A stretch of 64,000 nucleotides of DNA from Octopus sinensis (lineage: Eukaryota): contig NC_043009.1 of the NCBI RefSeq assembly GCF_006345805.1, positions 53,320,001 to 53,384,000 on the forward strand. Reading direction: 5' to 3'. The notes below the pieces were generated by a model. The model was not told the DNA's origin. It ran no database searches and saw only the letters and a program-made list of their open reading frames with translations. Position 1 is the first letter of the stretch, and every line of letters starts with the position of its first letter. Both the position numbers and the translations under genes were made by a program. This document shows positions 1 through 64,000 of this stretch, one piece after another.

Positions 1-282
1 ATATATACCCGTCACTGGGTAAGCATTTTCAGCTGAATCGACTGAAGTAACATATTCAAATGCCCTATTCACCGACGGATCAAAATCAACTCTATGGTAA
101 TGAATCGACCTCTCCAAATACTGGGACATGTTTTAGTACTATTATAATGAAGGCAGTCGGTAACTGATATTTCCAAAAGGCTGGCGAACCTTGTGGATAT
201 TCCCGTGTGATCAACGGGTACTGGCACATGAAGAAGATACAAAAAAGTAAAGCTGTTCTATATGCCCACGGGCATATAATAT

Positions 283-345
283 AATGGTTAAGAGTGCGGG
301 CTTACTAACCACAAGATTGCGAGTTTAATTCCAGGCAGTCCCTTG
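283..345 (+). mobile_element. Decayed tRNA-derived SINE head
   Basis: ATAATGGTTAAGAGTGCGGG...GAGTTTAATTCCAGG resembles Pol III A and B boxes; runs into an (AAT)n tract. Confidence 0.45.
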
Positions 346-349
346 AATA

Positions 350-409
350 AATTATAATAATAATAATATAATAATAATAATGATGATGATGATGATGATG
401 ACGTTGATG

Positions 410-479
<70 letters not shown>

Positions 480-510
480 TGTTGATGATGATGATGGTAA
501 TGATGATAAT
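350..510. repeat. (AAT)n/(GAT)n compound microsatellite
   Basis: Direct reading. Confidence 0.95.
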
Positions 511-1130
511 AAAAACTGGTGGGAATACAAACCACTTCTAGTGCTTGTAAGTGATCATATCTCACTGCTCTGGGACTTCACCATTCAAACTCATAGAAAG
601 ATATATGCAAATAGGCCAGATATCATATTGAAAGCCTTCAGACAAAAATCATGCCTCCTCATTGATATGGCTGTCCCAATCGATATAAGCGTATCTATCA
701 AGACCTACCAAAAACTGAGCAAGTATAAAGATCTTGAAATAGAAATGAGCAAAATGTGGAACCTGAAGATTAAAACAATACTTGTTGTCATAGGTACCCT
801 GAGAATGATAGGAAAGGGGCTGATTGCTACCTAGCTCAGATACTAGGAAACCCCCAAAATGGCTGAAATTCAAAAGATTGTGCTCATGGGAACTGTCCAT
901 ATTCTACGAAAGATATTATGTAATCTCAAATTTTAAAACAGTCATAATTTTCTTATGGTTTTTTAAACATTTTCTAGAACAAAACTATGTACAAAATCAA
1001 ATATATGGCACCCTAGGCATAGCACCAACATGAACTTCTAACTTGTTGTCCCTTGAGGTCGCTGGGTGAGACTTGGAGCCAACTTGTACAAATGCAAAGC
1101 AAAAGTCAAACAAAATAATAATAATAATAA
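511..1130 (+). mobile_element. 3' fragment of an RLE-type non-LTR retrotransposon (Dong/R4-like)
   Basis: LLWDFTIQT..NRPDII..LIDMAVP..KLSKYKDLEIEMSKMW is a PD-(D/E)xK restriction-like endonuclease; after a frameshift it continues AEIQKIVLMGTVHILRKIL; 3' UTR ends in (AAT)n. Confidence 0.85.
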
Positions 1131-1516
1131 CATGAACAAAAAATAACTTAGGAATGATAATCTAGGGTTGGCTTCGAAATTCTACCAGGTCACCTGAAGG
1201 AGGCTGGAGAGTAAATCAGTCGAAATGTTGTGGTAACAACAAACAAGATGAGGGCAAGTATCCGTCCAATATAAGTAATGTAAAAAGAGTGAAGGTTTAA
1301 AAGTGTACTTACCTGTGAGGATAAATTTGTTTTCACTTGGTGCATGGGATCCACGACAATCCATACAGAAATTAAGGAGATATCAAGCACTAGCAGAGCA
1401 CCAATTATAAATAGTAGTTGTTTGTCTCGTAGTAACTGCGAAGAGAAACGGAACGAAAAGAATACATCCTTATTAGAAGGTTAAATATCCTCAAACATTG
1501 AAGTTATCACTCTAAT

Positions 1517-1830
<314 letters not shown>

Positions 1831-2339
1831 CCCATTTGTGTACACAGCAGAATATTCTGAATCTGCTACACTTTCAGTACTCAAAATGCATGAAGAGAAA
1901 TATGTTTGCTGTTATTAACATCACGCCCTGGAGGAATGAATAAAAAGACAGGAGAATTTCATCAAATTTACATTAAAATGTCTGATTAAATATTGTTCTC
2001 TTTCCTTTTAATTTTCTTACCGTTTCTATTTTTTCTCTTTTTTTTCTGTCTTTTTCTTTTCGCCTGTTAAAAAACTGAATCTTAAAATCTGATGGGTCAT
2101 TCCATGAACGTATGGATGCTGGTTGCTCTCGTTCATATTTTAGATTTGAATTTCTATAATTTTGAATTTTCATCTCTTTTCATTTCGTAATCGACAAAGG
2201 CATGCTTGCTGTCAAAATATCGTTAACCAATAAGATATCTATTGTAATCGCATCGCGCTTTTCTTATATTTTAGTAATGATAATGATAGTAACAACCACA
2301 ATAATAATAATAATATTAATAATTATTATTATTAGTTTA

Positions 2340-2381
<42 letters not shown>

Positions 2382-2384
2382 GTG

Positions 2385-2610
2385 AGATTGGCTAAAGAAA
2401 GGAACACTAAAGAAAGAAACTTGGAGTACTATACGGGCAGCGCAAACCAAACTTTGGCCATAAACTTAGGAATGAGCAAGTGTCTCCACTGTGCAGCATC
2501 TGCAATAGAATGGACGAAACCATTTCCTGTCTTGTGTAGCTTCACTGTATTCTCAGCCAAGATAGAAGCGAGTATCAAAGTTCCATTCAGCAGTCTTGAT
2601 AATTGGTAAG
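2385..2610 (+). mobile_element. Decayed Dong/R4-like LINE fragment (zinc-knuckle region)
   Basis: Frames give WLKKGTLKKETWSTIRAAQ and PLCSICNRMDETISCLV, matching the post-RT linker and CCHC knuckle of RLE LINEs; directly follows (AAT)n. Confidence 0.7.
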
Positions 2611-3977
2611 AATTCTCGGCATGAAACCAATAGTAGCGTTGTTAATCAAGAAATAAAGAACATGTATCCACCCATGTTGTGTTGAGTACTCACTCTCACA
2701 GCTGGATAATAGCATGTATATACATACATTCATACATACTCACCCCTATACTCACACCCCACATACACACACTCACATAAATATATATACATATGCTCAC
2801 AACCACACACATACACAGACAAATACACACACACACATATGCGATCAACTTCTCACACTTTCCGTCTCACAAATTCCCTCACAAGGCATATATCAACATG
2901 GTGCTATAGTAGAAATTTACCTAGGGTGCAGCCTAGTGAAAATGAACTGAAAGCCATGCATGTACATGTATATATACGCACACACAAACACACACACCAC
3001 ACACACACACACACGCACACACACACAAACACACACATATATACATGTACATAGAGAGAGAGAGAGAGAGAGAGATGTATATATACATATATATATGTCC
3101 ACACATACATATATACATCTATATATACATACATATGTATGTGTGTGTTTGAGAGAGAGAGACGGTTGTGTGTGTGTAACTAGCTAACAAAATAGATTGA
3201 TAGATAGATAGATATATAGATGTGTGCGTGTATAAATATATGTCCTTGTGGAAAATTTAACGTTAGGATATAAGGTAATATGATTTATTGGCAGGATGCT
3301 CCTCCAATTCGTATTACTATTAATATGTGAAATTAATATACTATTAATATTCATTTTCTTGCATTTTCGTTTCTTATTTATTTCATTCTTATTTTCGTTT
3401 TCATTAGCCGTCTTCTATTTTTACATAAAGTATCTTAAATTATTCTACGTTTCGTCAAATCTCTAATAGAATTAGAATTTCATTATCTTTATAAGTCTAT
3501 TAGTAGCAATGAGAACTGTATAGAGATATGATAATAGAGAAAACAGGAAAAGATACTTATTGAAAATACATTCCAGTTATAGATATAATATTTTGTACTT
3601 TGTTTCTATTTTCCATCGTCTTCTTTATTCAAAGAGAACTTCAGGACAAATATAATGAAATTTGTGAACAAGCATTGTTTGTATATATACTCAACCAGTG
3701 AAAGGTCGTTGTTACTGCTGACATAAAAATACCAACACGTTTGCATTCTAATACCAGGAAATTACTACATTAGTGTACACACAGACAGACAGACAGACAG
3801 GCAGGCACAAACACACTCACACACACATACGCACATACAGATTTGGGTGCTTGTGTGAGTACACGTGTGTGAATCTATATACATTTATTTGCACACATGT
3901 ACATATATACATTTATATGTATATATACATTTATACATTTATACATATACATATATACATTTATATACACATATATG

Positions 3978-4020
<43 letters not shown>

Positions 4021-4295
4021 CACGTGATCACGTGACCGACCAGACCATCAGATGTTGTTACACATCGCTGGTCACAATGCGTTCGCATTGTTTTAGCCTT
4101 TGAATGACGCCACCCCGCTGGCTAAGCGAGCAGGCCAACAGAAGAGTACAGCAGGGATCACCACCCACTGCCGGAGCCTCGTGGAAGTTTTAGGTGTTTT
4201 CGCTCAATAAACACTCACAACGCCCGGTCTGGGAATCGAAACCGCGATCCTACGACCGCGAGTCCGCTGCCCTAACCACTGGGCCATTGCGCCTC

Positions 4296-4298
<3 letters not shown>
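4021..4298 (-). mobile_element. tRNA(Arg)-like-head SINE, family B copy 1
   Basis: Minus strand GTGGAGGCGCAATGGCCCAGTGGTTAGGGCAGCGGACTCGCGG...GGTTTCGATTCCC carries A and B boxes; high identity to 5927-6218. Confidence 0.85.
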
Positions 4299-4333
<35 letters not shown>

Positions 4334-5804
4334 CATACTCACATATATATGACACGCGCACCCCACATATATATATATATACACCGTATGTACGAACATA
4401 TGTATTAGAAAAGGCAACGCATTGAGTTAGTATAGTATCATGTTAAGCTGAGATTTTACAACGTTGTTACACTGATTTCACCTTAAACCTTTTAGAATTG
4501 TGCCCGCCTTTGTGTTTTTGTTTAACAAACTCTTATCCTCGTAATCTCCTGAAATCTGACGAATCTAATAACCTTGAATTACGATAAGTCTGTCACCTTT
4601 AAAACTTACATTTCATTGGAAGTTTTATAAGCATTTAAGTGCTTTTGTTGTCTTACGTTAAAAATGATTTCCTGTGGTCGTTAGCTTGGAACTAAAAGTA
4701 CATCAACACTTTTTATGTTTCTTCTGTATGGCGAAGAGCAATCTTCCGAAACGTTAAATTCTTCACTCATCACGACAATAACACGGATCAATCCCTGCTA
4801 TGAACTCACCAATCATTTCGTTGTTATTCTGATATCAAATTTCACTGGTCTTAAAATACCTTAGAATGTCTTACCTTAAACATCTTATCATACATGTTGC
4901 CTTTAAAACAATAAATATAAGTTTGGGAATTAATTATCAACCTATTTAGAATCTGAAACAATCATTTGCAACACTATGTTTTGTTTATTCTGTTTTTATT
5001 TCAATATATTTTGGTCTACCTGTTCGATGTATATACTGACCCAATATGACTTCTCTTTGTGGATTTTGTAACAATTTTAGTAACGCATCAATGTGTAAAT
5101 GGTTCATACATTTATGTGAAAGCAGACTGTAGAGTAAATACAAGAGTTAGATTAAAATGATTACCTTGCTACGTATCACACCACTGTGAGCTCGGGTAAA
5201 TATTTGGTGAACCCGATAGGTTTTAGAAAACATTGCACCGAATGCCAATGAGAATCCTGCAGCGAACAAGAATGCGCGAGTCTGAAAGGAAAGAAAACGA
5301 TAAATTAATATTCCTCAACAGAGGTAGAAAAAAAAGAGGAGTTTCTGTATTGCATAATTTGCGTTTCTGCGTTATTATGCTTCGTCAGCTATGGACAGAG
5401 AACTCGTCGTTCATAGCCCACTAAGAAACGGCCGAGTCTACCCACATCTGTGTGTACACAAACGTTTTACATAAATTGTACACACATATTTTAATCAACG
5501 CTGCTTCTGATGCTTCTCGTTAATTGATCAAACTAGAATAAATTAACGAGAGACACCCGAAGTTTTGCGCATATCAACAAATGTAATATTTTCTTTTGAA
5601 TCATAAAAAACAGGTGTCTCTTATTAGCTATTAATGGTAGCTTACATTTGTAAAGTTATCACTGATAAAGAATACAAACCCTCACACAAGATGTTCGTCT
5701 ATATTCCACATATTTTTCTGTATTCAATAGCAGTTGGATATGCCCCGAAATATATTTCATAACACCCAGTGTAAAACCTATAATATTTGAACATATACAT
5801 ACAT

Positions 5805-5865
<61 letters not shown>

Positions 5866-5894
5866 ACACACACAATATATATATATATATTATA

Positions 5895-5926
<32 letters not shown>

Positions 5927-5927
<1 letters not shown>

Positions 5928-6218
5928 CACCCTGATCACCGTGACCGACCAGGGTATCAGATGTTGATACACATCGCTGGTTACAATGCGCTACGCATTG
6001 TTTTAGCCTTTAGATGACGCCACCCCGCTGGCTAAGCGAAGAGGCCAACAGAAGAAAGAGTGAGAGAAAGTTGTGGCGAGAGAGTACAGCAGGGATCGCC
6101 ACCACTCCCTGCCGGAGCCTCGTGGAGTTTTAGGTGTTTTCGCTCAATAAACGCTCACAATGCCCGGTCTGTGAATCGAACCCGCGATCCTACGACTGCG
6201 AGCCCGCTGCCCTAACCA
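5927..6218 (-). mobile_element. SINE family B copy 2 (extreme 5' end lost)
   Basis: Aligns to 4021-4298 with one extra internal segment. Confidence 0.85.
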
Positions 6219-6554
6219 TATATATATATATACATACATACATACATACAGAATAACGAGGCTAAGATATAAGAAATTCATTAGCAGGCATTACACACAG
6301 CATTCCCTTTATCAGCTATGCGAACAGACATCACTATTGTTTCGACACCTGGGCAGCACTATAGATTCTGGCGATGTCTATAGCGTTAAACATATAAACA
6401 ACGCCTGAAATCTATCAACTTGTTACTACAAGTAACAACATGAGAATAAACAAATAGTGCTAACATAGCTGAAAAATGAAATATAAAACAAAGAACTAAT
6501 TCCCAAAAGGACATTCGGACATTACGATAGACATTGACACAATACAAAGACACA

Positions 6555-6561
6555 TACACAC

Positions 6562-6644
<83 letters not shown>

Positions 6645-6653
6645 ATCTATCTA

Positions 6654-6689
<36 letters not shown>

Positions 6690-6789
6690 TATATACATAC
6701 ATACATATATATACATATATATATATATATATACTTACATATATATATATATATATTATATACATGCATACATTATATAATATATATAG

Positions 6790-6822
<33 letters not shown>

Positions 6823-6823
6823 A

Positions 6824-6884
<61 letters not shown>

Positions 6885-6940
6885 AGTATTATATACACAT
6901 ACATACAAACATATATATACATATACGTACATATAGGTGT
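6555..6940. repeat. (TATC)n then degenerate (TA)n tract
   Basis: Direct reading. Confidence 0.95.
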
Positions 6941-7573
6941 GTGTATGTATATAGATCTCGTCACTATAATTTTTTCTGTACCAATTCCTATCCAGAATAT
7001 AAAACTGTCAATTCCTCTCATTGTACTGTCTGTCTTTTGCTCTTTAACTCTTCGACAAGTTAGATATCCTTCTGTCGCTACTTTCTTTGATATCGCCTAA
7101 TTTTTTGGTACACGGAGATTTTATTTATTTAGATATATATTCTCTCTCTCTCTCTCTCTCCCTCTCGCATGTTTGTTGTTTTATTATTACTTACTCTGCT
7201 AGAAAGTAACGAGTTACTACCAGTCTGTCTCACATTCACCTTTCACATAGAAAGCCTCCATACATTTTCCTTCGCCTTACTTTGAACCAAGCGCAATTTT
7301 GTTGTTTTTTCGATGTGTGTATTTTCTTTCAACTTTTCCCTGTACGTCTATGCTCACGTCTATTTGTGCAGACGCTTTTCCAAAACGTGTCTAAATGTAT
7401 ATACATCTGTTCCTACTTTTTTTGTCCATGCACATACGACGGGTAGCTGGAAATTTCCTTGCTTTAAGGTTATCGCGAAAGGCCTGGCTAGAGGCCCAAC
7501 CTTCCGAGTTCTATTACAGGGCTAAAAAAAAAAACTGAAGCACCTCTGTAGTATGTGCATCTGAGAGGGAACG

Positions 7574-7731
7574 TAGGAGTGGCTGTGTGGTAAGAAGCTT
7601 GCTGACGAACCACATGGTTCCGGGTTCAGTCCCACTGTGTGGCACCTTGGGCAAGAGTCTTCTTCTATAGCCTCGGGCCGACCAAAGCCTTGTGAGTGCA
7701 TTTGGTAGACGGAAACTGAAAGACGCCCGTC

Positions 7732-7779
<48 letters not shown>

Positions 7780-7988
7780 ATGTGTTTGTGTGTCTGTGTT
7801 TGTCCCCCCCAACATCGCTTGACAACCGATGCTTGTGTGTTTACGTCTCCGTAACTTAGCGGTGCGGCAAAAGAGACTGATAGAATAAGTACTAGGTTTA
7901 CAAAGAATAAGTCCTGGGGTCGATTTGCCCGACTAAAGGCGGTGCTCCAGAAAGGCCGCAGTCAAATGACTGAAACAAGTAAAAGAGA
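7574..7988 (+). mobile_element. Abundant tRNA-derived SINE family A with internal (TA)n(TG)n tract
   Basis: GTGGCTGTGTGGTAAG..GGTTCAGTCCC head and GGCCGCAGTCAAATGACTGAAACAAGTAAAAGAG tail; about nine copies or partial copies in the window. Confidence 0.9.
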
Positions 7989-7992
7989 TCCT

Positions 7993-8042
7993 TCTGTATT
8001 TTATTTTACCCAAAGCCAGGAACTTTTTAGCGACCCCTCGTA
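7993..8042 (-). mobile_element. Solo mariner-like terminal inverted repeat
   Basis: Minus strand TA|CGAGGGGTCGCTAAAAAGTTCCTGGCTTT resembles mariner TIRs with a TA target. Confidence 0.45.
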
Positions 8043-8426
8043 TTCTGCCAACGAATTCTTTCCAATCGTCGTAACAAACAGACTTAGCTATAACACAGAG
8101 CCAGGTAGATATTTCATATCGTACATTAGAGTAAGAAAACGAAACATGATTAATGCTGTGTAACTTAACGCTGAATCTTGCAGCCACGAAAATATTGAAT
8201 CCGCAAATTCTTCGTCTCAGTTTATTTTATCATTTAATGTTAATGGATTTGAAGCAGTGTGGATTTGAAAATTAAAAAATGGTACACAAATGTGGACAAA
8301 GACTGTGAATGTGTCGCAGTGTGCATACAGCATTTCCCCTCATGTTTGTGTCCATACACATAATGTACAGAAGAATTGCTTTAAATCGTACTTACACAGC
8401 GTGCTGTCAATCTCCTTTTACCTCCG

Positions 8427-8480
<54 letters not shown>

Positions 8481-8501
8481 GTCTGTCTGTCTGTCTGTCT
8501 T

Positions 8502-8562
<61 letters not shown>

Positions 8563-8971
8563 ATATCTATCTATCTATCTATCAGCACGCAACCCCCCCC
8601 CCACATACAAACACACTCACACATATATATCATAAATATTATTAAATAAATATACTAATGTATATGCTTTTTGTATTTCCCGGTGGCTGCAATGGCGTAG
8701 CGGGGTATATAAGTCTCATGTCACCTTAAAGCCATGGACAGGGTGGTAATACACCCTTAATCCTATCTGAGAGTGATGGACATCGATGTTTCACCATTTT
8801 TGTGGCTCTTCAACATCACACACCCGCCTGGGTTGAAGGCGAGGCACCTAAAAGTACCAGCAACTTATATGCTAACGGCTTGTAAAATCATGAGCTGGTA
8901 TGCCCGTAAATTGCATAACTAAGACAAAATTTATGTATGAAGTGTAATCACCTTTAATATAATAAATATTC

Positions 8972-9168
8972 TGTTGTGTCTGGGGAGAGTCATTTTCTTA
9001 TTGTGCCTTATAATTTAACACACTCACCGGTAAAATTTCCACTTACTTCTTATTTTTATTTTCCTAAAATTTTCGTTGCGTCTTGCAATCTTTTCAATAG
9101 TCAAGACTATTTTACCGGCGAGTCTGTTACATTATATGGAGCGAAAATGACTCTCCCCAGCCACAACA
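8972..9168. mobile_element. 197-bp foldback element with about 65-bp imperfect inverted arms
   Basis: TGTTGTGTCTGGGGAGAGTCATTTTC...CACCGGTAAAAT versus ATTTTACCGGCGAG...GAAAATGACTCTCCCCAGCCACAACA. Confidence 0.75.
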
Positions 9169-9659
9169 TAATATGCTTCAACACACGAACTCATGTGAAG
9201 AATCTTGCAAACCAAATCCAAAATTGAAATATAATTAATATTATTAAATATGTATATGTCCATGAATTTTATAGACTTCGTCGCAAGTCCTGACCCTCAT
9301 TTACAATACACAAGATTTTCTTTTCCCTCTTTAGTTTTGCCCTCTCTTGCTATCATCATGATGGTCATCGTCGTCGTCATTGGTCCTGTTTCATCTCGGC
9401 GACTAAATATCAACAATTATTCCTATTGACATATTGGTTACTTTTAACTCTGCCGCCCTCTCTATTACAAATAGTATTTCAGATTTGCTCCTACAGTTCG
9501 TAGTATTTCATGCTCACCTTTCAAAGAAATAAACCCAATTATTTCATTATATATCATTACTTTTAATAATTGTATTTGTTTTTCTTAATTTCTTATTTTT
9601 TATTAGTGTAATTTTTTTAGTGTATTCCTTAAATTATTTCGCTCTTAATTTTTCACACA

Positions 9660-9902
9660 TAACATCAACTACTACACACACACCTCTCTACTACATACTA
9701 CCACCACCACCACCACACCAATACTACTACTACTACTACTATACACCACCCCACCACCACACACAACTACTTACTACTACTATTACTACTAACCTACCAC
9801 CACCACCACCACCACAACACCACCCACCACACCACTACCACACCAACACTACTACTACCTACTACTACTACTACTACCTGCTGCCTGCCTACTATAATAC
9901 TA

Positions 9903-9939
<37 letters not shown>

Positions 9940-9970
9940 GCTACTGCTGCTACAACTGCTGCTGCTGCCT
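9660..9970. repeat. Degenerate (ACT)n/(ACC)n/(GCT)n triplet tract
   Basis: Direct reading. Confidence 0.9.
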
Positions 9971-10490
9971 TTCCTTATTTCTCAATTAAAAAAAAATATT
10001 TATTCTATTTCCATCGTCCATAAATATCACCACTTCCACTACTACACAGCATCCACCCATTTCACAACTACACAATTTATAACCAGTACCAAGCCAAGCC
10101 CTTGAAGACGAAGTTCACAGCTATAGCTATTTTTTTCTAAAAATCTTTTTTTCAACATATATATTTCTTTAGCCGTTTAACCTTTAACCTATTCACTCCT
10201 ACCCTGCCACCCCCCCATGCTGCCCGATTTCCACACTGTCCATCTTCGAGTGTTTCATCAATGATATTTTTTCCTTTCTCCCTTATACAGTTTTTCCATT
10301 ATAATCTTTTAACATCTATTTTTCATCATAGTTATCTTCTATATTTCATTATCAATACGCTTATCAATAGTTACGTATCATTTTTAAACGTCATTATGAT
10401 CGTCAAGATAATATCTACAACTATCACTTTATATCTAATTTAATCCTATATTCACTATTCTCTTTATTATTATCATCATCATCATTATTA

Positions 10491-10541
<51 letters not shown>

Positions 10542-10589
10542 CTCCGTTATCTACACTTTAACTCTACATAACCCATTACTAACAAGTAG

Positions 10590-10910
<321 letters not shown>

Positions 10911-11771
10911 GACCGTATATGTGTTGGTTGCAACGAATGTCGTAGGCACACGTACACTGCAAATTGAAGCTTTTCTTTACATAATGAAAATATTGCGAAT
11001 AGGCATAGTAGAGTTTCGAACCATCAGAGGTGTTGGCATCTCTTGGATGTTTCCAGTAGCCGATATCTTTATATACAAAACATATATAATAGCTTCAGAG
11101 AACTTGAACTGCTAATTTGTATGCTTAACAGTTTATTAAATATCAGCGAACGTTGTAGAAAGCATAATTGGTGTTTTTTTAAACCTTTGATATGAGTTTA
11201 TCAGCGTGTCTCCAAGCGGAATGTTGCTATTACATAAGTCGTTTGACACGTTTTCTCGGTGCTATGGGCAAAAAAATACAGTATCATATTTGCCCTTCCG
11301 TTCTCAGTCATGCATACTGTATGTAAGCAAGTTGGTGAAGTAAAGAAGTAAAGATAGATAGAATATGAATGAATTGGAAAATATATATCAAGAGTGTCGA
11401 CATAGAAGCGAAACTTCGAAGACATTAATAGACACACACGTGCTCGCGTACATCCAAGTGAAGAGACACACAGCTACACATACATAGTTATACAAACCGG
11501 GGAAAACGGAAAGAAAATAAAAGGGTTTTGAGTCAGTTTATGATTAATCATTACAACAATCACACTGTTAGCAACCACAAATCACTTACTGCAAAGTATG
11601 AAAACAAAAACGGTTTATGTGCCCATCTGTCCAATTTTATGGTATTTAGGATAAGCGTTATCCAGTGTGGCAGGTATAGTTTCCTGCTATTATGTTTCTG
11701 AACAAGATTGTAAATGGGATACAGTTACATGTTGCCTGCATTCGTGCACACACAAATACGCACGCACGCAC

Positions 11772-11802
<31 letters not shown>

Positions 11803-12690
11803 AACACATACACGCATATCTAAAGACCCAGTCGTAGTTTTATATACATGCACAGACATACACAGACGTGAATAAAATCATGCAATCATACACATGCATA
11901 CACAGGTAATTATATCGTGTAACAATCTCGCTGCCTTAAAGCGCTACCGCATATCTAATACACGCTTGCTCTGTCCCTGCAAGACCGTCACGCGTGTATT
12001 CGACTGTTAACATCGCAAATACGCCAGAAAGCTGTACAGATTAGTCACAGAATATTATAGAGCACTGCAGGTATCCGAGGTGCCGTAGCCACTTTCATAT
12101 GACATCCACAGTGCACCTACACGGGAAATTTTAATATCATTAGGGTCCCATATCATTACCATACACACATATAAGTCACTGTGTGTGGTGTGTGTGTGTG
12201 TGTGTCGTTTGTAGAAGACATAAATCCGGAGAAGCACAATTCAAGATGTATATCGATTATACAAAATCCGTTCTAGCTGTCTGTGTGTGTGTCTTCTAGG
12301 ATCTCCAGCCGGGCATCCTCCATCCGATTGCGCTCAAATTTGATATGTAGATACCGACGGTATCAGGGCGTGTATAAGTCTTGAGAAAATTACAAAAATT
12401 GATTCCAGGAGAGAATGTGATCAATGAAGCCGTGGGAACGTGCATTTGTACGCACAAGTGCATCAGCTATTGCGATCGACAGTACGCGTACGCGAGAAAA
12501 ATGCACGTGCAGTTTGCGCAAAAAAAGCCGGCTATCTTTATTTCTTCTTTCGGTGGTGTCTCAAATTTAGGTTAAATCAGTGTTTCTCAAAGGGGAGGCC
12601 TATGAGACGGCCGTACAAGTTGTTTTGAGAAAACTTGGTTTAAATGTTTGACAATTCAGCACCGTCCATTGGACGGGTGGCATTTTGCTC

Positions 12691-12728
<38 letters not shown>

Positions 12729-12730
<2 letters not shown>

Positions 12731-12890
12731 AGAGTTTACGAAAAAAACAAAAGACGAAGACAGGCGGTGTATAGAACAAACAGATGTATTAGTATAACGC
12801 TCAGAATAGAAATAGTCTTTTACGTTTCGAGCCTACGCTCTTCTACAGAAAGGGACACAGAAAAAACAAGGAGAGAAAAAATGAGACAAT
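12729..12890 (-). mobile_element. Short PLE-type terminal repeat with variant hammerhead-like motif
   Basis: Near-identical to 35375-35580 and similar to 63095-63300, which lies downstream of a PLE ORF end; TA-tract flanks. Confidence 0.7.
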
Positions 12891-12926
12891 ATATAATATA
12901 TATATATATACATATACATACATACA

Positions 12927-12970
<44 letters not shown>

Positions 12971-13399
12971 CCATATATATATACAATGACACATACACAT
13001 ATACATAACCAGACATACTAAATACACATACACGTGCATACAGAAGCACAGAAACACACCCATTGATAAACATACATACACACATTTCACAAACGGTTGT
13101 CGAGTGCATGGCTTTATATAGCTCAGTGTGAAATGGAGAATATTTATCAAACAAGGTATTGTTGATTAAACTCTTATCAGCTCACTATCTTGAATGAATC
13201 GATTTTTTTATTAATCGAACTATTACCGAAGAAATGAAATTTCTGAAAGAATTAATACCCAATAATTATTAAGGAATAGAGATAAAACAGATATACTTGC
13301 AAATCGTAGTTCAGTTTTTGCTCTATCCAATTATAGCTTTTTATACATTCTTTTGAATATACATGTGTGTGTGCGTTTGTATGAGCCTGTGTGTATGTG

Positions 13400-13455
<56 letters not shown>

Positions 13456-13513
13456 ATATATAATATATATATACATATATATATATATATACAAATATAT
13501 ATATACATATATA

Positions 13514-13559
<46 letters not shown>

Positions 13560-13584
13560 ATATATATATATATATAATATATAA

Positions 13585-14555
13585 TATCGATAACTGGCTC
13601 CAGCTCTGAGAGCCCTGCATTGAACCATATATTACTGCATACCTCTCCCGTCTTCTCTCCAGGGAGTAGAGTCTTAGCTGTTTCCCAGTAGCTGAGCTGT
13701 TGCAAAGAGACGATCTTCTTTGTGAATCTTCTCTGGATTGCTTCAAGGTCCGCTGTTAATTTTACACTGGTGGGTGACCATAGCTGTGAGCAGTAATCCA
13801 GGCGGCTGGTCCGCCAGAGGACCATCATGGTTTCCTTATCTCTGGTTCTGAATGTTCTTAGGATCCACCAAGCCAGTCGTCTGCACTTTGTCGCCATCCT
13901 GGTAATGTGCACTTGGAAAGAGGTATCATCACTCATGTCGATACCTAGGTCCCTCACAGACTTAGGCTCTGGGATTGAAATTCCCTGTGAACCTGTAAGT
14001 TTAATATCCTGTAAGTTTAATATTCAGTTTTGGATGCTGGTAGCGCAGGGCCTGGAATTTTTCAGCATTAAACTGCATATTATTATCCTCAGCCCATCTG
14101 TAAATTGAGCCCAACTCCTGCTGCAGGTGTGCAACATCGCTGGGGTTCTGTGTTTTCTGCGAGACTTTCGTATCGTCTGCATAGCTGGCCAGAGTGGCTA
14201 TCAGGGCATTTGAGGGCATATCTGAGAGGGCCACTATAAAATGCAGTGGTCCCAAGACAGTGCCTTGTGGAACACCGCTTACTATTTGTGTATTCATAGA
14301 GGTGGGTGGCTCCATTAGCCACTACTGCCTGACTCCCCTCTTTCAGGAAGTCATGTAACCAGCTATGCCGATGTCCCGCAGTTTGTGGCATATCATACCT
14401 TGTCAAAAGTTTTTGCAAAATCAAGGTATTACGTCCACATTTGATTTGTTGAGTAACCGCCTCAACACCCTGTCATAATGTTGTAAGAGCTGGGTCAGGC
14501 AGCTCCTACCTGGTCGAAAACCATGCTAGGTATCACTCAGCAAGTTATTTTTCAA
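13585..14555 (-). mobile_element. CR1/L2-group LINE reverse transcriptase fragment (frameshifted)
   Basis: HGFRPGRSCLTQLL, SGVPQGTVLGPLHF, YADDTK, SRLDYCSQLWSP and YSLERRRERY motifs across broken frames. Confidence 0.9.
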
Positions 14556-14635
14556 TATATATATTATATATTTATATATGTATATATATTATATGTATTA
14601 TGCGGATATTTATACATATATATATATAAATATAC

Positions 14636-14670
<35 letters not shown>

Positions 14671-14693
14671 TATAAGAATTATGCGGATATATG

Positions 14694-14725
<32 letters not shown>

Positions 14726-14746
14726 AAATATGTATGTATATATATC

Positions 14747-14777
<31 letters not shown>

Positions 14778-14814
14778 TTATGCGGATATATATTATATAT
14801 ATAATATATATATA

Positions 14815-15719
14815 GTTATCAGTAATAATATAGGGTGAAATTAATTAATTTGGAATAATCATTAATTTCACCAAGTAGATTTCGGCATGTAAAAGCCTCA
14901 TTCGAGGAAAGTTTAAGTAATACTAAGTAATTAAGGGTTTAGCAACGATTTGCCTCACCACACACCGAATTTAGAAATAGCAGTCAAAGAGTTATAGCTA
15001 TTCTTTCTACTAAAAGGGAGATCTCGGTAAAACCACAGCACTTGGAAGGCAAACACAGACAAGCAAGAGAGAAGGAAATGACGGCAATCCATCATACAAT
15101 TTTAAGTCACCTACGGACGTACGTTTCGAAATTAAGTTTTAGGAAAGCATAAGAATTAGATAATTATAACTTACCCAACTTCTTTTCTCATCAGCGTAGG
15201 ACACTACAATTATGAATAATTGTATATTAAATTTCGAGATACTAGAAGGCATCATCTCAACTCAGTATCAGAGCGAGCTAAAACCGTTACCAGTATCACC
15301 AAATTCAAAATGTGAATGAAAGTTTGTGTCACCAACCCCTTCCCACCAGCGTGTAGCCAAGACAAGATGTTGCGGTCATTTACTGGGATGAAATATGGTT
15401 ATCAGTAATAATATAGGGTGAAATAATTAATTTGGAATAATCATTAATTTCACCAAGTAGATTTCGGCATGTAAAAGCCTCATTCGAGGAAAGTTTAAGT
15501 AATACTAAGTAATTAAGGGTTTAGCAACGATTTGCCTCACCACACACCGAATTTAGAAAAAGCAGTCAAAGTTATAGCTATTCTTTCTACTAAAAGGGAG
15601 ATCTGGTTTTACCGAGATCTCCCTTTTAGTAGAAAGAATAGCTATAACTCTTTGACTGCTATTTCTAAATTCGGTGTGTGGTGAGGCAAATCGTTGCTAA
15701 ACCCTTAATTACTTAGTAT
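14815..15719 (-). mobile_element. Non-autonomous hammerhead-containing element: 1.36 units of a 583-bp repeat plus a 115-bp inverted copy
   Basis: Direct repeats 14815-15024 and 15398-15604; 15605-15719 is the reverse complement of 14920-15034; TA-tract flanks; no ORF. Confidence 0.85.
15110..15200 (-). ncRNA. Type I hammerhead ribozyme with 60-nt stem II domain
   Basis: RNA reads CCUACG-CUGAUGA-GAAA(N52)UUUC-GAAAC-GUAC-GUC-CGUAGG: intact core, perfect 6-bp stem I, palindromic stem III ACGUACGU, GUC triplet. Confidence 0.85.
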
Positions 15720-15934
15720 ATATATATATATATATATATACATATATTAGAGTCGTCCCACGGTATCAAATCAATTTATAATATATTTTTATGAAGGATA
15801 ATATACAAATGTGAATTTTAAAGAAAGAATTGTAGGTAACCAGAAAAGATCAGTAGTGTGAAAGTTCATAATGATTTAGGTTTGTTAGTGACGTATACTC
15901 TAGGATGAGTAATGATGTGTGACACATAATTCAA

Positions 15935-16025
15935 TATTTGTTTCTATGTATGTATGTATGTATGTATGTATGTATGTATGTATGTATGTATGAATGTATG
16001 TATGTATGTATGTATGTATGTATAT
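15935..16025. repeat. (TATG)n microsatellite
   Basis: Direct reading. Confidence 0.95.
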
Positions 16026-16149
16026 CGATAACTGGCTCCAGCTCTCAGAGCCCAGCATTGAACCAATTTGGGTTTTGCCTTTCTCTCATGCCGAAAATAT
16101 CTATTGATGTCGTATACAAAGCTTCCCTGATATAGTTCCACCTACTTTC

Positions 16150-16375
16150 AGGAGTGACTCTTCTACAAAGTCACTCGAAGAACTCCGAAAGGCACGAAAT
16201 AAAACCCAACTGACAGCCAGACGCTGTGAAAATAGGTATCGGCGGGAAATCTGTCAGAGTATCCAGTCAGCTGCTGACGGGGGCGACACCCGTGGGATGT
16301 ATGCCGGTTTGAAGAAGACCCTCGGTCCATCCGCAACCAAGCCAGCCCCTCTGAAATCAACTACTGGAGATTTCA
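16150..16375 (+). mobile_element. RTE (BovB-like) LINE internal fragment
   Basis: SLEELRKARNKTQLTARRCENRYRREICQSIQSAADGGDTRGMYAGLKKTLGPSATKPAPLKSTTG matches the EN-RT linker of RTE elements as recalled. Confidence 0.75.
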
Positions 16376-16378
16376 GAG

Positions 16379-16458
<80 letters not shown>

Positions 16459-16691
16459 GATGCTGGTCGCTCAGTAATGCTTTTCGCGGAGATTCTTTTC
16501 CTTCTCTCCAGACTTTTTCTTAAATTTTCTTTGAGCGTCAACCGAATGCATTGACTTTGTACATTATTTTGGATTTTGTTGTTTTCCTGTATTCTGTTTC
16601 CATAATTGTTTATATTCTTGATTTGCCTCGCTCTGTCTCAGTCAGTCTCTCTGGCTCTTACTGTCTCGGTATATATGCTGTTCACAAACGC

Positions 16692-19600
16692 CGCGTCTTT
16701 GATCTCTGTCGGCACTCACTTTGATCTCTGTCGGCACCTTCTTTGATATCTGCCGGTACTCTCTTTGATCTCTGTCGGCACTCCCTTTGAGCTCTGTCGG
16801 TACCCTCTTTGATCTCTGTCGGCACCCTCTTTGATCTATGTCGGCATCCTCTTTGATCTATGTCGGCACTCTCTTTGATCTCTGTCGGCACTCTCTTTGA
16901 TCTCTGTCGGCACCCTCTTTGATCTATGTCGGCACTGATCCGGTTTGATCCGGTTTGAACCGGTTTGATCCGCTTTGAACCGGTTTGAACTGGTTTGAAC
17001 CGGTTTGAACCACTTTGAACCGGTTTGGGCCGGTTTGAAGCGGTTTGAAGCGGTTTGGACCGGTTTGAAGCGGTTTGAAGCGGTTTGAAACGGTTTGATT
17101 CGGTTTGAACCGGTTGAAACCGGTTTGATACGGTTTGAACCGGTTTGAACCGGTTTGATCCTGTTCCAATCGGTTTGAACCGGTTTGTCGGCACCGTCTG
17201 TGATCTCTGTCGGCACCCCTTCGATCTCTGTCGACACTCTCTTTGATCTCTGTCGTCACACCCTTTGATCTCTGTCGGCACCCCTTTGATCTCTGTCGGC
17301 ACCCTCTTTGAGCTTTGTCGGCACCCCTTTGATCTCTGTCGGCACACTCTTTGATCTTTGTCGGCACCCCTTTGATCTCTGTCGACACCCCTTTGATCTC
17401 TGTCGGCACCCTTTGATCTATGTCGGCACCCCTTTGATCTCTGTCGGCACCCCTTTGATCTCTGTCGGCACCCTCTTTGATCATTGTCGGCACCACTTTG
17501 ATCTCTGTCGGCACCCCTTTGATCTCTGTCGGCACCCTCTTTGATCTATGTCGGCACTGATCCGGTTTGATCCGGTTTGATCCGCTTTGAACCGGTTTGA
17601 ACCGGTTTGATCAGGTTTGACCCGGTTTGATCCGGTTTAATCCGGTTTAATCCGGTTTGGTCCGGTTAGAACCGCTTTGATCCGGTTTGATCGGGTTTGA
17701 ACCGGTTTGATCCGGTTTGATCCGGTTTGATCCGCTTTGAACCGGTTTGAACCGGTTTGATCCGGTTTGTCGGCACCGTCTTTGATCTGTGTCGGCACCC
17801 CTTTGATCTCTGTCGGCACTCTCTTTGATCTCTGTCGGCACTCTCTTTGATCTCTGTCGGCAGTCTCTTTGATCTCTGTCGGCACCCCCTTTGATCTATG
17901 TCGGCACTTATCCGGTTTGAACCGGGTTGATCCGCTTTGAACCGGTTTGAACCGGTTTAATCCGGTTAGGTCCGGTTGGAACCGGTTTGAACCGGTTTGA
18001 GCCGGTTCAGACCGGTTTGAATCGGTTTGAAGCGGTTTGATCCGGTTTCAACAGGTTCAACCGGTTCAAACCGGATCAAACCGGTTCGAAGCGTATCAAA
18101 CCGGTTCAAACCGGTTCCAACCGGACCTAGCCTGATTAAACCAGATAAAACCGGTTCAAACCGGATCAAACCGGTTCGAAGAGGATCAAACCGGTTCAAA
18201 CTGGATCAATGCCGACATAGATCAAAGAGAGTGCCGACTGAGATCAAAGGGGTGCCGACATAGTTCAAAGGGGGTTCCTGGAGAGATCAAAGGGGTGTCG
18301 ACAGAGATCAAAGGGGTGCCGACAAAGATCAAAGAGAGTGCCGATAGAGATCAAAGGGATGCCGACAGAGATCAAAGGGGTGCCGACAGAGATCAAAGAC
18401 GGTGCCGACAAACCGGTTGCAACCGGACCAAACCGGTTCAAACCAGATCAAACCGGTTCCAACCGGACCAAACATGATTAAACCGGTTCAAACAGGATCA
18501 AACCGGTTCAAACCGGTTCAAAGCGGATCAAACCGGATCAGTGCCGACATAGATCAAAGAGGGTGCCGACAGAGATCAAAGGGGTGCCGACAAAGATCAA
18601 AGAGGGTGCCGACTGAGATCAAAGGGTGCCGACAGAGATCAAAGCGGTGCCGACATAGATCAAAGGGGGGTGCCGACAGAGATCAAAGGGGTGCCGGCAA
18701 AGATCAAAGAGGGTGCCGACAGAGATCATAGGTGTGCCGACAGAGATCAAAGCGGTGCCGACATATATCAAAGGTGTGCCGACAGATCAAAGAGAGTGCC
18801 GACAGAGATCAAAGGGGTACCGACAGAGATCAAAGGGTTGCCGACAGAGATCAAAGAGAGTGACGACAGAGATCAAAGGGGTGCCGACACAGATCAAAGG
18901 CGGTGCCGAGAAACCGGATCAAACCGGTTCAAACCAGTTCATAGCGGATCAAACCGGATCAAACCGGATCAAACCGGATCAAACCGGATCAGTGCCGACA
19001 TAGATCAAAGAGGGTGCCGGCAGAGATCAAAGAGAGTGCCGACAGAGATCAAAGAGAGTGCCGACAGAGATCAAAGGTGTGTCGACAGAGATCAAAGTGG
19101 TGCCGACAATGATCAAAGAGGGTGCCGACAGAGATCAAAGGGGTGCCGACAGAGATCAAAGGGGTGCTGACATAGATCAAATGGTGCCGACAGAGATCAA
19201 AGGGGTGTCGACAGAGATCAAAGGGGTGCCGACAAAGATCAAAGAGTGTGCCGACTGAGATCAAAGGGGTGCCGACAAAGATCAAAGGGGTGCCGACAGA
19301 GATCAAAGGGGTGCCGACAGAGATCGAAGGGGTGCCGAGAGAGATCAAAGAAGGTGCCGACAAACCGGTTTAAACCGGTTGGAACCGGATCAAACCGGTT
19401 TTTACCCGTTTGATCCGTTTCGAACCGGTTTGAACCGGCTTGATCCGGTTTGAACCGATTTTAACCGGTTTAATCTTGTTCGGTCCGGTTGGAACCGGTT
19501 TGAACCGGTTTGATCTAGTTTGAATCGGTTTGATCCGGTTTGGTCCGGTTGGAACCGGTATGAACCGGTTTGATTTGGTTTGAACCGGTTTGATCCGGTT

Positions 19601-21232
19601 TCAACCGGTTCCAACCGGTTTGATCCGGTTTCAACCGGTTCCAACCGGTTTGAACCGGTTCCAACCGGTTCCAACCGGTTTGTCGACACTGTCTTTGATC
19701 TCTGTCGGCACCCCTTTGATCTTTGTCGGCACCCCTGTGATCTCTGTCGGCACTCTCTTTGATCTCTGTCGGCACTCTCTTTGATCTCTGTCGACACACT
19801 CTTTGATCTATGCCGGCACTGATCCAGTCTGATCCGCTTTGAACGGTTTGATCTGCTTTGAACCGGTTTGAACCAGTTTGAACCGGTTTGAACCGGTTTA
19901 ATTCGGTTGGAACCGGTTGGAACCGGTTTGATACGGCTGGAACCGGTTTGAACCGGTTCCAACCGGTTTGAACCGGTTTGTCGGCACCGTCTTTGATATA
20001 TGTCGGCACCCCTTGGTCTCTGTCGGCACTCTCTTTGATCTCTGTCGGCACCCTTTGATCTCTGTCGGCACTCTGATTGATCTCTGTCGGCACTCTCTTT
20101 GATCTATGTCGGCACTGATCCGGTTTGATCCGGTTTGAACCAGTTTGATCCGCTTCGAACCGGTTGGAACCGGTTTGAACCGGTTTGATCAGGTTTGAAC
20201 CGGTTTGACCCGGTTTGGTCCGGTTGGAACCGGTTTGAACCGGTTTGATTTGGTTTGAACCGGTTTGATCCGGTTCCAACAGGTTTGAACCGGTTTGTCG
20301 GTACTGTCTTTGATCTCTGTCGGCACCCCTTTGATCTTTGTCGGCACCCCTTTGATCTTTGTCGGCACCCCTTTGATCTCTGTCGGCACTCTCTTTGATC
20401 TCTGTCGGCACTCTCTTTGATCTCTGTCGACACACTCTGTGATCTATGTCGGCACTGAACCGGTCTGAATCAGTTTGAACCGGTTTGATCCGCTTTGAAC
20501 CGGTTTGAACCAGTTTGGACCGGTTTGAACCGGTTTAATTCGGTTTGGCCCGGTTGGAACCGGTTTGATACGGCTCGAACCGGTTTGTCGGCACCGTCTA
20601 TGATCTCTGTCGGCACCCCTTTGATCTCTGTCGGCACTCCCTTTGATCTCTGTCGGCACCCCCTTTGATCTCTGTCGGCACCCCTTTGATCTCTGTCAGC
20701 ACCCCTTTGATCTCTGTCGGCACCCTCTTTGATCTCTGTCGGCACACTCTCTGATCTCTGTCGACACCGTCTTTGATCTCTGCCGGCACCGTCTTTGATC
20801 TTTGAACTGGTTTGATCCGGTCTGAACAGGTCTGATCCGGTTTAAACCAGTTTGATCCGCTTTGATCCGGTTTGAAAAGGTTTGATCCGGTTTGAACCGG
20901 TTTGGTCCGGTTGGAACCGTTTTGATCCGGTTTGAACCGGTATGACCCGGTCCTAACCGGTTTGAACCGGTTTGTCGGCACCGTCTTTGATCTCTGTCGG
21001 CACCCCTTTGATCTCTGTCGGCAACCCCTCTGATCTCTGTCGGCACCCTCTGTGATCTCCGTCGGCATCCCCTTTGATCTTTGTCGGCACCCTCTTTGAT
21101 CTCTGTCGGCACCCTCTTTGATCTCTGTCGGCACCCCCTTTGATCTCTGTCGGCATCCTCTTTGATCTATGTCGACACACTCTTTGATCTCTGTCGGCAC
21201 CGTCTTTGATCTCTGCCGGCACCGTCTTTGGT
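16692..21232. repeat. Higher-order satellite of alternating 19-22-bp and 10-bp monomer blocks, with inverted middle segment (about 18051-19400)
   Basis: Monomer A CTCTTTGATCTCTGTCGGCAC; monomer B CCGGTTTGAW; both read as reverse complements in the middle block. Confidence 0.95.
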
Positions 21233-21520
21233 CTTTAAACAACATTTCCAGGGAATTTTACATTTCAATTCTCATCACCATTATCATCTCCTTTGTTATT
21301 GTTGTCGTCGTCATTCTTATTGTTGCTGTTGTTGGTGGTTGTGGTTGGAGTGGCTGTGGAAATAGAACTTCAAATCCCCAAATAAGATATTTTTTATTGA
21401 CTCTTCTCTTGACTTAGCTAGTATTTTCCTGCTATCGTCATAATGAGTACCTTTAGTATTATTGTTGTTGTTAGTTGGTAGTGGTCGTAGCAGAAGAATT
21501 AGTACTTCTAAGTATTAGTA

Positions 21521-22520
21521 TTATTGTTTATTTAGCTTGGGTTTGAATATATTAATAAAGTTCTTTTCTCTGATTTTTCTCACTATTTCACTTGAACAGT
21601 GTAGTTTGTAGAATGTAAATACCATAAATATTTTCAGACCACATGTTGCTAGGTGGTTACTGAAAAGTATCTAATGGACATCTGGGTCTCTAATTTGCTG
21701 CTGGTGCACACATGAAAGTTCTGATTGTGCATTTCCAGTGTGATCCACATATAGTTCTTCACATTTCGGGCATTTGATGCAGTAAATTAAATTTCTGCTT
21801 TTGCAGTTCATATTTGCATTTGTGAATATTTTCCCGGCTTTTGTGTTTATAAATTGGTTGGTATGTATGAATTGGCATGTGTCACATCGACTATCATTGC
21901 ATTATAATACAGTGAATGATTGGTCTTCATTTGCTAAAGTCAAGTTTTTAGGCTGTCTTTTACTAAGAACCATACCTCGATCTGTAATTATATGTTAATT
22001 CCTTACTTTGAGCAATGATTGGTAGGTTTGCTTTGGCAATGTTAATGATATTCAGGTGACATGGTTTGTGTATTACTATAAATGGTATAACTTGTTCTTG
22101 TTTCCTCTTCTCTGGTTTGTCCTCACTTGTTGCATGGGTACTTTTATAGCTCTATGTATGCTATTTTCTATAAGTAGAGACGGGTATTTTTGTTCGAGCA
22201 AAAATTCACTTAGTTTTATTAGGCGTTTGTTCCCGACATTCGCATTTTCTACAATGGTACAAATTCTTCTGGCTAGGCAGTATGGGATGTTGCGTTTTCT
22301 CTGTGGTGGATGGCACGACTTAAAATTCAGGTGCTGATGTGTGTCCGCGTGTTTGTAGTAAATATCTGTGGTAATGGTGGTGTCCTTTTTAGTTATTATT
22401 ATATCTAGGAATGGTAATTTGGTACTATTCATCTCCTTTGTAAGTTGGAGAGAAAGGTGTAGGTTGTTCAGGAGGATATTGAACTCTGCCAGAGTATTTA
22501 GAGATTCTGTCTAGATTATG
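21521..22520 (-). mobile_element. Penelope-like element: RT thumb plus GIY-YIG endonuclease remnant
   Basis: LPFLDIII..TDIYYKHADTHQHLNFKSCHP..NIPYCLARRICTIV, then SKRQPKNL, CNDSRCDTC, NCKSRNLIYCIKCPKCEELYV, REKNFINIFKPKLN; stop at 21521-21523. Confidence 0.9.
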
Positions 22521-23798
22521 AAACAACTATTATTCGACAAATACGCAATTGAGGGCATATGTGCAAAATAAGAATTAGTACTCGAATCCCAAAGAAGTGA
22601 TAGAAGTTGACATCGTTGGAATTTGTGCTGTGTGTAAAATGCCGGAATAATTACAGCGAGGCGTTTTGTACGACGATCTAACGATTAACGATTCTGCCAA
22701 ATAGCTGCCATGTTGTCAAAGCAACCAGAACTGAAACCTTATCGTTGAGTCAGGAGAAAAACTTATATTCCCATGTGTTTTATAATAGGATGCATACTTA
22801 TTAATTCATGTTGCATTATCCAACAGTTTTTTGATGATTTGAAATATTACAAATCAGCCTTAGTATGAAAAGTACACATAATAATTGTGAGATAGCTTTT
22901 GGCTTTTTGAGAGAATAAGAGGAATCACTTTGAAGAATTTCTAATCTTCTTAGACCTTTATCTAAAAAACAGTATTGTGTTACATGCTATGTTGAACAAG
23001 AGAATATATGTATATATTTTATATACGGTTGCACGCAACAGACAGATTATGAACACCTAGTTGCCAAGAATGTGCTGCATTATGCAAGCTGTCTATTCAA
23101 CTTACTTGCGTGGTTAGTAACACAGGTTTTATAAACAGTGGCTAAAATCTATAGACCTGTTCTCTAGATATATACAGTTTGGCATGGAAACAGAACTCCA
23201 TTAATGTACTGGTAAATCAGTATTTGAAAAAGTTGCCAAAAAATTCATATGCAAATATGCAAATAGAATTACTTAATCTATCAGTAATAGAACGCTTATA
23301 AAATTTTTCTATGTGGACAGTTACGGAATAATTATGTAGCGGACGATATCCCAACAGAGGATCGAAACTAGTCCGGCTGATTGCATTTCTTTCTTGTCCA
23401 CAGATATATATTGCGAATAGTGACAAGCTGTTTTTTTAATACGACTATTACATACAGTGCTCTGTAAAAATCTCTCTCTTTTTATAATAACTATAATATG
23501 TACCTACAGAATATGTATATATATGTGTGTATGTGCGTGTGTGTGAGTGTGTGTAATGTACGTACATGCATGTGTGTATATATGTATGCATGAATTTATG
23601 TGTTTATCAGCAGATGAGGTGGGAAAATAGGATCAATGTAGCTGATATCTGTGCGTCATATCGAATTCCTTTTCAGCTGAAATCTGTTGAAAATAAATTA
23701 CATAGAGGCAATACCACAACACCACCAGGCAGTATACCAAACTAATAGCAAAAACAACAGCAGCAATAACAACAACAACAACAATAAAAATTATGATG

Positions 23799-23833
<35 letters not shown>

Positions 23834-23948
23834 CATAATAATAATGATAATAATGATGATGATAATAATTTATCAAAGTAATATTTTGGTTGTTACACAA
23901 TTTCCCTCAATCCCTCCTTCACACTCTGTTTCTGTCTCACTTTCAGCA

Positions 23949-23986
<38 letters not shown>

Positions 23987-24915
23987 CCGCTCTCTCTCTC
24001 CCTCTCTCTTATTAATACTAGCTTCTATTGAAATCATTTTAAATTGGCAGCCAGGTGGGGAATGGATTTTTAATGCGTTCTTTTCTTTCCTTTGAGAACG
24101 TTTTATTAGAAGTCTTTTCTACAATATTCACTCTGGATAATAGCATCGAATTACCTAGACATATTTCATGATGATTCCTTGAATAAAAACAACTACAACA
24201 ACAATAGTAAAAACGATGACAACAACAACACCTTTAACACTACCATCATGAAGACTGCACTAACACCAGTAACACTACTACAACGACCAGGGCAACGACC
24301 GCCACCACAACCAGCCGCCATGACGCCGCCATCTTAGCCAGCAAACAACAAAACAACTACATCAACGAATGCCGCTTTAGATGGCAAATCCAGATGTATA
24401 AACCAAAATTAAAAGTAAAAAAAAAAATCATCTTCATATAAAGAAAGATTGTTGTTATGATACTAACCAATAGACTAATAATAAGCAATCTTGTTTTTAA
24501 TTAAAAGTATGGAACTAAACTAATCTATAGTTTGACCAGGTAAATTCACTTTAGAAAGACTAACAGTTGGTGCTGAGTCTGAGAAGCTGATATTCTTAGA
24601 ACGCAGTATTTGTTCGTGGAGTGGTGAGGACGAGATTCTTTAGGAGTGGTAAGGACGAACATGACAAAGAAACTGAAGACAGAAAAAGAAAAAAATAATG
24701 AAAATAAACGTACAAAGGCAAAACCGTAGCAAGACATATATGCAGATGTGTAAATCTGTATTACTCTAACTATCTGTCTTGTGTTCTCTTTGTACCCACA
24801 CATAGACGCACGCGTGCACTTACATTTGTACGTAGTTCTGTACATATACATAGTGCGAGTGAAGTCTGCTCATTGTGATCATTGTTTAACGGAGAGATTT
24901 AGACAATAATAATGA

Positions 24916-24917
<2 letters not shown>

Positions 24918-24962
<45 letters not shown>

Positions 24963-25079
24963 ATAATACTACTACTACTACTACTATTACTACTACTACT
25001 GATGATGATGAGGATGATGATGATGACGATGTTGATGATAAAAATAATAATAATAATAATGAACAACAACAACAACAAC

Positions 25080-25114
<35 letters not shown>
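24918..25114. repeat. (ACT)n-(GAT)n-(AAC)n-(AAT)n compound microsatellite
   Basis: Direct reading. Confidence 0.95.
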
Positions 25115-25703
25115 GGCAGTGGCTCTCATGGGTAGTACCAGGCAGTGGCTCTCATGGGTAGTACCAGGTAGTGGCTCTCATGGCTTCTGATCTTAACTGA
25201 TTGGAAGTGTTATCATGTACATTGTTTTGTCTTGGTATAAAAGATGGGCTACAGCAAATATTCTGCTCAATACCACAGATTTGCTTGTCAGTTGTTTGAC
25301 CATAACCAGTTGAGCATGTCCCTTAGTGGCTGACGATATGTGCATCTCTGATCACGAGCAGAAGTAGTGGGGGAGCATCATAGCCATGTGTTGAGAGGGA
25401 TTCTTTGGGGTTTGAATAGTTCACCTCTGGAAACATGGGTGGTTCTTTCAACATCCTTAAACAACCCTTATTCAGGGACCGTTTGAGCGGGATGGGCTAC
25501 TTAACCTGAAGAAAATTCTAACTGGGCCCCACCTGCAAGGTCATGTGCTGTTTATTTTGATATGAGATCACCATGTCGCGCACATATGATTGTGATGCAT
25601 GTGCCTGGTGTACCTTTATCAGACGGGTAGTCATGATGGGTATATTGGGCTTCGTATATTTTACCCCAGTGTCACTTTGATGGCATGAACTGCTCTCTCA
25701 CTC
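25115..25703 (+). mobile_element. Non-coding interspersed repeat flanked by (AAT)n, copy 1
   Basis: Aligns end to end with 25778-26307; a fragment also follows (AAT)n at about 54638-54690; orientation assumed from the tail. Confidence 0.75.
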
Positions 25704-25719
25704 AATAATAATAATAATA

Positions 25720-25777
<58 letters not shown>

Positions 25778-25778
<1 letters not shown>

Positions 25779-26307
25779 GCCCTGATGCAGTACCAGGCAG
25801 AGGCTCTCGTGGATTCTGATCTTAACTGGTTGTAAGTGTTATCATGTACATTATTTTATCTTGGTAAAAAAAAAAGATGGGCTACAGCAAACATTCTGCT
25901 CAATACCACAGATTTGCTTGTCAGTTGTTTGACCTTTACCAGTTGACCATGTCCCTTAATGGCTGACGATATGTGCATCTCTGATCATGAGCAGAAGTAG
26001 TGGAGGAGCATCATAGCCATGTGTTGAGAGGGGTTCTTTGAGGTTTGAATAATTCACCTCTGGGAACATGGGTGTTTCTTTCAACATCCTTAAACAACCC
26101 TTATTCAGGGACCTTTTGAGCGGGATGGGTTACTCTAACTGGGCCCCACCTGCAAGGTCATATGCTGTTTATCTTGATATGAGATCATCATGGTTGTGAT
26201 GCATGTGCCTAGTGAAGCCTTATCACACGGGTAGTCATGATGGGTATACTGGGCTTCGTATATTTTACCCCAGTGTCACTTTGATGGCATGCACTGCTCT
26301 CTCACAC
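25778..26307 (+). mobile_element. Non-coding interspersed repeat flanked by (AAT)n, copy 2
   Basis: Diverged copy of 25115-25703 with two short internal deletions. Confidence 0.75.
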
Positions 26308-26342
<35 letters not shown>

Positions 26343-26350
26343 TAATAATA

Positions 26351-26540
26351 AGGAATGAAAAATGGTGCTGAAACCTATTTGAAAATGATACCAGGCTTAC
26401 CATCCCTACAGGAAGTGCAAAAAATCGTGTTAACTGGAACGGCTCATGTACTGAGAAGAGCATTATCGCTGTGAAAACAACCTCCATTCATGAATTTATT
26501 TATTTATTAATATTTTAAATTCAATATTTACCAGTGAATT
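26351..26540 (+). mobile_element. Extreme 3' end of a Dong/R4-like LINE
   Basis: 26355-26474 reads MKNGAETYLKMIPGLPSLQEVQKIVLTGTAHVLRRALSL*, homologous to the C-terminus of the 511-1130 fragment; follows (AAT)n. Confidence 0.75.
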
Positions 26541-27949
26541 TGCGTGTGTAATCTGGGAATGCATACAATGAGCTTCTCTGCCCTAGTTGTACGGAAAACA
26601 CTCGGCGAGAAACGGAAGAAAATTTGAAGAAAGAAGGAAAAAAAATAATTTGCTTATGATGTAGTAGGATAACAGTTGTGGTCAGTCTGCATCTTTACTG
26701 AACCACTGCCGAACGGGAGACCTTCCCTTATAGGTCCGACTTCATTTAAGCGGTTACAACTAGAGTTTCTACGGAAACTGCGGTCTCTCATAAACTGAGA
26801 TGAGGTAACGTTCGTCACCAACGTCATCACCTCTATTATTTTTAGACATCTGATAGTTTCAAGCAACATCTGATAGTTTATATTGCATCATTTGTTGCAC
26901 CTTTCTGCTGGTGAGGTGGTGGGTGCTAGATTTTCTTTGTGTGGGGTGATATTATATTGCATCAGTATGTTTTGTTATGGAGTTTGGTTTGAATGTTGTG
27001 TTGTATTAGTTTTTGTATTGTGTAGCGCAGGTTGTAGTTTTCTGTTGGGTATCAAGCATCTATGGCACACGTTGTGGGCTTTGTTCATTTTGTTGGGTAT
27101 TTACTGTATGAATTTATTCGTATATGTTTTTGGAGGAGTGTTGCATAGTAGCGTGTGTAATTAATAAATCAACCATTTCATAGTATTCATGGTTATCTGT
27201 CCATCGTTCTTTCCTTTTTGATTGGTTTTGTTATGAGACCGTCTTTACAGCGTTTACCATTTGACAGAAAACCGCCTATGGGCATGTGTTGATGTTTCTT
27301 TCGTATTCATAATTATTATTGAGGTATATGCGAGAGACCGAGAAGAAACATCATGATTATTATTATTATATACGTTTGCTTTGATTTTGTTTAACTCCAG
27401 TCGTAAGTGGAGCATACATTGTCATTCATATGTATATTGTTCCGTAGCTATGAGAAAAAATATAAAATCGTAATTACATTTAAGATCAGCCTCTTCTTTT
27501 AAGCTTTATGCTCTGTGATGTGTATTGTGATGTGTATTGGTTACTTTACTTTAGAGGGCTAAGACAAACATAGAATCTGCCCTGTGTATTCTTTAAATTG
27601 TGCAAATATGATGTCTTTGCCACACATTATCGCTCAGATATTATGCCTGACACGAAGAATAAAAAGACACTTCAGCCTAGAATGTAAAGAGCAATAATCT
27701 CTACACTTTGTGTTTAGACCAAGTATGTTACATTCTGTGAAACTCATCATCAGGAGGCACGGTAGAAGATAGGGAAAAAAAGCTTAGCGGTACTAAACAC
27801 ACACAAACACGCTTACATCTAATAATTGATAAGGATCATAAACAACGTCGACTCCCACTGCGAATGCGAGGTAGAACTATTGGTTGAGAAATCCCTTCGG
27901 CAACCAAGAATGATAGTTAATAAATGAAACAGTCAATCGACTAAAACAA

Positions 27950-29215
27950 ATTACAGATAAAATACTTGTATCGAGATTAATAGTAATATCCTATGGATGA
28001 GCAGGCTAGCCATTTTCGATCAACCTACTTTAACAAAATGTGTATATACAAGCAGATTGCTCACCTGAGATTGCTGCAATCATGTTAACTTGCATAAGGC
28101 TTGCCCATTCTGCATTTAAACAGCCACTCAACCTTGCGCACAATGGCAATATTGTGTGTAATATTGGCAAGGGATCTTAACAAGCAGGGGTTCTGAAGTA
28201 GGCCAAGGTGTCATTATGAGAGTGATAGCATATTTCAATGTCCCAGAAGTAACACTACCATCATTAGAGAAACCTCAGTCCCATTCTCTGGTAATTTGAA
28301 GCAAACTTTTCCAGCCATTGTCAAGGGTAACACCAACTAATGAGTTACGAACAAGACTCGGAGTATACCATATTTGGAAAAGAGTGGAAAGCCTTCATTT
28401 TTCTATTAATATGAAAGATAAACTTTATAAAGATGTCTCAACAGCCCAGTTTGTTCACTTTTTGCTTCAACTAGGAAATGGTTAGGTATCATTTGATACT
28501 GAGGACGGAACTGTCTTAATATCAAAATATGTGTAAGAATCATCAACACGTTTCTAAAAACGTTATCGAATGTTTATCTTAGATTCTCATAGAATAATAA
28601 AAACCATGCGCGAGTTTATAAATGTGTTTTACTGGTTCCCTAAAAGAAGATTTGCAGGATATTAAAGTCATCATCATTTAACGGTTTTCAGATTAAATCC
28701 AGCGAGTAGGGCTGACATTTTGGGTGATGTTAACGATGCTGTTAACTATCCAACAGAGTTTCTTAGACCTATTCATCATCACTCTGTCGTCCATCCTCAC
28801 AATTTTCAACTGGAGGCAGAAACTCCCATTATGCCGTTATGTCATTTGGACGTAACAAAATTCTGTATCGTTTCGAGATTAGCTGTAAAAACTCTCATGC
28901 TCCCTATAACAAAAACCAATTACGAATGGCTGCGACAACGGAAATTTTTTAATGCTACAAATTCCCGTCATATCATAATATACGCCATTGAACCCAAGCA
29001 TATTCGGTTCCTTATGATTCTATCGTCTTCTATTACTCTCAATATTTCTCAGCGAAGTCCCGCAAAGAGCTGGGTGTGAAGTGTCAAGTACACGTCTCTC
29101 TCATAGTAGGCTCCATATTTCATACTCATGTATTGAGGCAAATAGGTATTTTTCTGTCAGAGTATATATTGCCAAACAAAAAATTGTTCTCTACCCCAGA
29201 ACTCTTACCAAATGA
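27950..29215 (+). mobile_element. Decayed Helitron (PIF1-type helicase C-terminal half)
   Basis: Broken frames give IAAIML..AHSAFKQPLNLAH..CNIGK, SGNLKQT, DAVNYPTEFL..PHNFQL..SRLAVKTLM, TLNISQ, SHSRLHISYS, KQKIVLYPRTL in Helitron order. Confidence 0.8.
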
Positions 29216-29301
29216 AACACATTGATGCTAGAGCAGCTTGCTTATATGCTGCATAAAGTTTGGCAGTATAAGAATATGTATATATATATATATATATATA
29301 T

Positions 29302-29467
29302 AGGCGCAGGGGTGGCTGTGTGGTAAGTAGCTTGCTAACCAACCACATGGTTCCGGGTTCAGTCCCACAGCGTGGCATCTTGGGCAAGTGTCTTCTGCTA
29401 TAGCCCCGGGCCGACCAATGCCTTGTGAGTGGATTTGGTAGACGGAAACTGAAAGAAGCCTGTCGTA

Positions 29468-29518
<51 letters not shown>

Positions 29519-29738
29519 ATGTGTGTTTGTGTGTCTGTGTTTGTCCCCCTAGCATTGCTTGACAACCGATGCTGGTGTGTTTACGTCCCCGTCACTTAGC
29601 GGTTCGGCAAAAGAGACCGATAGAATAAGTACTGGGCTTACAAAGAATAAGTCCCGGGGGTCGATTTGCTCGACTAAAGGCGGTGCTCCAGCATGGCCGC
29701 AGTCAAATGACTGAAACAAGTAAAAGAGTAAAAGAGTA
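29302..29738 (+). mobile_element. SINE family A, full length
   Basis: Head and tail as at 7574-7988; sits in TA tract. Confidence 0.9.
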
Positions 29739-29910
29739 TATATATATTTATATATACAAAGAGCAATAAAGATTCAAGTTAATTTAAAAAAATTTACTTG
29801 AATATGGTACCTAACTTAGATGCACCAAAAAAAAAAAAACTATACTGATTTAACAATACAGTAATGTGGGGTGATTATAAGCGAGAAAGAAGCAACAAGA
29901 ATGGATAGGT

Positions 29911-30001
29911 TTTTAGTACGATCGTTTCATACAAGGACAGGTTTTATTAAAAGTTGCAAAGATTACAGCATATAAACGAGTCCCGTACTCATCAGCTAAA
30001 A
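29911..30001 (-). ncRNA. Type I hammerhead ribozyme, 60-nt stem II domain (left arm copy)
   Basis: Reverse complement of 30415-30505. Confidence 0.8.
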
Positions 30002-30414
30002 TACATGTAAGTTCTCTAGACATCCTAGGTTTGAGGCTATACTCATGAAGTAATGTAGATAATTAAACAGATTTCTAAAGTTCATTAAAGTTCTTTAAAG
30101 ATGATGTACAGTCTTATCACAGAATTTTAAAAAGTTTGATAGCATCACAGAGAAGGTGACCTAATCCATATGAATTCCATAGATATGATGAGGGATTATA
30201 TAATGTGAGTATATAATCCCTCATCATATCTATGGAAATTCATATGGATTAGGTCACCTTCTCTGTGATGCTATCAAAACTTTTTAAAAATTCTGTGATA
30301 AGACTGTACATCATCTTTAAAGAACTTTAATGAACTTTAGAAATCTGTTTAATTATCTACATTACTTCATGAGTATAGCCTCAAACACTAGGATGTCTAG
30401 AGAACTTACATGTA

Positions 30415-30505
30415 TTTTAGCTGATGAGTACGGGACTCGTTTATATGCTGTAATCTTTGCAACTTTTAATAAAACCTGTCCTTGTATGAAACGATCGTAC
30501 TAAAA
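30415..30505 (+). ncRNA. Type I hammerhead ribozyme, 60-nt stem II domain (right arm copy)
   Basis: UUUUAG-CUGAUGA-GUACGGGAC(N41)GUCCUUGUAU-GAAAC-GAUC-GUA-CUAAAA: intact core, 6-bp stem I, palindromic stem III ACGAUCGU, GUA triplet; stem II closed by G-U. Confidence 0.8.
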
Positions 30506-30812
30506 ACCTATCCATTCTTGTTGCTTCTTTCTCGCGTATATTTATATATATATATATATATGTAATGACAGTATTTTCTTAAATAGCAAAATTAGAATTA
30601 TCAAGAAACACAGTCTCAAATAGCGCGGAAACCAAGATAAAGTTCAGCTGTAGACACATATTTATGCATTACGATATCTTGATATGCAAATATAGTCACA
30701 TAAAATATAATAGACTTCTTAAAATTCACCATAAATCATGTCAGGTAGGAAAAAAAAATATATATCCATCCACCAATCCATGCACTCATGCATACATAAT
30801 GGTAATAATACT

Positions 30813-30868
<56 letters not shown>

Positions 30869-30971
30869 ATACACACACACATATATATACATGCATATAT
30901 ATGTGTTTTTCTGTGTGTGTACACATTTGTTCGTATTACAGTAAATGCATTAATACATAGCTGTTACTTAC

Positions 30972-31104
30972 AGTGCAAACAAATGGATAATGATCTCGTC
31001 GCATCGTCTTCTCGTCAAAACCAAGTAGCATGAGGGCAAGATAGACTAGTATACATCCAATAACTGCAACATTGTTCAGTATGGGACTGGATAATTTAAT
31101 GTAT
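30972..31104 (-). CDS. Internal exon of a GABA-B-receptor-like class C GPCR (ICL1-TM2-ECL1)
   Basis: Acceptor ttcttctag, donor gtaagt; 133 bp, phase 2 to phase 0; (R)YIKLSSPILNNVAVIGCILVYLALMLLGFDEKTMRRDHYPFVCT fits the GABBR pattern IKMSSPxxNNxxxxGxxxxY..GxD..CT; subunit not assignable. Confidence 0.88.
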
Positions 31105-31968
31105 CTAGAAGAAAACAAGAATATATATATAAAATAATAAATTTAAAAGAATGGACTATTGTAGTTAATCCGTGCTGTATGTATATATGTATGTATATAT
31201 GTATGCATGTAGGTATGTACGTATGTATGTAGTTAATGTTTTGGACAATAATGAGAAAACATAAAATGAAATACAATAGAAACAATGTAGGAATATATTG
31301 AATATATTTTCGATTTAATAATGAAACACTCCCTTCATATATCCAGCTGTGTACATATGTGAGAAACAATTACAGTTATATTTAACATCACTACCTAGAC
31401 TGCGTGTGTCTTTAGCGGAGGGCGGACTATATCAAAGTATTAGGATGAGGTCTCTGATCTATTTCTAACTTCCTCTCATCTTCTCATCAGTATCGGATTC
31501 CTTGAAATGGAGGTGCAGGTTGGCTCTACTACATTGACCTCGAATAGGTCTAAGAAAATACGTCTTCGCCAAAACCGAAAGCAGGGCACTAAGTAAATAC
31601 ACAGAATTTACTACTTCGTCTCTAGATATGAGATAATATCTCTTTAATGCCACAAAAGCTGTAACATAAAATCCGAACAAAACATTTTATTATTACATCT
31701 TGAAATAATATTTCGCGCCTCTATTGTTCTGACATCAGAATGGCCTCTCTCGTGAAACGTTTCCATGAGCTCTTTCCAAATAAATTAATACACTGTAATC
31801 CAATAAACTTGAATCACACTTTACAACAGTGATGTGTTATCTCAAGTATCAACAAAGGGAATATCTTTCTTTCTCTTCTATAGTAAATTCCAACATAATC
31901 ATTCATATAGCTTCATCAGACGCAAACATATACGTTTCATCAGAGACGCACATGCTCACACACACACA

Positions 31969-32045
<77 letters not shown>

Positions 32046-32562
32046 AACCGTTAATTCGAGTACACAGATTCAGAAGCACTACAAATTCAACATACAGTGA
32101 AAACACATGTCTGGCAAATCAAATAAATAATTACTGGAACGTAACATCAGCGTTTATTTTAATTTTAAGAATCAATAAACAAATATGAAATAACATAACG
32201 CACTCCACATTACCTGAAGAGTCAGGTAGAATATTTGTGTGGTAAGAATAGTATTCCAAGCTGTTCATAAAACATAAATTATTCTAAAATTCAGTTCTTT
32301 TCTTTGACACATTCACACACAAACGCGAAGAAGAGAAAGAATAATAAAAATGCAGGAGAGAGGTATGACAGTAGCAGGATGTTGATGGAATCCTCTTAAA
32401 TGGTCAAGTGACCTGTTGTGATTATAATAGTAGTGATTGGAATTGTTCTGAACAAATTCATGTGAAGAGACCTGTTTTGAATATATCGTTTTCAATATTT
32501 GCGTGTGTGTTATTCTAAGCTCCTGTTGATACTGTCATTTGTGGTGGAAGCATTTCAAAAAC

Positions 32563-32619
<57 letters not shown>

Positions 32620-32622
<3 letters not shown>

Positions 32623-32810
32623 AGCAAAACTATTTTTTCCTCTGTCTTCCCTTCTTGGGATCTTTCCTTCTCCTTGTTTCCGACGAAGAGCTCCGCTCGA
32701 AACGTTAAACCCTCCTTCCCTTCTTTCCTGAGCGTCAAATAATACTTTAATTGTTCCACGTCTTCGCGTTGCTGTTTGTTTTCTGTGTTTTCTTGTTTGG
32801 ATTAACTATA
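32620..32810 (+). mobile_element. Short PLE-type terminal repeat with hammerhead-like motif
   Basis: Near-identical to 53475-53650; contains GTTT-CCGACGAA-GAGCTCCGCTC-GAAACGTT-AAAC. Confidence 0.7.
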
Positions 32811-33008
32811 TATATATATATATATATACTGTGTGTCAAATTATTAGGCAGCTCAGTTCTTTCGCAATAACAGAGTATTTCTTCGTTCGAATCTAGATAT
32901 TTTCCCCCTGCATGATGATAACACCTATCTGCATGTACTGCATCAACATAAAATCTGACCCACCCATACGTAAACAACAACCATTTTTGTTAATAGGCAT
33001 AATTTTTA

Positions 33009-34208
33009 CCGTCCTAAATTATAAGGTGGGTCTTATAAAAATCCTAATTATGCAAGAACAAACATTTATTGAATGCGACAATTAATTTTTAACAACAAAT
33101 ATAAGCATAATGGACTTTATAAGGAACAAATAATATGTTTGAATGGAAATAATGCAAGAAATGAGACGTAGTAAATTTCTTAATGATGGATGTATGATCC
33201 TCCGCTTGAGAGAACGTCCCTGACACGATTATCCATTGAATTTGTCAATGTAACCATTTCATCTGGTCTAATACTGTCAGTAGCATCCACAATAGCTTTC
33301 CAGAGCGCATCTTTCGTTGAAAACAGCCGTCCATCTTTATATAGATCTTCCTTTTCAGAACACACCTTATATTTTCTGTTGGATTCAAGTCGAACGGACA
33401 CGTTGACCACTACATCAAACGGTGCCCAGAGAAGCCTAATTGCTGTAGGTATTGCAGAGATTTCTTAGCTGCATGGTAGGGTGCATTATCTTGCATGAAC
33501 ACCAGCGTTCTCTTTACTGAAACTTTCTGCTTCTTCAACCATGTCTCAAAACGGTCAACTAAAAAGGCAACTTAGGCATTAGGTGTCATCTTAATTCCGT
33601 CTGGAACTTTCCAAGGACCAACCAACTTGTCTCCAATGATGCCAGCCCAAATCATGACTCCGCCTCACCTTTGTTGGTGTCTCAAACGATGAGGATGATT
33701 TCCGCTTATTGCAACTCATCCTTTACTCCAACCATCTGGTCTGTCTAGTGTAACACGGCATTCGTTAGTAAAGTGGACTTTTGAAAAAATCTATCTTCAT
33801 GTGCTCTTCTGTCCATTTGACTATTTTGTTTATGAACAGGTTTTTCGTTCTTGGCTACCAGGTTTAGGACGCGACACCTGGGAGATTTCGAAATGTCATC
33901 CCTACAACAATGTTTAAATACTTCTCGACTGGTCAGACACGTGTTCTTCGCAACTTCCCTCGTTATACGTGACAGAGAACGCCTGGAAACAACCCTCAAT
34001 TTACCCTTGTCAGCCCTCGAACGGACAGCAGAGGACTCCACAAATTTCTTCACAGTTCGATGATCTCTTCTCAGGATCTCTAATATTTCCAATGTCGCTT
34101 TGTTTTTCCAAGCTCTGAGGTGACAGTGAACTTCTCGATTAATGGTAAATCACATTTTTGACCTATAATAATACTTTTATTTGGTACTTGCCTAATATTA
34201 TAAGACGG
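33009..34208 (-). mobile_element. Full-length decayed Tc1-like (DD34E) transposon
   Basis: TA|CCGTC...GACGG|TA with imperfect TIRs; fragments RRDHRTVKKFV, GGVMIWAGII, VFMQDNAPYH, DLNPTEN. Confidence 0.85.
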
Positions 34209-34390
34209 TAAAATTGTTGGTGTTTCACGAAAATGGGTACCGTTTGTTTACATCTGCACGGATCCAATTTATTTTCTTACGGTATGCGCAGGCAGATGTT
34301 GCCATCATTCAGTGAAAACAAATCTGGATTCAAACAAATAAATACTCTTTTATTTCGAAGAAACAGACCTACCTAATAATATGACATGCA

Positions 34391-34504
<114 letters not shown>

Positions 34505-34511
34505 ATGTGTG

Positions 34512-35140
34512 TATACAAGGGGCGGTGAATAAACTGTCATCTAAATTACGCAAAAATGAATATAACAATGACTTCTAATTTAAAAAAAATATTTTTATCA
34601 AAATTACCTAATAATACCTCGAAATACTAAAGAGTAAATTTATTCAATAAAATTGTTATTGGCTTCAACAACGGCCTCCAGACGACTTCGGAACCTCCTG
34701 CAACTCTTCTGGAGGCTCTTCTTGTTTAAGTTGGTGAATGCTGTCATAATTCTTGCCTTCAGTTCATTATTGATACTACAAGGAGTTTTGTTGGTATCTC
34801 AATGAACTGCGTGCCATACATAATAATCAAGGGAGTTGCAGTCTGAGGAGTTAGGTGGGCAGATGTTAGGGGTAATGTGGTTACACAAATAGTCTGACAG
34901 ACATGACTGGGTTCTCTTGTTTGTATGGCATGGTGCAGAGTCCTGTTGCCAGACATAGGGTTTTACAGCAGCCACTCTCTTGACCCAGGACAGCACTATC
35001 TTCTCCAGGCACTTGATGTAGGCGTCCGTGTCGAGTCTGAGGACGTATGAGAAGATGAATGGAGGCATAACGTCGCCATTACTAGTGATCATGCCAAACA
35101 CCATGATGTTGACTGGGTGTCTGAATTTTATCAATCTCGG
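34512..35140 (-). mobile_element. DD37D (maT-like) transposase C-terminal fragment
   Basis: MVFGMITSNGDVMPPFIF..YVWQQDSAPCH..PPNSSDCNSLDYYVW. Confidence 0.85.
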
Positions 35141-35374
35141 TACATGTCGTCAGATTGACACCCAAACAATCTGAAATATTCGTATTGGAACTTTTTGTGC
35201 GAATGCCAAGCAGTACAACAGTTCGTTTCCAAATTTCTGGCGGAGTGAAATGCGCCATGGTGCTATTTTTCTCACATACGTTGCCCAGTTGACCCTATCA
35301 TACTGTATTTGTATAGTCGACAAAATCAATGACAACAATTTAGCCGTCGCAGCCTGTATGTATATATATATCTA

Positions 35375-35575
35375 TAGGGGGAGAATTCACGAAAAAAACA
35401 AAAGACAAAGACAGGTAGTGTAGAAAACAAACAGATGTATTAGTATAACGCTCAGGAATTGAAAACGTCTTTTACGTTTCGAGCCTACGCTCTTCTACAG
35501 AAAGGAACACAGGAAGAAACAAGAGAGAAACAAGGAGAGAAAAAAATGTGTGTAATGGCTAACGATCTATCATGG

Positions 35576-35580
<5 letters not shown>
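35375..35580 (-). mobile_element. Short PLE-type terminal repeat with variant hammerhead-like motif
   Basis: Copy of the 12729-12890 family. Confidence 0.7.
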
Positions 35581-35643
<63 letters not shown>

Positions 35644-36299
35644 ATACATTCGTACATAAATATATATAAAAGTATATTCTTACTGTTATTTCTTAATCGG
35701 TATCTAAATACTGGAGTAATTCAAGACATGAAAGTGTGGTTCAGTGTACTCAAATAAAATTCAGTTCTTAAAGCAGTTTCTAACTTTTTGTCGACTGAAA
35801 ATATAAACATACTCGCACAGAAACACACATACACATACATACGCATATACATACATGCATACATACATACACATACATACACATACATACACACATATGA
35901 GCAGTGTAGTAATTATACAATCTTTGAACAAAAAACTCCCAACAGAATTACATACAGGAAAGAATATTAATCTTCTGTTGAGGTCAAAATAAACAAATAT
36001 TACATGGAAGACAAAACAAGACTCGCTATAAAATCTATAATCACTATTAATGTTGTTCTCCACCAACCTCGTTACATTAATTATCGCACAAACTGGAAAC
36101 AGTTATTAGAATTTGCAACTTTACAGAAGAAAGGAAAAGAAAAATGTGTAAATATGCAGGAATTTTGATAACTAAACAAGCGCAACACTTTATTAAACGG
36201 CAAAGAAGCAATAAAATTTACTTACCTCTATATCTATCCGTCTGTCTATATCTATCTACGTACAGGCATACACACACACACACACACTTACGCGCACAT

Positions 36300-36990
<691 letters not shown>

Positions 36991-37734
36991 GTTTATGTGT
37001 ATGTGTATATATACTGAAATTATGTTCCTCGAGACATTTCCCACCACTGCGATTTTTAATCGACAACATTTTTTACTATTTGTTCGTGCGTATTTTGATA
37101 TAGACTAGAGCTGGTTCGCTCCTTCAGTCGTAGTTTTTTTGAGCATCAATCTTGTTGGTTCTTTCCCAAGTCGTGCTCTATAGCTATTGTTTTCTTTTAT
37201 GGATGGGAAGGTGTTTCTAATGCAGTTTTGTTGCTTTCATTTTATTAGAGATTTCGTAGTATTATTTTCTTATTCATTGTTTTCACTATGATTTAGCTGT
37301 TATCCATGTACATGTGTCGTTTGGTTGTTTTTGAATCTTCCTTTTTATAGAGATTCGCTTCAATGCTTCTTCTCATTATTATAGCCTGCATATCTAATTC
37401 TGATTCACTTCTGTTTTACAATTTACTTATATGTGTTCATGATAATTATGATTAAAATTACTTTTCCGAAACAGTTTCTCGCATTAAGTTATGGCTGATT
37501 GGCAACTAGCGACCGACTTTCTTATCTACTTAATTTGTCTACATTCGGTTGTTACTTATCTTGATTAAATGTTTTACATGCCGAATAAATTATTTTGCAA
37601 AAATAGTTTATTATTTTGTAACTGTTTAATTGATGCATGTTGCACCGGTATAAATTTGAAAACATAGAGAAAATGTTATAAACACCAAACAATATAACAA
37701 AATTAGAACCAACTTAATAAGGTGGTTTCGCATT

Positions 37735-37935
37735 TTGGCACAATGTCAGCAATTCTGAGGGTGCGGGTAAATCGATTATATCGACCCCAGCTTTCAACTG
37801 GTATTTATTTTATAGATTCCGAAAGGATAAAAGGCAATTTGACCTCCGCGGAATTCGAACTCAGAATTTAAGGACGGACGAAATGTCGCTAAATATTTTT
37901 CCCAGCGTGCTAACGGTTCTGCCACCTCACCACCT
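37735..37935 (-). mobile_element. tRNA-derived SINE family C, diverged
   Basis: Minus strand GTGAGGTGGCAGAACCGTTAGCACG..GAGTTCGAATTCC..TTGCCTTTTATCCTTTCGG; aligns with 54300-54531. Confidence 0.75.
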
Positions 37936-39667
37936 TAGATTTTAATATTCTGAATATGAAGAACATCAAGAGAACATTAAAGGAAACGAGGTGGGGACAA
38001 GAGAATATTCGAAACACTATCACTATCAACCAAGGAAACAAATGTAAAAGGACATAGAATATTCAAACCCAAATCAGAAATACCAGGATATCAGATTTAT
38101 AGCTGCATGGAATCAATCGAATCACAGTTCACAAACAAAATGTAAAATATCAAAATGACATATCAATAAACCGCAACAAACATGACCATATAATGTGGTG
38201 CAAATAAATTAGCAAATGACACAATGATAACTATAGTCAATGACCTAATAATAATCAAGAAAACCAAAAGATATTGGAAACCAAAGAACAAAACCTAATA
38301 CACACAGACAATGCTTTCAAATAAATAAAGCAATATACGACGTAGCAAAATAAGATTAAAAGCAATTGTTGAGAAGGGTATCTTTACCAGCGAATAAAAT
38401 AATTAAACTATTACAACGTATACATAGTGTGCCGGGACACAAATAGACATCGTTCTTGCTTGAAGATCACACGGTGTGAAACTTGAGCAACAACAAAGGA
38501 AAAAAATTGATTTTAAATCAGTAATATATATCACGTGTTTAATACTTTCAACTTCTGTTTTGTTTGAAAACAAGAATATATACATACATACATACATATA
38601 TATATGTATGTATGCTTTTATGTATGTATGCATGTATGTATGTATGTATGTATGTATGTATGTATGTATGTATGTATGTATGTATGTATGTATGTATGTA
38701 TCTATCTATCTATCTATCTATCTATATATATATATATATAATATGCATACATATATATATGTACACACATACATACAAATGTCTACACACACACACACAC
38801 ACAATATATATATATATTATATATATATATATATATAATATATACATACGTGTACACACAAACATATACATACAAATATATATAAGTCTATATGTATGTG
38901 TGCGTATGTGTGTATCTCTGCATATATGAGTATGTTTATATATATATGATAATTTTTATGGTACAATGCATAAATATATGTATGCATACATAGACACACA
39001 CAGTTATATATGTACAAGAACATACACACAGGTAATGTTTTTTTTTTATTATCAAAGTAATTATTTTTTAGTTTGACTATAAATTTTGTTTCTGGTCTTA
39101 ATTTTATTTCAACATTTTTCTGTCTTCGATTTAATGACTTGGTTTGTTTCAATGATTTCGAAAACTACATGTTGAGACAGCTGTCTGTTTTTTTTTCCTT
39201 CATATAAAGTAATGAAGAGCGCATTAAAATTGATTGCACACCACAATAACTATTTTAACTCATTGCCATCGTTATCAGTAATATTATTACTATTATAAAA
39301 ATATATCTTTTTCATTAGTATATGTCAGCATCATTAAAAGTTAGACAAAATTCTCAGTTGTAACTGTTACAACTGTAAAAACGTAGATTCTTAGTTCAAA
39401 TGCCTCCGCGACCTTCTTTACATTTCTTCTTCGTATTTTCGATAAATAAATAGAATATTTGTGAAGCACAGGGATCGATGTAATATAGTGTTCTCACTCT
39501 TAAGTTTTTCACATGTCTGTCATCTAGAAGCATGTCTTACCATCGGTTTGTCATGGTATTAGCCTCTGTTTAGCAGAGAGAAAACAACTTTTACGTACTT
39601 CCTAGCTATTCACATTAGTTTTCCATTGTACTTTAAAACATAGTTTTGTCATAGTACTGTATCTTAT

Positions 39668-39975
39668 GTGGAGGTACATGGCCTAGTGTTTAGAGCAGCG
39701 GACTCGCGGTTGAGGAATCGCGGGTTCGAATCTCAGACCAAGTGATGTGTGTGTTTATGAGCGAAACCCCTAGGCTCCACGCGGCTCCGGCAGAAAGTAA
39801 TGGCGAATTTCTGCTGACTCTTTCGCCACGACTTTCTCTCACTCTTTCCTCCTGCATCTTGCAGCTCACTGCAACGGACCGGCGTAAAATATCCAGGTGG
39901 AAAACCTATACGCCAAAGAAACCGGGAAACCGGTCCTAATGAGCCAGGCGTGGCTCGAGAAGGAACAAATAAAAA
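39668..39975 (+). mobile_element. SINE with family B head but a different 3' tail
   Basis: Head and centre align with 4021-4298 and 5927-6218; tail GAAACCGGGAAACCGGTCCTAATGAGCCAGG differs. Confidence 0.8.
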
Positions 39976-41237
39976 ACTGTATCTTATAATACACGTTTTA
40001 CTCTTCTGTTTCGTAGTATTTATACTTTTACTCTATCAAATTGGGGTGGCAGTATCCTAAAGAGTCATTACTCTTCGTAGTAAATATAGTATTTCATAGA
40101 TTATGGGTGGTATAACCTAAATCCATTCATTATTTGTCAAGGTATTAGATTATAGGTGCTGTATTCAAAATGCAGCCATCATTAGTGAAATTTTATCATT
40201 TGTCTGTCGGAGTTCTTGTGGTTGCGTTAGTATCTAGTTGGGAACATTATAACTGAAACTGTGACAGCATATTAAATACATAGTGCCTAATATTTCATAT
40301 GAATGTCGCAGCTTTTTTGGTAAGTTTATGTACTATTTCTCATCGGTAGCTTACAACGTTTAGTAGTCAATACCCCAAAGTTATTTAAGTTATCTGATTG
40401 TCTTCCAATTGAAATTTGTATACGACTGCAGTCTTGCTTAATATAGCAGTTAAATGTATGAACAACAAGCAGTAACAAAACAGAGAGTCTCAGATGGAAT
40501 CTTCATTCATTTTGAAAATATTTTACAGTGGATTTCAGAACATTTGGACGTTTTCATATGGTTGGCGGAGTTAATATAAAAGATCTGTTTATGGATATAT
40601 TTTTCATTTCAGGTGTGTATACATTCATCTCAATACGCGTACCAGAGGAACTAGAAATGTTCTTCTTGGACAACGCAATATGTGGAGGTACAACGGGAAA
40701 AGAAGACAAAGTCAACTAAACAAGGGAAGACATTTACAATTTACAAAGTCAACTAAACAAGGGCATACATTTACAATTTGTCAAAACAGAAACCTAATAT
40801 TCTTTGCAGAAGTGAACACAGAGAGTATTAATAACCACCGCTAGTTGCCTGCTATATATATATATTGTTGTATTTCGGAATGGTCATTTTGCCAGTTTAG
40901 CCAATAAAAACACACGCACTATATATTTGGTGTTACTTTACTTCAGTGTTATTTATTTTTTACGTTAAACTTAATCTTATTTCGGCCAGAGTTCTTTCGT
41001 CACACTCCTGTGACCGCATCAGTGTCCTTGCTTTCTTCTTCTTATTTGTGTGTCTCTCTTCTTACAACCGTCGGCTATTTTGTATTTCTATTGTATGTGT
41101 CTTCATTTGCGCATGCGTATATCTCTATGTGCGTCTATGTTTAGTTAGTGTGTATTTTATTTTTACTATATATTTTATTCCGAAATAAAACATCTGTTTC
41201 AACATAGGAGTTCACATAAAAAATCTTGCACAACAAA

Positions 41238-41272
<35 letters not shown>

Positions 41273-41385
41273 ATATATATATACATATGTATACACACAT
41301 ATGTAAATATATATGTACATACATACATATATATATATATATGTATTATGTATGTATATGTATGTGTGTGTATGTTTGTGTGTGC

Positions 41386-41422
<37 letters not shown>

Positions 41423-42016
41423 TTAAAATGGTATAATTTCAATATATATATAAATATATTAAAAGAAATAGGAATATACAATTCACATATTAATTTATGA
41501 ATATCATAATATAACATAATTATACTATAAAAAGTATAATATAATACGACAAATAATTAAAACAAATATATATATCTTACAAATTGTTTCGATTCATATC
41601 CAGTACTGAATTTATAAATATTCACATTTATGCATATGTGTCTCGTCAAGGAAATATTTGTCTAAATAACAGACAAGAAATTCATGCAAGGACTGCTAAA
41701 TCATAAAACAGACTGGTTTCAAATATACCTATTAACAAGCATGAGTGTTAATAATTTAAAAACACAGTAAATATAATAAAAACAGAAACAAAATTCAAAT
41801 AGATAAAATAAATAAACAAACCTATTACAACGGTCATAGAATGTTCTTATGCATCTTTAATAATACTAATCTAAAGATATTTTCATCTAAAATACTCACT
41901 GCCCATTTTTATTATATAATAAAATCTATATAATATGTTAAGAATTTATGGTAGAATAAAAAATATATTTTATTTAAAATTCTATTTACTATTATGAAAA
42001 AATAAATAAGGATATA

Positions 42017-42582
42017 TTGGGTTGTCCGGAAAGTTCGTGCCGATTTTTAAAGGAAAGAAAAAGGTCAATAAATACATGCCGTTACATTTTTAATCAACCA
42101 AATATGAACCATTTTGTTGCACAATGCGTCTCCATCTTTCCTTTAACTTGAAAATACCCTCTTCCCAGAATTGAGGTGGTTTCATGGCAAAGAATTCATC
42201 AAGGTATTTTTTTACGTCATCCAAGGAATTGAAATTTTTACCATTAACACTATTCTGCAGAGACCTGAATAAGAGGAAATCCGAAGGAACAATATCTGGT
42301 GAATATGGAGGGTGGGGTAACACATCCCAGCCGAGCTGCAGCAATTTTTGTCTGGTTCCCAAAGCATCAAGTGCCGAAAATGAACTTTCTTATCTTCCAT
42401 TTTAACGGGTTACAGATTTAACACAGGTTATAGGAACATAAATCTTCTTCCACGAAAAGATAGCTTGAACTGTGCTCTAAATGGAGGTGTAGTCAAATCC
42501 TATTTTATGGACTCAACCATGTTCTAAAATAAGTCAAAAGGTAAGCTACTATTAATCGGCACGAACTTTCCGGACAACCCAA
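42017..42582 (-). mobile_element. Internally deleted mariner (DD34D) with perfect 29-bp TIRs and TA duplication
   Basis: TIR TTGGGTTGTCCGGAAAGTTCGTGCCGATT at both ends; MEDKKVHFRHLMLW joined to TRQKLLQLGWDVLPHPPYSPD..ERWRRIVQQNGSY*. Confidence 0.93.
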
Positions 42583-42906
42583 TATATTTTATCCAGGCAC
42601 TAAATTCATTAAAAACACTTTTAATCAACAAGCCATTAATTCAGAAGTTTCTACTCCATACGCCGATGTTAAAGAAATGTATAAAGTTACGATTATTATA
42701 AACTATTCTATTTCTTACATAAAAATGATAATAATATATAAATAAATAAAGTACCAGAATTTTACTTAGTTTTACAGAAGGAAATAAATTAGAGTAAACC
42801 AATAGTTTTTCTATTCTATAATTATTATGTGTATACAAGTTCGAAAGAACATAATATGATAACATATATGCAATATTATAGGGTCTACGAGAAATATTTA
42901 TATTAT

Positions 42907-42937
<31 letters not shown>

Positions 42938-43519
42938 TAATAATTATTCAAAAAGATATATAATTATATTTAAGAATTATTATAATCTATTTATGCGTAC
43001 TAATATAAACATTATTCTTAATAAATAACAAGTAAAAAATGCAAATTTACTTAGTTTATCAGAGGAAAATATCACTGTCAATCAATGTTTAAATACATAT
43101 ACACATAATACACCTGCACACACATATGCATAAATACATGGATACACATACATATATGCATACGCATATATATACACACATATACATTAATGTCAGCTTT
43201 TAGTTATAATAAAAATATATTTTCATGATTAGTTTTTCTAGAGTCCATATTTATTTATACTTGGGTCACGGAGAAACTCTGAGTTTCCTAGCAACAGAGT
43301 TTTGGAAAGCTTTGGCTGCTATTTCTTGCACGCCCTACTACCACGTGACAGGTATTTCGGGTCCTTTATTGCAAATAGTTGTTACGTAGTAGCAGGGCGT
43401 GCTTGAAATAGTAGCCAAATCTTTGGAGGTGAGATGCGTTGAATACACTCGAAAAAAAAACAGAAAATTTCACACTGAGGAAAAATCGACCGTATTTTTG
43501 CTTTTCCCTTGGATAACAT

Positions 43520-43655
43520 CGATGGCATGAAGAGGGGAGGTTGGGTGTGCGTGGGTGACTGCTGGTCTTCCATAAACAACCTTGCCCAGACTTGTGCCTC
43601 AGAGGGTACCTTTCTAGGTGCAATCCCATGGTCATTCATGACCGAAGGGGATCAC
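43520..43655 (+). mobile_element. Probable LINE/SINE 3' tail fragment (RTE-like)
   Basis: GACTGCTGGTCTTCCATAAACAACCTTGCCCAGACTTGTGCC..GGTGCAATCCCATGGTCATTC is recalled as an interspersed retro tail; single copy here. Confidence 0.4.
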
Positions 43656-43986
43656 AATTGTTTGTTCTAACGGAATATCTGCGTTTAAGAAGCGATAACT
43701 ATTACATTAAACTGTATCCAAGAGTGAGGTACCAGTTATGCTGTCTCGGATTTTTGGGGAGCGCGAAGCCACTCGCTAATTAGCATTATTCGCAGGTTCA
43801 CTTTGAGCAGGAACAGTAATATCTGTCAGGATTACATCTATATTTCAAATAGAATTTTTCAGCTGTAGGTGGGGGTTCATGTAGGATGCTATTCTAGGAA
43901 GAAGATACTTTGACATAAAACTTGCTGTCAAAATAACGTCAGTCACGTTGCTGTGTTTGTCACTAGAATGTACCATGGCGACAGAA

Positions 43987-44047
<61 letters not shown>

Positions 44048-44340
44048 TTGTACACTCAAATCCAATGACGTATTTCAGTTTCTTGATCCGCCTTGCGTTT
44101 AATAAGGTCCTATGGCAATTGATGTCTGGCATGAGAAGTCATATCAGCGCACATGCAAGAATGAAAGTAATCCAAAACAACCAAAGTGAATATCAGACTC
44201 TAACAGCTGAAAAGATGAGGCAGTCATCGGCATCATCATCATTACATATATGTATATGTATAGTTGATGATCATGATGATGACGATTGCTGCAAACTGTC
44301 ACATAGTAACCGTCTCATATTCGCGTTGATTGTTTACACA

Positions 44341-44376
<36 letters not shown>

Positions 44377-44377
44377 T

Positions 44378-44433
<56 letters not shown>

Positions 44434-44613
44434 TATAAATATATATGCGTGTGCGTGTGTGTTTTTCTGTGTGTAATAATATATATGTTGTGTATTAAGG
44501 TAAGTATTTATAAATATATATATTTGATATATAGTCGTGGGTACATATATATATATATATATATATGGTGGTGTGGTGTATGTGTATAGGCATGTCTGTA
44601 TGTATGCATATAT

Positions 44614-44647
<34 letters not shown>

Positions 44648-44877
44648 ATGTATGTTGATATATATTGGTATATATTCGTATGTATGCGCATATATATATA
44701 TAATATATATTATATATATATATGTAAATTTGTAAATAATATTAATAGAAACATATAGTTTGTACACTCACACACACGCATATATATGCATATGTGTATA
44801 TAAATGTGTGTTTATATGTATATATATGTATATATATATATAACTGCATAATAATATCTATAACTATATCTATATCA

Positions 44878-44947
<70 letters not shown>

Positions 44948-44948
44948 A

Positions 44949-45043
<95 letters not shown>

Positions 45044-45080
45044 ATGTGTGTGCGTGTGTGAGCGTGTCTGTGTGTCTATG

Positions 45081-45232
45081 TGGGAGTGGCTGTATGGTAA
45101 GTAACTTGCTTTCCAACCACATGGTTCCGGGGTCAAAGCCAATGCGTGGCACCTAAGGCAAATGTCTTCTACTATAGCCTCGGGTCGAACAAAACCTTGT
45201 GAGTGGCAACTGACGAAAACTGAATGAAGTTA

Positions 45233-45276
<44 letters not shown>

Positions 45277-45515
45277 GTATGTGTATGTACCCCTGTATGT
45301 ATGTGTGCGTATGTGTGTTTATGTGTATTTGTGTGTATCTCTTTGTCCCTCCCATCATCACCTGACAACCGATGTTCGCATATTTATGTCCCTGTAAACT
45401 AGCGGTTCGGCAGAATAAGTACTAGGCTTTCAAAGAAAAGATTCTGGTATCGATTTGTTCGACTAAAGGTGGTGCTCTAGCGCGGCCTCAATCAAATGAC
45501 TGTAACAAGTAAAAA
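45081..45515 (+). mobile_element. SINE family A, diverged
   Basis: Head, internal TA/TG tract and tail all align with other copies. Confidence 0.85.
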
Positions 45516-45584
45516 ATGAAAGTATAACTACACACCCACGCGCGCGTACACACGCACGCACACACACACACACACACACATATT

Positions 45585-45781
45585 CTTTCATTCTTTTATT
45601 TGTTTCAGTCATTTGACTGCGGCCATGCTGAAGCACCGCCTTTAGTCGAGCAAATTAACCCCGGGACTCATTCTTTGCAAGCGTAGTACTTATTCTATCT
45701 CTTTTGCTGAACCGCTAAGTTACGGAGACGTAAACACACCAGCACCGGTTGTCAAGCCATGGTGAGGGACAAACACATACA

Positions 45782-45785
<4 letters not shown>
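45585..45785 (-). mobile_element. SINE family A, 3' half
   Basis: Tail aligns; sequence stops at the internal microsatellite. Confidence 0.85.
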
Positions 45786-45835
<50 letters not shown>

Positions 45836-45921
45836 GTGGTGCGTGTGTGTGTGTGCATGTGTCTGTTCGTGTGTATTTGTATATATATATTATATGTTAG
45901 ATATATTATATATATATATAT

Positions 45922-45952
<31 letters not shown>

Positions 45953-46029
45953 TATATATATAGAGAGAGAGATATATAGATATATATATTATATATATAT
46001 AATATATATTACATATATAGATATATATA

Positions 46030-46069
<40 letters not shown>

Positions 46070-46071
<2 letters not shown>

Positions 46072-47275
46072 TATTCAAATGGTATTTGGTGACGTATGCA
46101 TTTGTGTAATTAATTTTATTTGACTAATTTTTATTGAACTTCTTCTTCAGAAAATTACACTGACAGGCCCTACGCTTGCTAATGAAATGAAAACGCATGC
46201 TGTGATTGTGGCTTTGAAGATTATGAGTGGTGATTTACAAATTTCTCGTTTTATGAAGGTTGCAGGATCTTTTGTCCACAAGATTCGGTGTGAGTTAAAG
46301 AAAGATGGAAGCGTATTACCCGTATCAAAATTTAAAAATTAAAAAAAAGACACATTCCATACGCTTTGATTCTATCAGGACACATCAGAAAATCAATGAA
46401 GTTAATTGCAAAACAATTTCTTGTGTCAGAAAAAAAAAACAATCGGAATTGTTGTGTATGAAGATATCAGATACAAATCTTACGTGATGAGGAAAGGTCA
46501 ATTCATGTCAGAGAAAAACAAAAGAAAACAGTTTAATCAGATCCAAAAACTTTTGAGCAAACTTAAAAATCCATCAGATCATGGTGTGATTTGGTTTTTC
46601 TCAGATGCGAAAAACTTTGACGAGGACCAGAAAACTAACAGAAGAAATGACTGATGGCTATGTGCAGACCCTTCTGAGGCCCCAAAGAGTAATGCGCCCA
46701 AAGTTTCATGAAAGTATCATGGTCTTGGGTTAGCAACGAAGGGCATGTGATGCCTCCACAAGGCCTTAGGGTGAATGCTGCTGCGTACATTGATGTCCTG
46801 AATAATGTTGTTAAGCCTTGGATCAACAGTGTATGCAATGAAAGGATTTATGTCTTTCAACAAGATTCTGCACCATTGCAAAAGGCTCAAATGACACAAG
46901 AATATATGGCCGACAATTGTGCATGATTAGATCCCCCCTTCAACATTTGGCTTACTAATTCTCCAGACCTCAATCCACAGGGCTACTATGCCAGTGAACA
47001 GCCGCATAGCACCAAAGATTATTTGAAAGCCGGAATAATTTCAATCATGTTTGATATGAACAAGGACCAATTAATCAGAGCTTGTAAACGATTTCAACCC
47101 CAAGGAGAGGTTGTTAATGATGTATATGGTGGTTTTATTAAATGAAATTATTAAATTGATAATTTAGCTTTATGTTTATGTTATTTATATAAAGATACAA
47201 TTTTTTTTTTCTGTTATTATATTAAGCGTTTCATTTTAAAACATAAATCTGTACTCAAATATCGTCCGCACCCTG
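46070..47275 (+). mobile_element. Decayed DD37D (maT-like) transposon, left TIR lost
   Basis: KRHAVIVAL, WFFSDAKNF, SNEGHVMPP, YVFQQDSAP, NSPDLNP; right end AATATCGTCCGCACCCTG|TA. Confidence 0.85.
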
Positions 47276-47294
47276 TATATATACGTATATCATT

Positions 47295-47524
47295 TTCTAC
47301 TTTTCTTCTTTTACTTGTTTCGGTCATTTGATTGAGGCCATCCTGGAGCAACGAGCACATCAACCCCAGGACTTATTTCTTGAGACTAGTGCATACACTA
47401 TCCGTCACTTTTGCAGAAACGCTAGGTTACAGTGACGTAAACAGGCCCACACCAATTGTCAAGGGGTGATGGAGAGACAAACACCGACACAACGATACAC
47501 ACACATAGATTTACACAGGCACAT

Positions 47525-47562
<38 letters not shown>

Positions 47563-47645
47563 GACAGGTATCGTTTAGTTTCCGTCTACCAAATCCACAG
47601 ACTAGTTTTTGCGCGGGCCGAGACTATAGTAGAAGACACGTGCAT
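47295..47645 (-). mobile_element. SINE family A, old and truncated
   Basis: Degenerate tail and centre. Confidence 0.7.
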
Positions 47646-47699
47646 ATATATACATACATACATACATACATACATACATACATACATACATTACTATTT

Positions 47700-48085
47700 T
47701 ACTATTTTACTTGTTTCAGTCATTTGACTGCGGCCATGCTGGAGCACCGCCTTTAATCGAGCAGATCGACCCCGGGACTTATTCTTTTGTAAGCCCAGTA
47801 CTTATACTATCGGTCTCTTTTGCTGAACCGTTAAGTAACGGGGACATAAACACACCAACATCGGTTGTTAAGCAATGCTAGGGGGACAAACACAGACACA
47901 CAAACACACACACGCATATATATATATATACATATATACGAGGGGCTTCTTTTCAGTTTCCGTCTACCAAATCCACTCACAAGACTTTATCGGCCCGAGG
48001 CTATAGTAGAAGACACTTGCCCAAGGTGCCACGCAGTGGGACTGAACCCGGAACCATGTGGTTAGTAAACAAGCTACTTACCACA
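47700..48085 (-). mobile_element. SINE family A
   Basis: Aligns with 29302-29738. Confidence 0.9.
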
Positions 48086-48730
48086 CACACACACACACAC
48101 ACACACGCACATATATATATATACTTACAACATCTACGATGGACGTAATTTTATATATTATAGAGTTGTATTTTCACCCACACCTATGCATCTAACTGCA
48201 CATATATACATATCCATGCAAGCACACACACAAGCATACAGATACACAAGCACACGCATACAGGTATATATTTACATATATATATACGTATATTTGTATG
48301 TTTGTGTGTGGGTGTGTATGTGTTCTTGTGTGTGTATGTGTGTGTGTCTGTGTGTTTTGAAGTTTGTGTAAGCTAAAAATATTTCTCTGTCTTACGTCAG
48401 AAATAGCTCAACCAATCATCATTCTTTCTCATACACCCACGCCCACACATGTAATGTGTCTAAGATATGGTATAGGAAGTTATATGCGTACACACACACG
48501 CACACACACTCGCAGACATATATACATACACACATACACACACACATATATATATGTGTTTATCTATATATATTATATATATATATATATATACACATAT
48601 ATGTTATATATGTCTATATAATATGCATATATATATACATATATATGTATACATATATACATATATATATGCATATATATATAATATACATATATATGTA
48701 TACACACACACACACACACACAACACACAC

Positions 48731-48763
<33 letters not shown>

Positions 48764-49400
48764 TATAGTATACGTATATATTTCTGTAGTGTTCAGCTCA
48801 GAGCTACGACCATGCTGATGCACCGTCGTTTTGACGAGTTTCAGGGCATTTGCCCCTTATCAATGCTGAGCAGCCGAACTCAGCAGGCATAAATTTAAAT
48901 AATAAGGGTGAAAAATACTTTGTATCTTTTCATTTGTCTTGCTCGTTTACGTTCTGGCGTCTGCTGAATTTTCTTGAGAACAATCTTTTCTTAGTGGTCA
49001 GACCATATGGGTGTCTACCATTAGCATAATGGATTTCCACTTAGTGGTCATTCCTCTTATATGTATGTAAGTATAAATATATGTATATATATGTATATAT
49101 ATATACACACATAAATATACATACATAAATATATGTATATATATATATATATATATATAGTATATATATAATATATATAATATATATATACGCATAGAAA
49201 GACCCATAAGTTTTACGTATCGATATTTGCATGTGTATCACATATCTATCTATTTATATATAGACAGACCGCGATGCACTTACTTTTGTCGTAAATTATG
49301 AGTTTATAATCCAAATATACTCAAGTACTTCTTAGTATATATATATCTATCTATCTACCTACTTACCTACCTACCTACACACACATACATATACCAGTGT

Positions 49401-49488
<88 letters not shown>

Positions 49489-49851
49489 ATAATACACACA
49501 TATATATATACACATATACATATATTAATTCATCTATATATGCTGTTTTTATGGGTGTATACACAGCTACACAACACAACCCACACACACCCGCATATAT
49601 TCTGTATGTGTGGTTATACGTACTTTTAGTTATTTCTGCTTCGAACTATTCGTTTTCTATTTAACGTCTATTCAACGTTTTTCATCCATCTGTCTTCTTC
49701 AAATCTTGAAACATGAAAACAATTCAAATCCAAGCATAATTAGGATACTTCCCCATTACCAAACAGATTCAGCGTCTCTACAACCATCATACCCAGAACC
49801 ATAATCACCTATATCTTCGTTATGCTATTACCACTCTCACCGTCGCCGTCG

Positions 49852-49884
<33 letters not shown>

Positions 49885-50478
49885 CTATAATCGCCATCAA
49901 TACCATTGTTGCCAGTCCATATACCACTACCCCCGTATTTATCTTACCTCAGAAGCCTTACGCCTACCATCACCAACATTATCTCCAAGACCAGAGCCGG
50001 TACAATTAGTACTATTGCTATCATCACCATTGCTACCAATATCCCTTCCTCTACTATCTCCACCATACTACCACCTCCATCACTACCAATATCCGTTCTC
50101 GCCACAACCAACACCATCACGACGACGACGACAACGGCCGCCACCACACACACACATATAGATTCAGATGAATTAGGTACTTAAGTTGAGGCACCAGAAT
50201 TTAGTACGTTATTATCCATACACTTTCAAAGTAAGGTGATTAAAATCAAAATATGCAACAGGATATCCAGAGGTAATGCAGTGCGATCGTTTCAATTGTA
50301 TAGAGTTAATCTATTTTTTCGTTATTTTTCATTTGTCCTGCCCGCTTACATTCTTGGCGTGTTGAATTAATGCTTGAGAACAATTCTTTAGTGGTGGATT
50401 CCCTTTGCAGATCTATTTCTAGCGTTAGAGTGACCACATGTGGTCCTCCCTCTTATTACTTGGTATATATATACATAC

Positions 50479-50523
<45 letters not shown>

Positions 50524-52262
50524 ATCTCTGAACGAGGTATATATATATATAAATGTTATCAGTATCCATACTCCAAACGAAAGCACTCTAAAAGAAAATA
50601 TACGTTTAAATTGTACTGTGAAGCAGTATATTCCTGGTTATGGCGTATAACTAGTGAGAATGTTACTGACGAATTTCCGTTGACTATTGCACTTGGCAAT
50701 ATTAACGACTTTTAAGTACTAGAGATGACATATGATGTCTTTATCTGCGTGTATGTTCAGAGAGAGTTGGTGAGATGGAGTCGGCTTGTATAAAGCGGAA
50801 TGTGTAGAATTTCATGATGTACATGATCAGATACTGTTGCTCTCGCAGTACAAGTATGTGAGGGACAGAGGAAATAGAGACGGGAGAGAGAGAGAGAGAG
50901 AGGACGAGGGATTGAGAAATAAATAAATAGATAGATAGATAGATAGATAGATATAGAGGGAGATGGAGAATTAGAAAGAGAGCGACAGAGAGAGAGAGAG
51001 AGAGACAAACATATGGACAGGCATAAAATTGTATCTATAAGTTCGTAGTGATTTTTAAAATTCGAAACCCAGATATTATAATAGCGAGAAAGAAGCCATG
51101 GCATATCAGGTGACTTACTTTGAATTTTGATCAATTAGATTTCAGATTCATCGTGTGACCGCGTCATTTGAATGGGAGTTTCCACGCATATTCCCTTCAA
51201 AATATCGTCATAAATATAGATGCACAGCATAAATATTTTGAGAGAAGGCAAGGGTACAAGGGAAGATAGGTGTATGCAGAAAATTCTTGGATGCTGCTCA
51301 GCCTTGTGTTAAAATGAAACTCTTCGTCTAAAACGGACACAAAACTTGAACATATAACGATATCCTTTCTAGTCAGCATACATTTACGCCTCTTGCCAAA
51401 TATAGGTACGTAGGTACGTTCAGGGCATTCACCTTGATACTCTCTGCAATCAATCTCTATTGTGTGTATTTATATAAATAAATGGATTCAATGAAAACTA
51501 TGACTCGGATATTATATGCAAACAGCACGCAGCCTAAATAAAATATCAACTTTCCTTCCTAACCAAGACACAAGCTTATAGTCGTTATCTGTATGATTTT
51601 CATTCTTTTTGTCGAAGCAGCAACTTCCCAAATATGTGAATTGTATTACAATGTGGGCTTTATGTTCCTCTGTCCTCCGTATTAGAAACTGTTAAAACTG
51701 AAACATTTTCAATGATCATAGCCTTCATGATGCCGGTTTGGCAAGGTTATGCTTGTGAAGTCAACTTTGACCGATCGTTAGAAATACCGAAAAAAAAATT
51801 TGACAGGAAGGGATTAATTAAAGTCCTGTTCACATGCTGTGCAAAGTGGGTGCAGGACAACAGCGCAAGACCGTATTCTTGATGGGGATTGGTTTAAGGA
51901 TAATGTTATTTTTTAATATTTTTAACGCAGAATACATTGACAGGTTTACATTGGAGAATTTAGGTCCAGTTCCTTTGCAAAGGAAGTAGTGCACGTGTAC
52001 TTTGACACATTCAGGTTGCGCTTAATGGACGTAAGGTTAACGATGAATAAACGGGTTGTCATATGCAGAGTAAAGAAATATGTAAGGTTAAAGGTAACAA
52101 CAAACGGGTTGTTAATAAACAGAAATAAAGGGAAATATGAACTGAGCCTTGTTGTTCAACAGAATTGAAAAAAAATTGAGAGAAATTCTCTCCGTTGACG
52201 TACACTGTAAGGCAATAGTACGCGAGGAAAAGTTTCGTGAAATCTTCTTTGCGGAATACACG

Positions 52263-52430
52263 CAGGCATGGATGTGTTGTTAAGAAGCTTTCTTTGCAAC
52301 GGCGTGGTTTCGGGTTCAGTCACACTGCACGGCAATTGGAGTGTCTTTTAGCCTTAATCCTACGTCTACCAATGCCTTGTGAGTGTAATTTACACGCGAG
52401 GAAGACCGCCGTATAAATTTCAGTGTGGGT
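52263..52430 (+). mobile_element. SINE family A head, diverged
   Basis: GTGTTGTTAAGAAGCTT..GGGTTCAGTCACACTG..GCCTTGTGAGTG. Confidence 0.65.
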
Positions 52431-52433
52431 GTA

Positions 52434-52467
<34 letters not shown>

Positions 52468-52532
52468 ACACACACACACACACACACAACACACCCCACA
52501 CACACACATATATATATATATATATGTATATA

Positions 52533-52830
52533 GTGAGGGCGGATGGCTTAGTGGTAAGGGTGTTGCACTCACGATCTAGGGATCGTGATATCAATTTCCA
52601 GACTGAATGGTGCGTTGTGTTCTTGAGCAAAATTCTTCATCTCATGTTGCTCTGCGATCACCTTGACAAATTACTCCTGGTGCACACTGCACCTATTCAG
52701 ACAACGTGGATTTGATGGAGAGAAAGCGAGCTAATGTACGGTACAAGAATTTCATCACTATAAGCAAATCGTTTGTGCAGATCGTTCGGCAAAACTGAAC
52801 GCTCACACGTCGTCTGCGACACGAGAGACC

Positions 52831-52832
<2 letters not shown>
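52533..52832 (+). mobile_element. tRNA-derived SINE family D
   Basis: GGATGGCTTAGTGGTAAGGGTGTTGCACTCACG head followed by TGTGTTCTTGAGCAAAA..CATCTCATGTTGCTC core-like segment. Confidence 0.6.
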
Positions 52833-52859
<27 letters not shown>

Positions 52860-52867
<8 letters not shown>

Positions 52868-53245
52868 TCAAATTAATAATAAAAGGGTAAAATTAATTAA
52901 TTAATCAACCAATTAATTAATAAGTTTACCAAGTTGTTCGGTACGTTAAAAGAACCTTTTTAGCTAAAAATTATACAAATATTTTATAATTGTAAACATA
53001 ATTTTAATTAGGGGTCACTAATTGCTTCACCACATACCGAATTTAGAAATTGGAGTTAAAACTTCCTTTTCCACTACTCTAAGAATCTCCACGACAGTAA
53101 CACACTTTTTTACGTAGGCAAAGCGAAAAACAATGAATCAACACGACTCCGATTAGCCACAGACGCGTTTCGAAATTCTCTTCAGTGTAGCATTTCCAAT
53201 TTCCAAATGCATCTGTGTCTAATCGGAGCCGTGTTGATTCCTTTT
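52860..53245 (-). mobile_element. Diverged relative of the 14815-15719 element with terminal inverted duplication
   Basis: Shares AGGGT(G/A)AAATTAATTAATT, CCAAGT..TTCGG and CACCACA(C/T)ACCGAATTTAGAAAT; inverted arms 53135-53177 and 53198-53240. Confidence 0.7.
53156..53191 (-). ncRNA. Minimal 36-nt type I hammerhead ribozyme
   Basis: GCUACA-CUGAAGA-GAAUUUC-GAAAC-GC-GUC-UGUGGC: intact core, 6-bp stem I (one G-U), palindromic stem III ACGCGU, very short stem II. Confidence 0.75.
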
Positions 53246-53474
53246 AGACATTAAAGTGGCACTTCCTTAGACCTGCATCGAAGGTGCTCTTTTATATTGT
53301 ATGTCTGCCGGACGTTATCCTTTGCTTATATCGAGAGGGAACAAAACGTATATAAAAAAATAAATATTAGTGTGGGTAGTGTATGAGCAGGCTCTATAAA
53401 TTGAATGGGAGATGAAGGAACAGATGAAAAACAAATAAGAATTTATATTTATATATGTGTATGCATATATATGT

Positions 53475-53650
53475 GTGTGTCCGTCTTCCCTTCTCTGAAT
53501 CTTTCCTTTTCCTATGCTTCTGACGAAGAGCTCCGCTCGAAACGTTAAACCCTCCTTCTTCCTTTCCTTCCTGAGCGTCCAATAATACTATACTTGTTCC
53601 ACGTCCTCGCGTTGTGTTTTCTCTTTGTGTTTTCATGTTTGGATTAACTT
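53475..53650 (+). mobile_element. Short PLE-type terminal repeat with hammerhead-like motif
   Basis: Copy of the 32620-32810 family; CTGACGAA-GAGCTCCGCTC-GAAACGTT. Confidence 0.7.
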
Positions 53651-54204
53651 TATATATATTTACATATGTCTATATATGTACATATATGTATATGTGTGTG
53701 TTTGTGTACTTGTTTATGTGCGTGTACATGTGTGTAGAACTCTGACGAGGTGGAATGTTCTACTTGAGTATTTGTGAGTGTAAACGTAGTGCACAGCTGG
53801 AAAGAAAACCGCATGTAAAGATTATATCTTTATTATCAGGAATGGTACAATTATCGATAGGAATTTACAAATCACATTATTATAGAATTTCTTTTTAGAA
53901 ACTAAATAACATTAGAAATATTATGTAAATAATCAGCATAAATTCTATAATTATCTACAATAATTATATATTATCTATCGTATATAATACAGTTCAGATA
54001 TTCACATCATAATGCCTATAATCGATATAAACGTAATTTGAAAAGAAAATTCCGATATTTATAAACCCTTGTGTATATTTAACTGAAAAAAATTAATTTA
54101 AAAAGCATGACTGTGCAGTTGAGAAGCTTCCTCTGCAATCCTATGCTACTGTGTTCAGTCTCACTATGCGACACAAGGAATGAATATTTTCTGTTGTATC
54201 TCCT

Positions 54205-54531
54205 GTTCGACCAATTTATTTTATTGATCTGGAAAGGACGAAAGGCAAAGTCGACCTTGGTGGAATTTGAACTCAGAACTTCGCGACGGGCGAAATACCT
54301 ATTTCTTTACTACCCACAAGGGGATAAACACAGAAGGAACAAACAAGGACAGACAAACGGATTAAGTCAATTATATCGACCCCAGTGCGTAACTGGTACT
54401 TATTTAATCGATCCCGAAAGGATGAAAGGCAAAGTCGACCTCGGCGGAATTTGAACTCATAACGTAACGGCAGACAAAATACCGCGAAGCATTTCGCCCG
54501 GCGTGCTAACGTTTCTGCCAGCTCGCCGCCT
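54205..54531 (-). mobile_element. SINE family C: full copy (54300-54531) abutting a partial copy (54205-54300)
   Basis: GAAAGGCAAAGTCGACCT..GGAATTTGAACTCA occurs twice. Confidence 0.85.
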
Positions 54532-54638
<107 letters not shown>

Positions 54639-55225
54639 TGTATAAAAGATGGGCTAAAGAAAATATTCTACTTAATACCACAGATTTGCGTGCGGTGCAT
54701 AGGCTATACATTATGATCTTCTTAACGGTGGCATAACTTGGAAGGCGACCAGCACAATGATGGCACAATAGCAGGCAGGGGCCGAAAGAATCCACAATAG
54801 ATCAGCAGCGGCACTGATGAAGCTCCCCGATCTGTAGACCAAACTTTAGGGAAACACCGATGTGCAGGTAGTCGCCATCGATCTGAATGGAATTTGTGAG
54901 TGATGATATCACATTGCGCCTAGCTCCACAGCGAGGCTCCGAGGCTGAGCGGAAATATGTCAGACGTGCTGGTCAAGTCGGCGCACTAACTTGTCTGCGG
55001 TCAAGCTACACTGGATGGCACCGCATTTCTTTTGAGAGGACTATAGAGGTCGACGACCGCCTCACGGCGTGGTGTTTGGTTCGTGGATTTTATATTAATA
55101 TGCGCTGGTGGTTAATGTAGACGGTATCTCATATATGCTGCACAGAAAAAGAACCAACCAAACAATTAGCTAACTTGATACGTTTTTTTCTAGATTCTGA
55201 TCTTTATATACTTGTAAAGAATATA

Positions 55226-56459
55226 CAGGCTGCGTAAGGTGTTTGAGGACATACGTTTTTGGGGCCATTGCATTTTTTGCTAACTCTGTATAATCTTTGT
55301 TCCAGAAAATAATAATGGCAGACCCTCAGTTTACTCAAGAAATGAAGAGGCATATTGTTATTGTGGTTATAAAAGCTGAATATCGTGATTTAGAAATATC
55401 TCAATTTTAATAGTTGCCAGATCTTTCATCTACAAAGTTTGTAAGGAGCTAAAGACTGAAAATGGAATCGTATCACCAGTATCAAAGCATAAAAGGCATT
55501 CTAAACGTTCTGAAATCATCGGAACACCTGAATTTATCCAGCAAGTTCAACAGATTATTGATTAAAAACCCAGAAAGTCAATTGGAAAAGATCTCCATGT
55601 GTCAGAAGGAACAGTCAGAGGTGTTGTCCACGAAGTCTTCAGATATAAAACTTATATGATGAGGAAAGGCCAATTTGTCAGAAGAAGAAAAAGAAAATCA
55701 CTACATCAGATTTAAAAGGCTCTTAAACAAACAGAAAAATCCACTAGATTTGATTTGTTTTTTCGACCAAGATTAAAAAGTTAACAGAATAAACAACAGA
55801 TGGTTATGTTTAGACCCCTCTGAAGTTCCAAGTGTTATGCATACAAAATTTCCTGCAACTGTCATGGTTTTAGGGGTTGTCAGCAATGAAGGACATCTGA
55901 TGCCTCCTTACTTCTTTCCACAAGGCCTTAGAGTTAACTCCGCCGCCTACATTGAGGTCCTGGAAATAATTGCTAAGATCTGAATAGACAGTGTATGCAA
56001 TGGAAAGCCATATGTGTTTCAGTAAGACTCTGCACTATCACACATGGATCTAGTAACACAGGAATAGATAGCTAAAAGTTTTCATGATCACATAACCCCT
56101 AACATTTGGCCCCTAATTCCCCAGATATCAATCCATTGGACTATTACATGTGGATCATTGTTGAGAGAGAGAAGTCAATGAACACGCCTTATAACACCAA
56201 AAATTCTATGAAACTTGCTATAGTCAAAGTAATGTTAAAATGAACCAGGACCACTTGATTCCAGCATGTAGAGGATTTAGATCTCATATAGAAGCAGTTA
56301 TTGAAGCTGAAGGTGGCTTTATTGAATAACATTATATAAAAGAAGGTTTATTTTTATCCTCATAGCATTTGTTTTGTAAATTAAGTTATTATCTGATATT
56401 ATATATCTGATTTTTTTTTAATAAACATAAATCTGTCCTCAAATATCTTACGCACCCTG
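55226..56459 (+). mobile_element. Full-length decayed DD37D (maT-like) transposon
   Basis: TA-flanked 26-bp TIRs CAGG(C/G)TGCGTAAG(G/A)T(G/A)TTTGAGGACA; transposase fragments collinear with 46070-47275. Confidence 0.88.
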
Positions 56460-56849
56460 TATTCAGAACTGGAGAGGAAACGGTAACATTTACACAATAG
56501 ATATAGTTTATACTATCACAGTTCTCGTGGATATTCTTCTGTGTTGTTAAAGAGAGCCTAAGGAAAAAGAAAAAATGCCAGTCAGTTTTATAACTTCTTC
56601 ACGCCGAAAACATGAGACTGAGGAAATTGATGCTCCAGTTTTAAGCCTACTAGACAGTGCCAGTAGAAAATGAGAATGTTGATAAAGAGGAGTCAAGAGT
56701 TTAGGGCGAATAATTGTAGGATAAAACACACAATACTGGTGTGGCTGGTGTGTGCATCGTGGATGTACAGAAACATTACAACTAGGAATATGAATGACGT
56801 AATGGTTAAAAGATGGCATGTCTTTGCTCACATGCCTCTCTTTTTTTAC

Positions 56850-57069
56850 TCTCTTTTACTCTTTTACTTGTTTCAGTCATTTGACTGCGGCCATGCTGAA
56901 GCACCACCTCTAATCGAGCAACCCGACCCCGGGACTTATTCTTTGTAAGCCCAGTACTTATTCTATCGGTCTCTTTTGCCGAACCACTAAGTTACGGGGA
57001 CGTAAACACACCAGCATCGGTTGTCAAGCAATGCTAGGGGGACAAACACAGACACACAAACACACACGC

Positions 57070-57100
<31 letters not shown>

Positions 57101-57278
57101 GATATATATACATATATACGACGGGCTTCTTTCAGTTTCCGTCTACCAAATCCACTCACAAGGCTTTGGTCGGCCCGAGGCTATAATAGAAGACACTTGC
57201 CCAAGGTGCCACAAAGTGGGACTGAACCCGGAACCATGTGGTTGGTAAGCAAGCTACTTACCACACAGCCACTCCTGC
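56850..57278 (-). mobile_element. SINE family A, full length
   Basis: Aligns with 29302-29738. Confidence 0.9.
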
Positions 57279-57942
57279 TCATTTATTATAGCTGAACTAT
57301 AAGTTTTGTACAAGATGGCAACATCGTCATCGACATCAACAACAGCGACATAACAACCACAAAATCAACAATAAGAGCAATAAGTACAACAACCCAGACA
57401 CGGGCAATAATAGCAATAATAAGTGCAACGTCATTATCAGCAACAACAACACTGACGATAGCACTTGCAACAACAACAACAACATTAACACTGACAACAA
57501 ACCTTAACAACATCAACAACTAAAGCAATAACACCAAGAACAACAATACGGCAACAATAACAACCACAACAACAATAGTTGCCTCCTAACGCCTCAGTTT
57601 TATTTTTTGCACTGAATATTCATAGAACATAATTGGTTCTCAAACCCTTCATTGCGCAACAAGAAAAATACAAGAAAAATAATAAAAAAATGTTTCCATG
57701 AAGCCAGAGAAAAGAAGTTCAGAAGTTTTGACCATAATGACCTCACCAGACAGACAGAGGTCAGAGGTCATGGCAGCCGCCATTCGCCATCAAATATATC
57801 AGTCAGAAATTTTAAGTATAAATATGCATGCAGATACATATTTACACAGACAAACGTACACAGATATGCCCGCACACACACACACACACTTAGACATATA
57901 TATAAATATATATATATAAGTATATATATTTACGTGTATGTA

Positions 57943-57990
<48 letters not shown>

Positions 57991-58339
57991 GAGAGAGAGA
58001 GAGAGAGAGAGAGAGAGCACATTTGAAAGTGGGAGTTCGATAAAGAGATAGATAGATAAATAGGTATAAATATCCTACTTTTTTTAAAATCTATCTGCCA
58101 AACTCTATTCAATTATTTCCAATTTACGTTTGTCCAATTATTGCGTCGATAAATTTATCTGTCTATATAACACACACAGGCAAACGCACACACACATACA
58201 TACACACCACACACATACACACACTCACTCACTCATTCACTCACACACTCACTCACTCACTCTCTCATTCACTCACTCACTCACACATACACACACACAC
58301 ACTCTCTCTCACCACCACGTTTTCGTGAATATGTATATA

Positions 58340-59140
58340 AGAAGTGGTATCAAAAAGTACTCGGACTAGTTTTGTAGCGCACCAACAGATGGCAGCACAC
58401 AGTTGCTAGCGCAGTGAGGGCTCGTAGCAACCTTCATGAGACACGTCGGTTTGTTTACTTCGCAAGTTGTGAAATTTGGTGCTTGCTATTTGTGAATCGC
58501 TGTAGTCTGCTATTTTGACATGAATAGGAATAAAGAGGGAACATGAAATTTTTCGTTAAACTTGAGAAGCATGCTACAAAAACATTGAGCATGTTTCGGA
58601 AAGTTTACGGCGACGAGGTTATGGGTCGTACGCCATCTTTCGAGTGATATGCGTGCTTCAAAAGCGGAAGACCTTCCTTGGAAAACGACGAGCGATCTGG
58701 AAGTTCTGCCACGGGCATCAACCCCGGAAATGTGGTATTGTGCATCGACATATTCGACTACCAGAGCCAGATCTTCGATCGAGAGTTCTACTGCAAGTTC
58801 TGAACGTGTGTTTCTCGCCAAAAGCAACATGGTATCGCTACCACACCCGCTCTATTCGCCAGATATAATACCTTTCCATTATTTCCCCAAGATGAAAAGG
58901 CAGCCTAAAGGTCATTGTTTTAAAACAGTTTTCATGATCCAGAGTGAATCCCATAAGTTCCCCGACTCGCTTTACGGAAAATGACTTCCAGGCCTGATTC
59001 CCCCCAAAATGGCAGAAGCGCTGGGACCGGTGTATTCCTACACAAGGTAACTATTTCGAAAGAGATGGTGTTAAAAGTTAGGTAAATAAGTTATTTTTTA
59101 TTGAACATAACTAGTCTGGAAACCTTTCGATACCACCTCG
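58340..59140 (+). mobile_element. Internally deleted mariner (DD34D)
   Basis: TIRs AGAAGTGGTATCAAAAAGT..GACTAGTT and AACTAGTCTGGAAACCTTTCGATACCACCTCG|TA; CFKSGRPSLENDERSG, LPHPLYSPD, KWQKRWDRCI. Confidence 0.8.
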
Positions 59141-59234
59141 TATGTGTGAAGGTATCTGCTGTAGTCCAAGGTGTTATGCAATAAGGGAAAAGAAGCGATC
59201 TCAATACGTTTCTGACGCTTGTGACATTAAATAT

Positions 59235-59247
59235 TTCTATCTATCTA

Positions 59248-59336
<89 letters not shown>

Positions 59337-59388
59337 ATTTGTCTGTCTGCCTATCTATGTAGGTATCTATGTATGTATCTATCTATCC

Positions 59389-59422
<34 letters not shown>

Positions 59423-59569
59423 ATATCTATCTATCCATATATCCATCTATCTATCTATCTATCTATCCATCTATCTATCTATCCATCTATCTATCTATCC
59501 ATCTATCTATCTATCCATATATCCATCTATCTATCTATTATCTATCTATCTATTATCTATCTATCTATA

Positions 59570-59639
<70 letters not shown>

Positions 59640-59660
59640 TCTATATCTATCTATCTATCC

Positions 59661-59739
<79 letters not shown>

Positions 59740-59795
59740 CTCTATCTATCTATCTATCTATCCATCTATCTATCTATCTATCCATCTATCTACCT
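59235..59795. repeat. Long (TATC)n tract with TGTC and TCCA variants
   Basis: Direct reading. Confidence 0.95.
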
Positions 59796-60109
59796 ACTAT
59801 GTTATCCATTTCATTTATTTCTTCCAAACTCTATTTGTTTCTATTGATCTATGTATTTAAATGCAAGTCCACTATAATTAAATTCGCATTCTTGTAATTG
59901 AATTCAATGTCAATAATGAAAGAAAAAATAAAATGTCTAAAACACATAAATAAATGAATAATAAATGTAAATGTAAAACCATAACGAAAATAATTCATTT
60001 TAAGTCTTTGTATTTTATATGTTATTAGTTTTATATAATAATGGCAGGAAAACGTTTTGTTTTACTTATATAAAGCTTACAGTTTACTGAATACGTAAAC
60101 ACTCTAAAC

Positions 60110-60186
<77 letters not shown>

Positions 60187-60193
60187 CATATAT

Positions 60194-60226
<33 letters not shown>

Positions 60227-61432
60227 TATATTATATATATAATATTATATATATAGAAATGTGTATGTGTATATACATACACATTCATATATATATATAT
60301 ATATGCATATATACATATATTATATATAAATATCTCTTTATATATGTCTCTGTGTGTTCGCGTTTATGTCATATACATGTGTGTGTCTGTGTGTGCGTGC
60401 GTATGTGCTCGTGTACTCTGTGTGTGTGTATGTGTATGTATGTATCTATTCCCGTCTGTGATAAAAATATCTCACCTCATAAAATTTTTAATTAATAAGT
60501 CCCAGACTAAGTCATGCTGATATATTTCTATAAAGAATGAAATACAGCTATACATGATTGTTAATGATTAGAAGTTTTGATTAAACAAAAATAATTAAAT
60601 ACACGAACGCCTTTCTTCTTTTCCCTTATAATTCCCTAATTTCAATTACAAATTTCTAATTCTGTTTCATATTATGACGAAATGAATATCTCCCTTGTAA
60701 CGAGAGACCTGTACTTAAAGAACAACAGTCAAAATCTTGACCGAAAGATTCGTGTATGTCATAAAACGAGACACAAATTTGAACAGAAAGTAAATATATT
60801 AAACAAGACATATTCTCCTTACATTGTAATAAAATTTTATTAATATAGATTTATCAAAAAATGATAAAATGCTTCGATAACAAAATCAAAGTAACCTTTT
60901 GCGAGCTGAATAAAAATAAACTAATGAAGGATCGTGTAGCGAAAGACAGGATATCACGCAAAGAAGCGATTATATAATGAAAGAAACATTATTGAACAAG
61001 CGAAAGATCAAGAAGAGAATACGTCTCCAAGCAAACATCGGAAATTCTAGAAACATAACGAGACCAGATGAAGGAAACTTCATTAAACCGTTAAAAAGCT
61101 AACATAGAACTAAGGTGATAGCCTGCGGAGAGGGTGAATAAGTGAAACGCTTACGTGTATTCGGCTAACCAGTATCAGGATTCTATCAATATTACATTGT
61201 ATCCCTTTATTTTTACCCTTTATGTTCAAAGTAATCTGTTGTAGTTGCTGTCCTGTTTGCAGATAACCATAATCTATTTTAGTTTATATTTCGATATCAG
61301 ATATATCGCAAGAAACTCATAAATACTTTGTCTCAATCAACATAACGGAATACGTCTTCCGCCAATCATTATTTCACTTCATATCCAATACTTACACGTA
61401 CAAATACATACATACATACATACATACATACA

Positions 61433-61464
<32 letters not shown>

Positions 61465-61622
61465 CATGCTTACATACATATATATAGGCACATATATATA
61501 TATCCCTATATGCCCATGCCCATACATAAATATATATATGTATATATATATATGTATATATATATATGTATATATATATGTATATATATATATATGTATA
61601 TATATGTATATATATATATATA

Positions 61623-61670
<48 letters not shown>

Positions 61671-61870
61671 TATATGTATATGTATATATGTATATATATA
61701 TATTTATATATATATATATGATATATATATATATATATATATAAGAGAGAATGCAAACAATTTTCTGCCTGCTGGATTGTAGTCAGAGAGGCTGCAAACT
61801 TAGCAGCAACAGCAGTGATAGTAGTAGTAGTAGTAGTAGTAGTAGCAGCAGTAGTAGCAGTGACAGTGGC

Positions 61871-61901
<31 letters not shown>

Positions 61902-62337
61902 ATGTCAGTATTCGAAGTAGTGGTCGTCGTAATATACAATGTATATTACACCAGTAGCTGTAGTTATTTGGTTGTGGTACTAATTTTAGTGATTCACCTA
62001 AATTGCAATATTTTACAACGTGTTCAGAAAGCTGCAATCCATCTTTTATAGACTGAATAAACACGCAACCAGCACACGAGGGTCAAAGATGGCAACGAAG
62101 AAACCGTATATTGATCAGAATACAATAAAGCAATATCAAATAAGAATAAAAGAAGCCAATAAGAACACCAGAGCAAGAACAAACGTACACACTAACATAC
62201 GCAAATTCCAACACACATACACACATATATATACATACACATACATACACATAAATATACATATATCTTATAACCATAAAAATAAAACATGTTAATGACT
62301 TTTTACACACGTGCACGCACGCACACAAGCGTGTATA

Positions 62338-62380
<43 letters not shown>

Positions 62381-62462
62381 TATATTATATATATATGTAT
62401 ATATATATATGTATATGTATATATTATATGTATATATATATATATGTATGTATGTATATATA

Positions 62463-62511
<49 letters not shown>

Positions 62512-62529
62512 GTAAGTATAGTGTTTTAT

Positions 62530-62940
62530 TGTTTTATTCTTTTACTTGTTTCGGTCATTTGACTGCGGCCATGCAGGAGCATCGCCTTTAGTCGAAGAAA
62601 TCGACCTCAGGACTTATTCTTTGAAAGCCTAGTTGGTATGCTATCGATCTCTTTTCCAAGGGCGTTAAGTTTCGAGGACGTAAACATACCAACATCGGTT
62701 GTCAAGCGATGGCGGGTGTCAAACACAGGCACACACAGACACACACATACACACAAACGCACACACAAACGTACATATATATGTGTATACGACGGGCTTC
62801 TTTCAGTTTCCGTCTACCAAGTCCACTCACTAGACTTTGGTGGGACCGAGGCTATAGTACAAAACACCAGCCCAAGTTGTCACGCCGTGGGTCGGAATCC
62901 GGAACCATGTGATTGGAAAGTAAGTTTCTTACTGCACAAC
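62530..62940 (-). mobile_element. SINE family A, diverged
   Basis: Head and tail align. Confidence 0.8.
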
Positions 62941-63094
62941 CATATATATATATATGTGTATGTGGGTGTGGATAATGGGATATAATATAACATTATATAA
63001 CATCATTATATACATATAAACCCATATGAAAAAAAAATATATATTAATATATATATATTTATATATACATATATATACACACACACACGCATAT

Positions 63095-64000
63095 ATAGTT
63101 GAAATTTATAGAAAAACAAAAGACAAAGCCAGGTGTATAAACAAAACAACCAGCAGGTGTTTTGGTTTGACGCTCGGGAAAGTGAGAAGTCTTTTACATT
63201 TCGAGGGTACGCTCTTCAACAGAAAGGAATAAGAGAGAATAAACAGAATTTTTTTTAAAAATGTGTATTTAGTGGTCAAGCATGGCAACTGGTTGGAAAA
63301 GAAAGGTTTGACAGCGGAGGTAGAAAGAAGGGGAGGTAATGAAATATTGGTGATCCCAAAACGAAGGTGCGCCTGCGTGTGTGTGTATGTGAGAATGTGT
63401 ATGTGTATGCGTGTGGATAGGTGCTAGTGACTTTGACGTGTGTGGATGTGCAGTTGCTGGTGTGTGGAGTGGTTGCTGGGATGTGACAGTGCTAGTGTGT
63501 GGGTCTGATGTGGGGATGGGGGTGTTAGGGGTGTTGTATGGGGGTGTGGGAATGTGGCGTAAGGCTGTAGGGGTGTTGGTGTGTAGTATGTGGAAATGGG
63601 GTGTGTAGGTGTGGGTGTGTGTGGTGTCGCTCCATCAATGAAGGGAGAAGGTCGATAGGAGTGAACGGAGAAGGTCGATAGGAGTGAACGGAGAAAGTAA
63701 GTGCTAAAGGAAGAAAGGAGAGTAGGTAGGAGTGAAGAGAGTAAGTAGGTGTCAGATGCAGAAAGGAGGGGAGTTGAGCCCATGTGGCACAAAGGAGCAA
63801 AGAGAGAAAATGAATTCTTATTCACGGTGAAGTCGGGAGTCCGGATGGACACTGTGCGAAGACACTCCGAACGGAGTCGGTGATACAATAAGGAACAGGA
63901 TGGGTGCCTGTGAAGATTAAGCCACTTCTTGTCTACCATTTCGAAAATCCACGAGAATTCAAGTCGCACAAAATCCTGAAGGAGAAGCGGCAGGTCATGT
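63095..64000 (-). mobile_element. 3' end of a Penelope-like element (GIY-YIG C-terminus, 3' UTR, terminal repeat with hammerhead-like motif)
   Basis: One minus frame reads FGVSSHSVHPDSRLHRE*EFIFSLCSFVPHGLNSPPF, typical of PLE RE..I..L....P.GLN termini; pyrimidine- and CA-rich UTR leads into the 63095-63300 tail. Confidence 0.65.

What the first reader, a model, noticed from the sequence alone, without database searches (positions are those of the whole stretch)
29876..30540. 665-bp palindrome carrying two mirror-image intact hammerhead ribozymes
The arms (327 and 331 bp, 7-nt spacer) are almost identical, so the duplication is recent. Each arm holds a full type I hammerhead: stem I UUUUAG/CUAAAA, CUGAUGA, a 60-nt stem II domain, and GAAAC-GAUC-GUA. 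Transcription from either direction therefore meets one sense ribozyme and its perfect antisense. Inverted terminal duplications and hammerheads are known traits of Penelope-like elements and retrozymes. A non-coding unit that puts the ribozyme on both strands inside a foldback able to silence it is, by inference, unusual.
Basis: partly seen in the sequence, partly recalled or inferred. Interest (0 to 1): 0.9.

Follow-up and report, generated by a model that had tools for sequence, protein, structure and literature searches.

The report
Head-to-head hammerhead retroelement pair, octopus intron
The 665-bp palindrome is real and carries two mirror-image hammerhead ribozyme motifs, but it is best read as the ordinary head-to-head insertion scar of a small Penelope-type retroelement in a receptor gene intron, not a new device.

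Summary
Arms 29876-30202 and 30210-30540 are 326/331 identical around a 7-nt spacer. Each arm carries a type-I hammerhead motif reading outward, at 30415-30505(+) and 30001-29911(-). Rfam Hammerhead_1 aligns end to end, but at 22 bits against a gathering score of 34, because stem II carries a 54-nt insertion.

A second, unrelated hammerhead element at 14810-15719 has identical 91-nt spacing. It keeps all 12 hammerhead base pairs, six through changes on both sides, and it also has a head-to-head inverted junction. These two elements are the only local palindromes in the window outside a satellite block.

Both elements abut (TA)n. A Penelope-like element (PLE) ORF remnant lies at 21.7-22.7 kb, with its best hit in Octopus sinensis.

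The literature describes exactly this for PLEs and their non-autonomous retrozyme derivatives: abundant head-to-head inverted repeats with palindromic junctions, (TA)n targets, and dimer-dependent hammerheads with a palindromic helix III.

The palindrome lies 431 nt inside a ~25.7-kb intron of a GABA-B-receptor-like gene. In any transcript that spans it, a -558 kcal/mol hairpin would bury the ribozyme.

Verdict: a new member of a known kind, of modest interest. No sibling copies could be retrieved, and self-cleavage is untested.

The parts
29876..30202 (-). Left arm: one ~330-nt copy of the non-coding hammerhead element. Its sense strand is the minus strand, with the 5' end at the palindrome centre and the 3' end at 29876.
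   Evidence: 326/331 identity to the reverse complement of the right arm. GC is 32%.
30203..30209 (.). 7-nt spacer ATGTGAG at the head-to-head junction. The inner ends of both arms are the self-complementary TATATA.
30210..30540 (+). Right arm: the second copy. Its sense strand is the plus strand, with the 5' end at the centre and the 3' end at 30540, abutting (TA)n.
30415..30505 (+). Hammerhead HH1 in the right arm. Stem I is 30415-30420 with 30500-30505. The core CUGAUGA is 30421-30427. The 60-nt stem II domain is 30428-30487. GAAA is 30488-30491. Helix III plus loop, C-GAUC-G, is 30492-30497. The predicted cleavage site is after A30499.
   Evidence: Descriptor scan. Rfam RF00163 full-length alignment at 22.0 bits. 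Pair comparison with HH2.
29911..30001 (-). Hammerhead HH1 in the left arm, the mirror copy with identical sequence. The predicted cleavage site is after A29917, reading the minus strand.
30537..30562 (.). (TA)n-rich flank at the right boundary, the probable microsatellite target. The left boundary keeps only TATA. No clear target-site duplication is visible.
   Evidence: Craig et al. 2021 (PMC8557442) report (TA)n targeting and frequently indiscernible TSDs.
14810..15603 (-). Element 2: an unrelated hammerhead element made of 1.37 tandem units of 582 nt. Its 3' end abuts a TA-rich array.
   Evidence: direct repeat 14810-15024 / 15393-15604 at 97.7% identity.
15604..15719 (+). Element 2, inverted 116-nt fragment joined head-to-head at an AGATCT palindrome. 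It is 100% identical to the 3'-proximal unit (14920-15035) and differs from the unit it physically abuts.
15110..15200 (-). Hammerhead HH2: CCUACG / CUGAUGA / 60-nt stem II domain / GAAA-C-GUAC-G-UC / CGUAGG.
   Evidence: Rfam RF00163 at 23.6 bits, E=0.001. The predicted homodimer MFE is the double hammerhead.
21674..22684 (-). 5'-truncated, frameshifted Penelope-like ORF remnant comprising an HTH_animal linker region and a GIY-YIG-like CxxC...IYCIKCPKCEELYVDHTG segment. It shows that PLEs have been in this genome region.
   Evidence: best hit Octopus sinensis LOC115230173, 67% identity, PF26215; a relative pairs HTH_animal with a weak GIY-YIG hit. Pfam itself is negative on the window fragments.
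30972..31105 (-). Host exon (7tm_3 profile positions 27-74) with an AG acceptor and a GTAAGT donor. The palindrome begins 431 nt into the following intron.
5164..5280 (-). Next host exon (7tm_3 profile positions 71-110). The intron between this exon and the previous one (~25.7 kb) holds the palindrome, Element 2, the satellite block and the PLE remnant.

Best explanation
The palindrome is two copies of one ~330-nt, AT-rich, non-coding hammerhead-bearing retroelement unit joined 5'-to-5' (head-to-head), with both 3' ends facing outward. The unit is a Penelope-like-element terminal (pLTR-like) sequence or non-LTR retrozyme. It inserted at a (TA)n tract in an intron of a GABA-B-receptor-like gene of an Octopus-like cephalopod.

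Shown: the anatomy, the hammerhead motif, the outward orientation of both copies, a second element with the same kind of junction, a PLE ORF remnant nearby, and the intronic position.

Inferred: the structure arose in a single PLE-type target-primed reverse transcription event. There are two possible routes. Both target strands may have been nicked and each used to prime a cDNA of the same short RNA, with the two cDNAs running to the same RNA 5' end. Alternatively, the first cDNA may have self-primed at the TATATA at its end and copied itself back.

The hammerhead is the usual metazoan type-I kind. Its positions 15.1-16.1 form an 8-nt palindrome (ACGAUCGU), so efficient cleavage is expected only when two sense copies pair, as in tandem transcripts. 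The palindrome offers one sense and one antisense copy per transcript and folds into a ~330-bp perfect hairpin. This copy is therefore most likely a catalytically silent, dead-end insertion. Its main consequence is a long dsRNA and DNA hairpin in a host intron.
For: 1. Palindrome anatomy and outward-reading hammerheads.
2. HH1 and HH2 are unrelated in sequence (23/78 identical outside the core). They share exact 91-nt spacing, a 6-bp helix I, a 4-bp helix II closing a 60-nt domain, and an 8-nt palindrome at 15.1-16.1. All 12 pairs are kept, 6 through changes on both sides. Chance expectation is 0.023 hits per window.
3. A window self-comparison shows that the only local palindromes outside the satellite block are the two hammerhead elements.
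4. Element 2 has tandem units plus an inverted fragment that copies the 3'-proximal unit and not the adjacent one. That is what two cDNAs of one RNA end, or one long-range template switch, would give.
5. Both elements abut TA-rich microsatellite sequence.
6. A PLE ORF remnant lies in the window, with its best hit in Octopus sinensis.
7. Literature. PLE pLTRs may be direct or inverted; an inverted 5'-truncated copy often sits next to the 5' end; (TA)n is a common target; TSDs are often indiscernible (PMC8557442). Head-to-head inverted repeats with palindromes at the junction are abundant, and pLTRs alone suffice for mobilisation in trans (PMC3846280). A purified PLE protein cleaves and extends both target strands, and hammerhead cleavage is not needed for insertion (PMC11167929). 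Metazoan type-I hammerheads have a 6-bp helix I, a 4-bp helix II and a 1-2-bp helix III with a palindromic loop, and work as dimers (PMC4209133). Retrozyme monomers are ~150-450 bp with low GC (PMC7229834). Retrozymes are related to PLE pLTRs (bioRxiv 10.64898/2026.07.22.740005).
8. The full transcript folds as a -558 kcal/mol hairpin that covers the ribozyme.
Against: No other copy of this family could be retrieved. So the unit's true ends, its copy number and any link to a specific autonomous PLE are unknown.

The arm has no detectable similarity to the PLE remnant or to Element 2 outside the hammerhead core.

No target-site duplication is visible.

The exactly equal arm lengths need an added assumption: either run-off at a defined RNA 5' end or self-priming.

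The hammerhead is below Rfam's gathering score, has G.U at 10.1-11.1, and its fold is not the MFE.

Self-cleavage, transcription and the assembly's correctness were not testable here.
Confidence: 0.72

Rival explanations
1. DNA-level inverted duplication. A single, ordinary retrozyme or PLE-tail insertion was later duplicated in inverted orientation, either by replication template switching or by hairpin-capped break repair, with no involvement of reverse transcription.
For: The arms are near-identical with a short spacer, which is the standard signature of fold-back duplication. The short palindrome TATATA at the centre could seed a strand switch.
Against: The palindrome ends at the same element position on both sides and directly abuts TA-rich sequence. 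A second, unrelated hammerhead element 15 kb away has its own head-to-head junction. These two are the only local palindromes in 64 kb outside the satellite. That association is expected from the element's own integration chemistry and not from random fold-back events. In Element 2 the inverted piece is not a copy of the adjacent DNA.
Confidence: 0.13
2. Assembly or sequencing artefact. A fold-back chimeric long read, or a mis-join, created a palindrome that is not in the genome.
For: All four indels shorten one arm and three sit in T homopolymers, a pattern typical of long-read consensus error. PLE tandem/inverted structures are known to trouble assemblies (PMC8557442).
Against: A fold-back chimera would keep mirroring the flank. 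Here complementarity stops sharply at 29876 and 30540, with unrelated unique flanks on both sides, inside a contiguous intron between two collinear exons with canonical splice sites. Element 2 shows an analogous but asymmetric junction that a read fold-back cannot produce. [quoted passage not shown]
Confidence: 0.07
3. Fold-back DNA transposon or MITE. The 330-bp arms are terminal inverted repeats of a class II element that happens to carry a hammerhead.
For: It has a perfect long-TIR architecture with a tiny loop, and TA dinucleotides lie at both borders.
Against: There is no discernible TSD beyond the TA-rich target. No other copy lies in the window, whereas the SINE family has seven copies. 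The ends do not resemble Tc1/mariner-type termini (from memory). Element 2 pairs the same hammerhead type with tandem units, which is a retroelement signature.
Confidence: 0.04
4. A selected functional unit. The palindrome would be a hairpin-RNA locus that yields small RNAs against the retrozyme family, or a structure that modulates splicing or editing of the GABA-B-receptor-like pre-mRNA, with the ribozyme kept masked on purpose.
For: The host gene's transcription would produce the ~330-bp hairpin, which lies 431 nt from a 5' splice site. PLE inverted structures do give strand-switching small-RNA profiles in rotifers (PMC3846280).
Against: Nothing here shows conservation, expression or selection. 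The structure is fully explained as an insertion by-product. Long perfect palindromes are generally unstable (general knowledge), which suggests that this one is young rather than maintained.
Confidence: 0.04

Closest known systems
Penelope-like element insertions with inverted pseudo-LTRs (head-to-head inverted 5'-truncated copy); Arkhipova et al. 2013 (PMC3846280), Craig et al. 2021 (PMC8557442)
   Same: The orientation is head-to-head, with a short palindrome at the junction. A hammerhead lies in the terminal non-coding repeat. The target is TA-rich microsatellite sequence, and no clear TSD is visible. The arms are near-identical.
   Different: There is no RT/GIY-YIG ORF between or beside the arms. 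The two arms are equal in length and make up the whole insertion. Similarity of the arm to the pLTR of an autonomous PLE could not be shown.
Metazoan non-LTR retrozymes; Cervera & de la Pena 2020 (PMC7229834), Li et al. 2026 preprint
   Same: The unit is ~330 nt, AT-rich (32% GC) and non-coding, and it carries one type-I hammerhead with a weak palindromic helix III. The size matches mussel (350-390 bp) and axolotl (330/350 bp) monomers. Element 2 in the same window is in partial tandem.
   Different: The defining direct tandem arrangement is replaced here by an inverted pair. The location is intronic, whereas the vertebrate survey's abstract reports exclusion from introns. The stem II domain is 60 nt instead of a 4-bp helix with a small loop.
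Dimer-dependent type-I hammerheads of newt satellite 2, Schistosoma and other metazoan repeats (Forster et al. 1988, cited in PMC4209133); Rfam RF00163
   Same: The catalytic core is CUGAUGA...GAAA. Helix I is 6 bp. Helix III has the GAAAC-NNNN-GUH form with a palindromic tetraloop. RF00163 aligns end to end.
   Different: Stem II carries a 54-56-nt insertion, which drops the score below the gathering threshold (22-24 vs 34 bits). HH1 has G.U at 10.1-11.1.
LINE-1 twin-priming 5' inversions (general knowledge, not tested here)
   Same: In both cases an inverted retroelement segment is created during target-primed reverse transcription because both target strands are used as primers.
   Different: Twin priming gives an inverted 5' segment joined to a direct 3' segment of different sequence content. 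It does not give a perfect palindrome of the same segment.

Membership tests
Hammerhead ribozyme type I (Rfam RF00163) | Conserved catalytic core (C3-U4-G5-A6-N7-G8-A9, G12-A13-A14, A15.1-U16.1, H17) in type-I order | tested here: met
   CUGAUGA ... GAAA ... U-A in HH1 and U-C in HH2.
Hammerhead ribozyme type I (Rfam RF00163) | Three helices supported by comparison of sequences | tested here: met
   HH1 and HH2 keep 12/12 pairs, 6 through changes on both sides, at 29% background identity. This rests on only two independent sequences.
Hammerhead ribozyme type I (Rfam RF00163) | Score at or above the family's gathering threshold (34 bits) | tested here: not met
   HH1 scores 22.0 bits and HH2 23.6 bits. 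Neither is reported in the whole-window search. The shortfall comes from the 54-56-nt stem II insertion.
Hammerhead ribozyme type I (Rfam RF00163) | G10.1-C11.1 base pair | tested here: not met
   HH1 has G.U and HH2 has G-C.
Hammerhead ribozyme type I (Rfam RF00163) | Mg2+-dependent self-cleavage after H17 | not testable with these tools
   This needs in vitro transcription. Related minimal PLE hammerheads cleave poorly, and only as dimers (PMC4209133).
Metazoan non-LTR retrozyme | Type-I hammerhead in a short (150-450 bp), low-GC, non-coding unit | tested here: met
   The arm is 331 nt at 32% GC, and its ORFs are 57 aa or shorter.
Metazoan non-LTR retrozyme | Direct tandem repetition, so that transcripts carry two or more sense ribozymes | tested here: not met
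   The palindrome is an inverted pair. Element 2 meets the criterion partly, with 1.37 units but only one hammerhead.
Metazoan non-LTR retrozyme | Expression as circular RNA | not testable with these tools
   No transcriptome data are available.
Penelope-like element (autonomous) | ORF with a PLE reverse transcriptase and a GIY-YIG endonuclease | tested here: not met
   There is no such ORF in or next to the palindrome. A separate PLE ORF remnant lies 7 kb away at 21674-22684.
Penelope-like element insertion architecture (pLTR-type, possibly mobilised in trans) | Head-to-head inverted copy with a palindrome at the junction | tested here: met
   described in PMC3846280.
Penelope-like element insertion architecture (pLTR-type, possibly mobilised in trans) | Microsatellite ((TA)n) target | tested here: inconclusive
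   The right end abuts ~25 nt of TA-rich repeat, while the left end keeps only TATA. Both ends of Element 2 abut TA arrays. No empty site is available.
Penelope-like element insertion architecture (pLTR-type, possibly mobilised in trans) | Optional 30-40-bp 'tail' at one end | tested here: inconclusive
   Each arm extends ~35-41 nt beyond the predicted cleavage site. Without a family consensus, a tail cannot be told apart from the body of the element.
Penelope-like element insertion architecture (pLTR-type, possibly mobilised in trans) | Sequence similarity of the unit to the pLTR of an autonomous PLE in the same genome | not testable with these tools
   No cephalopod genome is searchable by DNA. 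The two fetched loci (L001, L002) have no match.
MITE / fold-back DNA transposon | Terminal inverted repeats plus a fixed-length target-site duplication | tested here: not met
   Inverted repeats are present, but no TSD is discernible. Multi-copy evidence is unavailable.

The most novel reading that the evidence does not exclude
Octopus genomes may hold a distinct, so far unannotated subclass of type-I hammerheads. Its members would have a fixed 60-nt stem II domain: a 4-bp helix II closing a long imperfect hairpin that replaces the usual loop 2. They would escape Rfam's thresholds. Their head-to-head insertions in neuronal-gene introns would create ~330-bp perfect RNA hairpins. Those hairpins would mask the ribozyme and act as substrates for ADAR or Dicer, feeding editing or small-RNA silencing of the family.
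Probability: 0.12. Interest if true: 0.55.

Novelty: new member of a known kind. Interest (0 to 1): 0.3.

Why it matters
For genome annotation, cephalopod introns carry hammerhead-bearing PLE/retrozyme-type elements that standard Rfam scans miss, because a ~55-nt insertion in stem II pushes them below threshold.

For mechanism, the two elements in this window are clean natural examples of the head-to-head junctions that PLE integration leaves. Element 2 is the more informative: its inverted piece copies the 3'-proximal unit rather than the adjacent one. That fits the in vitro finding that a PLE protein nicks and extends both target strands.

For the host, a 665-bp near-perfect palindrome lying 431 nt from a splice donor of a GABA-B-receptor-like gene is a potential source of long dsRNA and of DNA fragility. 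Nothing here shows that it has been co-opted.

Tried and rejected
1. Rfam over the whole window at gathering thresholds gave nothing. At E<=10 over 821 nt it gave only spurious miRNA-hairpin matches to the palindrome centre. Hammerhead_1 appeared only in 151-211-nt searches.
2. BLAST of the arm against the window found no other copy.
3. Exact-protein look-ups of the 57-aa ORF that crosses the hammerhead, and of a flanking 98-aa ORF, returned nothing on record.
4. A protein homology search with the arm ORF found no candidates. The search with the PLE endonuclease fragment gave one hit, on a 515-bp contig, which was useless for context.
5. The family-specific hammerhead pattern found 0 matches in viral contigs and in JGI metagenomes. 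The generic 60-nt-stem-II pattern gave 3 metagenome hits, all chance matches in GC-rich contigs with 0-2 bp of stem I, and 0 hits in viral contigs.
6. The Octopus sinensis locus L001 and the ENA locus L002, both fetched through the PLE fragment, hold no hammerhead and nothing similar to either element.
7. The MAFFT alignment of HH1 and HH2 was mis-registered. I replaced it with an ungapped comparison.
8. GAAACGATCGCA at 50282-50293(-) looked like a decayed relative, but it has no CUGAUGA upstream, so I treated it as chance.
9. Pfam did not recognise the PLE fragments in the window. Their assignment rests on the HTH_animal-bearing homologues and on motifs I recognise from memory.
10. I looked for a target-site duplication by eye. 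Only a GTAATG hexamer occurs on both sides, at unequal distances, so I rejected it.

Full report
**Observation**

The window holds a 665-bp near-perfect palindrome at 29876-30540. The left arm is 29876-30202 (327 nt), the spacer is ATGTGAG, and the right arm is 30210-30540 (331 nt). The arms are 326/331 identical, with one substitution five bases from the outer end and four single-base indels. All four indels shorten the left arm, and three lie in T runs.

Each arm carries the motif UUUUAG-CUGAUGA-(60 nt)-GAAA-C-GAUC-G-UA-CUAAAA. The sense copies are at 30415-30505 on the plus strand and 30001-29911 on the minus strand. Both therefore read from the centre towards the outer ends, so the two copies are joined 5'-to-5' (head-to-head).

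**Is the hammerhead more than chance?**

- A strict type-I descriptor required at least 5 bp of helix I, the core, a closed helix II, GAAA, a short closed helix III and U-H. It gives three hits in the window, against 0.023 per simulated window. None of 300 simulations gave a palindromic helix III.
- Rfam's Hammerhead_1 model is silent at gathering thresholds and in an 821-nt permissive search.
- Given only 151 nt, the same model aligns end to end to exactly 30415-30505 at 22.0 bits. The gathering score is 34. The E-value of 0.0025 applies to that small search and would be about 1 at window scale. The shortfall comes from a 54-nt insertion in stem II.

**A second hammerhead element**

The third descriptor hit is the most informative result. 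At 15200-15110 on the minus strand lies CCUACG-CUGAUGA-(60 nt)-GAAA-C-GUAC-G-UC-CGUAGG, which Rfam aligns at 23.6 bits.

- HH1 and HH2 are unrelated in sequence, with 23/78 identical bases outside the core.
- They have identical 91-nt spacing.
- All 12 hammerhead base pairs are kept, six of them through changes on both sides.
- In both, positions 15.1-16.1 form an 8-nt palindrome, ACGAUCGU or ACGUACGU.
- Both 60-nt domains fold into long imperfect hairpins closed by a 4-bp helix II.

This is the canonical metazoan type-I layout reported in PMC4209133: a 6-bp helix I, a 4-bp helix II, and a 1-2-bp helix III with a small palindromic loop, active as a dimer when a second copy is nearby. The difference here is that loop 2 is replaced by a ~52-nt insertion.

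HH2's predicted homodimer is the classic double hammerhead with an 8-bp intermolecular helix III. HH1 is weaker. It has an A/U-rich helix I and G.U at 10.1-11.1, and its hammerhead fold sits 5 kcal/mol above the MFE.

**What the second element shows about the junction**

HH2 sits in an element spanning 14810-15719. On its sense (minus) strand it consists of 1.37 tandem units of 582 nt, preceded by a 116-nt inverted fragment joined head-to-head at an AGATCT palindrome. Both ends abut TA-rich arrays.

The inverted fragment is 100% identical to the 3'-proximal unit. It differs from the unit it physically abuts at every diagnostic position. So it is not a snap-back copy of adjacent DNA. It looks like a second copy of the same RNA 3' region, or the product of a long-range template switch.

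A self-comparison of the whole window shows that these two hammerhead elements are the only local palindromes outside a satellite block. The inverted junction therefore goes with the element type rather than with the locus.

**Context**

- A 5'-truncated, frameshifted Penelope-like ORF remnant lies at 22684-21674 on the minus strand. Its best homologue is an Octopus sinensis protein at 67% identity carrying Pfam HTH_animal. A relative pairs that domain with a weak GIY-YIG hit. This places the window in an Octopus-like cephalopod and shows that PLEs have been in the region.
- Three collinear minus-strand exons match 7tm_3 profile positions 27-74, 71-110 and 108-185, and match GABA-B receptor subunit 2 (E=7.7e-20). 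The two boundaries I read have canonical splice sites.
- The palindrome starts 431 nt into the ~25.7-kb intron between the exons at 30972-31105 and 5164-5280. Element 2, the satellite block and the PLE remnant lie in the same intron.

**Comparison with what is known**

- PLE pseudo-LTRs may be direct or inverted. Insertions often carry an inverted 5'-truncated copy next to the 5' end. (TA)n is a frequent target, TSDs are often indiscernible, and such structures trouble assemblies (PMC8557442).
[quoted passage not shown] They interpret this as self-priming, and they show that pLTRs alone suffice for mobilisation in trans (PMC3846280).
- A purified PLE protein cleaves and extends both target strands. 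Hammerhead cleavage is not required for insertion (PMC11167929).
- Metazoan non-LTR retrozymes are low-GC tandem units of 150-450 bp with a type-I hammerhead (PMC7229834). They are related to PLE pLTRs.
- Cephalopods carry PLEs, and the giant squid annotation lists 235 Hammerhead_1 loci.

**Most likely explanation (confidence about 0.72)**

The palindrome is a head-to-head pair of one ~330-nt PLE-terminal or retrozyme-type unit, created in one PLE-style reverse-transcription event at a TA-rich site. Either two cDNAs were primed from the two nicked target strands and ran to the same RNA 5' end, or one cDNA self-primed at its terminal TATATA.

The small differences between the arms, which are mostly homopolymer slips, could be polymerase errors made during that event, later mutations, or consensus errors in the assembly.

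Because this hammerhead type needs a second sense copy, and any transcript across the palindrome folds into a -558 kcal/mol hairpin, this copy is most likely catalytically silent. The steps from anatomy to mechanism are inferred, not shown.

**Rivals**

| Rival | Confidence | Main point |
|---|---|---|
| Later DNA-level fold-back duplication of a single copy | 0.13 | Disfavoured by the association of inverted junctions with both hammerhead elements and by Element 2's non-adjacent template |
| Assembly artefact | 0.07 | Disfavoured by the sharp boundaries, unrelated flanks and intact surrounding gene structure, but raw reads were not available |
| MITE or fold-back transposon | 0.04 | No target-site duplication |
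| Selected hairpin-RNA or regulatory unit | 0.04 | No evidence of conservation or expression |

**Limits**

- No sibling copy of the family could be retrieved by any route. The unit's true ends, its copy number and its autonomous partner are therefore unknown.
- Membership in the retrozyme family fails on the defining tandem arrangement.
- Membership in RF00163 fails on score.
- What stands is that the structure works like, and was most likely made like, a PLE-type insertion.

**Verdict**

The arrangement is a known by-product of PLE-type insertion rather than an unusual design. I rate it a new member of a known kind, interest 0.3.

Noticed in passing
window 14810-15719: A second, sequence-unrelated hammerhead element. 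It has 1.37 tandem units of 582 nt on the minus strand, plus a 116-nt inverted fragment joined head-to-head at an AGATCT palindrome. HH2 lies at 15200-15110(-), and both ends abut TA-rich arrays.
   Followed up: yes
window 30972-31105(-), 5164-5280(-), ~1193-1480(-): Three collinear exons of a GABA-B receptor subunit 2-like class C GPCR (7tm_3). The two boundaries I read have canonical splice sites. The intron between the first two exons is ~25.7 kb and holds all the repeats discussed in this report.
   Followed up: partly
window 21674-22684 (-): A 5'-truncated, frameshifted Penelope-like ORF remnant with an HTH_animal region and a GIY-YIG-like segment. Its best hit is Octopus sinensis LOC115230173 at 67% identity. 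No hammerhead was detected downstream of it.
   Followed up: partly
window ~16650-21260: A 4.6-kb satellite block of alternating 21-22-mer (TGTCGGCACCCCTTTGATCTC) and 10-mer (AACCGGTTCA-like) arrays. It is GC-rich (45-51%). The 21-mer arrays switch strand at about 18210 and switch back at about 19363. The block lies directly downstream of the PLE remnant.
   Followed up: no
window 7575-7987, 29281-29755, 45070-45527, 47274-47643, 47674-48123, 56851-57290, 62526-62961: Seven copies, in both orientations and 66-92% identical, of a ~420-450-bp SINE-like repeat ending in TA/TG microsatellite. One copy ends ~120 bp upstream of the palindrome.
   Followed up: no
window 13523-14472 (-): A LINE-type reverse transcriptase fragment (Pfam RVT_1, E=1.5e-10, with ...SGVPQGTVLGP...YADD...). 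It is separated from Element 2 by a TA-rich 81-nt-period array at 14555-14814.
   Followed up: partly
window 13494-13627 and 15933-16065: A ~135-nt direct repeat (79% identical; the 44-nt core is 95% identical) that brackets the LINE fragment, the TA array and Element 2. Each copy follows a microsatellite.
   Followed up: no
window 25043-26351: About two tandem copies of a 661-bp unit at 84% identity, with a repeated ORF (PIPLKRSLNKGCLRMLKE...). Its identity is unknown.
   Followed up: no
window 46148-47278 and 55303-56462; also 42093-42409(-) and 34802-35149(-): Diverged ~1.2-kb repeats (66% identical) and other fragments whose ORFs look to me like DDE (Tc1/mariner-type) transposase remnants. 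Pfam gave no hit at E<=0.01.
   Followed up: partly
window 30135-30277: Several Rfam miRNA-precursor models (MIR1435, mir-556, mir-136) match the palindrome centre at E down to 1e-9, all below their gathering scores. These are generic hairpin matches and not evidence of a miRNA gene.
   Followed up: yes
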